In this document: positions 1 to 53,337 of the stretch, piece by piece
How positions within the stretch are numbered: the stretch's first letter is position 1
How the letters are laid out: each line of letters starts with the position of its first letter
Assembly: GCA_905236865.1 (NCBI GenBank)
Contig: CAJOQX010000173.1
Location: 1 to 53,337 of the forward strand
DNA: 53,337 nucleotides
Source: Candidatus Rifleibacteriota bacterium
GTDB taxonomy: Bacteria; Muiribacteriota; Ozemobacteria; Ozemobacterales; Ozemobacteraceae
Direction of reading: 5' to 3'
Notes under the pieces: model-generated
What the model was told of the DNA's origin: nothing
Database searches by the model: none
The model's input: the letters and a program-made list of their open reading frames with translations, nothing else
Position numbers and translations under genes: made by a program

Positions 1-1431
1 CTGTGCTTCGATTCTGCTTCTAACAAATGCAACTAGGCGTTCTTTTCTGCGTTCATGAGTTCTCCAAAGTTCTTCCATTGGAATCATGTCTATTTTTTCC
101 CAAACGGTTTGGTCTCCTGGATTGTTTGTCCAGCGAGGACCTAAATATCTGTCGAATAGAGCAGACATTTCCTGAGAAGCATAAGAACGAGTGTGAACAC
201 CATTTGTAATAGACTTAATCGGGATTTCTTGGAATGGAACATCTGGATATAATCCACCCCACATCTTGCGTGATACAGCACCGTGCAATTTACTAACGCC
301 GTTTGCTTCACCGCAAAGATTCAATGCACAAACTGCCATTGAGAAGCCATCACCCTTTGGAGTGTTGTTCTGCCAACCAATTTTAAGGAAATCATCCCAA
401 CTAATACCTAATTTTGAATAATAATTAGTGAAATATTTTTCCATTAAATCACGTGGGAAAATATCGATACCTGCGGGAACTGGAGTGTGAGTTGTGAATA
501 CGTTACCAGCACGAGTAAGTTCCAATGCTTCACGATAATTCATGTTATGTCTTTCCATAGAAACAGCAATTCTTTCGAGTGCTAGGAAAGCAGAGTGACC
601 TTCATTCATATGATATACGCAGGGATGAACTTCGATTGCGTGTAATGCACGTAAACCACCGATACCAAGAACTATTTCTTGCATAATACGAGTTTCAGTG
701 TCGCCACCATAAAGTTCACGAGTAATCCATCTGTCGCCAGCGTTGTTCATTGGAGTATCTGTATCTAACAAATAAAGAGGAACACGACCAACTTGGAGTT
801 TCCACAACAAACATTTTACTTCACGACCAGGTAATTGAACGGTTATGACAATCTGATTTTTATTAGCGTCAAGAACTGGAGTGATTGGCATATTATGGAA
901 GTCATTTTCTGGATAAACTTCGATTTGATAGCCACCAGCATTGAGTTTTTGTTTAAAATAACCAACTCTATATAGTAAACCTACAGCTACTAATGGAACC
1001 CCTAAATCTGATGCAGATTTTAAATGGTCACCTGCAAGCATACCAAGACCGCCTGAATAAAGTCTAACACTTTCTGTAAGACCAAATTCAGCAGAAAAAT
1101 ATGCAACTTTGGGTTTGCTTCTAGAACCATGATTTATATCAAACCAAGTTTGGGTATCATTCATATAAGCGGTAAAGCTTTCATAAACTCTTTGAAGGTT
1201 AGCTAAGAAAGCTTCGTCTTTTGCTTTAGCTTCAAGACGTTCTTGAGAAATAGAACCAAGCATTTTAACAGGGTTATGATAGGTTTCTTCCCATTGTTTT
1301 GGGTCTAAACGACGCCACAATGCTATAGCTTCTGGATTCCAGCACCACCAAAGGTTGTATGCTAAGTCTTTGAGATGAGCAAGTGGTTCTGGTAAACTTG
1401 GAACTACGATAAAAGTTCTAATAGGCTTCAT
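1..1431 (-). CDS. glgP: alpha-glucan (glycogen/maltodextrin) phosphorylase, GT35 family; N-terminal 477 codons only, gene runs off the left edge of the window
   Basis: Absent from the supplied ORF track because no stop lies inside the window. Reverse-complement translation from ATG (1431..1429) reads MKPIRTFIVVPSLPEPLAHLKDLAYNLWWCWNPEAIALWRRLDPKQWEE...YSGGLGMLAGDHLKSASDLGVPLVAVGLLYRVG...AGNVFTTHTPVPAGID... In the stretches I translated by hand I met no stop, and the frame ends exactly at base 1. Motifs match the alpha-glucan phosphorylase N-terminal and core regions. Confidence 0.85.
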   Translation of the reverse strand, partial: MKPIRTFIVVPSLPEPLAHLKDLAYNLWWCWNPEAIALWRRLDPKQWEETYHNPVKMLGSISQERLEAKAKDEAFLANLQRVYESFTAYMNDTQTWFDINHGSRSKPKVAYFSAEFGLTESVRLYSGGLGMLAGDHLKSASDLGVPLVAVGLLYRVGYFKQKLNAGGYQIEVYPENDFHNMPITPVLDANKNQIVITVQLPGREVKCLLWKLQVGRVPLYLLDTDTPMNNAGDRWITRELYGGDTETRIMQEIVLGIGGLRALHAIEVHPCVYHMNEGHSAFLALERIAVSMERHNMNYREALELTRAGNVFTTHTPVPAGIDIFPRDLMEKYFTNYYSKLGISWDDFLKIGWQNNTPKGDGFSMAVCALNLCGEANGVSKLHGAVSRKMWGGLYPDVPFQEIPIKSITNGVHTRSYASQEMSALFDRYLGPRWTNNPGDQTVWEKIDMIPMEELWRTHERRKERLVAFVRSRIEAQ

Positions 1432-1572
1432 TAAGTGTAAGTCTCCTATTTTTTAGTAAAAATTATGTATGCAAAATTTATATCATTAGTGACATATAAT
1501 TCGCAAGAGGGAAATTAAAAATAATATAAAATAAGGGTGAAGAAAAATGAAATTTGAAAAACGAATTGATTG

Positions 1573-2169
1573 TTAGTTAGTAGGGAGTGGTTGTTCAGAT
1601 TTTGGAAGAGGTCTGAAAATAACTATAACTTCATAAATAATAAGACAGCTAACTATTACAATTAGAAAATATTTTAAACCTAAGTCTATATTGTAAACAT
1701 TAGCCTTCTTTATTCCTAAGAAATTACGATGAATATCTGCTTCAGCTTCATCATTATTTTTTTCTGCCAATTCAAGATAAACTAGTCTTAATTTTGAATT
1801 GTTTGGGTTAAAAAGCAATTTTTTATCTAGTTCAATCTTTGCTTTATCGTAAGGCATTTTTTTTATTGTATTAAAAAAGTCGTTTTCTGTTCTAAGAATT
1901 ATATCAGAAGGAATGTCTGAATTTTCATTTGTGAAATACTCTGTATTAGATAGAGTCGGATCAATTGACTTAGCCTGGTCCAAATAATTCTCTGCCATCT
2001 TTGGGTTTCCAGCAAGAATCGCATTCTTTGATTTTATAATAAGAGAAGAACTAACTTGCTGTTTGTTTATTTCTTCTTTCGAGGAAGCATTAACTGAAAA
2101 ATTAAAGCATAAAGCAACTAACAAAAGAGTTGCAAATATGACTATGTTATGTAAAAAAGAGTTCTTCAT
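1573..2169 (-). CDS. hypothetical protein with N-terminal signal-like segment, helical TPR-like middle and C-terminal hydrophobic anchor
   Basis: 198-aa ORF. N-terminal hydrophobic stretch is IVIFATLLLVALCFNFSVNA and C-terminal hydrophobic stretch is YFLIVIVSCLIIYEVIVIF. AGGA lies upstream of the ATG. No catalytic motif recognised. Confidence 0.5.
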   Translation of the reverse strand: MKNSFLHNIVIFATLLLVALCFNFSVNASSKEEINKQQVSSSLIIKSKNAILAGNPKMAENYLDQAKSIDPTLSNTEYFTNENSDIPSDIILRTENDFFNTIKKMPYDKAKIELDKKLLFNPNNSKLRLVYLELAEKNNDEAEADIHRNFLGIKKANVYNIDLGLKYFLIVIVSCLIIYEVIVIFRPLPKSEQPLPTN

Positions 2170-2244
2170 CAGTTAATAATCCTGCTTTTACAGCTTTCAC
2201 ATATTTATATTTTCAATATTATACATTTATATATAACAACATTT

Positions 2245-2283
2245 CCAATAAAGACTAACTAGATTACTCTATGTCTTTATTGG
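2245..2283. repeat. perfect 11-bp inverted repeat (ccaataaagac / gtctttattgg) with a 17-nt loop, in the intergenic region downstream of the second GalT paralog
   Basis: Read directly: arms at 2245..2255 and 2273..2283 are exact reverse complements. There is no strong U-tract on either strand, so it is either a weak terminator or a protein-binding palindrome. Confidence 0.45.
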
Positions 2284-2304
2284 TTATCGGCTAAATTGTT
2301 TTTT

Positions 2305-3306
2305 TTATTTAATTTCTACAGCACGAAGAGCTTCGGCAGCATCTTCTGGTGGAGTTGGATTGATATAAAAACCAGAACCCCATTCAAAACCAGCGGTTTT
2401 CGTAAGTTTTGGTATTATTTCTATATGCCAATGGTAGAAGTCTTTGTAAGAATCAGAACAAGGCGATGTATGAAGAATATAATTATATGGTTGTCCTGGA
2501 AGCAATGCTTCAAGTTTCTTTAATGTTAATTGTAACGTTTTTGCAAATAAAGGAACCATCGAATTTTCCAACATTTCAAAAAATGGGAGATGGGCTTTGG
2601 GTGTAATTTCCATTTCAAATGGAAATCTGGAGGCAAAAGGACAAAATACTATAAAGTTATCATCTTCAAAAACAAGTCTGCTTTTACTTTTTGATTCTTG
2701 TTTTACTATATCGCAAATAAGACATCTATCATGATAGTGAAAATATTCTCTAGCACCTTCTAATTCTTCTTCTATTCTTTTGGGGATTATCGGTGTCGCA
2801 ATAATATGAGAATGGGAGTGAGATAATGCAGACAAACCTGCCCCACTATTTTTTACAATCATTAAATGTTTGTATCTTGGATTCTTTTTTAATTCAAGCA
2901 TACGTTGCTTATATGCCCAAATAATTTCTTTTACTTGATTTTCTGTAGCATTGGAAATGGTTGTATTGTGTTCTGGTGCTTCTATAACCATTTCATGAAC
3001 TCCGATGGAATTCATAGCATCGAACATACCTATGCCTTCACGATTTGAATCCCCATCTGGAATTAATATAGGCATTTTATCTGGTATTATTCTTACCCAC
3101 CAACCTGGTGTATTGGCGGCAGTTCCAGCAGTTCTAAAAGACATAGTTTCTGGTGGAGTCATAGATTCATGTCCTACGCAGAACGGGCAGTTTTGTGCAT
3201 CATCAGAAGCTACTTCAATTCTTTTGAAGTCTGAAGGACGTTTTCCCCTTTCTGGAGAAATAATAACCCATTGTTTAAGAATAGGATCTTTTCTTAGTTG
3301 TGGCAT
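2305..3306 (-). CDS. GalT-family (HIT superfamily branch III) hexose-1-phosphate nucleotidyltransferase paralog with variant HSHSH active-site motif
   Basis: The ORF track extends to 3393, which would overlap the upstream paralog. ATG at 3306 gives MPQLRKDPILKQW..., the same N-terminus as the paralog. It is preceded by AAGGAAGG and lies 14 nt after the upstream stop. CPFC zinc motif is present, LSHSHSHIIATP replaces the HPHxQ motif, and the C-terminus has TAGFEWGSGFYINP. Confidence 0.8.
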   Translation of the reverse strand: MPQLRKDPILKQWVIISPERGKRPSDFKRIEVASDDAQNCPFCVGHESMTPPETMSFRTAGTAANTPGWWVRIIPDKMPILIPDGDSNREGIGMFDAMNSIGVHEMVIEAPEHNTTISNATENQVKEIIWAYKQRMLELKKNPRYKHLMIVKNSGAGLSALSHSHSHIIATPIIPKRIEEELEGAREYFHYHDRCLICDIVKQESKSKSRLVFEDDNFIVFCPFASRFPFEMEITPKAHLPFFEMLENSMVPLFAKTLQLTLKKLEALLPGQPYNYILHTSPCSDSYKDFYHWHIEIIPKLTKTAGFEWGSGFYINPTPPEDAAEALRAVEIK

Positions 3307-3320
3307 ATTGAATTCCTTCC

Positions 3321-4316
3321 TTATTTGCCTTTTATTAAGAACTGTGCTGCTTTTTCTGGAGCAACAGGATTTATATAGAAACCAGAACCCCATTCAAAAC
3401 CAGCAGTTTTAGATAATCTAGGCAAAATTTCAATGTGCCAGTGATAATAATCAGCACAGTGTTCATCGCAGGGCGAGGTGTGAATTACAAAATTGAAAGG
3501 TGGATTATCTAAAGTTTTTATTAGTTTTTGCAAAGTCGAGTGCATAACATCAGCTAGACCTTCTATTTCTGACTCGTCTATATCTCCAAAAGAGTCTTTG
3601 TGGTCTTTAGGTGCAATCCAAGTTTCAAAAGGGAATCTTGAGGCAAAGGGTTCAAATGCAACGAATTGTTCATTTTCATGAACAACTCTGTCACCTTGAC
3701 TAAGCTCTTGTCTTATTATATCGCAGAAAACGCATCTTTCTTTGTAATAATAATATGTTTTTGCTCCATCAATTTCTTCCATAGCTCTTTTGGGAATAAT
3801 AGGAGTAGCTATAAGTTGAGAATGTGGATGGTCAAGACTTGCACCAGCTGCTTGTCCATTGTTTTTAAATATTAAAATATATCGAAATCGGCGGTCGCGT
3901 CTTAAATCACGATAACGATCGACATAAGCATGAATAATTCTTGCTATCTGTTCCGCTGTGTAATTGTGGAATCCGTCTTCGTGGCGAGGGGATTCAATTA
4001 TTACTTCGTGTGCACCTATTCCGTTCATCATATCATAAACGCCAATACCAGTACGATCCAAGTCACCTTCTATTTGTAAGGCAGGAAATTTGTTTGGAAC
4101 TACTCTAACTGCCCATCCTGGATTGTTTGGTAAAGTGTCTGGGGTTCTATATGACATTACTTCTGGAGGCGACATACTTTCGTTGCCTTCGCAGAAAGGA
4201 CATTTTATTGATTGACGAGGAGGCTGAACCGTCTTGAAATCTTCAGGGGTTTTTGCCTGTTCATGTAATATAATAACCCATCTTTTTGTAACTGGGTCTT
4301 TGCGAAGCTGAGGCAT
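3321..4316 (-). CDS. galT: galactose-1-phosphate uridylyltransferase-like nucleotidyltransferase (class I GalT / ADP-glucose phosphorylase family)
   Basis: 331 aa. Has the KCPFCEGNE zinc motif and the canonical LDHPHSQLIATP (HPHxQ) nucleotidyl-histidine motif. AAGGAG lies 9 nt upstream of the ATG. The actual substrate (UDP- versus ADP-hexose) cannot be read from sequence. Confidence 0.85.
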   Translation of the reverse strand: MPQLRKDPVTKRWVIILHEQAKTPEDFKTVQPPRQSIKCPFCEGNESMSPPEVMSYRTPDTLPNNPGWAVRVVPNKFPALQIEGDLDRTGIGVYDMMNGIGAHEVIIESPRHEDGFHNYTAEQIARIIHAYVDRYRDLRRDRRFRYILIFKNNGQAAGASLDHPHSQLIATPIIPKRAMEEIDGAKTYYYYKERCVFCDIIRQELSQGDRVVHENEQFVAFEPFASRFPFETWIAPKDHKDSFGDIDESEIEGLADVMHSTLQKLIKTLDNPPFNFVIHTSPCDEHCADYYHWHIEILPRLSKTAGFEWGSGFYINPVAPEKAAQFLIKGK

Positions 4317-4351
4317 TTGTCACTCACTCCTTAATTCCTTGAATGGGTTGA

Positions 4352-4380
4352 ATTATACTATAGTAAATACTAATTGGCAA
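4352..4380 (-). promoter_or_regulatory. sigma70-type promoter for the two GalT paralogs (TTGCCA-17 nt-TATAAT on the minus strand)
   Basis: Minus-strand -35 TTGCCA at 4380..4375, 17-nt spacer, perfect -10 TATAAT at 4357..4352, about 35 nt upstream of the ATG at 4316. Confidence 0.5.
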
Positions 4381-4518
4381 TATTTATTTATGTATTTATA
4401 AGGTTATATATAGGGAAAGAGCCTATAAAAAACAAATACTGTCAATCATGATGTCTATTAGAACAAGATTTACCTATCTGTAGCTTTTGAAAAAAGGTAC
4501 ATCTTTAAAAGAAAAAAG

Positions 4519-4547
4519 TTGACAAGTTGTGTACACTCGGTTAATCT
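4519..4547 (+). promoter_or_regulatory. sigma70-type promoter for the 4602 gene (TTGACA-17 nt-TAATCT)
   Basis: Perfect -35 TTGACA at 4519..4524, 17-nt spacer, -10 TAATCT at 4542..4547. The spacer contains the TTGTGTACA motif. Confidence 0.45.
4527..4535 (+). promoter_or_regulatory. copy 1 of recurrent 9-mer TTGTGTACA, inside the promoter spacer of the 4602 gene
   Basis: Exact TTGTGTACA read at 4527..4535, between the -35 and -10 hexamers. Confidence 0.4.
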
Positions 4548-4601
4548 AATAGAGTACGCAATTGATTTGCTTATAATGGTAATTAAATAGAGGTAACCAA
4601 A

Positions 4602-5243
4602 GTGGGAAGAAAAAGAACCTGTGAATTGCCTTTCTGTCATGGTATTGTAGAGGGCACGAAAAACAAAAGAAGATGTGATAACGACAAAAATATACATTTA
4701 CATGAAATTATTTCTAAGAGCGTGAGACGTATTATGCGTTATCTTGAAAATCATGGCGAAGTAACGGCTAATGATGTTAATCATGATTTATTCAAGGGTG
4801 AACTTGATAAAAATCAAAAAGGTTCTATGTATCGTTTATTTCAAGCTATGGTACGTGAAAACTATTTGCTTGAATGTGGGAAAAAAGATGGTTTAAAGAT
4901 TTACCGATGTTCGAAAAGCAAATTTTTTGATAAAGTAGCAGAAAACGAAGCTGCTAAAACTGACAATATCGAAGAAAAAGAATTAAATAATGAAAAAGAA
5001 GAAATAGAAGAACAGGTTCAACCAGCTCCAGTTATTATTGAAAGACGGTTGAGCCCAGAGGAAATATTATTAGGTAAACTGAAAGAATTTGTCTATATGA
5101 AGAGCGGACAATGGAATCATGAAGATTGGATTTGGTTATTAAACCGTCCAGACATAAAAGAATTTGGTATGTCTGAGAACGATATTGGTCGTTTATTGGA
5201 AGAAGAAAAAGCGCGTTATTGGTTACAAAGAAATAATTACTGA
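4602..5243 (+). CDS. hypothetical protein: basic Cys/His-containing N-terminus, winged-helix-like segment, acidic linker, Trp-rich C-terminal domain (putative DNA-binding)
   Basis: GTG start at 4602 with GAGGT 8 nt upstream. N-terminus is MGRKRTCELPFCHGIVEGTKNKRRCDNDKNIH. The segment VRRIMRYLENHGEVTANDVNHDL...MYRLFQAMVRENYLLECGKKDGLKIYR looks like a winged helix. The gene is followed by an intrinsic terminator. The function call is inference only. Confidence 0.6.
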   Translation: MGRKRTCELPFCHGIVEGTKNKRRCDNDKNIHLHEIISKSVRRIMRYLENHGEVTANDVNHDLFKGELDKNQKGSMYRLFQAMVRENYLLECGKKDGLKIYRCSKSKFFDKVAENEAAKTDNIEEKELNNEKEEIEEQVQPAPVIIERRLSPEEILLGKLKEFVYMKSGQWNHEDWIWLLNRPDIKEFGMSENDIGRLLEEEKARYWLQRNNY

Positions 5244-5249
5244 TAGCTA

Positions 5250-5283
5250 AAAAAGCACTCATTTATATTGAGTGCTTTTTTAT
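5250..5283 (+). terminator. intrinsic terminator of the 4602..5243 gene
   Basis: Stem agcactca (5254..5261) pairs with tgagtgct (5269..5276) around a 7-nt loop, followed by a T-run at 5277..5282. It lies 7 nt after the stop codon. Confidence 0.75.
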
Positions 5284-5303
5284 ATTTATTAATTGTCATA
5301 TAT

Positions 5304-5345
5304 CAAAAAAAACACCAGATTAAACTGGTGTTTTTTTTTTTTTTT
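5304..5345. terminator. bidirectional intrinsic terminator between the convergent 4602 gene and the polyacidic gene
   Basis: Stem acaccag (5312..5318) pairs with ctggtgt (5325..5331). It is flanked by an A8 run upstream and a 15-nt T-run downstream, so it gives a U-tract on both strands. Confidence 0.75.
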
Positions 5346-5380
5346 GATGTTAGAGATATAGGTATATGTTAAAAATTTAA

Positions 5381-5800
5381 TTACTCATCATCATCATCAT
5401 CGAAGTCGTCGTCATCGTCGTCATCGAAGTCATCATCATCGTCGTCATCGAAGTCATCATCGTCTTCATCATCGAAGTCATCATCGTCATCTATATCGTC
5501 ATCGAAGTCGTCATCTTCGTAGTCATCGTCATCGTCTTCGTAGTCGTCGTCTTCATCTATATCGTCATCGAAGTCATCATCGTCTTCGTCATCTTCTTCG
5601 CTATCATCGTCATCATCGAAGTCGTCGTCGTAATCATCGTCTTCGTCTATATCATCATCGTCATCATCGTCATAATCGTCGTCATCGAAATCATCGTCAT
5701 CGTCGTCATCGAAGTCATCGTCATCGTCGAATTCTTCATCATCATCGAAGTCATCGTCGTCTTCATCGAAGCCTTCTTCATCATCGAAGTCTTCATCGTT
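5381..5800 (-). repeat. imperfect tandem GAT/GAC (Asp codon) tracts punctuated by TTC/TAC/ATA codons; cryptically repetitive coding DNA
   Basis: The plus strand shows recurring units such as catcgaagtcatcatcgtc across about 400 nt. Confidence 0.7.
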
Positions 5801-5860
5801 ATGTTTTGGCTTTGAAGCAAGAAGTTCTAACTCTTCATTATCATAATAATATTTTGGCAT
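5381..5860 (-). CDS. extremely acidic low-complexity protein (159 aa; Asp-rich with periodic Phe/Tyr/Ile)
   Basis: ATG at 5860 (MPKYYYDNEELELLASKPKH...) with GGGG/AAAGGGG SD-like sequence 8 nt upstream. The ORF-track start at 5893 lacks one. After residue 20 I count 116 Asp/Glu among 139 residues with no Lys/Arg/His. It is the only long open frame here and is bracketed by a promoter-like sequence and a terminator. Confidence 0.7.
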   Translation of the reverse strand: MPKYYYDNEELELLASKPKHNDEDFDDEEGFDEDDDDFDDDEEFDDDDDFDDDDDDDFDDDDYDDDDDDDIDEDDDYDDDFDDDDDSEEDDEDDDDFDDDIDEDDDYEDDDDDYEDDDFDDDIDDDDDFDDEDDDDFDDDDDDDFDDDDDDDFDDDDDE

Positions 5861-5919
5861 TATGATTACCCCTTTCTGGTTGTCAAGTGTCAAAATTGAA
5901 TTAACTATTTTCAGTTTGA

Positions 5920-5949
5920 AATATATGCATAGTTATATCTTACTGTCAA
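5920..5949 (-). promoter_or_regulatory. candidate sigma70-type promoter for the polyacidic gene (TTGACA-18 nt-TATATT on the minus strand)
   Basis: Minus-strand -35 TTGACA at 5949..5944, 18-nt spacer, -10 TATATT at 5925..5920, about 60 nt upstream of the ATG at 5860. Confidence 0.35.
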
Positions 5950-6284
5950 CTAAATTTTTTATTTTTTATAATATTTTTTCGTTTTTAAAAACTCAAAGAC
6001 AAAATAATGTTGAAAATAAATATAGCAAACAACAGAATGAATTATTTTTATAAATTTGGAAGCGTTTTTCCAGATGTATATAATAACTTTAACTAAATTG
6101 ATTTCTAAGCTCTAATTAATTATATGTATATCTGTAATCGTTTTATAATCAATAAAATAAGGTCTTGAATTTTAAAATTATATATGATTTTCGTTTTCTA
6201 AAATCAAAATTAGGGGTAATTTTAAGACAAACTAATATAAAATTAAGATAAGAACAAGATTTTAACTTGATAAAAATTTTAAAA

Positions 6285-6293
6285 TGTACACAA
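6285..6293 (-). promoter_or_regulatory. copy 2 of recurrent 9-mer TTGTGTACA (minus-strand orientation), 9 nt upstream of the ffh -35 hexamer
   Basis: Plus strand reads tgtacacaa at 6285..6293, the reverse complement of TTGTGTACA. Confidence 0.35.
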
Positions 6294-6301
6294 TATTATG
6301 C

Positions 6302-6330
6302 TTGACTATTAGGTAAATATAGTTTAATAT
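6302..6330 (+). promoter_or_regulatory. sigma70-type promoter for the ffh-rpsP-...-rplS operon (TTGACT-17 nt-TAATAT)
   Basis: -35 TTGACT at 6302..6307, 17-nt spacer, -10 TAATAT at 6325..6330, about 35 nt upstream of the ffh ATG. Confidence 0.5.
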
Positions 6331-6364
6331 ACTTCCACTGATTTGGAATATAGGAGATAAATAG

Positions 6365-7705
6365 ATGTTTCAAGGTCTTTCAGAAAAGCTAATTGGCGTA
6401 TTTGAGAAAATACGTGGCGTTGGCAAACTTACCGAAAAAGATATTGATACCGCTTTAAACGAAGTCAAGATGGCTTTGCTGGAAGCTGATGTCAATTTTA
6501 AAGTGGTAAAGAATTTTATAAAACGAATAAAAGAAAGAGCACTAGGAACAGAAATATTAAAAAGTCTTACTCCAGGTCAGCAGGTTATAAAGATTGTCCA
6601 TGATGAATTAGTGGTTTTACTTGGAAGTGAAAGGTCTAAAATAGTAGTTGCCCCTAAAAAGCCTACTATTATTTTAATGGCTGGTCTACAAGGTTCTGGT
6701 AAAACTACAACAAGTGCAAAGTTAGCTTTAAACCTTCGTAAAGAAGAAAAGAAAAAACCTTTGCTCGTCGCCTGCGATATATATCGTCCAGCAGCAATCA
6801 AACAATTGCAAGTATTGGGTGATCAACTGGGGGTTGAAGTTTTTGTGGGCGAAGATGGACAAAAACCATCACTGATAGCTAAAAATGCTGTAGAATATGC
6901 TAGAGATAACAATTTAGATGTTGTTATCATAGATACAGCAGGACGTTTGCACATTGACGATGAGATGATGGGCGAAGTAAAAGAAATAAAAGAAAGTGTA
7001 GGCCCACATGAAATACTTCTTGTTGTCGATGCGATGACTGGTCAAGATGCTGTTAATATGGCTACAGCATTTAACCAAATGTTAGAACTTACAGGTATTA
7101 TTTTAACAAAACTAGACGGTGATGCTAGAGGTGGTGCGGCACTTTCTATTCGTGAAGTTACTGGTAAACCAGTAAAGTTTGTCGGCGTTGGCGAAAAAAC
7201 GTCTTCGCTAGAACCATTTTATCCAGACCGCATGGCTCAGAGAATCCTGGGAATGGGTGACGTGCTTTCTTTAATCGAAAAAGCACAAGAAAATTTTGAT
7301 GAAGCCAAGATGAAAGAAATCGAAAAAAGGGTTCTAGATGCAGAATTCAATTTTAATGATTTTCTTTATCAGCTTAATCAAATTAAAAGAATGGGTCCTC
7401 TTGACCAACTGTTAAGTATGATTCCAGGCTTTTCACAGCTTGGAAACTTATCTGAATTCTCTTTTGATGACAAGAGATTCAAACGTTTTGAAGCTATCAT
7501 ATTGTCTATGACAGAAAAAGAACGTAATCGTCCAGACATTATTGATTCGTCAAGACGAAAAAGAATAGCTGCTGGTAGCGGAAACGATATTTCAGAAGTT
7601 AATATGTTGTTAAAACAATTTAATCAGATGCGTAAGCTTATGAAGCAGCTTGGTAATTTTGGAAAACGCCGTGGTGGTAGATTCCCAAAATTTTTTGGAA
7701 TGTAA
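6365..7705 (+). CDS. ffh: signal recognition particle protein Ffh
   Basis: 446 aa. Has the GLQGSGKTTT P-loop, DTAGR and TKLDGDARGG SRP-GTPase motifs and a Met-rich M domain at the C-terminus. AGGAG lies upstream. Confidence 0.97.
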   Translation: MFQGLSEKLIGVFEKIRGVGKLTEKDIDTALNEVKMALLEADVNFKVVKNFIKRIKERALGTEILKSLTPGQQVIKIVHDELVVLLGSERSKIVVAPKKPTIILMAGLQGSGKTTTSAKLALNLRKEEKKKPLLVACDIYRPAAIKQLQVLGDQLGVEVFVGEDGQKPSLIAKNAVEYARDNNLDVVIIDTAGRLHIDDEMMGEVKEIKESVGPHEILLVVDAMTGQDAVNMATAFNQMLELTGIILTKLDGDARGGAALSIREVTGKPVKFVGVGEKTSSLEPFYPDRMAQRILGMGDVLSLIEKAQENFDEAKMKEIEKRVLDAEFNFNDFLYQLNQIKRMGPLDQLLSMIPGFSQLGNLSEFSFDDKRFKRFEAIILSMTEKERNRPDIIDSSRRKRIAAGSGNDISEVNMLLKQFNQMRKLMKQLGNFGKRRGGRFPKFFGM

Positions 7706-7747
7706 AAACCGATTAATCGGTTTGAACAAATATAAGGAGTTATTATA

Positions 7748-8047
7748 ATGTCCGTATCTATTAGATTAAAAATGCTTGGCACTAAGCACAGACCAAGCTA
7801 CAGAATCGTAGCTCTTGACAGCCGCAAGAACCGCGATGGTATTACTCTCGACAATCTTGGTATGTATGATCCAATGGCTTCAGAATCTAAGGTTGAAATC
7901 AAAGAAGAAGAAATACTCAGTTATTTGAATAACGGTGCTATTCCTTCTCTTACCGTAAAGAATCTTCTTCGCCAAAAAGGCATTGTTAAGGTTCAGCAGA
8001 AGAACGAAAAAGGTTCAGTAAAGCTTGTTTGGGCTAAACGCTCTTAA
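7748..8047 (+). CDS. rpsP: 30S ribosomal protein S16
   Basis: MSVSIRLKMLGTKHRPSYRIVALDSRKNRDG... is the typical S16 N-terminus. AAGGAG SD is present and the gene follows ffh as in many bacteria. Confidence 0.95.
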   Translation: MSVSIRLKMLGTKHRPSYRIVALDSRKNRDGITLDNLGMYDPMASESKVEIKEEEILSYLNNGAIPSLTVKNLLRQKGIVKVQQKNEKGSVKLVWAKRS

Positions 8048-8066
8048 TAGTTTTAGGAGTCTATGA

Positions 8067-8306
8067 ATGAGTCAGATTGCTCAGAACACGCTCGAAAAGC
8101 TTGTAAAGGCTCTTGTTGAACATCCAGAAGAAGTTGTGGTTACACCAATAGAAGGTGAAGGCACAATAGTATTTGAAGTTCAAGTCAATCCTGAAGATGT
8201 AGGCAAAATTATAGGAAAGAAAGGCAAAACAATTAATGCTCTTCGTACTATAATTAGAAGTTCAGCTAATACTGGAACTAAAAAGGTTATAATGGAACTA
8301 GTATAA
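8067..8306 (+). CDS. KH-domain RNA-binding protein (UPF0109/YlqC family)
   Basis: 79 aa with the GKIIGKKGKTINALRTI KH (GxxG) motif, in the conserved position between rpsP and rimM. Confidence 0.9.
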   Translation: MSQIAQNTLEKLVKALVEHPEEVVVTPIEGEGTIVFEVQVNPEDVGKIIGKKGKTINALRTIIRSSANTGTKKVIMELV

Positions 8307-8323
8307 GCTTTGAGTTAAGGTCT

Positions 8324-8920
8324 ATGTCAGATAACTTGAAAAAGCCAGACATAATCTGTATAAAATCAGCTAGATTAGAAGAATCTAATCAAGATGACTT
8401 TGTGGTAATTGGTCAGATTCGTAAAACAGTTGGTTTGAAAGGTTGGCTTAGAGTTAGTCTGATGACAGATTTTCCCGACAGATTTGAACCAGGTGAAACA
8501 ATACTTCTTAAGAAGCAATTTGGAATACCAGAATCTGTTTTAATAGGTGATTGGAGACCGCATTTTGCTGAAAATACTGTTGATATTCTATTAGATGGGA
8601 TAGACAATTGTGATTTGGCAGCAAATTATGTTAATAGACTTGTAGTTATCTCAAAAGATCAGAGGGAAGAATTAGATTCAGACGATGAGTTTTATCCTGA
8701 TGAGCTAGAGGAAATGAAAGTTTTGTCTCCAGAGGGCATCGACTGCGGAAAAGTTATAAAAATGGAAGCGGATGCTCCTAGTCCTTATCTTGTAGTTTCG
8801 ACTAAAGATAAAGGTGAAGTTATGATACCTTTTCTTCGTAAGTTTGTTGGTAAAATAGATAAAAAAAATAGAACCATCAAGCTTGTTGAACAAATATCAT
8901 TTCATATTCCAATAGAATGA
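8324..8920 (+). CDS. rimM: 16S rRNA processing protein RimM
   Basis: IGQIRKTVGLKGWLRV resembles the RimM N-terminal barrel motif, the C-terminal region is PRC-barrel-like, and the gene sits in the rimM-trmD position. The N-terminus is about 25 aa longer than usual. Confidence 0.88.
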   Translation: MSDNLKKPDIICIKSARLEESNQDDFVVIGQIRKTVGLKGWLRVSLMTDFPDRFEPGETILLKKQFGIPESVLIGDWRPHFAENTVDILLDGIDNCDLAANYVNRLVVISKDQREELDSDDEFYPDELEEMKVLSPEGIDCGKVIKMEADAPSPYLVVSTKDKGEVMIPFLRKFVGKIDKKNRTIKLVEQISFHIPIE

Positions 8921-8921
8921 T

Positions 8922-9665
8922 ATGAGGGTAGATATAATTACTCTGCTACCGCAGATCTTTGAAAAAGTATTTGATGAAAGTGTCTTAGGTGCTGCCGTAA
9001 AAAATGGATTGATAGACATTGTTCTCCATCAATTTAGAGAATACGGCGAAGGTCGTCATAAAACGGTAGATGACACTCCGTTTGGTGGTGGACCAGGCAT
9101 GGTATTTAAGCCAGCACCCCTTGTGAATTGCATTAGAGATGTCCGAAAAAAAGGCATTCATGCTCCAGTAATTGGATTAACACCACAAGGAATGCCACTT
9201 AATCAATGTTTGGTAAAAGAACTTGCATTATTTGACCGAATTATATTAGTATGTGGTAGATATGAAGGTTTTGATGAAAGAATAATTAACGAATTTGACT
9301 TTCAGCTTTCAATAGGTGACTACGTGCTAACAGGCGGTGAAATAGCTGCAATGACAGTAGTTGATGCTGTTTCTCGCATGATTCCAGGAACAGTTGGCTG
9401 TGAAGAGTCTGTGATTCAAGATTCTTTTTATGAAGGAATTTTAGATCATCCTCAATATACAAGACCAGCTAATTGGGAAGGATTATTAGTACCTGATATT
9501 CTTCAAAATGGAAATCATGCATTGATAAATAAATATAGACGTTCTAGATCTTTGCTGACTACTCTAGTCACTAGACCTGATATATTTGCAACTGCTTATT
9601 TAAATGAGTCTGATAAAGATATTTTTCAGGAAATCTTAAATACAAGCAGTAATAATAATTTGTAA
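8922..9665 (+). CDS. trmD: tRNA (guanine37-N1)-methyltransferase TrmD
   Basis: MRVDIITLLPQIFE..., FGGGPGMV and GRYEGFDER are TrmD signature segments. Confidence 0.96.
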   Translation: MRVDIITLLPQIFEKVFDESVLGAAVKNGLIDIVLHQFREYGEGRHKTVDDTPFGGGPGMVFKPAPLVNCIRDVRKKGIHAPVIGLTPQGMPLNQCLVKELALFDRIILVCGRYEGFDERIINEFDFQLSIGDYVLTGGEIAAMTVVDAVSRMIPGTVGCEESVIQDSFYEGILDHPQYTRPANWEGLLVPDILQNGNHALINKYRRSRSLLTTLVTRPDIFATAYLNESDKDIFQEILNTSSNNNL

Positions 9666-9692
9666 TTAATATTCCGAGAAGGAGTTTTTCCA

Positions 9693-10061
9693 ATGAATCC
9701 TGTAATTGAAAGTATTGAAAGAAATTATCAGAAAAAAGAAGAAGAAATACCTCACTTTATTTCTGGCGATACAGTTCGTCTTGAAATAAAGGTTCGTGAA
9801 GGTGATAAGGAACGCCTTCAGGCTTTTGAAGGTATTGTTATTTCTCGTAAAAACACTGGTTTACGTGAAAATTTCACTGTAAGAAAAATTTCTTATGGTG
9901 TAGGCGTTGAAAGAAAATTCATGCTTCATTCACCAAATATTGCTTCTATAAAAGTAATTCGTAGAGGTAATGTTGCTAGAGCTAAACTTTATTATTTACG
10001 CGACAGAGTTGGTAAAAAGACTCGTGTTAAAGATAAAATCTTCGCTAAGGATAAAGATTAA
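9693..10061 (+). CDS. rplS: 50S ribosomal protein L19
   Basis: 122 aa with [29 protein letters not shown]... and RRAKLYYLR-like segments typical of L19. GAAGGAG SD is present. Confidence 0.96.
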
Positions 10062-10063
10062 TT

Positions 10064-11077
10064 TTGGAAGAATTAGTTTGTCCCAGTAGTTTACCTACAG
10101 GGGTATTTATACATGATTTATCTGTGCGTTTTAATGAACAGGTAATTCCATTAGATGCACTAGATCCAACTGAAGTTCTTGCTGAAGCAAAACTTCAGTT
10201 GGCTGGTTCTGTTTCTGGAATTATAAAAGAAGAAGTTCATATCTCTTACGAACAGAGTTATCGGTCTTTTTCTTCGTTAAAAACGATAAAAGAAGAAATC
10301 GATTTAAATTCTGACAAATTTAGATTCGATTTAAAACTCCATAACGGAGCAAATTCTTTTGTTTTGAAAATAACGAATAAAGAGGGTGAAATATTAGATA
10401 CAAAATCTTTCTCTTTGAACTATAAAGGTTCTTTTAGAGAATGGAATGAAACAATATTTATTGCTTTTTTCTTGGCAGTATTAATACGTGGTTTAGTTGT
10501 TCAGGCTTTTTGGATTCCTACAGGTAGTATGGAACCTACTTTACTAGGAGAAAGTAAAAATCTTGAAGGTAAAGTTACAAGAAGTGGGGATCGTATTCTT
10601 GTAAATAGATTTGCTTATGCTTTTGATTTTTCTCTCGATGGAAGATTTCCTTTTGGGCAAAATGCCAAATATTGGCTGAAACTTCCAAATAGAGGAGATA
10701 TTGTTGTTTTTAAATTTCCTGACCCAAATCCAAAAAATCCTCCTCGTGATTATATTAAACGTGTTATCGGAATTCCTGGTGATAAGGTAAAAATTCAGAA
10801 CGGTATCACTTATGTTAATGGAGTCCCTTTAAAAGAGCCTTATATAATGGCTCCCCCTGTTATGGATTATGAAGTAGTTGTTGAGCCAGAGCATCTTTTT
10901 GTGATGGGCGATAATAGAAATAATAGCTATGACAGTAGATTTTGGGGGCTTATGCCATTAAAAAATCTGAAAGGGCAGGCTATACTTAAATATTTACCAA
11001 TGAACAGAATAGGACCTATAAAAAGCTATTCTCATGAAAATCTTATTCCTGGTAAAATAAGCAATTCTTCAAATTAA
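10064..11077 (+). CDS. lepB: signal peptidase I with uncertain start; possible ~125-aa N-terminal extension
   Basis: Catalytic boxes are present: IPTGSMEPTL, GDRILVNRF, RGDIVVFKFP, YIKRVIGIPGD, GDNRNNSYDSRFWG. There is no in-frame ATG before the catalytic Ser-Met. The track start is TTG at 10064, 2 nt after the rplS stop. An alternative TTG at 10415 would give a conventional short N-terminus. Confidence 0.85.
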   Translation: MEELVCPSSLPTGVFIHDLSVRFNEQVIPLDALDPTEVLAEAKLQLAGSVSGIIKEEVHISYEQSYRSFSSLKTIKEEIDLNSDKFRFDLKLHNGANSFVLKITNKEGEILDTKSFSLNYKGSFREWNETIFIAFFLAVLIRGLVVQAFWIPTGSMEPTLLGESKNLEGKVTRSGDRILVNRFAYAFDFSLDGRFPFGQNAKYWLKLPNRGDIVVFKFPDPNPKNPPRDYIKRVIGIPGDKVKIQNGITYVNGVPLKEPYIMAPPVMDYEVVVEPEHLFVMGDNRNNSYDSRFWGLMPLKNLKGQAILKYLPMNRIGPIKSYSHENLIPGKISNSSN

Positions 11078-11080
11078 AAT

Positions 11081-11974
11081 ATGAATAAAGATTTACCTGG
11101 TCATATAAGAAAGGCTTTTCGATCAGTTGAAAAATACCTTCCTGTAGTAGACATTATTGTTGAACTAGTAGACGCAAGAATGCCGAATGGTTCTCGGCTA
11201 AAAGATTTTGTTGGCAAATTAGGCAAAGTTTCAGTTATTGCCTTATCTAAAGCTGATTTAGCTGATAAAGATGCAACAAAAAAATGGATTGAAAAATATA
11301 AAAATGAAGGTTGTTCTTGTGTTGCATTAGATTGCCGAGATAGAAATTCTGTTAAAAATTTGGCAAAAATTATTTATTCTGCAAAAGCAAAGACATTGAA
11401 CAGCAAAAATGCTCCTTTGAGAAAAGTTCGTAGAATAATGATTATTGGCATACCTAATGTTGGAAAATCGACTTTAATTAATTCATTGGCTGGAAGATCA
11501 GCTGCTAGAGCAGCCAATATGCCTGGAGTTACTCGAAGTGTCCAATGGATTAAAATTTCTGGGGATTTAGAATTGCTTGATTTGCCTGGTATTCTAGATT
11601 TTGGTCTTTTACGCCGAGGTGATTTACTCAAACTTATAAATACTATACCTGGACGTGATGACGATACTTATACCAAAGCAAAAAATCTTTGCCGTATTCT
11701 TTATTTGACAAATAATGAACATATTTTGCCAAAAATTGATGAATTCGAACATAATTTTGATAAATTTATTTCTGATTACGCAAGGGATATGAATTTTCTA
11801 ATTAAAGGTGGCAACCCTGATTTGCAGAGAGCTACAAATGATATAGTTAAACGCTTTCAGAATGGCGGATTTGGTCGAGTTACTTTAGAAAAGCCAGATC
11901 AAGATTTTTCTGAAATCTTAGCCAGATATGAAGAAGAAGACTCTGACAGTGATGAGGATTTTGTAAATGTCTGA
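11081..11974 (+). CDS. rbgA: ribosome biogenesis GTPase A (YlqF/RbgA, circularly permuted GTPase)
   Basis: Permuted motif order is SKADL (G4) ... GIPNVGKST (G1) ... DLPG (G3). The gene follows lepB as in Bacillus. It has an acidic C-terminal tail. Confidence 0.9.
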   Translation: MNKDLPGHIRKAFRSVEKYLPVVDIIVELVDARMPNGSRLKDFVGKLGKVSVIALSKADLADKDATKKWIEKYKNEGCSCVALDCRDRNSVKNLAKIIYSAKAKTLNSKNAPLRKVRRIMIIGIPNVGKSTLINSLAGRSAARAANMPGVTRSVQWIKISGDLELLDLPGILDFGLLRRGDLLKLINTIPGRDDDTYTKAKNLCRILYLTNNEHILPKIDEFEHNFDKFISDYARDMNFLIKGGNPDLQRATNDIVKRFQNGGFGRVTLEKPDQDFSEILARYEEEDSDSDEDFVNV

Positions 11975-12947
11975 GTCTCAAACAAATATTAATCTTTCAG
12001 AAGATGTAGCTCGTTTGATGTTTTCATCTGGCGAAGAAAATGGTTTTGCTCTTATTCGTAGTATTCCAGATATTAATGTTAAAGCCAGAGGAAATGTTCT
12101 TTATATTAATGGAAATTTTGATAAAATCAGATTGGTTAAACAGTTTATAAAAATATTAAATTCTAGATTAGATAAACACGAAGATCTTGAATATGCAGAT
12201 GTTCGCAGAGTGTTTAGACAATTGTCTAATCTTAATCAGGCCCAGATAGACTCTGATACAAATGCTTTGTTTTCAGATGTTTTAGCTACTCATAGCGGAA
12301 GAATTATAAAGGCAAAAACAGCTAATCAAAAGTTTTATCTTGATTCAATAGAGAAAAATACTATAACAATTGCCAGAGGTCCTGCTGGAACAGGTAAAAC
12401 GTATTTGGCTGCTGCAATGGCGGTTAAAGCACTTCGCGAAAAGAAAATCAGCAGAATAGTTCTTTCTAGACCTGTTATTGAGGCTGGCGAAAATTTAGGT
12501 TATCTTCCTGGGGATTTGAAAGAAAAAGTTGACCCTCATTTTAGACCTTTATATGATTCTTTACAGGATTTTATTGGTTTAAACAAATTTGAGCAGTTTG
12601 TTAGACAGGGAATTATAGAGATAACACCCCTTGCTTATATGCGTGGTAGAACTTTCAACGAATCTTTTGTTGTTCTTGATGAGGCTCAAAATACTACCTT
12701 GGCCCAGATGAGAATGATTTTGACCAGACTTGGTTATGGTGCAAAGATGGTTATTACTGGCGATCAAACTCAAATTGATTTGCCAAACCCATCAGATTCT
12801 TCTTTGTTGGTTCTTCATCATATTTTGGGAAAAGTTGAATCTGTTAAATTTGTTGATTTAACTTCTGAAGATGTTGTTCGTCATGATGTTGTCAGACGTA
12901 TTATTAATGCTTTTGACGAATATCAGTCTAAGGAGCGGTTGAAGTAA
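11967..12947 (+). CDS. phoH: PhoH-family ATPase
   Basis: GPAGTGKTYLA Walker A, VLDEAQN Walker B and GDQTQIDLP are present. It overlaps rbgA by 8 nt. Confidence 0.93.
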   Translation: MSESQTNINLSEDVARLMFSSGEENGFALIRSIPDINVKARGNVLYINGNFDKIRLVKQFIKILNSRLDKHEDLEYADVRRVFRQLSNLNQAQIDSDTNALFSDVLATHSGRIIKAKTANQKFYLDSIEKNTITIARGPAGTGKTYLAAAMAVKALREKKISRIVLSRPVIEAGENLGYLPGDLKEKVDPHFRPLYDSLQDFIGLNKFEQFVRQGIIEITPLAYMRGRTFNESFVVLDEAQNTTLAQMRMILTRLGYGAKMVITGDQTQIDLPNPSDSSLLVLHHILGKVESVKFVDLTSEDVVRHDVVRRIINAFDEYQSKERLK

Positions 12948-15271
12948 TGAAAGAGAATAAAAATAATATTCTGACATCTATTATGTCTTGGCTATCTTTA
13001 CCATCTAAGGGACAATCAAGTTTTCTTGTCAGATTAGTTATATTTTGGTTTGTTATGACTATTATAGTCGTTATTGATCCTAACCAAATGTTAGAAGATA
13101 TTACAGTTGGTAAGCCTGCTCCGAAAAACCTAATATGTCCAAAATATATTGAATTTTATGATATGGTTGAAACAAATGCTTTGCAACTTAAAGCTAGCAA
13201 TGACGAACCTAATTTTTATGATATTAATCCCGAAATAAATAAAGAAATATTAGATGATTTTGATATCAATATCAGTATTTTAAAAGATTTTTATGGAAGA
13301 ATAAATGATAAAAACAGTAAAAATACGAATATTTCTTTGGTTATTAATGAGATTATTCCAAAGAATTATATTCTTGATGATAAGGAATTAAATAAATTAT
13401 ATGGAATGCCTAGAGCTCAGTTCGATGAATTAATTGATAAGGCTAGAAAAAAAGTAATAGAAGTTTGTTCTAACAAGATAACCGAACAAAATATTTCTGA
13501 AATAAAAAGAGAATTGAAGAATAGTGCTGATAGTATTTGGGATGCTCAACTTACTTTTAGGCATTTGTTATATTCTATACTTGAAAGTTCTATTCGTCAA
13601 AATACTGTATTAAATAATTTTGAAACTGCTAGAAGAAAAGAAATAGCTTCAAAACAGGTTTTGCCAGTTTATAAACATTTTCAAAAAGGTCAAAAAATAA
13701 TATCTGAAGGCGATATAGTTACAAGTGAAGTTTATACTATTTTTAAGCAGATTCAAAAAGAACTAAATAGAAATGTATTCTTAGCTGTTTTGGGGAGTAT
13801 GCTTTTATTAGGGCTTTTTTTATGTATTTCTATTGCATATATTAGAACTCAAGACGAGAACGTTTTTGTAGATGATGTCCAGTATAAGTTAATTGCGACT
13901 CTTTGTGTTGTCTATTTGCTTGCAACAAAAGTGGTTTATGGAATAAGTCATGATTTTGATAACAAATTTTATCTGATGGTTCTTTTATCACCTATGGCAA
14001 CTTTTGTTCTTCTGTTAAATTCTACAATGAGCAATCTAAAGATAGTTTACTTTCTTGTTTTTTGGATGGGTTTGCTTTCTTTATTTGTTACTCTAGGTTG
14101 TGAATCTTATGTTGTTGGATTAATGGCTGCTCTTGTTGTGGGGGCGATTGGAGGAATTCTTTTTTGGGATATTGTCTATAAAGATACAGAAGGCAATATG
14201 CGTTCTTTTATTATAAAAACAGGTTTAAATATAGGTATTACTACAATGTTGTCGGTTACCGCTGTATTGCTTATAGATTCTGAAATCTACTCTGCTTATG
14301 GTTATATGACAATGCTTTGGTATATTATATGTGGTTTATTGAATGGTTTTACATCTGGAATAGTAACTAATGGATTGTTGCCGTATATAGAAGAATATTT
14401 TTCTTTTGCAACTCCTACAAAACTTTTAGAATTAACTTCCGAAGAAAGCCCTTTATTAAAGCGTTTAGCAGAAGAAGCACCAGGAACATACCAACATAGT
14501 AAAGCTGTTGCAAATATGGCTGCACAGGCGGCTGTAGCTGTAGATGCCGATCCATTGCTTACTAAGGTTTGTGCTCTTTATCATGATATAGGAAAAATAA
14601 AAAGACCTGAATATTATACCGAAAATCAAAATGGTGAAAACCCTCACGATGAGAAAAAACCTACTATGTCGGCTCTCATTATTTCTACTCACGTTAAAGA
14701 TGGTATCGAATTGGCCCGTAATTATAAAATTCCTCATAGAGTTATCGAAGTGATGAGTCAGCATCATGGAACTTCTCTAATTGAATATTTTTATAATAAG
14801 CAAAAAGAACTAACGCCAGATACTGTAGATGAATCTCAGTTTAGATACAAAACCCTAAAACCGCAAAGTAAAGAAGCTGCTATTTTACTTTTGGCTGATG
14901 CTGTTGAAGCTTCATCAAGAAGTTTAGATGAATTAAATCCTGAAAAAATAAAAGCTCATGTCAAGAAGATTGTAGACCATAAAATGAAAGACGACAATCA
15001 GCTTGAAGAAACGAATTTGACTTTGAAAGATATAGATACAATCGAAGATGAATTTGTGAAAGTTTTAATTTCCTCTAATCATAAGAGAATTAAATATCAA
15101 AATCAGCTAAAAGAAGAAGCTGCTGCTAAGGCTGCCGCAGCAAAAGCTGAAGAAGAAGCTGTGAGAGCAGAAGTTGAAAGAATGTCTATCGAAGAAGCAA
15201 AAAAAGAAAATACAGATAATCCTTCTGCTTATACAGAAAATACTAAATCAGAAAGCGAAGACAAAAATTGA
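12947..15271 (+). CDS. pgpH: 7TM-receptor/HDIG membrane phosphohydrolase (PgpH/YqfF family, cyclic-di-AMP phosphodiesterase-like)
   Basis: N-terminal TM segment plus extracytoplasmic domain, a multi-TM block and a C-terminal HD domain (HSKAVANMA...LYHDIGKIKRPEYYTENQ). It sits in the phoH-pgpH-ybeY position and has an Ala/Glu-rich C-terminal tail. Confidence 0.88.
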   Translation: MKENKNNILTSIMSWLSLPSKGQSSFLVRLVIFWFVMTIIVVIDPNQMLEDITVGKPAPKNLICPKYIEFYDMVETNALQLKASNDEPNFYDINPEINKEILDDFDINISILKDFYGRINDKNSKNTNISLVINEIIPKNYILDDKELNKLYGMPRAQFDELIDKARKKVIEVCSNKITEQNISEIKRELKNSADSIWDAQLTFRHLLYSILESSIRQNTVLNNFETARRKEIASKQVLPVYKHFQKGQKIISEGDIVTSEVYTIFKQIQKELNRNVFLAVLGSMLLLGLFLCISIAYIRTQDENVFVDDVQYKLIATLCVVYLLATKVVYGISHDFDNKFYLMVLLSPMATFVLLLNSTMSNLKIVYFLVFWMGLLSLFVTLGCESYVVGLMAALVVGAIGGILFWDIVYKDTEGNMRSFIIKTGLNIGITTMLSVTAVLLIDSEIYSAYGYMTMLWYIICGLLNGFTSGIVTNGLLPYIEEYFSFATPTKLLELTSEESPLLKRLAEEAPGTYQHSKAVANMAAQAAVAVDADPLLTKVCALYHDIGKIKRPEYYTENQNGENPHDEKKPTMSALIISTHVKDGIELARNYKIPHRVIEVMSQHHGTSLIEYFYNKQKELTPDTVDESQFRYKTLKPQSKEAAILLLADAVEASSRSLDELNPEKIKAHVKKIVDHKMKDDNQLEETNLTLKDIDTIEDEFVKVLISSNHKRIKYQNQLKEEAAAKAAAAKAEEEAVRAEVERMSIEEAKKENTDNPSAYTENTKSESEDKN

Positions 15272-15273
15272 AT

Positions 15274-15771
15274 ATGGACGTATTAATTTCAAATGAACAG
15301 AAAGTAGTCGAACTGGATTTAAATTTTATACGAGAAGTAGCATTGGAAATAATGAATTTTGAGGGGACACCTAAAAATGGTCAGCTTTCTTTGCTTTTTT
15401 GTGATGATGAAGCTATAAAATGTTTAAATAGAGAATATAGAGGTAAAGATGAGGCTACGGATGTACTTTCGTTTCCAATGGAATTAGAAAACTTCGTTCC
15501 TGAAATAAGAATGTTGGGAGATATAGTTATTAGTACTGAAACAGCTATTCGACAAGCAGAAGAGTATAAGCATTCGCTCGAAGCTGAAATTATAATTCTG
15601 CTTATTCACGGATTACTACATTTGCATGGTTATGATCATATTGAAGAAAATGATTGTAAAAAAATGCGTGTTAGAGAAGCTGAAATTTTAAAACATCTTT
15701 GTGAAATTGGTAATTATATTAAGCTTAAAGATATTTCCTCGGAACCTTTAATAGAGAGGGTTTCAGAATAA
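15274..15771 (+). CDS. ybeY: endoribonuclease YbeY (rRNA maturation factor)
   Basis: Has the HGLLHLHGYDH zinc motif. I prefer the ATG at 15274 (MDVLIS...) over the track's TTG at 15268. Confidence 0.93.
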   Translation: MDVLISNEQKVVELDLNFIREVALEIMNFEGTPKNGQLSLLFCDDEAIKCLNREYRGKDEATDVLSFPMELENFVPEIRMLGDIVISTETAIRQAEEYKHSLEAEIIILLIHGLLHLHGYDHIEENDCKKMRVREAEILKHLCEIGNYIKLKDISSEPLIERVSE

Positions 15772-15794
15772 TTATAAACAAGGGTTAAAATCTA

Positions 15795-17087
15795 ATGGAT
15801 GATGGTATTGCTGGTTTATTATTTATAATTTTCGTATTATTTTCTGCGTTGTTTTCTTCTCTTGATACAGCTCTTTTTTCTATATCCCCTCTTAAATTAA
15901 AAAAGCTAGAAGGGGAAGGTGACAGGAAAGCTACGGCTATTCTGAAAATTTTATCGGACAGACAGCGTGCTTTAATAACACTTCTTATTGGAAATACTCT
16001 TTGTAATGTTGCTGCTACTTCTATAGCAATTGGTTTTTTAAGGAAGTATCTTAGTTTAGAGCATGGATATGATATTTTAGCAGGCATATTTATTATAACC
16101 TTTATTTTGGTTCTTTTTGGTGAACTTATTCCTAAAACAGTCGCAATATATGGGGGTTATACATTTGTTCGACTAACTTACCGTATCGTTTCAGTAATAA
16201 TGTTTGTTTCTTATCCTGTTGTTGGAATTGTTGTTTGGCTTATTAAGAAGCTTGTACCTAAGTATTCTGATTGGAATGACCACATCGGAGGTTCATCTAG
16301 TATAGAAGAAATAGATAATTATTTTGATTTGGGTGAAGAAGTTGGAATTATAGAAGAAGACGAAAAAGATATGATAAGCTCTGTTTTTGAATTTGGAGAT
16401 ACTATAGTTAGAGAAGTAATGGTTCCAAGACCTGATATTACAGGTATTCCGATTAATGCAAGTTTTAAAGAAATGCTTCATTCAATAAGAGCTGATGGTC
16501 ATTCTAGATTTCCTGTTTATGATGGAAGCATAGATAAAGTCGTTGGTATTTTGTATGTAAAAGACATTTTAATCAAATTGGAAGAAATAGAAAAATCTTA
16601 CGATTTGTTTAATCTTTTGCGAGCACCTTTTTTTGTGCCTGAAACAAAAAAATTAGATGATTTGCTTGCAGAGTTTAAAAAGAGAAAACAGCATATAGCT
16701 GTGGTAATAGATGAATATGGCGGAGTTTCAGGTTTGGTTACCATAGAAGACCTACTAGAGGAAATAGTAGGAGAAATTGATGATGAATATGATGTTGATG
16801 AGTTACAACCTTTAGTAAAATTAGATGAAAATGTTTATAGCATAGATGCAAGATTTGGAATAAGCGAATTAGAAAGTGAATTAGGTTGTGATTTTAATTG
16901 TGAAGATTCTGATTCTTTAGGTGGTTTCGTTTTTGAAAAACTTGGTCGTATTCCTCAAAAAGGCGAGTCATTTGAAGTTCCTCAAGGTGTATTCCAAGTT
17001 ATAGAACAAAAAGGAAATAGAATTTTAAGAGTTAAATTTACAATGAACAAAGAATTTTCTAATAATAAATCAGAAAATGAAGATTGA
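15795..17087 (+). CDS. DUF21/CNNM-CBS-CorC_HlyC family membrane protein (hemolysin-like / Mg-Co efflux family)
   Basis: Four N-terminal TM segments, a CBS pair (VREVMVPRPDI..., HIAVVIDEYGGVSGLVTIEDLLEEIVGEIDDE) and a C-terminal CorC_HlyC-like domain. Confidence 0.88.
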   Translation: MDDGIAGLLFIIFVLFSALFSSLDTALFSISPLKLKKLEGEGDRKATAILKILSDRQRALITLLIGNTLCNVAATSIAIGFLRKYLSLEHGYDILAGIFIITFILVLFGELIPKTVAIYGGYTFVRLTYRIVSVIMFVSYPVVGIVVWLIKKLVPKYSDWNDHIGGSSSIEEIDNYFDLGEEVGIIEEDEKDMISSVFEFGDTIVREVMVPRPDITGIPINASFKEMLHSIRADGHSRFPVYDGSIDKVVGILYVKDILIKLEEIEKSYDLFNLLRAPFFVPETKKLDDLLAEFKKRKQHIAVVIDEYGGVSGLVTIEDLLEEIVGEIDDEYDVDELQPLVKLDENVYSIDARFGISELESELGCDFNCEDSDSLGGFVFEKLGRIPQKGESFEVPQGVFQVIEQKGNRILRVKFTMNKEFSNNKSENED

Positions 17088-17120
17088 TTGTTTGTTTCAT
17101 ATTTGATAACCTAATTTAAT

Positions 17121-17867
17121 ATGATAAAGCACGAACGACTAAATAATTCTTTAAAACATCTATCTGAAAAACTCATAAAAGTTTGGGGATATATTCGTAA
17201 TAACTTAATTACTGGTGTTCTTGCTTTAGTTCCTGTAGCTGTAACTATCTACATAATTTATTTTATTTTTCAGTTTGCAGATAGTTTTCTCGGAAGTGCC
17301 ATAGGAGAATCTTTGGGTTATAATATCCCAGGGATGGGTATTTTTCTTACTGCTTTATTTTGTCTGTTGATTGGTGTTATTGTTAATACTGTTGTAGGAA
17401 AAAGACTTATAACTTGGATAGATAATTCCCTTAATCAGATTCCTATAGTAAAATCTGTTTATAGTGGTATCAAGCAAGTTGCTGATGTTTTTGTAAAAAA
17501 CAATAAAAGCAATTTTAAACGTGTTGTAATGCTAGAATATCCTAAAGAAAATTCATGGGTTATTGGCTTTGTAACTTCAGATTTTACTGTTAAAATAGAT
17601 GGAGATATTCCAGAAAAAGAAAATATGGTAACAATATTTGTACCAACTACGCCTAACCCAACATCGGGTTTTCTGCTTATATTGCCGAAAAGTAAAATTA
17701 TTGATATGAATATCGATATTGAAGATGCTATGAAAATTATTATATCGGCTGGTTTGGTCCAACCACCAGGAAATAACTCATTACTATCATTGCCTAGTGG
17801 TGATAAGAATTTATTAGAAAATAAATCTGAAGAAATAGTTAATCTGGATGCAGAGACTACTACTTAA
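17121..17867 (+). CDS. DUF502-family membrane protein
   Basis: Two TM segments followed by the GKRLITWIDNSLNQIPIVKSVYSGIKQV pattern typical of DUF502. Confidence 0.75.
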   Translation: MIKHERLNNSLKHLSEKLIKVWGYIRNNLITGVLALVPVAVTIYIIYFIFQFADSFLGSAIGESLGYNIPGMGIFLTALFCLLIGVIVNTVVGKRLITWIDNSLNQIPIVKSVYSGIKQVADVFVKNNKSNFKRVVMLEYPKENSWVIGFVTSDFTVKIDGDIPEKENMVTIFVPTTPNPTSGFLLILPKSKIIDMNIDIEDAMKIIISAGLVQPPGNNSLLSLPSGDKNLLENKSEEIVNLDAETTT

Positions 17868-17910
17868 ATGATGATAGGAACAGTTAGTTTATTCGGAGGC
17901 ATATATTTTT

Positions 17911-19782
17911 ATGAAAAATAGGTTCTATATTGTTCTTCTAATTTTCTTTATCCAGACTGTAGCTTTGCCTAGTTTTGCCGATTTAGAAGAGCTTAGCGGT
18001 TATTTTGAAATAAGAGATACTATAAAACTTATGAATGAAGAAATTCAGAGAGGTATGGAAAATCAAAATTCCTCGTCTCTTTTTGATGAAGAAGATATAG
18101 AATATAAACTTCAGTCTTTTATTGGTTTTATGAAAAACCGTATTGATGTTTACGCAGTTTCTGATAGTAGATTGAAATTACATTACGTAAAGAAACTGAA
18201 TGAACTATTAGAAGAAACATCAAGATTATTTCTTGAAGCAAAACCTATAATTTTTGCAAAGCATGAGAACAAGTTAAATAAAAAAGAAGAAACATTACCT
18301 CCAGTGTCTTATTCTACTATTGAACACCCCTATTTTAATCCTATTGATTTCAGAGCTTTAGCTAGTCGTGAACCTTTAGATGTTGATTATTCGAATATTA
18401 AACCTCTACCAGCAGAAAACGATGATGATTCTGATATGATAGCAAATATTCAAACTCTTGTTAGCAACTCTAATAAAGAAAGAAAAGTAAAAGAAGACGA
18501 AAAACAAAAACAGAAAGAATCTATCATAAAAATTGATACAGTTTTAGATAAAAAAGTAGAACCTCAAAATAAAGAAAACAAAAGTGAAGTTAAGCCTATT
18601 GTGGCAAGGGTTTCTATCGATGATTTAGCGAAAGAAAAAGCGAAACAGAAGATTGGTGAATCCAAAAAGTCAAATGATGAAAAGATTGCATCCGCCTCTA
18701 TTCTTAACGAAAAGTCTTTAAATAAAATTGTTGAATCAAAACCAGCTTCAATCGGAAATAAAAAAACAGATATTATCAGTGTTCCTGAAACTTCTACGGT
18801 ATCAACTGTTTCAGATAATACAACAAAAGAAAAAACTGTTTCTCCTACTGGTGATTATATGAGACCTATGGCAATTATGGTTGAAAATCATAATCAGGCT
18901 AGACCACAAAGCGGTCTTTATAAAGCAGATGTTGTTTATGAAATACCTGTTGAAGGTGGTATTACAAGATTTATGGCTTTGTTTACTAAAATGCCAGGTT
19001 TGATAGGCCCTGTTAGAAGTTGTCGGGAATATTTTGTTGATAGAGCTTTAGAAGTTGATGCTCTTTATGTTCATTGTGGTGGTAGTCCAATGGGATACGC
19101 TTATATCTCAAAGTCTAAAATTAGAAGTATTGATGAAATCAAAAACTCTCCTCCTTTTTTTAGAGATAAATTAAGAAAAGCTCCTCACAATCTATATGGT
19201 AATGGTGAAGCTATTTATAGATATATGTCAAAAAGAGTTGATATGAGAGTGAAAGAACAGGCTATTCCTTTAAGTTACGGTATAAGAAATGAATTGGGTA
19301 CAGAGCCTGGTGATTATATAAATATTAGGTATCATGGAAATTATACTTTGGTTATAAAGGAAGAAAACGGTGTTTATCATCGTTATATGAACAATATTCT
19401 CCATTTAGACAGAGAAACCAAGAAGCCTTTAGAAGCTAGCGCTGTTGTATTACAAGTTGCAGCAATGAAAGTTGTAGATGCTGTAGGTAGACAAGAAATA
19501 AGCTTTATTGGTAGCGGTAAGGCTTGGATATTTGAAAAAGGTAAAAGAACAGAAGTTACTTGGCATAAAGATTCTCCGAGAACAAAAACTACTTATATAG
19601 ATGAAAATGGTAAAGAATATTTGTTTGGGAACAATGGTCAGGTTTGGATTCAAGTTGTTTCTCCAAATCATAAGGTAATTTTTGAAGAAGAAAGTGAAAA
19701 AATAAAAGAAGTTAAAAGTCCTAAAAAAATGTCAACAGAATTAAAAAATAAATCAAAAGAGGCTAACAAGGCTGACTTATGA
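17911..19782 (+). CDS. DUF3048 (YerB-like) domain protein with a long Lys/Glu-rich N-terminal extension and signal peptide
   Basis: Signal-like N-terminus is FYIVLLIFFIQTVALPSFA. The C-terminal half, RPMAIMVENHNQARPQSGLYKADVVYEIPVEGGITRFMALF, matches the DUF3048 N-terminal motif. Confidence 0.75.
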   Translation: MKNRFYIVLLIFFIQTVALPSFADLEELSGYFEIRDTIKLMNEEIQRGMENQNSSSLFDEEDIEYKLQSFIGFMKNRIDVYAVSDSRLKLHYVKKLNELLEETSRLFLEAKPIIFAKHENKLNKKEETLPPVSYSTIEHPYFNPIDFRALASREPLDVDYSNIKPLPAENDDDSDMIANIQTLVSNSNKERKVKEDEKQKQKESIIKIDTVLDKKVEPQNKENKSEVKPIVARVSIDDLAKEKAKQKIGESKKSNDEKIASASILNEKSLNKIVESKPASIGNKKTDIISVPETSTVSTVSDNTTKEKTVSPTGDYMRPMAIMVENHNQARPQSGLYKADVVYEIPVEGGITRFMALFTKMPGLIGPVRSCREYFVDRALEVDALYVHCGGSPMGYAYISKSKIRSIDEIKNSPPFFRDKLRKAPHNLYGNGEAIYRYMSKRVDMRVKEQAIPLSYGIRNELGTEPGDYINIRYHGNYTLVIKEENGVYHRYMNNILHLDRETKKPLEASAVVLQVAAMKVVDAVGRQEISFIGSGKAWIFEKGKRTEVTWHKDSPRTKTTYIDENGKEYLFGNNGQVWIQVVSPNHKVIFEEESEKIKEVKSPKKMSTELKNKSKEANKADL

Positions 19783-20669
19783 CAACTAGATTTGGTGCTG
19801 TAGGAGTATTTGGACGGGCAAATGCTGGAAAATCTACATTAGTTAACGCTCTTGTCGGAGAAGTTGTTTCTATTGTTTCAAATAGACCTCAGACGACAAG
19901 AAAACGTATTCTAGGTATTTTAACCGTAAACGAAACACAGCTTGTTTTTTGCGATACTCCTGGTCTTCATTCGATTAAAAATAAGCTAGATGCTTATATG
20001 AATGATGAAATAATGTCAACTATGAAAGGTTTGCAAGCTGGGCTATATCTTGTAGACCTTTCCGATGTTAAACTAGACTTGGATAGTGAATATTTAAGCC
20101 AATTAGAACCTTCACCAGAAATGCCACTATTCCTTGTTTTTAACAAGAGCGATTTGGTAGATGAAGAAAAGATAGAAACAGTAAAAAAGACTTATGAAAA
20201 AGTCTATCCCTTCAAAAAAATATTTGTTATTTCAGCATCTAAAAAAAAGGGGTTAAAGCAAGTATTAAATGCTTTATGTAGAGCTGTTCCAAAAGGACCT
20301 CATGCTTATGAAGCAGATGACTACACTAATCAAACTGAACGTGAAATAGTTGAAGAAACTATAAGAGAAGGTGTTCTTAGGCTTTATAACCAAGAAGTTC
20401 CTCATTCTGTAGCTGTTCAGGTCGAGGAGTTTTCCGAAAGAGAAAATGGAAAAACTTATATAGAAGCTACTTTAAATGTCGAACGAGAGAGTCACAAAAA
20501 GATAATTATAGGAAAAGATGGTTCGGGTATAAAAAAAATTGGTAGAATTGCACGTGAAAAGTTGAATACAAAGTTAGGACGTGATATTTTTTTACAGTTA
20601 TGGGTAAAAGTTCGTCCTGATTGGAGACATAACGATCTTTGGATTCAGCGATTAGGCTATAAAAAGTAA
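19779..20669 (+). CDS. era: GTPase Era
   Basis: GRANAGKSTLVNALVG (G1), DTPG (G3), NKSD (G4) and a C-terminal KH domain (IIGKDGSGIKKIG). ATGA overlap with the upstream gene. Confidence 0.95.
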   Translation: MTTRFGAVGVFGRANAGKSTLVNALVGEVVSIVSNRPQTTRKRILGILTVNETQLVFCDTPGLHSIKNKLDAYMNDEIMSTMKGLQAGLYLVDLSDVKLDLDSEYLSQLEPSPEMPLFLVFNKSDLVDEEKIETVKKTYEKVYPFKKIFVISASKKKGLKQVLNALCRAVPKGPHAYEADDYTNQTEREIVEETIREGVLRLYNQEVPHSVAVQVEEFSERENGKTYIEATLNVERESHKKIIIGKDGSGIKKIGRIAREKLNTKLGRDIFLQLWVKVRPDWRHNDLWIQRLGYKK

Positions 20670-20682
20670 AGGTAATTAGAAA

Positions 20683-22572
20683 ATGGACTATATTGTTCTT
20701 GTCATTGGAGTGATTGTTTTATTTGTTTTAATCTTTAATTCTTTTATATCAGAGGATAATAACAGTGATTATGCTTATTTGTCTGAGGAAGAAGAGAATG
20801 ATGATGATAAAGAAACAGAAGAAACAGAAGAAACAGAAGATAAAAAAGAGATAGATAACGTAGCAGTAAAAGATAAGCCAGATTTAAAGCTTGTAAAAGT
20901 TGAACAGTCTGTCGGAACTGATGTTAGAGAAGAAGAAACAGATACAGAATCAAAAACTGAACCTGTTATGACAACTCCTAGCGAAGTAGAAAAAAAAGAT
21001 AAAATAGAATCTAACGTTACTATTGTTTCAAAACCACAATCCGAAAAAGGTTATTCTGAAAAACCTAAAAATAATGTAGTAGTTTTGGACAATAGAAATG
21101 CTGCTGCAAAAAGCAATATTGAAGAGGAAAAACAGGTTAGCAGTAAGCAAGCGGAAGTTACAAGAATACAAATATTAAATAAATCATCAGATCCAAATCC
21201 TTCTTTGCTTGAAGTCGGTAGCGAAGAAGATTTAAGATTACGTTTAGAATTAAAAAAAGGTATAGCAAAACCTGTTTCGCAAGAAAAAACAAAAGCTGTT
21301 GCTGTAGTTGTGCAACTTCGTTTCCCTGATGATGTTATAAGATATTCTAATGACTTTGTTGATATACTTACTTCTGCTGAAAAAGTATTTGAAAAACCTT
21401 TTTCTTTCCCATTTAATACTTATCAAACTACTCAGTTTAACCGTATTTGGATATTTGAACCTACTGAAGATAGAGATATAATTATTGAAGCTTTGATAGA
21501 TGCTTTTGAGCTTACCGTAAGGTTTAGAAAATTACTAGAAAATACTGAGTTATTAAGAGAAAATAAAGTAAAAATTGCTATTGGAGTTTCTATGGGTGAA
21601 ATAACTTTCGTCAATAGAGGCGTAAGTTGCGAGCCGAGCTTGATAGGCAAACCTGTATATCTAGCAGAAACACTAGCTGATATTGTTAATGATTTTGGAA
21701 TTTATGTAGATTCTATAATTCGAACTTCTACTATTCCTATTTTTGATTTTAAGGAATGGCGTCCAACTGTTGTTAGAAGCAACTTACCTGCTATTCCTCT
21801 TTATGAATTGGTTGGTTGGAATAAGCCTTCAGAAATAGCTTCTTATGTTAAAAACGAAGATCCTGTTATAAGAAAGGCTGTTGCTATTGCATACAGGTAT
21901 CTTGAACTTGAAGATTTACATCCGTTAGTTGAGCTATTAAGAGACAGAGATAGAGGAGTTGTAAATAGCGCTATTCGCACTGTTTGCTATATTGGCAACG
22001 ATAAAATGAATGGTGCTTTAAAACTTTTGATGCCCGAAGCAGTTGATCCTGATTTAAAAAGCAAAATAATAGAATGTTTTGGAAATGCTGGTAATTCCAG
22101 TGTTTTACCTGTAGTTCTTGCTTCTACAAGAGAAAATAGCTGGAAAGTTAGACTTGCGGCAACTAAGGCTTTATACCAACTTGGAGGTGGAAACGCTTTA
22201 GAACATTTAGAACCGATGCTAAAAGATGAAGATAGTATCGTAAGAATTGTTGCTAATAGTATTTTCTATAATGAAACAAATAAACTAGAGTATTTTAATG
22301 TTTTAATCAATGGTTTAAGAGATGTTAGCAAAAGATCTAGAGCCACTGCTATAGAATGTCTTTTGGCTATAGGTTCTGACGAAGCTCTAAAGGAAGTTAC
22401 GAGTGCTTTTAGTAATCAAGAAATTGACTTGCAAAAACATATTTTAACTAAAATGATTAACAATAAAAGTAAAATCCTTTATCAATGTTTATTGACCATA
22501 TTTAAAAAATCAAGCGAAGCTTTACGTCCATATATTGTTGAAGTTATTCGTCAAGCAGGAATAGTGAGCTGA
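20683..22572 (+). CDS. membrane-anchored protein with acidic linker, degenerate nucleotidyl-cyclase-like middle region and C-terminal HEAT/PBS-lyase-type repeats
   Basis: N-terminal TM segment (IVLVIGVIVLFVLIF) and an EEEENDDDKETEETEETED linker. Residues ~204-375 align by eye to the class III cyclase fold without its catalytic residues. Residues ~385-629 show repeated (D/E)xxVRxxA helix pairs. Confidence 0.6.
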   Translation: MDYIVLVIGVIVLFVLIFNSFISEDNNSDYAYLSEEEENDDDKETEETEETEDKKEIDNVAVKDKPDLKLVKVEQSVGTDVREEETDTESKTEPVMTTPSEVEKKDKIESNVTIVSKPQSEKGYSEKPKNNVVVLDNRNAAAKSNIEEEKQVSSKQAEVTRIQILNKSSDPNPSLLEVGSEEDLRLRLELKKGIAKPVSQEKTKAVAVVVQLRFPDDVIRYSNDFVDILTSAEKVFEKPFSFPFNTYQTTQFNRIWIFEPTEDRDIIIEALIDAFELTVRFRKLLENTELLRENKVKIAIGVSMGEITFVNRGVSCEPSLIGKPVYLAETLADIVNDFGIYVDSIIRTSTIPIFDFKEWRPTVVRSNLPAIPLYELVGWNKPSEIASYVKNEDPVIRKAVAIAYRYLELEDLHPLVELLRDRDRGVVNSAIRTVCYIGNDKMNGALKLLMPEAVDPDLKSKIIECFGNAGNSSVLPVVLASTRENSWKVRLAATKALYQLGGGNALEHLEPMLKDEDSIVRIVANSIFYNETNKLEYFNVLINGLRDVSKRSRATAIECLLAIGSDEALKEVTSAFSNQEIDLQKHILTKMINNKSKILYQCLLTIFKKSSEALRPYIVEVIRQAGIVS

Positions 22573-22574
22573 TT

Positions 22575-24032
22575 ATGTCTTTAAATATATCAATTGTTGA
22601 TGATGAAGAAATGGTTCAATGGACTTTGAAAGAAGCCATGGAATCTGAAGGATATAATGTTCAGACTTTTGAAAAAGGCAAAGATTTTCTTGAGTATTAT
22701 AAAGAAAAGGGTTCAGATGTAGTTTTTTTAGATGTAAGATTGCCTGATTGTAATGGATTAGACCTTCTTTCTGAAATAATTAATATTGATGCTGAAAGCA
22801 TAGTTGTTATTATGACAGCTCATGGTGATGTAGATACAGCAGTAACTGCTATGAAAAAGGGAGCTTATGACTATTTAACCAAGCCTTATTCTATTGAAGA
22901 AGTAAATTTGCTAATAAAGAAAATTATCCAGACTAATTTGGTTAAAAGTCAGTTACAACATTATCAAGAAAGAGTAGATTCGCATTTCTCTCAAATACTA
23001 GGAGAAAATTATGTAATAAAACTGCTTCGAGAACATATTGCTATGGCTGCGAAATCTGACCATACAACCGTTTTGATACGTGGTGAATCAGGAACAGGTA
23101 AGGAACTTGTTGCAAGACAGATTCATTTGCAAAGTTCAAGATTTAATAAGCCTTTTATTGATATTAATGCTGCGGCAGTTGGCGGAACTCTTTTGGAATC
23201 GGAACTATTTGGTCATGAAAAAGGTGCTTTTACAGATGCACAAAAACAGAAAAAGGGCTTGTTTGAACTTGCCAATGGAGGAACTCTTTTTCTCGATGAG
23301 ATAGGAGATTTAGACGCTTCTTTACAGGTTAAGCTTTTACGTGTTCTTCAAGAAAGAAAGTTTAGAAGAGTTGGTGGAACAACAGATATTCACGTTGATG
23401 TAAGAATTATTTCTGCAACTAATGCTAATCTTGAAGAGAAAATGAAAGAGGGGGTTCTGAGAAAAGATTTGTTTTACAGATTGAATGTTTTCACAATTAA
23501 TTTACCTCCTTTAAGAGAAAGAAAAGATGATATTGTTTTGTTGGCAAAGAGTTTCTTAGATGAGTATAGAAAAGAGTTTTCTAAAGAGAAAATTATTGGC
23601 TTTTCAGAAGAAGCTTTAGAGCTTATGCAAAACTATGATTTTCCTGGAAATGTTAGAGAATTACGAAATATTATAGAAAGGGCAGTGTTGATTGAAACTT
23701 CTAATTTAATCAGACCTGTCAGTTTACCAGATGAACTTAGAAAAGGCGATAATATGATTGAGTTTATAGAAGATAGACAAAATGATTTTGCTTCTGATAC
23801 TAAAGAAAACAAATCTGATAAAATAACATCTTTGCCTGATTTGGAAAATGAAAAACCTTGGCTAAAAGCTGGTTTCAACTTAAAAGATTATATGGATTCT
23901 TTTGAAAAGAAAATAATCAAAGAAGTCTTGGAAGAAAATAATGGTAAGAAGCTAAAAACAGCAGAAACACTAGGTTTAACTCGCTTTGCATTGAGGCATC
24001 TTTTAAAAAAGCACGGAATGGACGCAGATTAA
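22575..24032 (+). CDS. sigma-54-dependent response regulator (REC-AAA+-Fis HTH, NtrC family)
   Basis: REC domain with DD...D53 (FLDVRLPD)...T...K. AAA+ domain with GESGTGKE Walker A, GAFTDA (variant of GAFTGA) and GGTLFLDEIGDL Walker B. C-terminal helix-turn-helix (KLKTAETLGLTRFALRHLLKKHG). Confidence 0.9.
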   Translation: MSLNISIVDDEEMVQWTLKEAMESEGYNVQTFEKGKDFLEYYKEKGSDVVFLDVRLPDCNGLDLLSEIINIDAESIVVIMTAHGDVDTAVTAMKKGAYDYLTKPYSIEEVNLLIKKIIQTNLVKSQLQHYQERVDSHFSQILGENYVIKLLREHIAMAAKSDHTTVLIRGESGTGKELVARQIHLQSSRFNKPFIDINAAAVGGTLLESELFGHEKGAFTDAQKQKKGLFELANGGTLFLDEIGDLDASLQVKLLRVLQERKFRRVGGTTDIHVDVRIISATNANLEEKMKEGVLRKDLFYRLNVFTINLPPLRERKDDIVLLAKSFLDEYRKEFSKEKIIGFSEEALELMQNYDFPGNVRELRNIIERAVLIETSNLIRPVSLPDELRKGDNMIEFIEDRQNDFASDTKENKSDKITSLPDLENEKPWLKAGFNLKDYMDSFEKKIIKEVLEENNGKKLKTAETLGLTRFALRHLLKKHGMDAD

Positions 24033-24098
24033 ACGGTCTTGTAAGTTTTTTCAAATAGTGGTAAACTACTTTGACTATATCCTTTTTAGGAGAAATAT

Positions 24099-24287
24099 AT
24101 GGCTAAAGTTGATGCAAAAATGACTATATCTGAAGTATTAAAAAATAATCCAGAAGCTGCTGAAATATTGCACGAATTTGGAATGCACTGTCTTGGTTGT
24201 GCTATAGCTGCAGGTGAATCAATTGAAGAAGCTGCTGAAGCTCACGGAATTAAATTAGAAGATTTATTGACAGCTCTTAATAAATAA
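24099..24287 (+). CDS. DUF1858 / hybrid-cluster-protein-associated redox disulfide domain protein
   Basis: 62 aa: MTISEVLKNNPEAAEILHEFGMHCLGCAIAAGESIEEAAEAHG. The CxxC and surrounding pattern are typical of DUF1858. AGGAG SD is present. Confidence 0.8.
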   Translation: MAKVDAKMTISEVLKNNPEAAEILHEFGMHCLGCAIAAGESIEEAAEAHGIKLEDLLTALNK

Positions 24288-26162
24288 ATGCTTCTCGAAC
24301 GAATCAACGAACCCAAAGATTTAAAAAAGCTCACAGTTAACGAGCTAGAAGCGTTAAGCAAGGAAATTCGCGAACGCATAATTGAAGTTGTTTCAAAAAA
24401 TGGTGGTCATCTTGCTAGTAATCTTGGGGTTGTTGAACTTACTCTCGCAATACATAGAGTTTTTGATTCTCCAAACGATCAAATTGTTTGGGATGTTGGT
24501 CATCAAAGTTATACTCATAAACTTATTACAGGTAGACAGAAAGACTTTGATACTCTTCGTAAATTTAACGGTTTAAGTGGTTTCCCAAAAATTACAGAAA
24601 GCGAGCATGATGCTTTCAATACTGGTCATAGTTCTACTTCTATTTCTATAGCACAAGGTCTTGTATTGGCAAAAGAACAACTACAATTACCAGGCAAGAC
24701 TATAGCGGTTATCGGTGATGGAGCCATGACAGGTGGAATGTCATTTGAAGCTTTAAATTATATTGGACATTTAAAAAATAATGTTGTTGTAATTTTGAAC
24801 GATAACGAAATGTCTATTTCTCCTAATGTTGGTGCTATGGCGATGTATTTGCACAAACTTAGATTGGAACCTGCCTATACAACGCCTAAAGATTATTTAT
24901 CAAAGGTTTTAAAAAATATTCCAGGATTCGGAACAAGACTATATAATGTTTTAAGCCGTATAGAAGGAAGTTTCAAATATTTGCTTACGCCTGGAATGTT
25001 ATTTGAAGAACTTGGGTTTAAATATATTGGTCCAATAGATGGTTATAATTTTGAAGTTATGGAAAAAGCACTGGTAAGGGCAAGAGATCGACAAGGACCA
25101 ATACTTGTTCATGTTCTTACTCAAAAAGGCAGAGGTTACAAGCCTGCTCAAGAACATAGCAATAAATTTCATGGAATAGGTCCTTTCGAGATAGAGACAG
25201 GGCATACTAAAAAATCCGTTGATTCTCCGCCTACTTATACAGAAATTTTTGGAAACACTCTTTGTAAACTTGCTAATAATAATAAAAAAATAATTGCTAT
25301 TACAGCAGCTATGAAAGAGGGAACAGGTCTTACCAAGTTTTCCAATGAATTTTCCTCTAGGTTTTATGATGTGGGGATAGCTGAACAACACGCTGTAACT
25401 TTAGCTGCTGCTCTTGCAAAATCTGGTTTAAAGCCTTTCGTTGCTATTTATTCTACTTTTCTGCAAAGAGCTTATGATCAAATTGTTCATGATGTAGCTC
25501 TAACCAATCAGCCAGTTGTTTTTTGTCTAGATAGGGCAGGGCTTGTAGGAGATGACGGTCCGACTCACCACGGTTGTTTAGATATTTCATACATGAGATC
25601 TATTCCTAATATTCAGGTGATGGCTCCTAGGGATGAAGTTGAATTGGCTTTGATGATTGAGTATGCTTCTAAGCAAAACACACCTGTTTCAATTAGATAT
25701 CCTAGAGGCTATGCTACAGGAACAAATGACGAAGCTTCCTCGAGAAAACCTATAGAAAAGGGAAAATCAGAATTAATAAAAGATGGAAAAGATTTAATGA
25801 TTATTCCTTTAGGTAATTCTTATTCGGATAGTATTAAGATAGCTGAAGAATTAGAAAAAACAAAAAAAATAACTGTTAAAATAGTAAATCCTAGATTTGT
25901 TAAACCTTTTGACGAAAGTTTATTATCTGAAATAATTGATTCTAATATACCTATAGTTTCTATGGAAGATAATGTTTTGCAGGGCGGTTTTGGAAGTATG
26001 ATTGCAGAACAGTTAATGGATAGACAGGCTTCAAATAGACTTCTTAGAATAGGATTGCCAGATTCTTTTGTTCAGCATGGCAGTATAAAAGAATTAAAAA
26101 CAATGTTGGGCATAGACCCACAAAGTGTTGTAAATAAAATTATAAATTGGCTAAAACTCTGA
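24288..26162 (+). CDS. dxs: 1-deoxy-D-xylulose-5-phosphate synthase
   Basis: 624 aa with GHQSYTHKLITGR, GDGAMTGGMSFEALN (ThDP motif) and IAEQHAVT. The ATG directly abuts the stop of the DUF1858 gene. Confidence 0.96.
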   Translation: MLLERINEPKDLKKLTVNELEALSKEIRERIIEVVSKNGGHLASNLGVVELTLAIHRVFDSPNDQIVWDVGHQSYTHKLITGRQKDFDTLRKFNGLSGFPKITESEHDAFNTGHSSTSISIAQGLVLAKEQLQLPGKTIAVIGDGAMTGGMSFEALNYIGHLKNNVVVILNDNEMSISPNVGAMAMYLHKLRLEPAYTTPKDYLSKVLKNIPGFGTRLYNVLSRIEGSFKYLLTPGMLFEELGFKYIGPIDGYNFEVMEKALVRARDRQGPILVHVLTQKGRGYKPAQEHSNKFHGIGPFEIETGHTKKSVDSPPTYTEIFGNTLCKLANNNKKIIAITAAMKEGTGLTKFSNEFSSRFYDVGIAEQHAVTLAAALAKSGLKPFVAIYSTFLQRAYDQIVHDVALTNQPVVFCLDRAGLVGDDGPTHHGCLDISYMRSIPNIQVMAPRDEVELALMIEYASKQNTPVSIRYPRGYATGTNDEASSRKPIEKGKSELIKDGKDLMIIPLGNSYSDSIKIAEELEKTKKITVKIVNPRFVKPFDESLLSEIIDSNIPIVSMEDNVLQGGFGSMIAEQLMDRQASNRLLRIGLPDSFVQHGSIKELKTMLGIDPQSVVNKIINWLKL

Positions 26163-26186
26163 ATTTATATGTTCGTGAAATTAAAT

Positions 26187-26215
26187 TTGACGATACTCAC
26201 GAAAGTAATTATAAT
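26187..26215 (+). promoter_or_regulatory. sigma70-type promoter upstream of mutL (TTGACG-17 nt-TATAAT)
   Basis: -35 TTGACG at 26187..26192, exactly 17-nt spacer, perfect -10 TATAAT at 26210..26215. It would give a leader of about 140 nt before the mutL ATG at 26360. Confidence 0.45.
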
Positions 26216-26359
26216 ATAAATGATTAACGGCTATTTATTTTATCATAAATTTACCTTTGATTAGCTGTTATTAATCCCATTTTAATTTTTGTTTTATTGT
26301 AGTTGGTATTTGTTGTTTTTATTTTAAAGGGTGGTATTATAAACAAGAAAGGGAAAAGT

Positions 26360-28294
26360 ATGGCGACTGAAAAGATAAAAATATTAGATGGCGAAGTAAT
26401 CAATCGTATTGCGGCTGGTGAAGTCGTAGAACGACCTGCTTCGGTCGTCAAAGAACTTATAGAAAATGCTATAGACGCAGGTGCGACAAAAATAGAAGTA
26501 GAAATAAAAGAAGGTGGTCAGAAGTCCATCGAAATCACAGACAATGGAGAAGGAATGACTCCAAACGATGCTCTTTTAGCTTTTATGCCTCATGCTACAA
26601 GTAAAATTTCAAACGATGAGGATTTGGAAACAATAACTACTCTTGGTTTTAGAGGTGAAGCACTTCCTACAATATCTGCGGTTTCTCATGTTACTTTATC
26701 CACACACTGTGAAGGAGAGCCCACTGGCTGTAGAATTACCTTAGATGGTGGTAAGATTAGAGGACCAGAACCAGAAGCTTACCCTAAAGGAACACGCATT
26801 ATTGTTAAAAATCTTTTCTATAATACTCCTGCAAGAAGAAAATTTCTTAAAAGCCCAGCTTCTGAAATGGCTCAAATTTCTGATATAGTATGCCACTATA
26901 TAATGGGATACCCAGAAATAGCTTTCAAATTCACTAAAAGCAATATAAAAATAACTTCTTCAAATGGCTCTGGCAACTTGTTAGATGCTGTGTTGGCTGT
27001 TTATGGTCCAGAAGTAACCAAGAATCTTCTTCCATTAAAAGAACCTGCTTCTTTGGCTAGTAGTGGAATGTCTCTCAGAGGTTTCATCTCTCCACCCAAT
27101 CAGGCAAGACCATCGTCACGTTATACTACAACTCTTGTAAATAGACGTGTAGTTAAAACTAAACTGTTGAATCAAGCTATTAGCAGGGCTTGTTCTGCAT
27201 TTTTCCCTAAAGGTAAATTTCCTGTTTTGATATTAGATTTGAGAGTTCCACCAGAACTAATCGATGTTAACGTTCATCCTCAAAAAACAGAGATTCGTTT
27301 TAAAGATGAACGTTGGGTTTTTGCTATTATTTGGGAAGCAATACAGACAAGTCTTTCGGGGTTGAAGATGGTTTCTGCTTCAACGCAACAGACTTCCACA
27401 CAAACATCAATAGATTTTCAACCAGAATTAGATCCTACTATCGAAACAAAAACGATTGAATTGCCAGAAGATGGTAATCTTTCTATGTTTACTCCTGCTC
27501 CAGAGTTTAAATTGCCAGATTCTTACAGAACCATGCCTTCAGGAGTAACTCTTTCTGATAACCAATCTTTTTCTCAAAATCAGACCATAAATTCAAATAA
27601 TTCTAATTATGCAAATAGAGTTTTTGATTTAAACGAAAGTGCAACAGAAACATTTAGCACAACTAGACCTCTTTTGCAGGGGCAATCTTATAGTGCTTTT
27701 ACACCTGTTGTAAAACTTTCTAATCCAAAAATACTAGCACAACTCAAAAATACATACCTTTTAGGTGAAGATGATGAAGGTCTTTTTATTGTAGATCAAC
27801 ACGTTGCACATGAAAGAGTGCTTTTTGATCAACTTGTAAGAACATATAAAGACAAGGCTATTACAGCCCAACCTTTATTGTTTCCTGTTCCGTTAAAATT
27901 ATTACCATCAGAACGACTTATAATAAAAGAGCAACTAGATCAAATTAAAAATCTAGGTTTTTCTGTTGAACAAGAAGAAGACGGTCTTTTCTATGTTACT
28001 TCTGTTCCTGTATCAGATAAGAAAACCAACGATAACCAAAGTATTCAAAATTTGCTTTCAGAAATACTAAACGGTTGGGAAGGGCGTTCTATGGCTGAAA
28101 TAAAAACAGACCTATTAAAAACTATGGCTTGTAAAGCTGCAATTAAAGCTGGAGACCCTTTAACAGCTCCAGAATGGAACTCTTTGCTTGAACAGCTTTT
28201 AAGAACTGATAACCCCTTTACCTGTCCTCATGGTCGCCCAATAGTATTACGTCTTACTACAAGACAAATAGAAGTAGGTTTTCTAAGAGCGTAG
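26360..28294 (+). CDS. mutL: DNA mismatch repair protein MutL (endonuclease-type)
   Basis: I prefer the ATG at 26360 (MATEKIKILDGEVINRIAAGEVVERPASVVKELIENAIDAGA), preceded by AAGAAAGGGA. The track's upstream extension is hydrophobic and unlike MutL. The C-terminus has DQHVAHERVLF (DQHAxxExxxxE endonuclease motif) and CPHGRP. Confidence 0.95.
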   Translation: MATEKIKILDGEVINRIAAGEVVERPASVVKELIENAIDAGATKIEVEIKEGGQKSIEITDNGEGMTPNDALLAFMPHATSKISNDEDLETITTLGFRGEALPTISAVSHVTLSTHCEGEPTGCRITLDGGKIRGPEPEAYPKGTRIIVKNLFYNTPARRKFLKSPASEMAQISDIVCHYIMGYPEIAFKFTKSNIKITSSNGSGNLLDAVLAVYGPEVTKNLLPLKEPASLASSGMSLRGFISPPNQARPSSRYTTTLVNRRVVKTKLLNQAISRACSAFFPKGKFPVLILDLRVPPELIDVNVHPQKTEIRFKDERWVFAIIWEAIQTSLSGLKMVSASTQQTSTQTSIDFQPELDPTIETKTIELPEDGNLSMFTPAPEFKLPDSYRTMPSGVTLSDNQSFSQNQTINSNNSNYANRVFDLNESATETFSTTRPLLQGQSYSAFTPVVKLSNPKILAQLKNTYLLGEDDEGLFIVDQHVAHERVLFDQLVRTYKDKAITAQPLLFPVPLKLLPSERLIIKEQLDQIKNLGFSVEQEEDGLFYVTSVPVSDKKTNDNQSIQNLLSEILNGWEGRSMAEIKTDLLKTMACKAAIKAGDPLTAPEWNSLLEQLLRTDNPFTCPHGRPIVLRLTTRQIEVGFLRA

Positions 28295-28295
28295 A

Positions 28296-29219
28296 ATGGA
28301 TAAAAAGAATAATAAAAAGCTAGTATTGGCGATTCTTGGACCTACTGCTTCTGGTAAAACCTCCATTGCTTTAGAATTGGCAAAGAAGTATGGGGGAATA
28401 ATAATAAATTGCGATTCTCGTCAAATCTATAAAGATATGCTTATTGGAACCGCTTCTCCGACTCAAAAAGAGAAAGAGATGGTTGAGCATAAGTTATTTA
28501 ATTTTGTTTCTCCTACAATACAGTTTAATGCCTCTGATTATGCAATATTAGCTGTTGAAGAAATAAAAAGAGCTTGGGCAAATAATTGTCTACCAATTTT
28601 AGTTGGTGGTACAGGTTTTTATTATTCTTCAATATCTGAGGGTTTGGGTGAAGCGGGCAGTAATTCAGAATTAGCTAGTTTTCTTCAGAAAGAATTAGAA
28701 GAAAAGGGCTTGTCTTATATGGTAGATAAATTATATAAGCTTGACCCTGAAGCTGTTCAAACTATAGATACAAATAACTCTCGCAGGGTTTTAAGAGCAA
28801 TTGAGATTGTTACGACAACTCAAAAACCTTTTTCTCAAAATAAACCAAAATCCTTATTGCCAGAAGCAGAATTTTATCCAATTGTAGTAACAAGACCAAG
28901 AGAGATTCTTCATAGAAGAATAGAATTAAGAATTAATCAAATGTTTGATGAAGACTTAGAATCAGAAATAAAGTACATTATAGACAATTATGGCAAAAAT
29001 GCTGCTGGTTTAAACTCTATAGGCTATCGAGAGTGGTTGGATTATTTTGATAGACAGATTAGCTATAATGAGCTTAAAGAGCTAATTTTGATTCATTCAA
29101 GGCAGTATGCTAAACGTCAAGAAACCTGGTTTAGAAAAAAGCCAGGTGTTCCTTTTGTGAATTTAGACGAAAAAGAGCCTTTAGAAATGATTAAACAAAA
29201 ATTAACTATTTTATTATAA
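28296..29219 (+). CDS. miaA: tRNA dimethylallyltransferase MiaA
   Basis: GPTASGKTSIA P-loop, CDSRQIYKDMLIGTA and GGTGFYY motifs. Confidence 0.94.
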   Translation: MDKKNNKKLVLAILGPTASGKTSIALELAKKYGGIIINCDSRQIYKDMLIGTASPTQKEKEMVEHKLFNFVSPTIQFNASDYAILAVEEIKRAWANNCLPILVGGTGFYYSSISEGLGEAGSNSELASFLQKELEEKGLSYMVDKLYKLDPEAVQTIDTNNSRRVLRAIEIVTTTQKPFSQNKPKSLLPEAEFYPIVVTRPREILHRRIELRINQMFDEDLESEIKYIIDNYGKNAAGLNSIGYREWLDYFDRQISYNELKELILIHSRQYAKRQETWFRKKPGVPFVNLDEKEPLEMIKQKLTILL

Positions 29220-29265
29220 AAAAGCGTATAATATAAATCATATTTTATGATAACAAGAGGAATTT

Positions 29266-30495
29266 ATGTCTGAAAATCTTGTGGCTGAAATTATCAGTGT
29301 AGGAACAGAACTTCTATTGGGTGAAATTGTAGATACAAATGCTACTTTTTTAAGCACTAGACTTAGAGATTTAGGTATTACAGTTTATAGAAAATCTACC
29401 GTTGGAGATAATTTAGAACGGCTCGTAGAAACCATAAAGAATGCATTGACCAGATCTGATATTGCTATACTAGGTGGCGGTCTTGGACCTACTGATGATG
29501 ATATGACAAGAGAAGCTATAGCAAAATATGTTGGAGAAGAGCCTTATATAGATTCAAAATTATACGAAGAATTAAAGGAAAAATTTGCTCTTAGAAAACG
29601 ACCAATGCCAGCTAATAATGCAAAACAGGCTTGGCTTATTCCTAGTGCTGTTACATTGCCTAATCCGATAGGAACGGCGCCAGGCTGGTTTGTTAAGACA
29701 AAAGATGGCAAAATTATTATTACTTTGCCTGGTCCACCACAAGAAATGACAAGAATGTGGATAGAAGAAGTAGAAGATAAATTACCAGTGAGTAACAAAT
29801 GTCTTTTCCATAAAATAATACATACAATAGGTCTTGGAGAATCATTCTTAACCGAAAAAATAGCAAAATATACAAATTTGGCTGTTCCAGGAGTTGGAAC
29901 TTATGCAAGAGGAGTGGGGGTAGACATTAGAGTTGCGGCTGTAAGCAACAATATTGAAGAAGCAAAACAAATAGTAGAACCAGTAGTTAAAGATATTTGT
30001 GATATTCTTACAGGATATGTTTTTGGATTTGATGATGATACGATTGTTTCTGTAATAAAAAAAGTATTAGATGAGAAAAAACAAAGTTTTTGCTGTATTG
30101 AGTCTTTAACAGGTGGAATGTTAGCGTCTCAAATTACTTCTTGTGAAGGAATAAGCAGTTGTTTCAAAGGTTCTATTACCTCTTATTCTAATGAAATAAA
30201 AGAGTTAGTAGGGGTAAAACACGAAACTATCGAAACTTATGGAGCGGTATCAAAGGAAACTGCTATAGAAATGGCTGAAAATGCAAAAAAAATGTTAAAA
30301 ACTGATTGGGCAATTTCTACTACAGGAGTTGCTGGACCAGCCCCTTTAGAAGGAAAACGTCCTGGTACAGCTTGGATTGCATTAGTTGGTCCGAATGTGA
30401 TTGCTACTGATTTTGTGGACTGGCCAGGGAGCAGAGAAATGGTTAGACAAAGGGTTTGTAAGACTGCCCTAAATTTGATTTTCAAGAATATATAG
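29266..30495 (+). CDS. cinA: CinA-family protein (MoCF-binding domain plus nicotinamide-nucleotide amidohydrolase PncC domain)
   Basis: N-terminus AEIISVGTELLLGEIVDTNA...GGLGPTDDDMTREA. C-terminal domain ESLTGGMLA...TGVAGP. Confidence 0.92.
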   Translation: MSENLVAEIISVGTELLLGEIVDTNATFLSTRLRDLGITVYRKSTVGDNLERLVETIKNALTRSDIAILGGGLGPTDDDMTREAIAKYVGEEPYIDSKLYEELKEKFALRKRPMPANNAKQAWLIPSAVTLPNPIGTAPGWFVKTKDGKIIITLPGPPQEMTRMWIEEVEDKLPVSNKCLFHKIIHTIGLGESFLTEKIAKYTNLAVPGVGTYARGVGVDIRVAAVSNNIEEAKQIVEPVVKDICDILTGYVFGFDDDTIVSVIKKVLDEKKQSFCCIESLTGGMLASQITSCEGISSCFKGSITSYSNEIKELVGVKHETIETYGAVSKETAIEMAENAKKMLKTDWAISTTGVAGPAPLEGKRPGTAWIALVGPNVIATDFVDWPGSREMVRQRVCKTALNLIFKNI

Positions 30496-30534
30496 TTTAT
30501 AAAAGAATATATTTTTATAGGAAGTATTGGTTTA

Positions 30535-31446
30535 ATGGTTATAAAATTTATTGCAAAAATTCTAGTTATTACATTTATTGTTACCTCTTTTAATATTGCT
30601 TTTGCACAAGAAAAAGCTCAAAGCGATGGTGTTATAGATAAAAATAATCAAATGATGAGTGTGTTTGTTGAACGTTTGAGAAGTGGAAATGTTGAAGAAG
30701 CTAGAAAAATAGCTAAGGATATGGCTGCATTTTCAAGTAAATATAAAGACGACAACACTACTGAATACAAGAATTTTTATTCTAATATTGAAAAAGAGCT
30801 TTATTTACTTAAAAATAAAGATAACAAAAAGAAAGTTGTTTGGGTTGAAGAACCTATTGCTGACGGATACTATTTCCTTGCTGTATTAGATTTTCAAGAT
30901 AAGCATTATAAAGATGCTATAAATAATATTCAAAAATGCATTTCTTGGAATCCAGTTCATTCAGGTTATTATTGTGAACGAGGTTTTATCTTTATGAATT
31001 CTGGAATTGATGCTGATATAATAAAAGCACAGGTAGCTTATGAATCAGCTTTAGAATATGCTAACAATGAAGAAGATTTTGCTTCAGCTCTTAGAGGATT
31101 AGCTTTTGTATTAGCAGGTAGGGGAGAATTTGAAGATTCTGCTGCGGCTATGATTCTTTCAAAGGAATATGATTCAAGTAGACCAGATGCAGATGAACAT
31201 CTTTTATATTTAAAAAGACTTATACCAAGTTTTGATTTCAATATTGATTCAACAAAAGCAAAGAAAATACTTGCTGATAGTAAATTTCAAACAACTTACT
31301 CACCAGAGCATGCTAAAATTCTAATGAAGCTAGCTTCTGAGCTAAAAGATAAAGATAGGGCTATAATTTTTCTTAGTCGAGCTCAGATGCTAGAACCAAA
31401 TAATGCAGAAATTAGAAAAAAATTAAAAGAGTTACAAGGGAAATAA
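30535..31446 (+). CDS. secreted TPR-like repeat protein (hypothetical)
   Basis: Signal-like N-terminus ILVITFIVTSFNIAFA. Helical repeats with TPR-like A/Y/L spacing (e.g. YYFLAVLDFQDKHYKDAINNIQKCISWNP). No enzymatic motif. Confidence 0.55.
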   Translation: MVIKFIAKILVITFIVTSFNIAFAQEKAQSDGVIDKNNQMMSVFVERLRSGNVEEARKIAKDMAAFSSKYKDDNTTEYKNFYSNIEKELYLLKNKDNKKKVVWVEEPIADGYYFLAVLDFQDKHYKDAINNIQKCISWNPVHSGYYCERGFIFMNSGIDADIIKAQVAYESALEYANNEEDFASALRGLAFVLAGRGEFEDSAAAMILSKEYDSSRPDADEHLLYLKRLIPSFDFNIDSTKAKKILADSKFQTTYSPEHAKILMKLASELKDKDRAIIFLSRAQMLEPNNAEIRKKLKELQGK

Positions 31447-31449
31447 TAA

Positions 31450-33372
31450 TTACTCATCTTTTAGTTCGTCAAAGTTAAAGAGATTATTGTCATACTTCAT
31501 CATGGGTATCATCTCATCATTTTGACTATCTAAAGGATTAGAATCTAGTCTAAGCATTTCTATTTCTGGGTCACTTCCAGTAGATAAGTTGTCGTAGCTA
31601 AGTTGCATTTCCGCCTTATCATCGCTATCATTTGAAGCATATTCATCATCGACTCCGTAACTAGGTAAATCTTCATCTGTACTAGCTAAAATACTGCTTT
31701 TGCTAATATTCTCACCGCTATTTCCAAAGAAAAAGTCGTTTCCTAATTCTTCTTGAAGTATATTCATTTCAGAAGTCATAAATTCAGAACCTTTATTTTG
31801 AATGGAAGCAAAGTCGTTTTCACCGAAAAATTCAGGATCTTCAAAACCAGTCTTTGATGATGAATTGAAAGAATTATTTGTTAGGTTATTATTTGATTTT
31901 TTGTTTACAGCAAAGAATCCACTAGGAACATCAAAATTATCTGAATTAGAAGCAGCAAACGAATCATTAAACGAATCATTATTTGTAGTATTAGTATTAA
32001 TATTAGTAGAAGGTTTTATTAAAGGTTGGCTAGTTTTTGCTGAAACTATAGATGTTTTTCTTTCGCCTTTTCCGCCAAGTAAAAATAGTGGAAGTTTTTC
32101 TTCAGCGGCTGACTTTGCTTTTCGAGCGATATATTCGCTTCTTGATTCCATATTAACAACTGGTTGCAAATTCCCATTTGCTTTACCAGCTAGTTCCATT
32201 TCATTTCTCATTGCCCCCATATCTTCTTTTATTCTTACAAATAGACCACAGACTTGGTTTCTTGCATAAGTAGATATTTGAGTTTGAGCTTTTTCAGAAA
32301 AATCTTCTTTTTTATATTTCATACTTTCTGTACTTTTATCTATAAAAGCTGCAACGAGGTGGGTGAATTGTTGCGAAGAGTTTCTTACTTGGGAATCTCC
32401 GATTGAAATAGTGTTGTCTACACCTTTTACCGTATTCACAAGAGAATTTATCTGAACGAATATTTTTTCTCTAGATGGTTGTGGAAGATTTATTAATGGA
32501 AACTGTTTGATTGCAAAATGGTCAGAAAAGCGTAAAGTTTCTTTTATTGTTTGTTTTATACCGATAAGTCCAGAATCTATTTGCTCGCTACTGCTTTTGA
32601 CATTGAGAATCAAACCTTTGAATGACTCGCTATGAGAGCGTATATTGGTCATCAACTGCTTAGAAGCTTGGACAAACATATCTAATTCAGGCATATTGAG
32701 AGAAGGTATTATTTCATAACTTTCATAGGAAGCTCTAGCCATTTCTGCCATGCTTTCTAGACAAGCTAAGTATTTCTGGCTTGTTAAAAGTTGGGTGGCA
32801 TTTACAGATCTTACTTTATCTATAGTTTTATCTAGAGTTTCTAATGTTTGTTGACCAGGAGACATTATTATTTGCTTTAGGTCTTGCAAACCTTGTCCTA
32901 TTGCTGTATTTGATTTTAGTGTTTCACTTACAGACAAAGCAGAATTTTTTATATTTTGCAAATAAATTTGAGTGTCGATTACATATATTTTTTGAAGAAT
33001 ATCTCTGGCAGATGGGTCATTGTAGTTTGAGCTTATAGCACGGCAAATTTTTTCTAGTTTGGCTTTTGATTGTCCGAAATGACTTTGAGCAAATCTATAT
33101 GCATCTAAATTACTTCCGTTGATGTTTGCTTGTTTTAAGTTGTTTATTTTAACTTGATATACTTTTTGTGTGTTTTCTGTATTTACATTTGTATTGTTTT
33201 TAGAACTTCTATTTGAACCAAATAAAGCAGCATTTGATGGCATAGCAGAAATAACAGAAAAATAAGCTGATAATAAAGCTATTTTAAAGGCTGTTCCACC
33301 GCCCCAAAATAGTAACCTTTTATTAGATAAAGATGCATTTTTGAGATTTTTGCCAAATATTCTGTCAGACAT
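31450..33372 (-). CDS. hypothetical single-pass membrane/secreted protein with helical ectodomain, Asn/Ser-rich low-complexity region and acidic C-terminus
   Basis: I prefer the ATG at 33372 (MSDRIFGKNL...), with GGAGG 4 nt upstream. The track's start at 33477 would overlap the upstream gene. There is one hydrophobic segment (AFKIALLSAYFSVISAM), an NINTNTTNNDSFNDSF... region and an acidic tail. Confidence 0.6.
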   Translation of the reverse strand: MSDRIFGKNLKNASLSNKRLLFWGGGTAFKIALLSAYFSVISAMPSNAALFGSNRSSKNNTNVNTENTQKVYQVKINNLKQANINGSNLDAYRFAQSHFGQSKAKLEKICRAISSNYNDPSARDILQKIYVIDTQIYLQNIKNSALSVSETLKSNTAIGQGLQDLKQIIMSPGQQTLETLDKTIDKVRSVNATQLLTSQKYLACLESMAEMARASYESYEIIPSLNMPELDMFVQASKQLMTNIRSHSESFKGLILNVKSSSEQIDSGLIGIKQTIKETLRFSDHFAIKQFPLINLPQPSREKIFVQINSLVNTVKGVDNTISIGDSQVRNSSQQFTHLVAAFIDKSTESMKYKKEDFSEKAQTQISTYARNQVCGLFVRIKEDMGAMRNEMELAGKANGNLQPVVNMESRSEYIARKAKSAAEEKLPLFLLGGKGERKTSIVSAKTSQPLIKPSTNINTNTTNNDSFNDSFAASNSDNFDVPSGFFAVNKKSNNNLTNNSFNSSSKTGFEDPEFFGENDFASIQNKGSEFMTSEMNILQEELGNDFFFGNSGENISKSSILASTDEDLPSYGVDDEYASNDSDDKAEMQLSYDNLSTGSDPEIEMLRLDSNPLDSQNDEMIPMMKYDNNLFNFDELKDE

Positions 33373-33457
33373 ATTGCCTCCAAGCGAACACTCTTTTTTT
33401 GGAATATCGGCAATTTTCTCTATTTTATTAAGGTATTGATGTAAGACAAAACAATTA

Positions 33458-34222
33458 TTAGAATAATCTAAGACCAAATAAAGAATAAAGATTATGAATT
33501 AACTGCTTGGTTATTGGTGTTATCATTTCTCCAGCATACATAAAAACAAGAATAAAGATAATGATAGAATACTGTTGAGAGAACTGATAATATTTAGCTT
33601 TATATTGAACAGGTAGTAAATAATGAACAAGCCTAGAGCCGTCTAATGGCGGAATAGGTATTAGATTAAAAACAGCTAACATAATATTTATATAAGAAGT
33701 AAAAAAACAAACTGGACTAATAATTTTTACGATATTCACATCAAGTTGAAACATTATTATGAGTTTGCAGATTGATGCAGCTATTATAGCTAGTATTAAA
33801 TTGCACATTGGTCCTGCTAATGCTACAGAAACCATGGCTCTATCTGGTTTTTTGAAATAATTAGGATTAACAGGAACAGGATTAGCCCAACCAAAACCGC
33901 AAATTAAGAATAATAAAGTTCCCCATAAATCAAGATGTTTTAAGGGGTTTAGAGTTAATCTTCCGCTTTGGCGTGGAGTCGGATCACCAAGAAAATCAGC
34001 CATATATCCATGCGATAGTTCATGTAAGACCAATGAAACTATAAAAATAGGGTAAATAATAAGCTTTTGAGTTAAACCTTTGGTTATGTGACCAAATAAT
34101 GATAGTCCTATTAAAGCAATTAATACTATTCCTATGGTTGGTAAGTAAGTGATTACTTTATCTCTAATATTTTGTTTATTGTTGTTTGTTTTAAATTCAT
34201 ATATTCTGTATTGTTCTGGCAA
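33458..34222 (-). CDS. site-2 protease family zinc metalloprotease (peptidase M50)
   Basis: HELSHGYMA (HExxH) lies inside a TM segment, with NLIPIPPLDGSRL (the second M50 motif) and a multi-TM profile. It overlaps the upstream gene by 26 nt. Confidence 0.85.
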   Translation of the reverse strand: MPEQYRIYEFKTNNNKQNIRDKVITYLPTIGIVLIALIGLSLFGHITKGLTQKLIIYPIFIVSLVLHELSHGYMADFLGDPTPRQSGRLTLNPLKHLDLWGTLLFLICGFGWANPVPVNPNYFKKPDRAMVSVALAGPMCNLILAIIAASICKLIIMFQLDVNIVKIISPVCFFTSYINIMLAVFNLIPIPPLDGSRLVHYLLPVQYKAKYYQFSQQYSIIIFILVFMYAGEMITPITKQLIHNLYSLFGLRLF

Positions 34223-35462
34223 GGTCTATCTCTTCCTTTCTTGTAAGTTCAATGCCCTCTATTTTCTTTTCGACAATTTTATCTAGTATTTGTCTAATTT
34301 GAGGACCAGGCTTTATCCCTGCTTCTATAAGGTCATTTCCTGTAATAATTGGTTTTATAGAAGCTAGTTTATCTATATAGATACATATTTTGTTCTCAAT
34401 ATCTTTACTGTTTCTCTTTAGATATATCAAAGCTAAAGCTTCTGGGCAAGTGTCTTTTAAAATTTTATATATTTCAAAGTTAGTTTTTGCAATCTGCAAT
34501 TTGTTTTCTATGTTTGCCCAAGTGTCTAATGCTTCAGAAACTTGATTCCCTACAGAATGTGGTAGTCCAGAATTGTTTTGTAATTGCTTAACTTCTGCCT
34601 CTGGTATATTTGAAAGTAGTAAGGCCCAAAAAATGGCATTTTCAGAAATTTGAGGAAAATTTCGTTTCATCCTGGTGGTTAAAGCTGAAACAATACCAAA
34701 AGAGAATGTTGGATGACTATATTCTATAAAAGATTTATGATAATATTTTAATAATCCATAAGTTTGATATTTACTTAATAAGGTAAGTGGATTTTTTTCT
34801 TGAAAGCATTTGTCTATTTCTGCTGCAATTCTTTTTATACTTAATGTTTTTGGAGCATTTATACACAAGGCTTTATCGAATTGATATTCAGTATTAGCTT
34901 CTAAATAAAATCCAAATCTGTCGGCAAAACGAACAGCTCTATATAATCGCGAAGGGTCGTCAATGAAACTTCTAGGATGAAGTATCTTTATCCTCTTTTC
35001 TGCTAGGTCTAAATTCCCCTTGTATAAATCAACTAGTTCAAAAGGTTTGTCTGGGGTAATGCTCATTGCCATTGCATTTATGGTAAAATCTCTGCGGTAA
35101 AGGTCATCTTTTATGTTGCTAAAAGAAACTATTGGAAGCTCACCTGGCCTACCATAATATTCTTTTCTAGCAGAACTAAAATCTATAGTCAAATCTTTAT
35201 AATATATATGAGCAGTATGAAATCGTTCTACAAGCTTACATTCTGCGTTTAATTCCTGTCCAACTTTTACAGCATAAGGTAAAGCATCGCCTTCTACCAT
35301 TATGTCAATATCATAATTTGGTTTTTGAAGAAGTAAATCTCTGACAAAACCACCAACAGTATAGGCTTTTAGTTCCATATCGTAAGCTATATTGCCTATT
35401 TTGGTTAGTAAATCAAGGTAACTTTGGGAGTAAAGTCCTTGAATCTTCATTGAAAGCGACAT
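34197..35462 (-). CDS. cca: tRNA nucleotidyltransferase (CCA-adding) / poly(A) polymerase family protein
   Basis: GGFVRDLLL...DIDIMV head-domain motif and YRRDFTINAMA (RRD motif). There is no C-terminal HD domain, so the exact activity (CCA, A-adding or poly(A)) is unresolved. Confidence 0.8.
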   Translation of the reverse strand: MSLSMKIQGLYSQSYLDLLTKIGNIAYDMELKAYTVGGFVRDLLLQKPNYDIDIMVEGDALPYAVKVGQELNAECKLVERFHTAHIYYKDLTIDFSSARKEYYGRPGELPIVSFSNIKDDLYRRDFTINAMAMSITPDKPFELVDLYKGNLDLAEKRIKILHPRSFIDDPSRLYRAVRFADRFGFYLEANTEYQFDKALCINAPKTLSIKRIAAEIDKCFQEKNPLTLLSKYQTYGLLKYYHKSFIEYSHPTFSFGIVSALTTRMKRNFPQISENAIFWALLLSNIPEAEVKQLQNNSGLPHSVGNQVSEALDTWANIENKLQIAKTNFEIYKILKDTCPEALALIYLKRNSKDIENKICIYIDKLASIKPIITGNDLIEAGIKPGPQIRQILDKIVEKKIEGIELTRKEEIDLARTIQNI

Positions 35463-35469
35463 TTTTAAT

Positions 35470-37662
35470 TTACCTGTCTTTACCTTCTCTTTTTAGTATG
35501 TCGAAAAAGACCTTTACTAAAGATGGGTCTAGTTGAGAACCTGCCGCTTTTATCATTTCCTTTTTTACATAGTCAAAAGGAAATGCTTTTCTATAAGGTC
35601 TGTCTGCTATCATTGCATCATAAGTATCTGCAACAGCTAGAATTCTTGCTCCTAATGGAATTTCCGTTCCTTTCAGACCTAAAGGATAACCATGGCCGTC
35701 ATATCTTTCGTGATGATATAGGGTTAATGGAGCAATATCTTTTAATATGGCAACGTGTTCCATTATATTTGCACCGTATTCGGGATGTTTGCGAAGTTCA
35801 GCGATTTCTTCATCTGTTAATTTGCCCTGTTTGGCAAGAATAACATCTTTTACGCCAATTTTGCCTATGTCGTGTAATAAACCAGCATAACGTATTGTTT
35901 CAATTTGATCTTCTGTAAGTCCTATTTCTTTGCTTATTTTTACAGCATATTCCATTACTTTTGTGCTATGTCCATGTGTGTAGGAATCTTTGGTTTCTAT
36001 GGCGGCCGCTAAAGCCATAACCATTGACATATACTGTTCTTTCATATTGGCATAGAGTCTAGCGTTTTCTATGGCTATGCTTGCTTGTGAAGCAAAAGTT
36101 GATAGTAAGTCAATTTCACTTTGAGAAAAGTTTCTAGGTTTGCTTGTATATATTGTAATGACTCCGATAGACTTATTGTGAAGAATTATTGGAACTGCTA
36201 AAAGACCAGCTATTTTTTCTTTCCTCATAATGTTCGCTAGTGGGTCATCTGTTAGTTTCCTTACATCTGTAACTGATATAGGTCTGCGTTTTTCAAAACA
36301 GCTTCCTATAACACTTTCGCCCTTGTTTATAGCTTTTGAAGTCAGAAAGGATTTGGATAAGCCTCTTGATGCTCTTACTTCTAAGGCATTGCTTTCTTTG
36401 TTTAAAAGTCTTAACTCGCAACGAAGAGCGTTTATCATTTCAATAGAAAAACTAACAATAGAATCTAAAACTTCATCTAATACGAGTGTTGATGTAATGG
36501 ATTGTGATATTTCAAACAAAATTGAAACTTCATCTATATGTTTTTCAAGATCTAGATTAATTTTGACATTTTCAATTGAAGTCGCAAGTAAACTAGATAT
36601 TGTTGTTAAGGTTCTGAAATTTTCTCTTGTGAAAGCGTTTTTACGTAAACTCGCTAGTGTTATCAATCCTACATTCTTTTTTTGAAAAACTAAGGGTACA
36701 GTTAAAAAAGATTTTAGTTTTCCGCTAAAGGGTTTTGATGATTCTAGTTTCTGACCAGAAAGTAATAATTGTTGACGTTTTATTTGACGTTCTTTCGATA
36801 TGGCAACCATTTGATAAATCTCATTAATATGGGCTGAAAGAGCATTCAGCTTATGAGGTTGCAACGAATAATTTGATACGTAAAATCTTTTTTCTTCATC
36901 TTCTCTAGAAAACAAACTAACAACACCTATGTCAAATTTTGTTTCTTCCAATAAAAAATCAAAGGTATGACCAATTAAAGATTCAAAAGTCCTGGAAGTT
37001 GAAAGTTTTTTTGCAAGAAAATTAAGTTGTTCAGCTTGTTTGAGCTGTTTTTCCCTATCTTTTAAAAGAGCAGTATGTTCAATTTTTAGAGCGGCAAGAT
37101 TAGCAAAAATAGTAGCTTCTTCCAAATCGTTTACAGAAAACACTTTGTTTTGGTTTATATTAGCTACAACTAACAAACCTAGACATTGAGTTTTGGTTTT
37201 TAAAGGAATAAACAATGCCGATTTGAACGGTGTATTCTGAAAAATAATATCATTTGGATCACCAGTGAATATAAGTCTTTGTTTTAGTTCAAAAGCTCTA
37301 TAAACAGATAAATTCTCTCCAGAAAGATTTGGATTCGCTGTTTGCCCGCAACCAGGACTTGGAATAAAACCAAATTCTTTCAAAGTATGTATTTCGTTAC
37401 GGTGATCTTCGCATTTAATAAAAGATGGTCGTCTTCTACGCTTTCCACAAGCAGTGCAGAATTCTAGCTGATATAATTCACGATTTAAAATCATGATATA
37501 ACTTTCATCAGCTTTAACTGCTTCTTTTACTGATTTGGCAATCATTACCAAATCTTCTTTTAAATCTCTGTTGGCTGAAAGAGCCAAAGAAACTTCAGAT
37601 ATATTTGTTAGTCTGTTAAAATTATCGTTTTGAATATTGCTATTTTTAATGAGTTTTTTCAT
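35470..37662 (-). CDS. multi-GAF sensor HD-GYP phosphodiesterase (cyclic-di-GMP-type)
   Basis: The C-terminus has HGHSTKV...LLHDIGKIGV...HHERYDGHGYPLGL (HD and GYP motifs). Three GAF-like segments lie upstream. It overlaps the GGDEF gene by 17 nt. Confidence 0.88.
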   Translation of the reverse strand: MKKLIKNSNIQNDNFNRLTNISEVSLALSANRDLKEDLVMIAKSVKEAVKADESYIMILNRELYQLEFCTACGKRRRRPSFIKCEDHRNEIHTLKEFGFIPSPGCGQTANPNLSGENLSVYRAFELKQRLIFTGDPNDIIFQNTPFKSALFIPLKTKTQCLGLLVVANINQNKVFSVNDLEEATIFANLAALKIEHTALLKDREKQLKQAEQLNFLAKKLSTSRTFESLIGHTFDFLLEETKFDIGVVSLFSREDEEKRFYVSNYSLQPHKLNALSAHINEIYQMVAISKERQIKRQQLLLSGQKLESSKPFSGKLKSFLTVPLVFQKKNVGLITLASLRKNAFTRENFRTLTTISSLLATSIENVKINLDLEKHIDEVSILFEISQSITSTLVLDEVLDSIVSFSIEMINALRCELRLLNKESNALEVRASRGLSKSFLTSKAINKGESVIGSCFEKRRPISVTDVRKLTDDPLANIMRKEKIAGLLAVPIILHNKSIGVITIYTSKPRNFSQSEIDLLSTFASQASIAIENARLYANMKEQYMSMVMALAAAIETKDSYTHGHSTKVMEYAVKISKEIGLTEDQIETIRYAGLLHDIGKIGVKDVILAKQGKLTDEEIAELRKHPEYGANIMEHVAILKDIAPLTLYHHERYDGHGYPLGLKGTEIPLGARILAVADTYDAMIADRPYRKAFPFDYVKKEMIKAAGSQLDPSLVKVFFDILKREGKDR

Positions 37663-39757
37663 AGATTACTTCTGGTTCGTTGTAACCTTGAACCTGATTT
37701 CTTCCTTCTGCTTTTGCTTTGTATAACGCCTGGTCTGCTGCTTCAATAATATCTGATGTCTTTGTGCAATTAGTTACAGAAATGCAAGAAACTCCTATTG
37801 ATAGAGTGACTTTTAATTTTTTATCTCCTTCTTCAATAAAAGATTCTTCAACTTTGCGTCTAATTCTTTCTGCAAAAGTAATTGCTCCTTCTAGTGAAGT
37901 TTCTGGAAGTATAACACCGAATTCTTCACCACCATATCTTGCTACTGTATCTATTTTATCACGCATTGAAGATTTAAATATAGCGGAAACATGCTTTAAT
38001 ACTTTATCGCCGACAAGATGCCCATAAGTATCGTTAAACTTTTTGAAGAAGTCAATATCTATAATCATTAAAGAAAGTGGCTTTTTATATCTTTGAGATC
38101 TTGTAAATTCTTGAGAAAGCGTTTCTTGGAAAAACCTATGATTATATAATTCGGTAAGAGGATCAGTGAAAGCTAATTTTTCGGTACGTTTGTGAATTAA
38201 AGCATTTTTTATGCTTGTTATAAATATTCCTGTAAATTGTGAAGTTATGTCTAATTCATGCGATGTAAATTCTTCATCGCCTTTTCGTGCTAAATGAATG
38301 AGTCCTTTAACGCTATTTCCAAGAATAATAGGTAAATGTAATTCATGTTTAAATGTAGTTATCTGTTTATTCCCTTGATTTTGAGGATTGAAGAAAGTTG
38401 GAGTTGTTAGATTACTTTTTGTAAGAATTGGTTCACAAGGGTAGTCTTTGAAAAGATTAACAATCTTTTCGGTTAGATTGTTCTGATATTTTAAAGATAT
38501 TGGCTCTGCTGGTTGAACTATCAATTTATATGTGGCATCTAAATCATCATATAACAATATTGAAATAGTAGTAAATGATATGACTTTGTTAAACTGGTTA
38601 AAAGCTTTTTGCAAAATAATGTAAGGATCTAGAGAAGAACCTAAATCTTTACTCATTTCAAAAAAGATTTTGTTTCTTTCTGCACTTTCTCTTAGTATTT
38701 CTTGGTTATTCCATATCGTTTTTAGCATTTTTTCTCTAGTTATAGCACTAGAAATATTATGAGAAATAACTTGTAAAAATCTATAGTGTTTCTTTGCTTG
38801 AGCTTCATCATCTTCAACAAAATCACGACTTACTATCAAAAAATATAGTCCTTCGTCCTCAACAAATAGTGGAATACAATACATTTCACTGCTTTCATTT
38901 CCATCGTCAAACAAAAGTGTAAGAGGAACGTCTTCGTTATTAGCATCATAAACCGATGTTTCAAGCAGTTTATGACGAATTTTTTCTGTTGCTGATTTGA
39001 ACATATTTTCCAGTTGATTTTTATTTAGGCGATGAGAGGCTATTATTTCTAGTTTTTGCTTTATACTATCTTTATATTTTGTATTAATTGTTCTGATAAT
39101 GGCAGAACGTTTCATTCCAAGTTCATTTGCAAGTTTTGTTAAAAATTCTTCTAGTCTTCCTTTAAAATCATTGGCTTCAGAAAGCATATTAGACATTTGA
39201 TATAGAGCGGTAATTTCTTTTCTGTTTGTTTCAATTCTTTCTAAGAGGTTTTCTTTGTCTATAAGACTAGCTATTAAAGTGTTTATCCCGCTTATTTTTG
39301 TTAAATCATCTTCTGTAAACGAAGGTTGGTCAGGGGTGCGATTAAAATTCATGACTCCGATGGTTTTTTTAGTTAATGTTAAGGGAATAGATAAAAATGA
39401 ACCTTCATCGTTTGAACGTGCTGCTTTAAGTTTTGAGCTATTTTTGTTAGTCATTTTTGCACAAACTATAGGAGTTCCTGTTTGGAAAACTCTAGCTGCG
39501 ATAGAATCACTTTTTGAAACCTTTGTTGTTTTGCTTTTTATTTTATCTTTACTTAGTAAAGGGTGGGAGGAAGAAGCATAAAGTTTAAGGCTATCTTCTT
39601 CATTATCATAAACCATAATTGAGCCTGAAGCAGCTTGCATATAGTCAAGAGTTTCAGCTATTATATTTTTAATGAGAAGATGAAGGTCTGTGGATTCGGC
39701 AGCTTTTTCTGCTAATTTTGCATATATATTTTTGTTTTTTGATGTGTTTTTATTCAT
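37646..39757 (-). CDS. GAF-domain diguanylate cyclase (GGDEF, active-site GGEEF)
   Basis: The C-terminus has DPLTELYNHRFF...IDIDFFKKFNDTYGHLVGD...RYGGEEFGVIL. GAF-like N-terminal domains are present. GAGGAAG SD; 8-nt ATGAATAA overlap with the PP2C gene. Confidence 0.9.
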   Translation of the reverse strand: MNKNTSKNKNIYAKLAEKAAESTDLHLLIKNIIAETLDYMQAASGSIMVYDNEEDSLKLYASSSHPLLSKDKIKSKTTKVSKSDSIAARVFQTGTPIVCAKMTNKNSSKLKAARSNDEGSFLSIPLTLTKKTIGVMNFNRTPDQPSFTEDDLTKISGINTLIASLIDKENLLERIETNRKEITALYQMSNMLSEANDFKGRLEEFLTKLANELGMKRSAIIRTINTKYKDSIKQKLEIIASHRLNKNQLENMFKSATEKIRHKLLETSVYDANNEDVPLTLLFDDGNESSEMYCIPLFVEDEGLYFLIVSRDFVEDDEAQAKKHYRFLQVISHNISSAITREKMLKTIWNNQEILRESAERNKIFFEMSKDLGSSLDPYIILQKAFNQFNKVISFTTISILLYDDLDATYKLIVQPAEPISLKYQNNLTEKIVNLFKDYPCEPILTKSNLTTPTFFNPQNQGNKQITTFKHELHLPIILGNSVKGLIHLARKGDEEFTSHELDITSQFTGIFITSIKNALIHKRTEKLAFTDPLTELYNHRFFQETLSQEFTRSQRYKKPLSLMIIDIDFFKKFNDTYGHLVGDKVLKHVSAIFKSSMRDKIDTVARYGGEEFGVILPETSLEGAITFAERIRRKVEESFIEEGDKKLKVTLSIGVSCISVTNCTKTSDIIEAADQALYKAKAEGRNQVQGYNEPEVIYEKTH

Positions 39758-42179
39758 TTTTATTTCTTCCTCTATATTTGATAGACAAAACAGTTAGATC
39801 GTCATGAGCATCTGCTCCTTCACGCCAATCTTGACAAGCAGCAACTAGAGATTTGGTAAGAGTTTTTGCGTTTTCATTCGCTGTTTGGGTCATTATTTGT
39901 TTTATTCTGTCTGTTCCAAACATTTCACCGTTTGGGTTCACTTCTTCGTAAAGACCATCTGTGAACATTACAAAAGAGTCACCTGGATTTAACTTAAACA
40001 TCAAGCTTTCAAAATTCATTAAAGGTGGGTCGAATAATCCTAAAGGCATACCTAATTTTGGTGGAATTTCGGTATTATTGTTTTGAAGTCTGACGAATAG
40101 AGGTCCATGTCCTGCTGAAGCAAATTCACATTCACCAGTAGCTATATTCATAGCAACAAGTTGCAACGTAACAAATTTTCCATCCATTCCTTCCATTTCA
40201 GCAGAAAGATACTTGTTGGCTTTCTTTAAAATATTAATTAAGTTAGCTTCTTCAGGAGCAAGGGTTTTGATAATTGTTTGAGCTATAGCCATAATAATCG
40301 CAGCCGATGAACCTTTTCCTGATACGTCTCCAAGAATTACTAATAATCTGCCATCACATAGGTTAACTGTTTCAAATAGGTCACCACCAACTTCTTTTGC
40401 AGGAATACTTTCACCGTAAATGTCTAATTCTGGAGGTAGACGTTTAAAGTCTTTTTCTGTAGGCATTAAAGACATTTGTATCTCTCTAGCACTTTTGTTT
40501 AACAGCTCTCGTTCTTTTGCTTCGCTAAGATAAGTTACATTGTTTATGCCTGCTGCAACAAGATTAGAAATAGCTTCTAAGAAATTTTTATCGCCTAAAG
40601 TGAATGGTTTTAAGTTATCTTTGTTATTTACATTTATTACACCAGTAACTTTTCTGTTGCTATTACCGATGCCTGTGATTAAAGGAACTGAAAGCATTGA
40701 CCTTGTGTGATAATAAGTGTCATGCTGTTCTGAAAATAATTTTTTTAAATTTTCTTCGCTTTCTTCAGGAAAATTATTCTTTATTTCTTCAATATCACGC
40801 AAGTCTTTTATAAACAAAGTTTTGGCATATTTAACCACTAAACCAGAAATAGAATTTTCTATTAACTGTTTTGTTACATTCGGAACTACGCTACTAGAGT
40901 GACCATGACCTTTTTTGAGTATAAGGTATTTTCGAGTCGGATCTACTTCCATATATGAAATAATATCTACTTTTAGATGATCGGAAATAACGTTTATCAT
41001 TTTGTCTTGCATTATATTTGGATCTGATATGTTTTTTATCAAATCTTCAAATTCAGATATAGATGATATTCTGTTTGCAAAACTATCGGCTGCTTGCAAG
41101 TGAAAACCAATTTTTTCCTTTAACCTATATGAAATAATATCGATTTCATCTTTTGTTAGTTGTGGATTTAGTTCTGATTCAAATATTATTATTGCTCTAG
41201 CATATTGGCTATATGTCGAAGTTATAGGAAATACATATCTTACAGGAACGTCAATTTCTTTTTTGCTGTTATCAAAAGTATTTGTTTTTTTTATGGCATC
41301 TAATATTTCAGGCTTTGAATAAAGCTCTTCAGCAGTTAGTAAATCTGGAATCCATGAGTCAAGACTGACTGTTTTTTCTAGATAATCTTTGTTTCGGTGA
41401 TAAGTATAAATGACTCCTGAATGTTGATTGAAAACTTTGGTTATAAAATCGGCAAGATCTGTTAAAATCTGTTTTGTATCGTTGGGATTATCAAGAAAAC
41501 TTAACCTTGTATCTATTACTTCGACAGTCTTTTTTAGACGGTCATTCAAAGCGTTCCTTCTTGTAAGATTCAAATGACTGAAATATAGACCTAATCTATT
41601 TGCTATCATGGTTACTAGACGCATCATTCCATTATCTTGTTCGTTAAACATTTCCATTGCTTGTTGTTGAGTTGGAATAATGCCTAAATAACCAAAAGTT
41701 ATATCTTCTTCGTTTAAATCTTTTTTGAAATTATTGTTTATCGAACAAGGAAAGACTATCGGACCAAAACTAGACGCTATTGGATCTTCATCTGTATGTA
41801 TCTCTAGTTTATGTTTGGCATCTAAATCAGAATTTTTTGTGTCTATAATATTCATTCGTCGCTCAAGAAGCTCTTGAAGACTACTATCGTAATCGCCATC
41901 AGGACTTCTCTTTGAATAAATTATCTCATTATTATAGCCTGGTGCCGCTTTTTGAATTACTCCTATAGCATTTAATCCAAATTCTTTTTCTAGCATTTTT
42001 AGAAGTGGTAAAAGAACCTTTTCGTCTTCTTCAAACCAATACTTTGATTGGCTTTGTTTAAATGACTGATCATTGTAGCCAATCATCATTTTTTTCGAGT
42101 TTCCACTAGTTGCTAGCAGATTTTGTATGTCAACCAGTAATTCTAATGTTCTAGCAGGTGTTTCAAATTTCTTTGCCAT
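39750..42179 (-). CDS. GAF-domain PP2C/SpoIIE-family serine phosphatase (RsbU-like)
   Basis: The C-terminus has GGDLFE...ILGDVSGKGSSAAIIMA...ASAGHGP...FTDGLYE...DDLTVLSI, typical of PPM/SpoIIE. The long N-terminal region has GAF-like segments. Confidence 0.85.
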   Translation of the reverse strand: MAKKFETPARTLELLVDIQNLLATSGNSKKMMIGYNDQSFKQSQSKYWFEEDEKVLLPLLKMLEKEFGLNAIGVIQKAAPGYNNEIIYSKRSPDGDYDSSLQELLERRMNIIDTKNSDLDAKHKLEIHTDEDPIASSFGPIVFPCSINNNFKKDLNEEDITFGYLGIIPTQQQAMEMFNEQDNGMMRLVTMIANRLGLYFSHLNLTRRNALNDRLKKTVEVIDTRLSFLDNPNDTKQILTDLADFITKVFNQHSGVIYTYHRNKDYLEKTVSLDSWIPDLLTAEELYSKPEILDAIKKTNTFDNSKKEIDVPVRYVFPITSTYSQYARAIIIFESELNPQLTKDEIDIISYRLKEKIGFHLQAADSFANRISSISEFEDLIKNISDPNIMQDKMINVISDHLKVDIISYMEVDPTRKYLILKKGHGHSSSVVPNVTKQLIENSISGLVVKYAKTLFIKDLRDIEEIKNNFPEESEENLKKLFSEQHDTYYHTRSMLSVPLITGIGNSNRKVTGVINVNNKDNLKPFTLGDKNFLEAISNLVAAGINNVTYLSEAKERELLNKSAREIQMSLMPTEKDFKRLPPELDIYGESIPAKEVGGDLFETVNLCDGRLLVILGDVSGKGSSAAIIMAIAQTIIKTLAPEEANLINILKKANKYLSAEMEGMDGKFVTLQLVAMNIATGECEFASAGHGPLFVRLQNNNTEIPPKLGMPLGLFDPPLMNFESLMFKLNPGDSFVMFTDGLYEEVNPNGEMFGTDRIKQIMTQTANENAKTLTKSLVAACQDWREGADAHDDLTVLSIKYRGRNKNE

Positions 42180-42295
42180 GTTTTTTAGATAGATGTAAGA
42201 TGTATGTTAATCTTATATCTCCATATATAAACTTTAATTTCAACAATAAACTATATCATAACACACTTATCTTTTCTAGTTTATCTTTATATAAA

Positions 42296-42304
42296 TTGTG
42301 TACA
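42296..42304 (+). promoter_or_regulatory. copy 3 of recurrent 9-mer TTGTGTACA, in the divergent region between the PP2C operon and the LysM-M23 gene
   Basis: Exact TTGTGTACA at 42296..42304, 75 nt upstream of the ATG at 42380 and 117 nt upstream of the ATG at 42179. Confidence 0.35.
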
Positions 42305-42345
42305 TTTTTTATAAAAAAAATAAACTTTTTGAATAAATTTAAGTA

Positions 42346-42354
42346 TGATATAAT
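42346..42354 (+). promoter_or_regulatory. extended -10 element (TGaTATAAT) upstream of the LysM-M23 gene
   Basis: tgatataat at 42346..42354, 25 nt upstream of the ATG. There is no good -35, which is tolerated by extended -10 promoters. Confidence 0.4.
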
Positions 42355-42379
42355 GAAAATAAAAATGTGAGGTTTTTAT

Positions 42380-43324
42380 ATGAAAAAGACTTGTGTTTTA
42401 CTATCAGGCCTTATTCTAGCATTGGGTGTTGCTACTAATCCTAACTTAACTAATGTTTGTGCAACAGTTGATCCTTTTGATGAATCAGCTGAAGTTGTAA
42501 CTAGCGAAGAAAAGTTTGTAGCAGAAGATCCAGGAGAAATAGAAATAGAAACAGCTAAAGTCATAACTGGAGAAAATAAAGAAGAAGAAGAAAATAAAGA
42601 AGAACAAGAAGAACAAGAAAAAGAAGAAGGTTCTGGAACTGTAGAATATACAGTAAAACCAGGAGATTTTTTAAGTTTAATTGCAGGTAATCAGATGGGT
42701 AATAGTAGTAGATGGCCTGAAATTGTAGAACTTAATAAAGATAAATATCCTAGTTTGCTTTCAAATCCAAATTTGATTTATGCAGGTTGGGTTTTAACAC
42801 TACCTACAGGTAGCAAAGGAAATACTGTTACTCCTAACAATACGTCTAATAATGGAAATAATGGCGGTACTGTTACTGGAGGAGTTATTGCTAATGGGCA
42901 ATCTACAGATTCTAGCGGATGGGGTAGTGCATCACCATGTGAACCAATGCCAAGTTGGATAAGTTCTGAATATGGACCAAGAGATCTTTTTGGACATAGT
43001 TTCCATCATGGAATAGATATTCCTGTTTGTTCTGGAACTAGAGTAAACGCTATGGCTAATGGAACTGTAATTGCCGCAGCTTTTGAACCAGGCGGAGGAA
43101 ACTATGTTAAAATCAGATATGATAATGGTTACGAAACATTTTACTGCCATTTGCAGAGTTTTAATGTAAGCGTTGGCGATAGAGTTGAAGCTGGTCAGCA
43201 AGTTGCTTTATCTGACAACACAGGACAATGGACTACAGGAGCTCACTTGCACATGGGCGTATATCTTAACGGACAAAGTGTAGACCCAAGATCAGTTTAT
43301 AATGGTTTCCCACCCAAAAGGTAA
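42380..43324 (+). CDS. secreted LysM-domain M23 (lysostaphin-type) peptidoglycan metallopeptidase
   Basis: Signal peptide CVLLSGLILALGVA and a Glu-rich linker. LysM domain (YTVKPGDFLSLIA...IYAGWVLTLP). M23 motifs HHGIDI and GAHLHMGV. Confidence 0.9.
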   Translation: MKKTCVLLSGLILALGVATNPNLTNVCATVDPFDESAEVVTSEEKFVAEDPGEIEIETAKVITGENKEEEENKEEQEEQEKEEGSGTVEYTVKPGDFLSLIAGNQMGNSSRWPEIVELNKDKYPSLLSNPNLIYAGWVLTLPTGSKGNTVTPNNTSNNGNNGGTVTGGVIANGQSTDSSGWGSASPCEPMPSWISSEYGPRDLFGHSFHHGIDIPVCSGTRVNAMANGTVIAAAFEPGGGNYVKIRYDNGYETFYCHLQSFNVSVGDRVEAGQQVALSDNTGQWTTGAHLHMGVYLNGQSVDPRSVYNGFPPKR

Positions 43325-43342
43325 TATTTGAGGTTCTGATAA

Positions 43343-44341
43343 ATGCTTAAAAAGACTGTTTTGGTTTTATTTGCTGTTCTTATGGGTGGGGTGTTAGCTG
43401 ATGCCCATGAAGAAGAATTTAAACTTATAAACCATCTTAGATATTATAAGACTATGTATGATGCTCATGAAGCTGATGAGCTTATGCGTATTCCTTATGG
43501 CTTAAAACCAGAAAATGTCGGTGGAGAAGACCAAGACTCCAAAAAAGAGTGTCAAGGTGTGCCGATGGCATTCAGACCAACTGAAAATTCAGATGAAGTT
43601 TGGATTCTAGATTCTATCAATAGGGGTTTAAAGTTATTTAAGTCTGGTAAATTACTTAAACATATTAAAATAAAGCAAGAAATGGGTTTTATATCTGATT
43701 TTGCTTTTAATAAGAAAGGCAAAATAGCACTGTTAAATCAAAATGTAGGTAACGTTTATATAATTAATGATAATGGAAATCTAATTAAAAATATTTCGGG
43801 TTTTCAGTGTGCCAACTCTCTAGAATTTGTTTCTGAAAATACTTTGCTAATAGATAGTCCTTTGTCTCATGGAAAGGTAAAACTATCTATTGATGGGGAT
43901 TTACTAGGGGTATATGAATCAGATCAGACTCTGAGTGTTTATTCGTCAGAAAAAGGAGTTTGGGGGCTAGATTGCTATGGTGGTCAGGTTGCAAAACTTT
44001 TTGTTAGACCTAATAATGGAAAAACGATTAAAGTTATAGTTGAATTTCCATATAAAGATTATGAAGATGTAGAATATAAGGGTGGTAATATCTACGGTTT
44101 TGACAAAGATGGCAATATATACTTTGGCTTAGTTGCTTGTAATCCAGAAGGCATTATTTATCGAGATAGAATTTACAAGTGCAATCAAAATGGTGAAGTA
44201 TTAAAAGAAATTGATGTTTTGTCTAAACCTTTTATGTCTCCTAATCTTCCGCGTCATCGAGTGGCTTGTCCAGATGGAAGAGTATTAACTTTCCATTCTT
44301 TTGAAGATAATTACTATTTGTATACTTATTCTATGAAATAA
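43343..44341 (+). CDS. secreted hypothetical protein (beta-rich, possibly propeller-like)
   Basis: Signal peptide VLVLFAVLMGGVLADA. The remainder is rich in short beta-strand-like G/N/Y/V segments with no motif I can name. Followed by a strong terminator. Confidence 0.5.
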   Translation: MLKKTVLVLFAVLMGGVLADAHEEEFKLINHLRYYKTMYDAHEADELMRIPYGLKPENVGGEDQDSKKECQGVPMAFRPTENSDEVWILDSINRGLKLFKSGKLLKHIKIKQEMGFISDFAFNKKGKIALLNQNVGNVYIINDNGNLIKNISGFQCANSLEFVSENTLLIDSPLSHGKVKLSIDGDLLGVYESDQTLSVYSSEKGVWGLDCYGGQVAKLFVRPNNGKTIKVIVEFPYKDYEDVEYKGGNIYGFDKDGNIYFGLVACNPEGIIYRDRIYKCNQNGEVLKEIDVLSKPFMSPNLPRHRVACPDGRVLTFHSFEDNYYLYTYSMK

Positions 44342-44354
44342 GCTTAAAGCAAAC

Positions 44355-44393
44355 AAAAACCCCACTTGTTTTTATAAACAAGTGGGGTTTTTT
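44355..44393. terminator. bidirectional intrinsic terminator between the convergent 43343 gene and the giant surface-protein gene
   Basis: A 12-bp GC-containing stem (ccccacttgttt 44360..44371 pairs with aaacaagtgggg 44376..44387) with a 4-nt loop, flanked by A5 upstream and T6 downstream. Confidence 0.8.
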
Positions 44394-44532
44394 GTTGTTT
44401 TTACATTTTAAGTTTACATCTTTATAATTGTTTTAAAATCTTCTTTTCTATTGAGTGCATTATTTGCATTTCGAGGCTCTGAAAGGGCCGTGGTAATTAT
44501 TATTATTATTATTCAATTGCCACAATAATAAA

Positions 44533-47500
44533 TTATGGTGTTCCAAATTGAACAACAAATGGTAAAGCTTGACTACCGTTTAAATCATTCCACAGTCCAG
44601 TTCCTTTGTAAAACTCTGCATAATTTTCACCACTAGAATTATTTGGTTCTCCACTATTCCAGTTTGTATACATACCACTAGCAGTAGAAAAACCTCCAGA
44701 GCTTCCATTTCCTGTTCCAGCCAAAGTGCCGTCATTGTATCGCCAAGTTCCTTCACTTGCAGCATCGTTCAAACCAATCCAAAAGTCAGAATTAGCATTG
44801 CCAGCAAGATAACTCATTACCTTGTTTTGCATATCAGCACTTTTAATCATTACTAATTCACCACCCATAGCTATAGCGTAGTTTCTTGCATCAGTCCAAC
44901 TCATTGCCGAGTTTACAACTACCAATCTACAGCCACCATAAGTAACAACTGAACCACCAACGACAGAATTATTTAACCAATTAGCTTTATATGATTTATT
45001 TTCTGTAGATCCTTTAGTTATGCTTACTGAAGTTTGAGCTTTAGTTCCATTACTGCCTGTCCAACCTACAAAAGTAAAACCACTTTTAGTTGGATTAACC
45101 AAAGTAAAAGTATTTGTAGTAACATAGTAATTGTCAACATTTGTTGCAGATCCACCATCATAATTATAAGTTATAGTATATTTAATCAAAGAAGCATTTG
45201 CTGTCATAGTAGTATTAATTGCTGGCATTGTGAAAGTTGAAGCGGTTGTGTAACCACTCCATGCAGGGGTTTGATAGCCTGCCAAACAAGTAGCTGTAAC
45301 TGTCACGCTTTTGCCGAATTTGTAAGTGCCATCGCCAGAAACAGTAGAAATACCTGTTCCCTTGTTTACTGTTAGCGTGTAGCTGTTCCTAGAATAGTAG
45401 TAGTTTATTTCATTTGTTGAATTATAACTTATATTTATGGTCGTTGCTGTAGGAGAAGTAAAACCCGTGTAAGTTTTGACTGATGGAGCCTGGTCACTCT
45501 TGACTCTTCTGCTCAGATTTTCTGTTTCATACAGTGTATAGTTATTATTGTCGATGTTCATCTGGTAGTGGCGGACTGTAAGGGTATTGTTTTCAACTGT
45601 GTTGAATACTTTTTGTGGAAAAACTTCTATGTCGATAGCCTCTATTGCGGAAAGGTCGGCCATGGATATGGTATAAGTCCTGCCTACATCTAGCTCGCCG
45701 ACGAATGAAAGACCGAGGCTTGTACCACTCCATGTTTTTGACATTCCACTTTCTGCCAGATCGGAAACTAGCAGACAAGATGAAATAATAGCTTTATCGG
45801 AGGTGTTGAAGTCATAAGTAGAAGTGACTGTAAATGTTGGGTCCAGCATATAAAGCCCTTCCGACTCGTTGAAATAGCTTCCTGCGTTTGTTGCTAGCGT
45901 GAGGGTGACTCTTTCCATCGTGGTTATTGTTCTTGCAGGGAAAGGAGTCACAAGAATGCCGTCCATTCCTGGATCGGTCATAGAAACGGTATAAGTTGTG
46001 CCCTGTGTCAGATATTCGGTGAAACCTATCGCTACATTGTTTGTGCCATGGTTCTTCGTGACCTTGCCGCTGTCTATGACAGATACAGAAATTGCGTCGA
46101 ATATCTGCTGCCAGTCGCTCGTTCTGGTGAAAGCGTAGGTAGACGTTGCGGTAAACGAGGTATTGAGCCTGTATCTTGTGTGGGACGGCGATGCGTCGAA
46201 CAGGTCATTGCCATTGTGGTCTATGCTGAAAGTTATGACTGGCATTGTCTTTATGCCATGGTTCGCAAACTTGTTGAAGCTTATAGCTTCTATGGCTGTC
46301 AAATCACCAAGCTTTATGACATAGCTCGTATCTGGTTCCAGATAGCCGTCGAACGAAAGCCTTATTATGTTTCCGTCCCACGCCTTTATCACCTTGCTTT
46401 CTGATACTCCATCCACTGACAGGGCGTTAAGGATTACTGCCTTGTCAGTATCGTTGAAAACATAGTCAGGATTTATAGTGAACGATGGATTGAGTCTGTA
46501 TAGCTGGTCAGGTTCATCGAAAACCCTGCCTGTATCTGAAGCAAGAGCGATGTTTATTGTCCTCATGGTGCGGAAAGTGAAATCTGCAAAAGGTTTTGCC
46601 ACAATGCCCCTTATGCCTGTTGTGGTATTGAGAGAAACCGTATAGTCAACATTCGGGTTCAGGTAGTGGTTGACCGCCAGTCTGATACTGTCGCCGACCC
46701 ATGTCATGACCAGATCGTCATGGTCAACACCAGATATATTTACCGCCTTTTCTACTAAGGCCCTGTCTGTCGTATTAAAAGCGACACTTGGTGTCACTAC
46801 GAAAGTGGGGTTGAGTCTGTAGAATTGCTCTGGCTCGTCAAATACACTCCCTGTAGTAGAGGCAAGAGTGACTACGACTTCATCCATTGTGTTGAAAGGA
46901 AAATCTCTGAAAGGTTTTACGACAACACCAGAAATACCAGTATCAGCCGAAAGACTGAGTGAAAAACTTGTTTTCGGAGTAAGATAGTCCTTCTGAGTGA
47001 TTCTTAGACTGTTTCCGACCCAGTCTCTGTTAATGGCATCATGGGCGACACCCTTGATAGATACAGCGTTTGCAAAGAGTTCTTTGTCGCTATCGTTAAA
47101 AGTGACGCTTGGGGTCACGACAAATACAGGGTCGAGTCGGTAGAAACCCTTTCCATCGTCAAAAATACTGCCTTCTTCTATTTCATAAGTTGCGGTTACT
47201 CTGTCCATCGTATTGAAAGACATTCTCCCGAAACCGACAACAACCATTCCGCTTACATCTATAGAATTTGCCATATTTATGCTGTAGCCATGACCAGGCT
47301 CCAAATAGTTTATGAAACCTATAATTAGCTTTTCATATTCATCGTCTTTCCGCCATTCCATAGTGGTTTCGCTTTTAGTAACACCAGATACAGATATGGA
47401 GGTTACAATATTGTCCTTGTCCTTCTCCGTCAGAGGAAGATTAGGACTAATCGTGAAAGTCGGGTTGAGCCTGTAAAGACCGTTGCCATCGTCAAATACA

Positions 47501-50223
47501 CTGCCATCATTTTCTTTTATATTGATAACAAGAGCACCAATAGTGGAAAAAGATACTTTTTCAAAGGGTTTGACTTTTACACCGTCTATTTTAATGCTAC
47601 TGTCCATTGTTAAATCATAATCTCTATTTATGTCTAGTTTGCCAAGGAAACTGATTTTGAGGGTATTATCGTTCCATTCTTTCTTTATTCGTTCGTCCTC
47701 TATGCCTGAAAGGTGTATTGAGTTGGCTATAATATTTCTGTCCTCTTTGCCGAAAGTAAAACTTGGTTTTACATAGAAAGCAGGATTGAGTCTGTATATA
47801 TTTTCTGCTTCGTTGAAAATACAGGATGGATCTGTTGTGACATTGAAAGTCACAGCTCCCTTAGTGGTGAACTCAAAACTGTCGAAAGCTTTTATCAACG
47901 CTTCGTCTACTCCTGTGTCAGATGACATTTTAACATTATAAGTTTCGCCGTCTTTCAAGGTTTCTTTGAAACTCAGTGTGAAACTGTCGCTTGCAGTCCA
48001 GTTTACCACAAGCTGACTACTGTCAACTCCTGTCACTGAAACAGATTTGGCAATTTTCTCCCTGTCAGACTCCTTGAAAGAATAACTGGTCTTTACTGTG
48101 AAAGTAGGGTTAAGCTTGTAAAGACCTCTCTCTTTGTCTATGACATTGCCATGATTGGAATCGAGGGTTACGTCTATCTCGTCCATGGTTGTAAAGGAGA
48201 AATCTTTAAAAACAGAGATATCCACACCTTCTATTCCTGTGTCACTAGCCATGGTGACAGTATATTTTGTTGTCGCATCAAGTTTGTTTTTGAAGCTTAT
48301 ATTCAAAACATCGTTTTCCCAGGTTTTTGTCAGCGACGAGCTTGCTATATTTGAAACGGAAACGGCATCTGCAATCTTTTTCTTGTCGTTGTCGCTGAAA
48401 GAGAAACTGGGGGTTACAGAGAACGTGGGATTTATTCTAAAAAGTTTGTCTGATTCGTCAAAAATATTGCTTTCTGGAGAGTTCAGCTCCACCTTTATAC
48501 CGTCCATGGTAGTGAAATCCAGATCCTCGAAACATTTGATGCTGTAGCCTTCCACATCTGACGGCTCTTTCATGGACAGAACGTAGTTCGTGGAACTGTC
48601 CAGACCACCTATAATACCAACGGAAAGTCGAGAGTTATCCCATTTTTTTTCAAGCCTATTGTTGGAAACCGTGGAAATGGAAATGGAGTCGGCTATTTTC
48701 TTTTTATCCTCGTCATCCAGCATATAGCCTAAGTCAATTGTGAATGCGGGATCTATTCGGTAAAGACCATTTTGACTGTCGAAGATATTCTTATCGGCAT
48801 CAGACAAAGTAATAGTCACATCGCCCATTGTAGTAAATTTATGGTCATCAAAACCGATGACGGTGATGTTTTCAATCCCTGTGTCTGATGCCATCGTGAC
48901 AATATAAGTGGTGTCGGTCGCAAGATAGCTGTCGAAGCTTAGTGTAAGCTCATCTTCACTCCATATTTTGGCGAGCTTCTGCCCTGAAAGGTTGCTGACA
49001 GAGATTGAATTTGCTATCTTGTCGCGGTCTGCTTTGTCGAATTTGTGGCTGGAAGTCACGAAGAATCGTGGGTTGAGCTTTAAGATATTCCCATTCTCAT
49101 CGGCAAAGCTGGATTTTTCAGGAGCTATACTGAAAAGCACATCGCTATAGGAGTCGAATGTCACATACTGTGAATAGACAAGAGGCTGCGAAAGACCGCT
49201 TTCTTTTCGGCTGAAAAACTCTATCAGGAATCTCTTCGGGAAATCCTCTTCCGCCATTCCTTTGATATTTAACGTGAAAGAGTATTCTGCCTCTGAATAT
49301 GTCTTGGCGAAGCTTATAAGATTCGTGATGTCAAACGAGTGGGAGTATCTGCCATCCTCTATGCAGCTGTCATTGAAGTTGGACTGTCTAACCAGCTTCC
49401 CGTTCACTTTCACCCTGTCAGGTATTTCGCTGTTGTTACGGTATGTGAGTCTGACAACCAGATCTGAATCGTCGAATGATTCCATGTTGACCCCTTTCAG
49501 AACGCTTTTTACAAAAAGGTCGTCGCAATACTGGCTTTTAGAATTCATCAGCACAGCCGAGGTTGAGGTCGCCACAATTCCATCTATCACCGTTTCGGGT
49601 TTCAAGGCGTCAGGCTTCATTATCGCCAGGGCTAACTGCACCCCTGCACGATAAAGCTCGAACTTGCATTCTTTTGGGGCTGGCTGTTCAGCCGCTCTGG
49701 ATGGAACCGTATTCGCTATCTTTGTTATCTGGTCAGTGACTCTTGAAAAACGCCACGGCTCACTTTCGGAAGTTTTCACCGCCACATAGCAGAGCCCAGT
49801 GTCGCTGACAGGATTTGGAATGGTAACTGTGAAAGGTTTTTCCAGGGTTGTCACCTGGACATCTTCGATGAGAGGGTTATCTGACTTGTAGACGGCTTTC
49901 ACTGTGTATACATAGATATAGTCGGAGGGAAGCCCTATTTTTTCATCGCCTGTATTTATACGCTTCTCTTCTAAGACGGTGACAACGACGCCAGAACGCA
50001 TGGTCGCGTCATTGTTGGTCTCTATTTTAGCCCCTGACGGAAAAGTTATCGTGGGCATTCTGCCGTCCTCGTTTACCACGGCTTCCCTGTAAAATACTTC
50101 TAGATTGGCAGAAGGAATGTTGCCAAGGTCATTCATGCCGTCACTGCCTTTGCGGTTGCAACAGCCGTATATGAAAATCATAATAAGAATTATGATTGTT
50201 ATTGTAGAAAGATATTTTTTCAT
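44533..50223 (-). CDS. giant (1,896 aa) surface/lipoprotein-like adhesin: signal peptide, ~340-aa N-terminal region, 11 Ig-like repeats, InlB-type B-repeats, C-terminal C-type lectin domain
   Basis: Single uninterrupted ORF. N-terminus MKKYLSTITIIILIMIFIYGCC is a signal sequence with a possible lipobox Cys. See the repeat and lectin sub-features. A candidate promoter lies upstream and a terminator downstream. Confidence 0.9.
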   Translation of the reverse strand: MKKYLSTITIIILIMIFIYGCCNRKGSDGMNDLGNIPSANLEVFYREAVVNEDGRMPTITFPSGAKIETNNDATMRSGVVVTVLEEKRINTGDEKIGLPSDYIYVYTVKAVYKSDNPLIEDVQVTTLEKPFTVTIPNPVSDTGLCYVAVKTSESEPWRFSRVTDQITKIANTVPSRAAEQPAPKECKFELYRAGVQLALAIMKPDALKPETVIDGIVATSTSAVLMNSKSQYCDDLFVKSVLKGVNMESFDDSDLVVRLTYRNNSEIPDRVKVNGKLVRQSNFNDSCIEDGRYSHSFDITNLISFAKTYSEAEYSFTLNIKGMAEEDFPKRFLIEFFSRKESGLSQPLVYSQYVTFDSYSDVLFSIAPEKSSFADENGNILKLNPRFFVTSSHKFDKADRDKIANSISVSNLSGQKLAKIWSEDELTLSFDSYLATDTTYIVTMASDTGIENITVIGFDDHKFTTMGDVTITLSDADKNIFDSQNGLYRIDPAFTIDLGYMLDDEDKKKIADSISISTVSNNRLEKKWDNSRLSVGIIGGLDSSTNYVLSMKEPSDVEGYSIKCFEDLDFTTMDGIKVELNSPESNIFDESDKLFRINPTFSVTPSFSFSDNDKKKIADAVSVSNIASSSLTKTWENDVLNISFKNKLDATTKYTVTMASDTGIEGVDISVFKDFSFTTMDEIDVTLDSNHGNVIDKERGLYKLNPTFTVKTSYSFKESDREKIAKSVSVTGVDSSQLVVNWTASDSFTLSFKETLKDGETYNVKMSSDTGVDEALIKAFDSFEFTTKGAVTFNVTTDPSCIFNEAENIYRLNPAFYVKPSFTFGKEDRNIIANSIHLSGIEDERIKKEWNDNTLKISFLGKLDINRDYDLTMDSSIKIDGVKVKPFEKVSFSTIGALVINIKENDGSVFDDGNGLYRLNPTFTISPNLPLTEKDKDNIVTSISVSGVTKSETTMEWRKDDEYEKLIIGFINYLEPGHGYSINMANSIDVSGMVVVGFGRMSFNTMDRVTATYEIEEGSIFDDGKGFYRLDPVFVVTPSVTFNDSDKELFANAVSIKGVAHDAINRDWVGNSLRITQKDYLTPKTSFSLSLSADTGISGVVVKPFRDFPFNTMDEVVVTLASTTGSVFDEPEQFYRLNPTFVVTPSVAFNTTDRALVEKAVNISGVDHDDLVMTWVGDSIRLAVNHYLNPNVDYTVSLNTTTGIRGIVAKPFADFTFRTMRTINIALASDTGRVFDEPDQLYRLNPSFTINPDYVFNDTDKAVILNALSVDGVSESKVIKAWDGNIIRLSFDGYLEPDTSYVIKLGDLTAIEAISFNKFANHGIKTMPVITFSIDHNGNDLFDASPSHTRYRLNTSFTATSTYAFTRTSDWQQIFDAISVSVIDSGKVTKNHGTNNVAIGFTEYLTQGTTYTVSMTDPGMDGILVTPFPARTITTMERVTLTLATNAGSYFNESEGLYMLDPTFTVTSTYDFNTSDKAIISSCLLVSDLAESGMSKTWSGTSLGLSFVGELDVGRTYTISMADLSAIEAIDIEVFPQKVFNTVENNTLTVRHYQMNIDNNNYTLYETENLSRRVKSDQAPSVKTYTGFTSPTATTINISYNSTNEINYYYSRNSYTLTVNKGTGISTVSGDGTYKFGKSVTVTATCLAGYQTPAWSGYTTASTFTMPAINTTMTANASLIKYTITYNYDGGSATNVDNYYVTTNTFTLVNPTKSGFTFVGWTGSNGTKAQTSVSITKGSTENKSYKANWLNNSVVGGSVVTYGGCRLVVVNSAMSWTDARNYAIAMGGELVMIKSADMQNKVMSYLAGNANSDFWIGLNDAASEGTWRYNDGTLAGTGNGSSGGFSTASGMYTNWNSGEPNNSSGENYAEFYKGTGLWNDLNGSQALPFVVQFGTP
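44536..44940 (-). other. C-terminal C-type lectin-like domain of the giant protein with EPN and WND motifs
   Basis: CRLVVVNSAMSWTDARNYAIAMGGELVMIKSADMQNKVMSYL...FWIGLNDAASEGTWRYNDG...NWNSGEPNNSSGENYAEF...GLWNDL. EPN is encoded at 44649..44641 (GAA CCA AAT) and WND at 44592..44584 (TGG AAT GAT), both verified on the DNA. Confidence 0.75.
44977..45594 (-). other. InlB B-repeat / Listeria-Bacteroides (Flg_new)-type repeats within the giant protein (aa ~1544-1749)
   Basis: TLTVRHYQMNIDNNNYTLYETENL...VKTYTGFTSP...INYYYSRNSYTLTV, then YTLTVNKGTGISTVSG..., then YTITYNYDGGSATNVDNYYVTTNTFTLVNPTKSGFTFVGWTG...KSYKANW. The Y-T-(I/L/V)-T-(F/Y/V) ... G(Y/F)TFxGW pattern is characteristic. Confidence 0.7.
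45595..49143 (-). repeat. 11 tandem, divergent ~107-aa repeats (aa 361-1543), each ending in F-(T/N/S)-T-(M/K/I/V); pattern resembles SbsA/Big_5-type bacterial Ig-like domains
   Basis: Recurring pattern in the translation: (F/I)(D/N)xxxxx(Y/F)(R/K)LNP(T/A)F(T/V)(V/I)xPSxxFxxxD(K/R)xxIAxx(I/V)SVSG...W....L.(L/I)SF...L...T.Y.V.M..DTGI.G(V)....F.DF.FTTM. Repeat 1 ends at the ATG codon 48826..48828, checked on the DNA. The fold assignment is by pattern only. Confidence 0.75.
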
Positions 50224-50256
50224 AATATTTGTTCTAATTTATAATTATCTAAAATA

Positions 50257-50284
50257 ATTGTACACAAAATTCTTTTATTTGCAA
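50257..50284 (-). promoter_or_regulatory. candidate sigma70-type promoter for the giant gene (TTGCAA-16 nt-TACAAT on the minus strand)
   Basis: -35 TTGCAA at 50284..50279, 16-nt spacer, -10 TACAAT at 50262..50257, about 34 nt upstream of the ATG at 50223. It overlaps copy 4 of TTGTGTACA. Confidence 0.4.
50259..50267 (-). promoter_or_regulatory. copy 4 of recurrent 9-mer TTGTGTACA (minus strand), overlapping the -10 of the giant-gene promoter
   Basis: Plus strand reads tgtacacaa at 50259..50267, the reverse complement of TTGTGTACA. Confidence 0.4.
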
Positions 50285-50330
50285 ATATTTCAAAATAAAT
50301 GAGTATTAGAACAAAAGCATTGGGCTATTT

Positions 50331-53258
50331 TTATTGTTTCTTTTTTATTTGATAAATGAACGATATTGCGAGCATTATAACGGCAACACCTATTAACACA
50401 ATAATTCGCAATAGCGAGGTTAATTGCCAAATATCAAAGAGAAAAAGTTTTATTACAGAGAGACTGATTAATCCAATTCCAACTTTCAAAAGTTTGTCTA
50501 GCTTTTTGTTTGCCAAAAACATACACACAGCACCGCATATAGCCCAGGCAATAGTATAAGTAGCAGCTTCACTGACTTTTCCACAAAAATTGAAATTAAG
50601 ACTTTCGCCATTTGAAAAATAATTGGCTATTTCAATATTTACTAGGGCAAAAAGTAATATTCCACCTAGTGAATTTAATATTGTGGGGTATTTTTTTTGT
50701 GAATCTTTTCGCCAAAAATAAGCTGAAGCAAACATTGCTGCTGAACAGGGCAAATATGTATATAAATACCAGTTGAAAAATAAATTATTTTCTTTATGAT
50801 AGGTAATTATAAATGGATTGAGCAATAATCGAATTCCGACAATCCACATTAATATCGTTCCAAAATTTTGAAGTAAATTAATCGGTAATTTGTGCCATAA
50901 TAATATTAAACTAAAACCTTCTAGGGCATAAGCGATGGTTTTCCATTCGTTCGTAAAATTAAGAGCTATGCTCATTGTTAAAAAAGCAATTGGAACAGTT
51001 ATTAAAGTAGTAATTCGTAGTTTTTGTATGCCTTCGTCTAATTTGCTCCATTTAATAATTAAATAATCGTAAATTGCAAAGAAAGCAAAGAGTAAAAATG
51101 GTATATAACCTGATGTTTGTCTATATTTTATATCATCGTAAAAGATAGCAATAATTAATGACCCTACAAGCAAATTAAATACAGATACCGAAACCCAAGT
51201 TTCCTTGCTTTTTTCAAAAGTTTTTTGCCATACGAAAGGTATGCAAGCTATTAGGATATTCCATATTACAAGCCATATAAATATTTCTTCGCCTCTTTTA
51301 TCGTCAATTGCTTGGTTAGTCATAATGCATAAGGGAATTATGAGTGATAGAGTGTTTACTGAATAAATTACTCCGTTTTTTTGTTTAATGGAAAAAAAGA
51401 TATACAAGATTTGATAGATTAAAGCAAAAGCAAGTATTGAGTGAAGTTTTTCTATCCCTATTAAAGATGTTAAGGTAACGCAGATTGCTGTAAATATTAT
51501 CGAAGTTAGTTGTGGATAAAGCTTTTCTCTGATTCCACTTAGCGTTCCAAAAAATAATGTAAAAAGCGTATTTAAACCTATTAAATACCATTGATTTTTA
51601 AAAGGAACTATAAAACCGAAACATAAAAATGCTAATATTATTGTGTTAGATAATAATAAATCGCTTTTTTTTATGAAAGCTATTATTCCAAAGAATAATG
51701 TGAAGAAAGTTGCAAAACCTGCAAGATAAGGCAGATGAGTTGTATCAAGTATAGCATTAGGTTGACAGAAATAAAGGGCTATAAAACCTATTCCTGTGAG
51801 AAACATTGAGGCTATTTGCCAGTAAATGTTTTGGTTTTTAATAGATATAACTCCAAAGAATAGTGAAATAAATATAATATATATAAAAATGGCTATTAAA
51901 GATTGAGTTGTAGCAATTAGAACGAAGCCTAATAATGTAAAAAAGATACTGCAAATAAAGGTTTCATTGTCATTTTTCCAAAAAGCTAATAAAGCGAATA
52001 ATATAGCAAAAAAACCAGCATAAGTGATTAGATAGGGTAATTTTTCCAAACTACTTTCTAAACTAAATATGAAATTGTGAAATCCTAGAATTATCAAAGC
52101 AATTGTTGTAAAGGCAAAAACTGCTTTCATTAACCATTTCTGGTCTTTGTAAATGTAAACAACCGTATAAAATATCGATAAAAATGCAGGGAATATTGCT
52201 AATTGGAGTAAATTGCTATTTTTTATTACAGATAAGAAGCAGAGGAATGTAAAAGCAAGCCCTGTAAATAGCTGGTTCTGCCAGTTACGTTTTATAGCGG
52301 CGGCTACTGCGGCAACGTTAATAATACCTATATATGCTAATAAAAACCAAATCTGTGGTGTCTCTGTATGGAATAAAAAAGGAGTTAGAAAACCAATAAT
52401 TTGAGCTAGAACGCCTATGTATTGTGCATTTTTCCATACTGCTGTTGCGAAAGAAGCTAATGCTATAATGCTTAGAAGTATGAAAGTTACTGTTGGGGAA
52501 GTCATTTGATAAAAATAATAGGCTGCGAACCAGACCGAATAGCATGTACATAAGCCACAGGCACATAAAGTGTCCGAAGTAGTTTTTACATTTGGTTTAC
52601 GTAAAAGAGCACCTGTAGTCCACAATGCTATACCTGCTATAGTGCCTATTGCCACTCTTAAAGTTGCAGAAATTAGTTCTTTTTCTAATGCATATTTTAT
52701 TAGGAAAATTACTCCTAATAATAAGATGAAACCACCTATCCAAGAGAAAAGTTGAACGAAAGAAATAGGTTCTTTAGGCTTTTGTTGTGCTAAATGTTCT
52801 TTGTCGGATTGTTGTAAATCTTTTATTTGTTGCTGTTCTATACTTCCTTTTATATCTTCTTGATTGGTAGGAACTTCATTATTAATAGCTTCGCTTTGAG
52901 GGGATTGAATATCGTTAAATGATGACTGAACTGTTGTATTATTTGTCTCAATTTTTTGTTGAACTTCAATTTGCTTTTTAAGCTTCTGTTGAATTTCTTC
53001 CCCTGTTTTTGATTCAATATATTGAGAAATATCATTTGTTGAAGTATGTTTTTCTATATTTATTTCTGGAACAGATTCTGTAGTTGATTTTTCAGGTCTG
53101 TGTTTTAGTTTATATTCTATTGATTCGATAAGAGTTTTGTAATAATCAATCTCTTTTTTTAGTTCTTTTTTTGTTTCTTCTAAATCAAAAATAATTTTGT
53201 TTTGTCTATCTTGTAAGAAAACCAGCCACAGGAATACAATAAAAATAATTAGTAACAT
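50331..53258 (-). CDS. DUF2339-like large polytopic membrane protein with N-terminal TM segment plus coiled-coil/Gln-rich region
   Basis: 975 aa. N-terminus is LLIIFIVFLWLVFL followed by a heptad-like segment EETKKELKKEIDYYKTLIESIEYKL. The remainder is more than 20 hydrophobic segments rich in F/I/L/A, the architecture typical of DUF2339. Confidence 0.7.
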   Translation of the reverse strand: MLLIIFIVFLWLVFLQDRQNKIIFDLEETKKELKKEIDYYKTLIESIEYKLKHRPEKSTTESVPEINIEKHTSTNDISQYIESKTGEEIQQKLKKQIEVQQKIETNNTTVQSSFNDIQSPQSEAINNEVPTNQEDIKGSIEQQQIKDLQQSDKEHLAQQKPKEPISFVQLFSWIGGFILLLGVIFLIKYALEKELISATLRVAIGTIAGIALWTTGALLRKPNVKTTSDTLCACGLCTCYSVWFAAYYFYQMTSPTVTFILLSIIALASFATAVWKNAQYIGVLAQIIGFLTPFLFHTETPQIWFLLAYIGIINVAAVAAAIKRNWQNQLFTGLAFTFLCFLSVIKNSNLLQLAIFPAFLSIFYTVVYIYKDQKWLMKAVFAFTTIALIILGFHNFIFSLESSLEKLPYLITYAGFFAILFALLAFWKNDNETFICSIFFTLLGFVLIATTQSLIAIFIYIIFISLFFGVISIKNQNIYWQIASMFLTGIGFIALYFCQPNAILDTTHLPYLAGFATFFTLFFGIIAFIKKSDLLLSNTIILAFLCFGFIVPFKNQWYLIGLNTLFTLFFGTLSGIREKLYPQLTSIIFTAICVTLTSLIGIEKLHSILAFALIYQILYIFFSIKQKNGVIYSVNTLSLIIPLCIMTNQAIDDKRGEEIFIWLVIWNILIACIPFVWQKTFEKSKETWVSVSVFNLLVGSLIIAIFYDDIKYRQTSGYIPFLLFAFFAIYDYLIIKWSKLDEGIQKLRITTLITVPIAFLTMSIALNFTNEWKTIAYALEGFSLILLWHKLPINLLQNFGTILMWIVGIRLLLNPFIITYHKENNLFFNWYLYTYLPCSAAMFASAYFWRKDSQKKYPTILNSLGGILLFALVNIEIANYFSNGESLNFNFCGKVSEAATYTIAWAICGAVCMFLANKKLDKLLKVGIGLISLSVIKLFLFDIWQLTSLLRIIVLIGVAVIMLAISFIYQIKKKQ

Positions 53259-53288
53259 ACGTCTTACCTATTATTAATTAATATAAAA

Positions 53289-53318
53289 ATCATAAGCTAT
53301 AAACTTTGTGTTTGTCAA
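53289..53318 (-). promoter_or_regulatory. candidate sigma70-type promoter for the DUF2339 gene (TTGACA-18 nt-TATGAT on the minus strand)
   Basis: -35 TTGACA at 53318..53313, 18-nt spacer, -10 TATGAT at 53294..53289, about 30 nt upstream of the ATG at 53258. Confidence 0.35.
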
Positions 53319-53337
53319 TAATAATGGACAAATATCA

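Follow-up and report, generated by a model that had tools for sequence, protein, structure and literature searches.

The window analysed here is a 53,337-nucleotide stretch, contig C173 of a Riflebacteria genome (G000), and four of the gaps between its genes carry an exact copy of the 9-mer TTGTGTACA, whose core is the palindrome TGTACA. An earlier note on this DNA had reported these copies, and an exhaustive search of both strands of the window returned the same four sites and no others. All four fall outside every ORF of at least 80 amino acids, in agreement with the note's placement of them in intergenic DNA.

Site 1 (TTGTGTACAC; 4527..4535, + strand) lies in front of the 4602 gene (4602..5243, + strand), which encodes a 213-amino-acid protein that the earlier note had put forward as the candidate regulator. 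As read from the sequence, the promoter of this gene consists of a TTGACA -35 hexamer (4519-4524) and a TAATCT -10 hexamer (4542-4547), and the box does sit within the 17-nt spacer, as had been claimed. A degenerate box, GGTACAT, is found by alignment at 4496..4502 (+ strand), ~17 nt upstream of the -35, where relatives have (G)TGTACAC. Site 2 (6285..6293, - strand) had been correctly placed upstream of the ffh promoter TTGACT-17-TAATAT (-35 at 6302-6307; -10 at 6325-6330), except that it ends 8 rather than 9 nt from the -35 hexamer; its centre falls at about -48.

Site 3 (42296..42304, + strand) occupies the gap between divergent genes for a GAF-PP2C protein and a LysM-M23 peptidase, the latter with Pfam matches to both M23 and LysM, and is located ~45 nt upstream of an extended -10 element, TGATATAAT, at 42346-42354. 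A second short word, AAACTTTTT(G), is present at 42322-42331. At LysM-M23 genes and rpsL it reappears 7-19 nt beyond the TGTACA box on the downstream side, as seen in the window and in the upstream regions of relatives (loci L053, L063, L098, L112, L084, and L050), and it could be a second site or a part of the promoter.

Site 4 (50259..50267, - strand) is positioned 35 nt ahead of the ATG of a giant lipoprotein adhesin gene, whose predicted promoter is TTGCAA-16-TACAAT (50284-50257). The predicted -10, TACAAT (50262-50257), is overlapped by the box, which bears out another of the placements. The first ~100-125 nt of the adhesin gene, counted from the ATG (50100-50223), have two paralogous copies elsewhere in the genome, on contigs C353 and C255, with 74-81% identity; the upstream regions of both copies are unrelated and hold no TGTACA box. 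Two near-misses to TTGTGTACA had also been described, and both exist within the coding DNA of the giant gene, with their positions corrected to 44664 (TTGTATACA) and 49903 (TGTGTATACA) from about 44668 and 49905.

When the window was shuffled with dinucleotides preserved, 0.35 copies of TTGTGTACA were expected, close to the chance expectation of ~0.4 given earlier, and none of 100 shuffles reached four. The hexamer TGTACA is itself infrequent, with five occurrences observed versus 10.6 expected. Four of the five are the intergenic TTGTGTACA sites, each with its TTG flank, and the fifth, at 52545, is in coding DNA. One-mismatch variants of TTGTGTACA show no enrichment in the window (11 versus 13.2 expected). 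Taken by itself, the window count is weak and would fail a look-elsewhere correction, since 1,995 canonical 9-mers share a count of at least four, among which TTGTGTACA ranks at about 725 by Poisson P. The significance of the 9-mer comes from its exclusively intergenic placement and from the whole-genome test.

Enrichment between genes and occurrence in relatives

The genome (3.56 Mb in 440 contigs, 31.8% GC, 79% complete) was divided into coding and non-coding DNA by a greedy selection of the longest ORFs of at least 90 amino acids, a crude map that covers 89% of the genome and misclassifies a few sites. On this map, 26 of the 43 copies of TTGTGTACA fall in the 385 kb of non-coding DNA that make up 11% of the genome (P = 3e-13 for at least 26 of 43). 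Markov models of orders 1-3 predict 1.4-2.8 intergenic copies, and 5-23 copies in coding DNA, where 17 are observed. The enrichment depends on the core, in that single substitutions at positions 4-9 (TGTACA) remove it. Some change is tolerated at positions 1-3, where ATG (5 observed versus 1.6 expected), TAG (6 versus 1.8), and TTA (14 versus 5.1) remain in excess.

Beyond the 9-mer, no conserved columns were found within 45 nt on either side (mean flank information 0.14 bits), and a second conserved block, such as a -10, a -35, or a second half-site, was likewise not found in this range. A dispersed repeat of the MITE or REP kind was rejected as an identity for the motif on the ground that no conserved sequence extends beyond the core. 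There are 699 over-represented intergenic 9-mers in the genome; 682 belong to longer dispersed repeats and 17 stand alone. Among these 17, TTGTGTACA is by far the most enriched (9.4-fold), compared with 2-3-fold for AT-rich words and the extended -10 element TGATATAAT (3-fold).

Two further properties of this genome deserve description. Long dispersed repeats, belonging to several families, dominate the DNA between its genes, and core words of these repeats, such as GAGATGAGAG, CGTCATTGCGAG, GATTGCCACG, AAGGGGGATT, and GGGAGAAGG, have 60-170 copies each versus ~1-5 expected. The genome also displays extreme avoidance of palindromes, for example CGTACG (2 observed versus 62 expected), CATATG (31 versus 862), and ACCGGT (9 versus 161), and of tetramers such as CCGG, GCGC, and GATC (observed/expected ratios of 0.07, 0.16, and 0.38, respectively). 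Such avoidance suggests pressure from many restriction systems.

With regard to the core of the box, the observed/expected ratio of GTAC is 0.38 in coding DNA versus 0.68 in intergenic DNA. In contrast, avoidance of GATC, CATG, and GGCC is at least as strong between genes as within them. Because the avoidance of GTAC is far weaker intergenically, unlike that of the other three tetramers, the data point to selective retention of TGTACA/GTAC sites between genes.

All seven genomes of the genus contain the 9-mer, in 27-54 copies each. Copies in relatives were classified as intergenic or coding with the same kind of ORF map, covering all hits in G001, G003, and G006, and several in others; the genomes compared are mutually related, and their counts are therefore not independent. 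The intergenic share is 59-68% in these three congeners (23/36, 16/27, and 26/38, respectively). It is 50-58% in two further genera of the same family, namely g10 (G015, 7/12) and g5, a genus of 48-51% GC (G050, 8/16; G067, 8/14). Genus g13 shows little bias (G053, 2/9). For genera g4 and g7, the 8-mer TGTGTACA was scored, and it is intergenic in 6 of 21 cases in G009 (g4) and in 1 of 10 in G069 (g7). Two of the three genomes tested from other families are at background (G019, 1/15; G027, 2/20) and the third, G062, is ambiguous (5/15). Based on these intergenic fractions across the sampled genomes, the motif is in use in part of one family. Phylum-wide ratios of the motif to a control, made by reading the pattern backwards, were discarded because the control contains ACATGT, which is itself avoided (observed/expected 0.14); the intergenic fraction of sampled hits was used in their place.

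Conserved promoters and anatomy of the site

The box is kept at orthologous promoters. At ffh, AAAAGTGTACAC stands 8 nt upstream of TTGACT in all five other congeners aligned, such that the box is conserved in six of six genomes. Exact copies of TTGTGTACA precede orthologues or paralogues of the M23 gene in each of the four genomes analysed (six genes), and orthologous conservation is likewise seen at rpsT, infC, rpsL, and rpmF. The gap holding site 4, between the giant gene and a DUF2339 gene, could not be aligned in relatives.

Outside the window, the gap upstream of dnaA (contig C391 13828-14351; locus L280 3329-3851) keeps four GTAC-centred boxes in all six congeneric genomes aligned, and one of them overlaps the dnaA ATG. 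This gap is probably the replication origin or the dnaA promoter, as judged from its at least three canonical DnaA boxes (TTATCCAC/GTGGATAA), beside which the TGTACA boxes form separate conserved elements.

Annotation of target genes by Pfam yields a broad set. Replication and translation are represented by dnaA, dnaG, rnpA, rpsL, rpsT, rpmF, infC, and ffh. Targets of the cell envelope include the LysM-M23 proteins, four SH3_3 proteins (one EntFM-like), two glucosaminidases, MurJ, DAP dehydrogenase, a PrsA-like PpiC protein, and flagellin. Metabolic targets comprise PFOR, amylases, and peptidases of families C11, S51, and M20, and those of transport include nucleoside, alanine, and ATP/ADP carriers, phosphonate- and NMT1-type binding proteins, and FeoA. 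The set is tied to growth and extends over more than one pathway. At one locus of the congener G001 (L089), the gap that separates the divergent feoA and RidA-like genes holds two exact copies of the motif (2001 and 2191), spaced by 190 nt, and one of them directly follows a TTGACT -35 hexamer, which is the geometry of the site at 4527.

The 4602 gene merits separate treatment. Twelve genomes of the family share its core promoter, TTGACA-17-TAATCT. Where site 1 sits in the window, relatives have GTGCAC; the spacer of the other aligned congeners reads TTG(A/C)GTGCACTCG or, in G001, TGGCGTGCACTCG. Their box, (G)TGTACAC, is instead found ~17 nt upstream of the -35, as AGTGTACACT in G001 and G006 and as ATGTACAC in G004 and G005; in G002 it takes the form TGTGTACA and lies ~16 nt further upstream. 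In genus g5, the upstream box is CTGTACAG or ATGTACAT in four genomes and GGTACC in others, and in g10 it is CGTACATG. In the aligned upstream regions of g4, g7, and g13, no box is found in the gene's own promoter. The earlier note had proposed that the 4602 product represses its own gene through the spacer site. Since the box of the relatives lies upstream of the -35 and their spacer is without the motif, that geometry is peculiar to this genome, and the proposal is not supported as it was put.

As to its anatomy, the site has the palindrome TGTACA at its core, and the best version is TTGTGTACACAA (optimum TTGTGT|ACACAA), with halves that abut. The 9-mer has the same orientation as the downstream gene in 24 cases and the opposite orientation in 26. 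It is followed by C at 36% of sites versus a background of ~14%, and by CAA with 6-fold enrichment, and perfect 12-bp palindromes of the TTGTGTACACAA type number 2-6 per genome. At rpsT, G000 and G001 both have the centre of TGTACA 22 nt ahead of the -35, but with the TTG flank on opposite sides. The even split in orientation, the C/CAA extension, the perfect palindromes, and the switch of flank at rpsT together identify the unit, at the level of sequence, as a TGTACA-centred palindrome of which one strong half usually appears to suffice. Most sites have a single good half, and none of the intergenic sites in G000 is flanked by TTG at both ends.

A longer palindrome, TTGTGTACAGTACAC(AA), occurs at paralogous loci on two contigs of the genome, C61 (~1519) and C390 (~1470), upstream of ORFs of 105-107 amino acids. 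By analogy with the Rv3066 operator discussed below, it has the look of a distinct local operator, made of two halves, in which the half-site of the box is used again.

Positions of the box relative to promoters were taken from inspection by hand and from a simple sigma-70 weight matrix; as the promoter calls rely on consensus matches in AT-rich DNA, they are weak evidence. The approximate centres are -44 to -48 for infC and ffh, -57 both for rpsT and for the 4602 gene of relatives, -60 for the M23 gene, and -93 for rpsL. Elsewhere, namely at the 4602 gene of this genome, dnaA, the giant gene, and an ORF in G001, the box is located within the spacer, on the -10, or in the leader. Among high-scoring promoter predictions, positions are scattered from -151 to +39, with a loose cluster at -44 to -68, a picture too noisy to yield a firm rule. 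Scatter of this kind implies no single mechanism, and the positions would fit a regulator whose effect depends on where it is bound.

The nature of the box and of its putative regulator

The motif is selectively kept between genes, is conserved at orthologous promoters, and works in either orientation. The most probable explanation, in which we have reasonable though not strong confidence, is that TTGTGTACA is the operator of a putative global regulator, a dimer whose action would depend on where in the promoter it sits. The general claim of the earlier note, that the sites are operators shared for one regulator, is well supported by the genome-wide intergenic enrichment, the conservation at orthologous promoters (for example ffh, rpsT, the 4602 gene, the M23 genes, and dnaA), the independence of orientation, and the palindromic extension. 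A sequence-specific protein would bind the TGTACA-centred palindrome as a dimer, with TTGTGTACA as the strong half, and would act globally in the genus and at least two sister genera of the family; the names of homologues of the 4602 protein identify this family as Candidatus Ozemobacteraceae. Bound at about -45 to -60 (ffh, infC, rpsT, the M23 gene, and the 4602 gene in relatives) or at about -93 (rpsL), the protein may modulate or activate RNA polymerase from upstream. Bound within the core promoter or the leader, as at the 4602 gene of this genome, at the giant adhesin gene, and where a box covers the start codon of dnaA, it would be expected to repress. Less easily reconciled with a dimeric operator are the length of the palindrome, since 12 bp is short for a classical helix-turn-helix dimer, and the rarity of sites with two good halves noted above.

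Several known systems provide a basis for comparison. CtrA of Caulobacter, Spo0A of Bacillus (with its 0A boxes), and Fis of E. coli are global regulators with position-dependent effects that recognize short symmetric or nearly symmetric sites and act at the origin or at dnaA. As with these proteins, tens of sites occur per genome, in either orientation, both upstream of and inside promoters, and the targets appear to include dnaA or the probable origin, flagellin, cell-wall enzymes, and translation genes. The sites themselves differ, with TTAA-N7-TTAA, TGTCGAA, and the degenerate Fis site on the one hand and TTGTGTACA(CAA) on the other. By analogy, the nearest functional counterparts of the proposed regulator would thus be the global regulators acting at dnaA or the origin, namely CtrA, Spo0A, and Fis.

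TGTACA hexamers are also known from the operators of antitoxins of the YefM-YoeB, Axe-Txe, and Phd type, which are arranged in pairs at one autoregulated toxin-antitoxin promoter. In these systems a protein dimer recognizes a single TGTACA hexamer, as might be the case for the motif described here, but their hexamers are paired at one promoter whereas the boxes here are single and occur genome-wide. A YefM/Phd operator was rejected, with no second hexamer at a fixed spacing and with PF02604 not found in the genome (79% complete). Boxes for Fur, Zur, and PerR are AT-rich inverted repeats of 19 bp or of the 7-1-7 form, and go with a metal-related regulon. There is some likeness to Fur in the weak Pfam FUR match of the 4602 protein and in the relative that has two copies of the motif in the gap upstream of feoA. 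However, the motif, TTGTGTACA(CAA), is dissimilar to a Fur box, the targets (dnaA, ribosomal genes, ffh, and peptidoglycan hydrolases) are not related to metals, and the 4602 protein does not have the portion of the Fur profile beyond the winged helix, which leaves the full Fur architecture, a winged helix joined to a metal-binding dimerization domain, incomplete.

Other known sites were tried and set aside. A DnaA box of the TTATCCACA type is matched at six of nine positions, and the TTGTCCACA variant at seven of nine, and canonical boxes are present separately at dnaA. Sites of the CRP/FNR or Rex type (TGTGA-N6-TCACA and TTGTGAA-N4-TTCACAA) have spaced halves, whereas those of the box abut and no conserved second half is found 6-8 nt away. 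An AsnC-like gene downstream of a perfect palindrome in G006 was considered as a regulator, but Pfam suggests that it encodes a siroheme decarboxylase of the NirDL/Ahb type. A literature search with motif strings turned up no description of the motif, just the operator of Rv3066, a TetR-family protein, and eukaryotic or primer matches. The DNase I footprint of Rv3066 at the mmr promoter of M. tuberculosis, TTGTGTACATTTGTACACAAAGG, consists of two inverted copies of the same 9-mer (PMC3467072). That operator is a local, 20-bp, two-half element of a single efflux operon, whereas the box has no second half at a fixed distance, except at the TTGTGTACAGTACAC loci, and the resemblance is probably coincidental.

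Should the regulator exist, one candidate among others would be the product of the 4602 gene itself, controlling its own expression together with the regulon. The protein has a basic Cys/His region at its N-terminus (C-x4-C ... C ... H-x-H), followed by a winged helix, an acidic linker, and a conserved helical C-terminal domain that is Trp-rich; the N-terminal segment (GRKRTCELPFC ... C ... HLH) is invariant. Its Pfam FUR match scores 28 bits and is confined to the winged helix (residues 39-138), NCBIfam returned no hit, and a sequence search of the PDB gave no meaningful match, which led to its rejection as a true Fur. In a predicted structure with a pLDDT of 69, the fold of the winged helix is similar to those of PadR, ArsR, the N-terminal domain of Fur, and Zalpha; the likeness to Zalpha, together with the alternating pyrimidine-purine tract TGTGTACACA, is a curiosity and not evidence. 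A search for homologues gave 152, of which every named one is a hypothetical protein of Riflebacteria or Ozemobacteraceae, and full-length homologues within the family share 64-87% identity.

Several observations speak for this candidate, namely its DNA-binding fold, the TGTACA/GTAC-centred box ~17-19 nt upstream of its own -35 in g1, g5, and g10 (in the spacer here), and its restriction to the family (24 of 24 sampled family genomes versus 0 of 36 outside), in which alone a clear intergenic bias of the motif is likewise seen. Nevertheless, residues 70-85, the predicted recognition helix, hardly vary within the family, and yet G069 of genus g7 has the protein and no intergenic bias, G053 of g13 has it with little bias, and both genera are without a box in the gene's own promoter. 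Even congeners do not share the spacer geometry, dozens of other promoters also have the box, such that its presence at the gene's own promoter is not diagnostic, and many other family-restricted genes would co-distribute equally well. Binding of the motif by the 4602 protein is accordingly unproven and somewhat disfavoured, and we consider it unlikely that the operator belongs to this protein. About as doubtful is a more ambitious reading, in which the box would be the operator of a lineage-specific master regulator of the Ozemobacteraceae, possibly the Cys/His and winged-helix protein of the 4602 gene, that couples replication initiation, ribosome synthesis, and cell-wall remodelling by way of the boxes at dnaA and the probable origin, at ribosomal and translation genes, and at peptidoglycan hydrolase genes.

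A different kind of explanation would treat TGTACA or GTAC as the target of a methyltransferase, either orphan or part of a restriction system, with sites purged from genes but kept and read out in control regions. Precedents exist in Dam methylation of GATC at the origin and dnaA promoter of E. coli and in CcrM methylation of GANTC in Caulobacter. The core is palindromic, the contrast between coding and intergenic GTAC is accompanied by the extreme avoidance of many other palindromes that would reflect heavy restriction pressure, and the four conserved boxes cluster at the dnaA promoter or probable origin. The distribution of the motif (depletion in genes, cluster at dnaA) fits a signal of the Dam or CcrM type, but the dependence on a TTG flank does not, in that the enrichment requires a one-sided TTG outside the hexamer, for which a methyltransferase acting on the hexamer alone does not account. 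A reader protein would be needed in any case, so this explanation, which we regard as rather improbable, overlaps with that of a regulator and its operator.

A core-promoter element, in the form of a -35 or extended -10 variant for a housekeeping or alternative sigma factor, could be imagined from the match of TGTACA to TTGACA at four of six positions and from the plausible -10, TACAAT, that overlaps the motif at the giant gene. This reading is contradicted by the data on orientation (24 versus 26) and spacing. There is no partner hexamer at any fixed distance, and ffh, infC, rpsT, and rpsL each have a good -35/-10 pair that is distinct from the box and downstream of it, leaving the idea with very little probability. 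Scarcely credible, finally, is an origin in chance, base composition, or membership in a dispersed repeat. The window count is indeed unremarkable among 9-mers and the intergenic DNA is full of long repeats, but the Markov-corrected enrichment has a P of ~1e-13 to 1e-17, the flanks are unconserved, and six other family genomes, as well as orthologous sites, give the same result.

If TTGTGTACA is the operator of a global regulator, as we favour, the system is in kind an ordinary transcription-factor regulon. We know of no regulatory site that has been described for the Riflebacteria, an uncultured candidate phylum. Among the stand-alone intergenic words of the genome the motif is the most prominent; it marks a coherent and conserved set of targets, and it is probably the main regulatory word of the lineage. 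By linking dnaA and the probable origin with translation, peptidoglycan hydrolases, flagellin, and nutrient uptake, the regulon looks like one for the control of growth or the cell cycle. In practical terms, the motif aids the annotation of promoters in metagenome-assembled genomes of the lineage, and a 12-bp probe offers a handle for fishing out what may be its main growth regulator. Were a master regulator to lie behind the box, it would represent a new family of global regulators of growth or the cell cycle in a candidate phylum without known regulators.

Follow-up and report, generated by a model that had tools for sequence, protein, structure and literature searches.

A predicted lipid-anchored, fibrillar-adhesin-like protein with a C-terminal C-type lectin domain in a Candidatus Rifleibacteriota bacterium

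To our knowledge, canonical C-type lectin domains carrying the EPN and WND motifs have been studied almost entirely in animals. In the animal domains (CTLDs) the two motifs together coordinate calcium and specify mannose/GlcNAc/fucose-type ligands. Among bacterial adhesins, the giant RTX/T1SS proteins LapA, SiiE and MpIBP project sugar-binding modules from the cell by means of an Ig-like extender. The fibrillar adhesins form a further class, in which a long polypeptide with tandem stalk domains ends in a distinct binding domain (Monzon, Lafita, Bateman 2021, PMC8286594); the stalk-domain list of that study includes Big_5, Flg_new and Flg_new_2 (Table S1), and Intimin_C is the sole C_Lectin clan entry on its adhesive-domain list. 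Treponema denticola TvpA, alongside which Legionella LdtA is cited, is a surface lipoprotein with a C-terminal binding domain of the C-lectin fold (PMC4891356). A literature search for characterised bacterial Lectin_C domains returned animal lectin papers only.

Layout of the gene and comparison with described adhesins

The window, i.e. the whole stretch of DNA analysed, comprises 53,337 nucleotides. The 5.7-kb ORF previously noted in it was confirmed by ORF listing and translation: it runs from an ATG start to a TAA stop on the minus strand and encodes 1,896 aa. The features of the gene and its flanks are as follows.

50257..50285, minus strand: promoter-like site TTTGCA-17-TACAAT (from a consensus scan only; not evidence of function)
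44533..50223, minus strand: whole gene of the 1,896-aa fibrillar-adhesin-like predicted lipoprotein (ORF listing, translation, domain calls)
50161..50223, minus strand: signal peptide and lipobox I-Y-G-C, aa 1-21, with Cys21 as the predicted lipidated mature N-terminus (sequence pattern)
49147..50160, minus strand: N-terminal base module, aa 22-359, of an undescribed family; all-beta, apparently two beta-sandwich lobes (AlphaFold2 model)
45595..49146, minus strand: stalk of 11 divergent Big_5-type Ig-like repeats, aa 360-1543 (repeat alignment, own HMM, Big_5 scores)
44968..45594, minus strand: B-repeat region, aa 1544-1752 (Pfam and NCBIfam matches after a linker)
within 44968..45594, minus strand: linker, aa 1544-1614, no assigned domain
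45204..45489, minus strand: codon-composition change-point, best at codon 1640, about 45303 (GC3 likelihood)
45196-45381, minus strand: Flg_new_2, aa 1615-1676 (Pfam)
44977-45180, minus strand: Flg_new/TIGR02543, aa 1682-1749 (Pfam and NCBIfam)
44536..44967, minus strand: C-type lectin domain, aa 1753-1896, Lectin_C at 1773-1890 (Pfam, PDB sequence matches)
44752..44781, minus strand: WIGL, aa 1815-1818, with D1820 and E1824 (alignment)
44584..44649, minus strand: predicted principal Ca2+/sugar site E1859-P-N1861-N1862...E1866...W1878-N1879-D1880 (alignment to Endo180)
44355..44392, no strand assigned: bidirectional intrinsic-terminator-like hairpin with a 17-bp stem, between convergent genes

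The promoter-like site lies in the 107-nt upstream intergenic region (18.7% GC), and the gene thus appears to be equipped with a promoter-like site and a terminator of its own. Neither tRNA genes nor Rfam families were found in the 53-kb window, in which Shine-Dalgarno usage is mixed. Dxs has matches of only 34-51% identity, which are scattered across phyla. A c-di-GMP signalling operon (GGDEF, HD-GYP) is located 2-9 kb from the gene.

The Pfam matches anticipated in the preliminary description (Lectin_C, Flg_new and Big_5) were all obtained, with Flg_new_2 in addition, and the proposed order of lipobox, base, Ig-like stalk, B-repeats and C-terminal lectin domain is upheld by these domain matches. 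With Big_5 eleven times, Flg_new and Flg_new_2, the stalk agrees with the fibrillar-adhesin definition in PMC8286594; Lectin_C and the lipobox are both absent from the adhesive and anchor lists of that study (Tables S2 and S3). The protein is therefore termed fibrillar-adhesin-like by architecture, and not assigned to a listed type. It shares with the fibrillar adhesins a single long chain in which tandem stalk domains lead to a separate binding domain at the end. However, it has an N-terminal lipobox where those proteins have LPXTG, SLH, LysM, GW or T9SS anchors, and an undescribed 338-aa base module is added (PMC8286594). TvpA and LdtA likewise combine an N-terminal lipoprotein signal with a domain of the C-type lectin fold that binds ligand at the C-terminus (PMC4891356). 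A TvpA/LdtA-like tip of the FGE-sulfatase type is indeed found in 19 of the 38 full-length members of the protein's own family (GLUG in 10, Flg_new in 30, Lectin_C in 0), whereas the present protein carries a canonical Lectin_C domain with a predicted Ca2+/sugar site and an 11-domain stalk, with no DGR in the window. By analogy to the giant RTX/T1SS adhesins, it is proposed to work as an extender with a distal binding module. Still, no Pfam match at E<1 was obtained for RTX repeats, a T1SS signal or a retention module, and the polarity would be opposite, since the anchor here is an N-terminal lipid. Each part of the protein is of a known kind, and it is set apart by their combination, by the undescribed base module and by signs of a swapped-in tip.

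The lectin domain and its prokaryotic relatives

The C-terminal domain matches Lectin_C (PF00059) with 49.9 bits (E 5.9e-13) in the whole protein and 55.9 bits (E 8.4e-15) when searched alone, against a threshold of 22.6. Its PDB sequence matches are DEC-205, Endo180/MRC2 and DC-SIGN, at E 3e-15 to 1e-11. EPN (1859-1861), Glu1866 and WND (1878-1880) align residue-for-residue with EPNN...E(D/N)...WND of Endo180/MRC2, and the full set of WIGL, EPN, Glu and WND is in register with Endo180/MRC2 CTLD2, DC-SIGN and mannose-binding protein, for which matches to solved structures lie at E about 1e-11 to 1e-13. The CTLD with WIGL, EPN and WND recognised in the preliminary description is accordingly retained. 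E1859, N1861, E1866, N1879 and D1880, which make up the predicted principal site, are invariant in the alignment of the bacterial clade, and D1820 and E1824 occupy what we take, from knowledge of MBP-A and DC-SIGN, to be auxiliary Ca2+-site ligand positions. On this alignment, the domain is predicted to bind sugar of the mannose/GlcNAc/fucose type in a Ca2+-dependent manner. In contrast to the animal mannose-type domains, which are also set apart by the bacterial lipoprotein context of the present one, it has neither of the two CTLD disulfides (C1-C4, C2-C3), the aligned cysteine positions being Tyr (ENY), Gly and Val, and it contains a 13-aa Gly/Ser-rich insertion (about aa 1836-1848) just before the EPN loop. 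The insertion is absent from the closest relatives and could change or occlude the predicted EPN/WND site.

A profile of the bacterial clade retrieved 2,263 cluster representatives with cysteine-poor prokaryotic Lectin_C domains. EPN...E(N/D)...WND is present in 99 of the best 122 of these 2,263 matches, and the earlier view of an intact EPN/WND site as exceptional for bacteria consequently has to be abandoned in favour of a large clade. In 92 of the 101 closest site-carrying prokaryotic relatives, Tyr likewise replaces Cys in the ENY motif, and because this change is shared, the domain is filed under a prokaryotic cysteine-poor subclade rather than with the animal-type CTLDs. The nearest relatives are 38-57% identical to it. 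They belong with small prokaryotic "C-type lectin domain-containing proteins" from MAGs, which show SGEPNN...(E/D)(N/D)Y...WND and which, among the matches listed, span 87-250 aa as against 1,896 aa here. Since the best 122 relatives are small, they include no characterised homologue with a stalk from which a function could be carried over. One such small bacterial gene adjoins a gene for an SLH cell-wall protein. Among the matches listed, a junction of Flg_new and the lectin domain occurs elsewhere only in an independent low-GC contig (L061), which reads Flg_new, lectin domain, stop.

Lipobox, base module and stalk

The N-terminus, MKKYLSTITIIILIMIFIYGC, resolves into n-region, h-region and lipobox, with MKK followed by a 14-residue hydrophobic stretch and I-Y-G-C21. 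The signal/lipobox segment seen earlier is borne out by this pattern and by four relatives in which Y19, G20, C21 and C22 are invariant. A motif [LVIF]-x-[GAS]-C follows the hydrophobic stretch in 111 of 150 family representatives. Tyr at lipobox position -2 is atypical, yet LYGC or IYGC is the commonest lipobox among family members. With a charged n-region, an h-region and a lipobox Cys, the protein has the pattern of a signal peptidase II substrate and is predicted to be a lipoprotein with an unusual -2 Tyr.

The base module that follows spans 338 aa. Pfam and NCBIfam contain no match to residues 22-359, and a 33-sequence profile found none among PDB sequences. It heads at least 150 cluster representatives of large lipoproteins at E<1e-3 (62 at E<1e-30), in which it begins nearly always at residue ~25-50, directly after the signal peptide; its alignment profile gave no match in the contigs of 185,579 species representatives. 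Thus, as had been supposed, the N-terminal region has no described counterpart in Pfam, NCBIfam or among PDB sequences, but it is not unique to this protein, and it represents a candidate new domain family. A confident all-beta AlphaFold2 model was obtained from the 33-sequence alignment (pLDDT 86.8, pTM 0.84; a model from three sequences, pLDDT 51, was discarded), but no specific fold match: against PDB and a viral library only generic multi-beta-sandwich matches were returned, the best being pairs of beta-sandwiches from adhesins and integrins, with TM values (about 0.2) so low that the matches say little. An assignment to the internalins (InlB type) was rejected, with no LRR match and an all-beta sandwich as the N-terminal model.

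The stalk consists of exactly 11 units of 107-111 aa with a mean pairwise identity of 32%, in agreement with the 11 divergent ~107-aa repeats first described, and an HMM built from the array scores every one of them at 109-139 bits. No tandem repeat was detected at the DNA level within the array, which is therefore regarded as old. All five stalk-bearing relatives, this protein counted, have 11 repeats, and positional orthology of the repeats between the protein and its relatives is absent. A PDB profile search with the repeats gave chance-level matches only (E>0.2). The whole protein matches Big_5 (PF13205) with 33 bits, single repeats with just 15-19.6 bits. With 29.8 bits, the consensus of 39 family repeats exceeds the gathering threshold (23.6), and its match extends over positions 23-105 of the 105 in the profile. 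By these profile scores the repeats are a divergent subfamily of Big_5; the idea that they form an undescribed family thereby falls.

Between stalk and tip, a linker (about aa 1544-1614; ~81 aa) without Pfam match precedes the Listeria-Bacteroides-type B-repeats, which were identified correctly at the outset. Searched as isolated regions, Flg_new_2 scores 44.8 bits (threshold 23.6) and Flg_new, with its Pfam match at aa 1682-1734, 30.0 bits (threshold 27). TIGR02543 (List_Bact_rpt, NCBIfam) scores 42.8 bits against 20.95.

Mosaic composition, proposed mechanism and alternatives

The gene is divided in codon composition. As far as codon ~1640 its GC3 is 0.46; from there on it is 0.20, the host value being 0.200 +/- 0.029, and the change-point has a log-likelihood ratio of 34.3 compared to a permutation maximum of 8.5. 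In RSCU the 3' part correlates with host genes at 0.78, the 5' part at 0.44. Codon 1640 falls inside Flg_new_2. The composition, with its GC3 break at this place, suggests that a recombination event within the B-repeat brought stalk and lectin tip together. A B-repeat followed by a tip is the usual order in the base-module family, and none of its 150 representatives is matched by the HMM of the lectin domain. The nearest relative of the 5' part, on contig L056, is again this high-GC3 gene, set in low-GC surroundings that are not syntenic, and no donor for the high-GC3 part was found. Contigs L058-L060, with FGE-tipped relatives, end close to the genes. It is conceivable, although we hold this only tentatively, that these proteins constitute an undescribed modular lipoprotein system, in which a constant lipid-anchored base, itself a new domain family, and a stalk fixed at 11 domains serve as a chassis. 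This chassis would pass from one low-GC genome to another and, through recombination in the shared B-repeats, pick up the tip cassettes resident there (canonical Ca2+ lectin, FGE-sulfatase C-lectin fold, GLUG).

The reading we favour, and consider probable, is that of a lipid-anchored fibrillar-adhesin-like surface protein presenting a Ca2+-dependent lectin of the mannose/GlcNAc/fucose type. Following Sec export, signal peptidase II would cut before Cys21, and the acylated Cys21 would hold the protein in the membrane, with the 338-aa tandem beta-sandwich as a putative base next to it. The 11 Big_5 domains, the linker and the two B-repeats could make up a rigid extender some 50-70 nm long, at the far end of which the C-terminal lectin domain would be presented. 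There, EPN, Glu and WND, as placed by alignment, would hold a Ca2+ ion, to which mannose, GlcNAc, glucose or fucose-type sugars would be ligated through their equatorial 3- and 4-OH groups; with the sugar held by Ca2+, binding would be Ca2+-dependent and EDTA-sensitive. Across the family that shares lipobox and base, stalks vary and tips appear exchangeable (FGE-sulfatase-type C-lectin fold, GLUG; Lectin_C only here), and in the present gene a compositionally foreign 5' portion, base and stalk, may have been joined by recombination to a B-repeat-plus-lectin cassette that was already resident. Surface exposure and a host glycan as target are assumptions, and a host or prey glycan may be the ligand of the tip.

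The nature of the ligand gives rise to one alternative, namely that the tip binds bacterial glycans (own or neighbour) or dietary or environmental ones, in auto-aggregation, biofilm cohesion or substrate tethering. Nothing in the data points to a host, and the relatives all derive from metagenome assemblies. The small lectin-domain gene beside the SLH cell-wall protein gene is consistent with such a role, as is the c-di-GMP operon (GGDEF, HD-GYP) 2-9 kb away, since c-di-GMP systems control biofilm adhesins in other bacteria. However, mannose, GlcNAc and fucose-type ligands are found on hosts, microbes and plant material alike, and no data separate this possibility, which we consider rather unlikely, from binding to a host glycan. 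An inverted arrangement, with the lectin domain anchored non-covalently to the cell's own wall polysaccharide (cf. GW, SLH) and the N-terminal module as the head, would agree with that module being the most conserved part of the family. Its best fold matches are ligand-binding regions of Gram-positive adhesins (Sgo0707, SdrE, Bbp, UafA), although at TM about 0.2 these carry little weight, and Listeria InlB offers a precedent with an N-terminal head and an internal B-repeat. Still, a lipobox Cys directly before the module in 111 of 150 members ties this end to the membrane, and it is the C-terminal domain that varies (FGE-sulfatase, GLUG, Lectin_C), as expected of a specificity tip and not of an anchor; we judge the arrangement improbable.

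The composition break itself could in principle reflect a metagenome mis-join, in which a stalk gene of high GC3 was fused to a low-GC genome at shared B-repeat sequence. The break is sharp and lies within a repeat-type domain, family contigs often end at or near these genes, and L056 runs on into unrelated 58% GC DNA. Against this, the high-GC3 segment is internal, with host-like flanks on both sides and a frame that stays open across the break, the B-repeat-then-tip order is the family norm, and L056, an independent assembly, shows the same switch from low-GC flank to high-GC3 gene, which begins 14 nt ahead of the ATG. A mis-join is consequently regarded as very improbable. That the tip is the hypervariable target of a DGR seems scarcely credible. 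The lectin loop is Asn-rich, and the FGE-sulfatase tips of 19 of 38 relatives are of the usual DGR target fold (PMC4891356). However, the tip here is a Lectin_C domain and not of the FGE-sulfatase type. None of the annotated ORFs in the 53-kb window encodes a reverse transcriptase, and no template-repeat copy of the gene's 3' end exists anywhere in the window; on these grounds, assignment as a DGR variable protein was rejected for this contig.

For the lipid-anchored lectin favoured here, the protein and its prokaryotic clade could reveal how the lectin fold functions when the disulfides are missing, and whether the rule linking EPN to mannose-type specificity extends beyond animals. The confident model of the base module could be the starting point for a Pfam entry. 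Taken together, the break in composition and the variety of tips across the family offer a case, open to testing, in which the specificity of an adhesin evolves through the exchange of its tip. If the modular system proposed above is real, cassette exchange would give bacteria, in parallel with DGR mutagenesis, a way of acquiring new adhesion specificities.

Domain organization and genomic setting of the adhesin-like gene

The ORF listing shows an intact minus-strand reading frame at 44533-50223, whose translation has a length of 1,896 amino acids. The architecture put forward in the preliminary description was recovered by Pfam as Lectin_C, Flg_new_2, Flg_new and Big_5 matches, to which NCBIfam added a TIGR02543 match. 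The product is predicted to be lipid-anchored and fibrillar-adhesin-like, its tip being a Lectin_C domain of the prokaryotic type.

Features of the adhesin-like protein (amino acids) and its surroundings (nucleotides)
aa 360-1543: repeat stalk, Big_5 (Pfam)
aa 1615-1676: Flg_new_2 (Pfam)
aa 1682-1734: Flg_new (Pfam)
aa 1773-1890: Lectin_C (Pfam, E 5.9e-13)
35470-37662, minus: GAF-domain protein, HD-GYP phosphodiesterase
37646-39757, minus: GAF-domain protein, GGDEF diguanylate cyclase
39750-42179, minus: GAF-domain protein, SpoIIE/PP2C phosphatase
44355-44392: bidirectional terminator hairpin, 17-bp stem, 3' of the adhesin-like gene
50331-53258, minus: DUF2339/DUF2157 polytopic membrane protein, 975 aa, immediately upstream of the adhesin-like gene

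Because a promoter-like site lies within the 107-nt upstream spacer and the terminator hairpin follows downstream, the gene looks like a transcription unit of its own. The hairpin is common to the convergent ORF at 43343-44341 (plus, 332 aa), which, like the ORF at 31450-33477 (minus, 675 aa), has no Pfam match. The window is chromosomal, its genes including ffh, rimM, trmD, lepB, phoH, era, dxs, mutL, miaA and cinA. The three overlapping GAF-domain ORFs at 35470-42179 (minus) form an apparent operon, a c-di-GMP module some 2 kb away from the adhesin-like gene; any regulatory connection between the two would be speculation. Elsewhere, 2305-4316 (minus) contains a tandem pair of GalT-like (galactose-1-phosphate uridylyltransferase / DUF4921) paralogues that overlap slightly and have 76% identity in a common 101-nt stretch, and a 3-nt-periodic low-complexity repeat (5361-5837, 28 overlapping copies) lies within a 170-aa, seemingly Asp/Glu-rich ORF (5381-5893, minus).

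Base module and repeat stalk

The N-terminal base module (aa 22-359) has no Pfam or NCBIfam match, and no PDB sequence relative was found with a 33-sequence profile. The earlier suggestion that this region is undescribed was thus borne out, and the module appears to represent a real, previously undescribed family. The first homologue search returned P0002 and P0003, which display 30% identity across ~80% of the query and have the lipobox, base module and repeats in common with it, ending in GLUG modules. When 1.84 billion representatives were searched exhaustively with HMMER, the base-module profile matched 150 at E<1e-3, of which 62 reached E<1e-30. The proteins are 900-2,300 aa long, the match begins at residue 25-50 in nearly all of them, and the lipobox with its conserved cysteine is found in 111 (commonest form LYGC). 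The adhesin-like protein, with its own lipobox, would be lipidated and surface-exposed. The AlphaFold2 model from a deep alignment is confident and all-beta (pLDDT 86.8, pTM 0.84), and its strand pattern, together with a confidence dip at model residues ~140-160, suggests two sandwich lobes. Foldseek returned loose matches only (TM ~0.2; Sgo0707, SdrE, Bbp, UafA, integrin legs), and a viral library search with the model gave no specific match.

Cutting the protein at a recurring F-x-T-M motif delimited exactly 11 units of 107-111 aa, in agreement with the 11 divergent ~107-aa repeats originally described. The units have a mean pairwise identity of 32%, and each scores 109-139 bits against an HMM built from the same array. 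Tandem Repeats Finder detected no DNA-level tandem repeat in the array, which is therefore ancient and not a recent amplification. Against Big_5 a single repeat scores 15-19.6 bits, under the 23.6-bit threshold. A consensus built from 39 repeats of four family proteins reaches 29.8 bits (E 1e-6) and covers profile positions 23-105 of 105; relatives match down to E 9.5e-36. The repeats are a divergent Big_5 subfamily, which removes the novelty initially considered for them, as an already annotated Pfam family was to do. All five stalk-bearing proteins (the adhesin-like protein, P0002, P0003, a second gene on contig L001, and P0035) carry 11 repeats, and no positional orthology was found between the repeats of the adhesin-like protein and those of its stalk-bearing relatives; repeat number appears constrained, the individual units not. 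Judging from typical Ig-domain lengths, the stalk would be ~50-70 nm long.

The lectin domain and the tips of the family

The last 144 aa match the lectin domains of DEC-205, Endo180/MRC2, DC-SIGN and the mannose receptor (PDB sequences, E 3e-15 to 1e-7). In the Endo180 alignments EPNN stands opposite EPNN, WND opposite WND, and the Glu of 'GENY' opposite the Glu of 'LEDC', so that the intact EPN/WND site of the preliminary description is in register. In MBP-A and DC-SIGN these five residues ligate the principal Ca2+, which also binds sugar hydroxyls, and EPN marks a preference for mannose, GlcNAc, glucose or fucose. We infer that D1820 and E1824 (after WIGL) and N1862 occupy auxiliary Ca2+ ligand positions. 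The tip may bind mannose-type sugars in a Ca2+-dependent manner, on a target that could be host, microbe or substrate. In contrast to animal lectin domains, Tyr, Gly and Val stand in place of the conserved cysteines, and a 13-aa Gly/Ser-rich insertion, absent also from the closest relatives of the domain, precedes the EPN loop.

A single-sequence search recovered a few cysteine-poor relatives with SGEPNN...(E/D)(N/D)Y...WND, the gene of one adjoining an SLH protein gene in a clearly bacterial setting. Searching with a profile built from five sequences of this clade retrieved 2,263 cluster representatives (E<=1e-6). Among the best 122 of these, all 87-250 aa long, EPN...E(N/D)...WND is present in 99 and Tyr at the animal disulfide-Cys position in 92. 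An intact site is thus the rule within this prokaryotic clade; what is unusual is a Lectin_C domain carried on a stalked lipoprotein of this size. By its annotation, one clade protein, P0245, comes from the MAG of an Asgard archaeon (Candidatus Hodarchaeota).

Within the base-module family the tips vary. The 38 full-length members contain Flg_new (30), Flg_new_2 (29), FGE-sulfatase (19), Big_5 (16), GLUG (10) and Lectin_C (0) matches, and a lectin-domain HMM found 0 of 150 family proteins. The family is modular by domain content, with the Lectin_C tip unique to the adhesin-like protein. At least 26 of the 150 terminate in a '...RGGS...CRSA.R...GFRLALV' tail, which is typical of FGE-type C-lectin folds. 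Treponema TvpA, combining a lipoprotein signal with a C-terminal C-lectin-fold binder, is a described precedent, with Legionella LdtA cited alongside (PMC4891356). As to the parts of a diversity-generating retroelement (DGR), no reverse transcriptase was found among the annotated ORFs of the window, nor a template repeat of the 3' end of the gene within it. Tandem family genes occur on the metagenome contigs L001 (1-16798, three giant GLUG-tipped paralogues) and L060 (186-8833, an FGE-sulfatase-tipped pair). Two of the L001 paralogues match position by position in their last four repeats, a sign of gene conversion at the 3' end. Some related contigs bear sample codes (WILK20-1, XIEF21-1, GLEN20-2) that presumably belong to ruminant or gut metagenome studies.

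A compositional mosaic

The adhesin-like gene is compositionally mosaic. Third-codon-position GC (GC3) is 0.16-0.25 in every other window gene tested (0.22 in the DUF2339/DUF2157 gene, with host-like codon usage), and along the adhesin-like gene it falls from 0.52 (base module) and 0.45 (repeats) to 0.28 (B-repeat region) and 0.24 (lectin domain). The change-point is at codon 1640 (about window 45303; support interval codons 1578-1673), within a Flg_new_2 repeat, with a likelihood ratio of 34.3 against a permutation maximum of 8.5. GC3 is 0.464 before and 0.199 after it, compared with 0.200 +/- 0.029 in 236-codon windows of the other genes, with which RSCU correlates at 0.78 for the 3' part and 0.44 for the 5' part.

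The 5' part has its closest relative on contig L056 (81% aa identity), in another gene neighbourhood, where GC3 is 0.19 in the upstream gene and 0.57 in the relative; nucleotide identity is 77% over 1,193 nt, from 14 nt before the ATG. An assembly chimera is unlikely, since the foreign segment is internal, the reading frame is open throughout and the 5' junction is reproduced in L056. At L056 2360-3135 the relative is itself cut off after ~393 codons, by either insertion or chimeric assembly, and followed by 58% GC DNA whose opposite strand encodes a phage-tail-fibre-like N-terminus (...GGTGATSAADARTNLG...). On the 29.5% GC contig L061 the order is Flg_new, lectin domain, stop; here (1-534) a frame shift, owing either to pseudogenization or to misassembly, separates the closest lectin-domain relative from the upstream Flg_new repeat. 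We infer that a base and stalk of foreign composition were joined to a resident B-repeat and lectin cassette through B-repeat recombination between stalk segment and tip cassette. The gene would be of interest mainly for its undescribed base-module family, for a tip seen in no other family member and for the signs that tips have been swapped.
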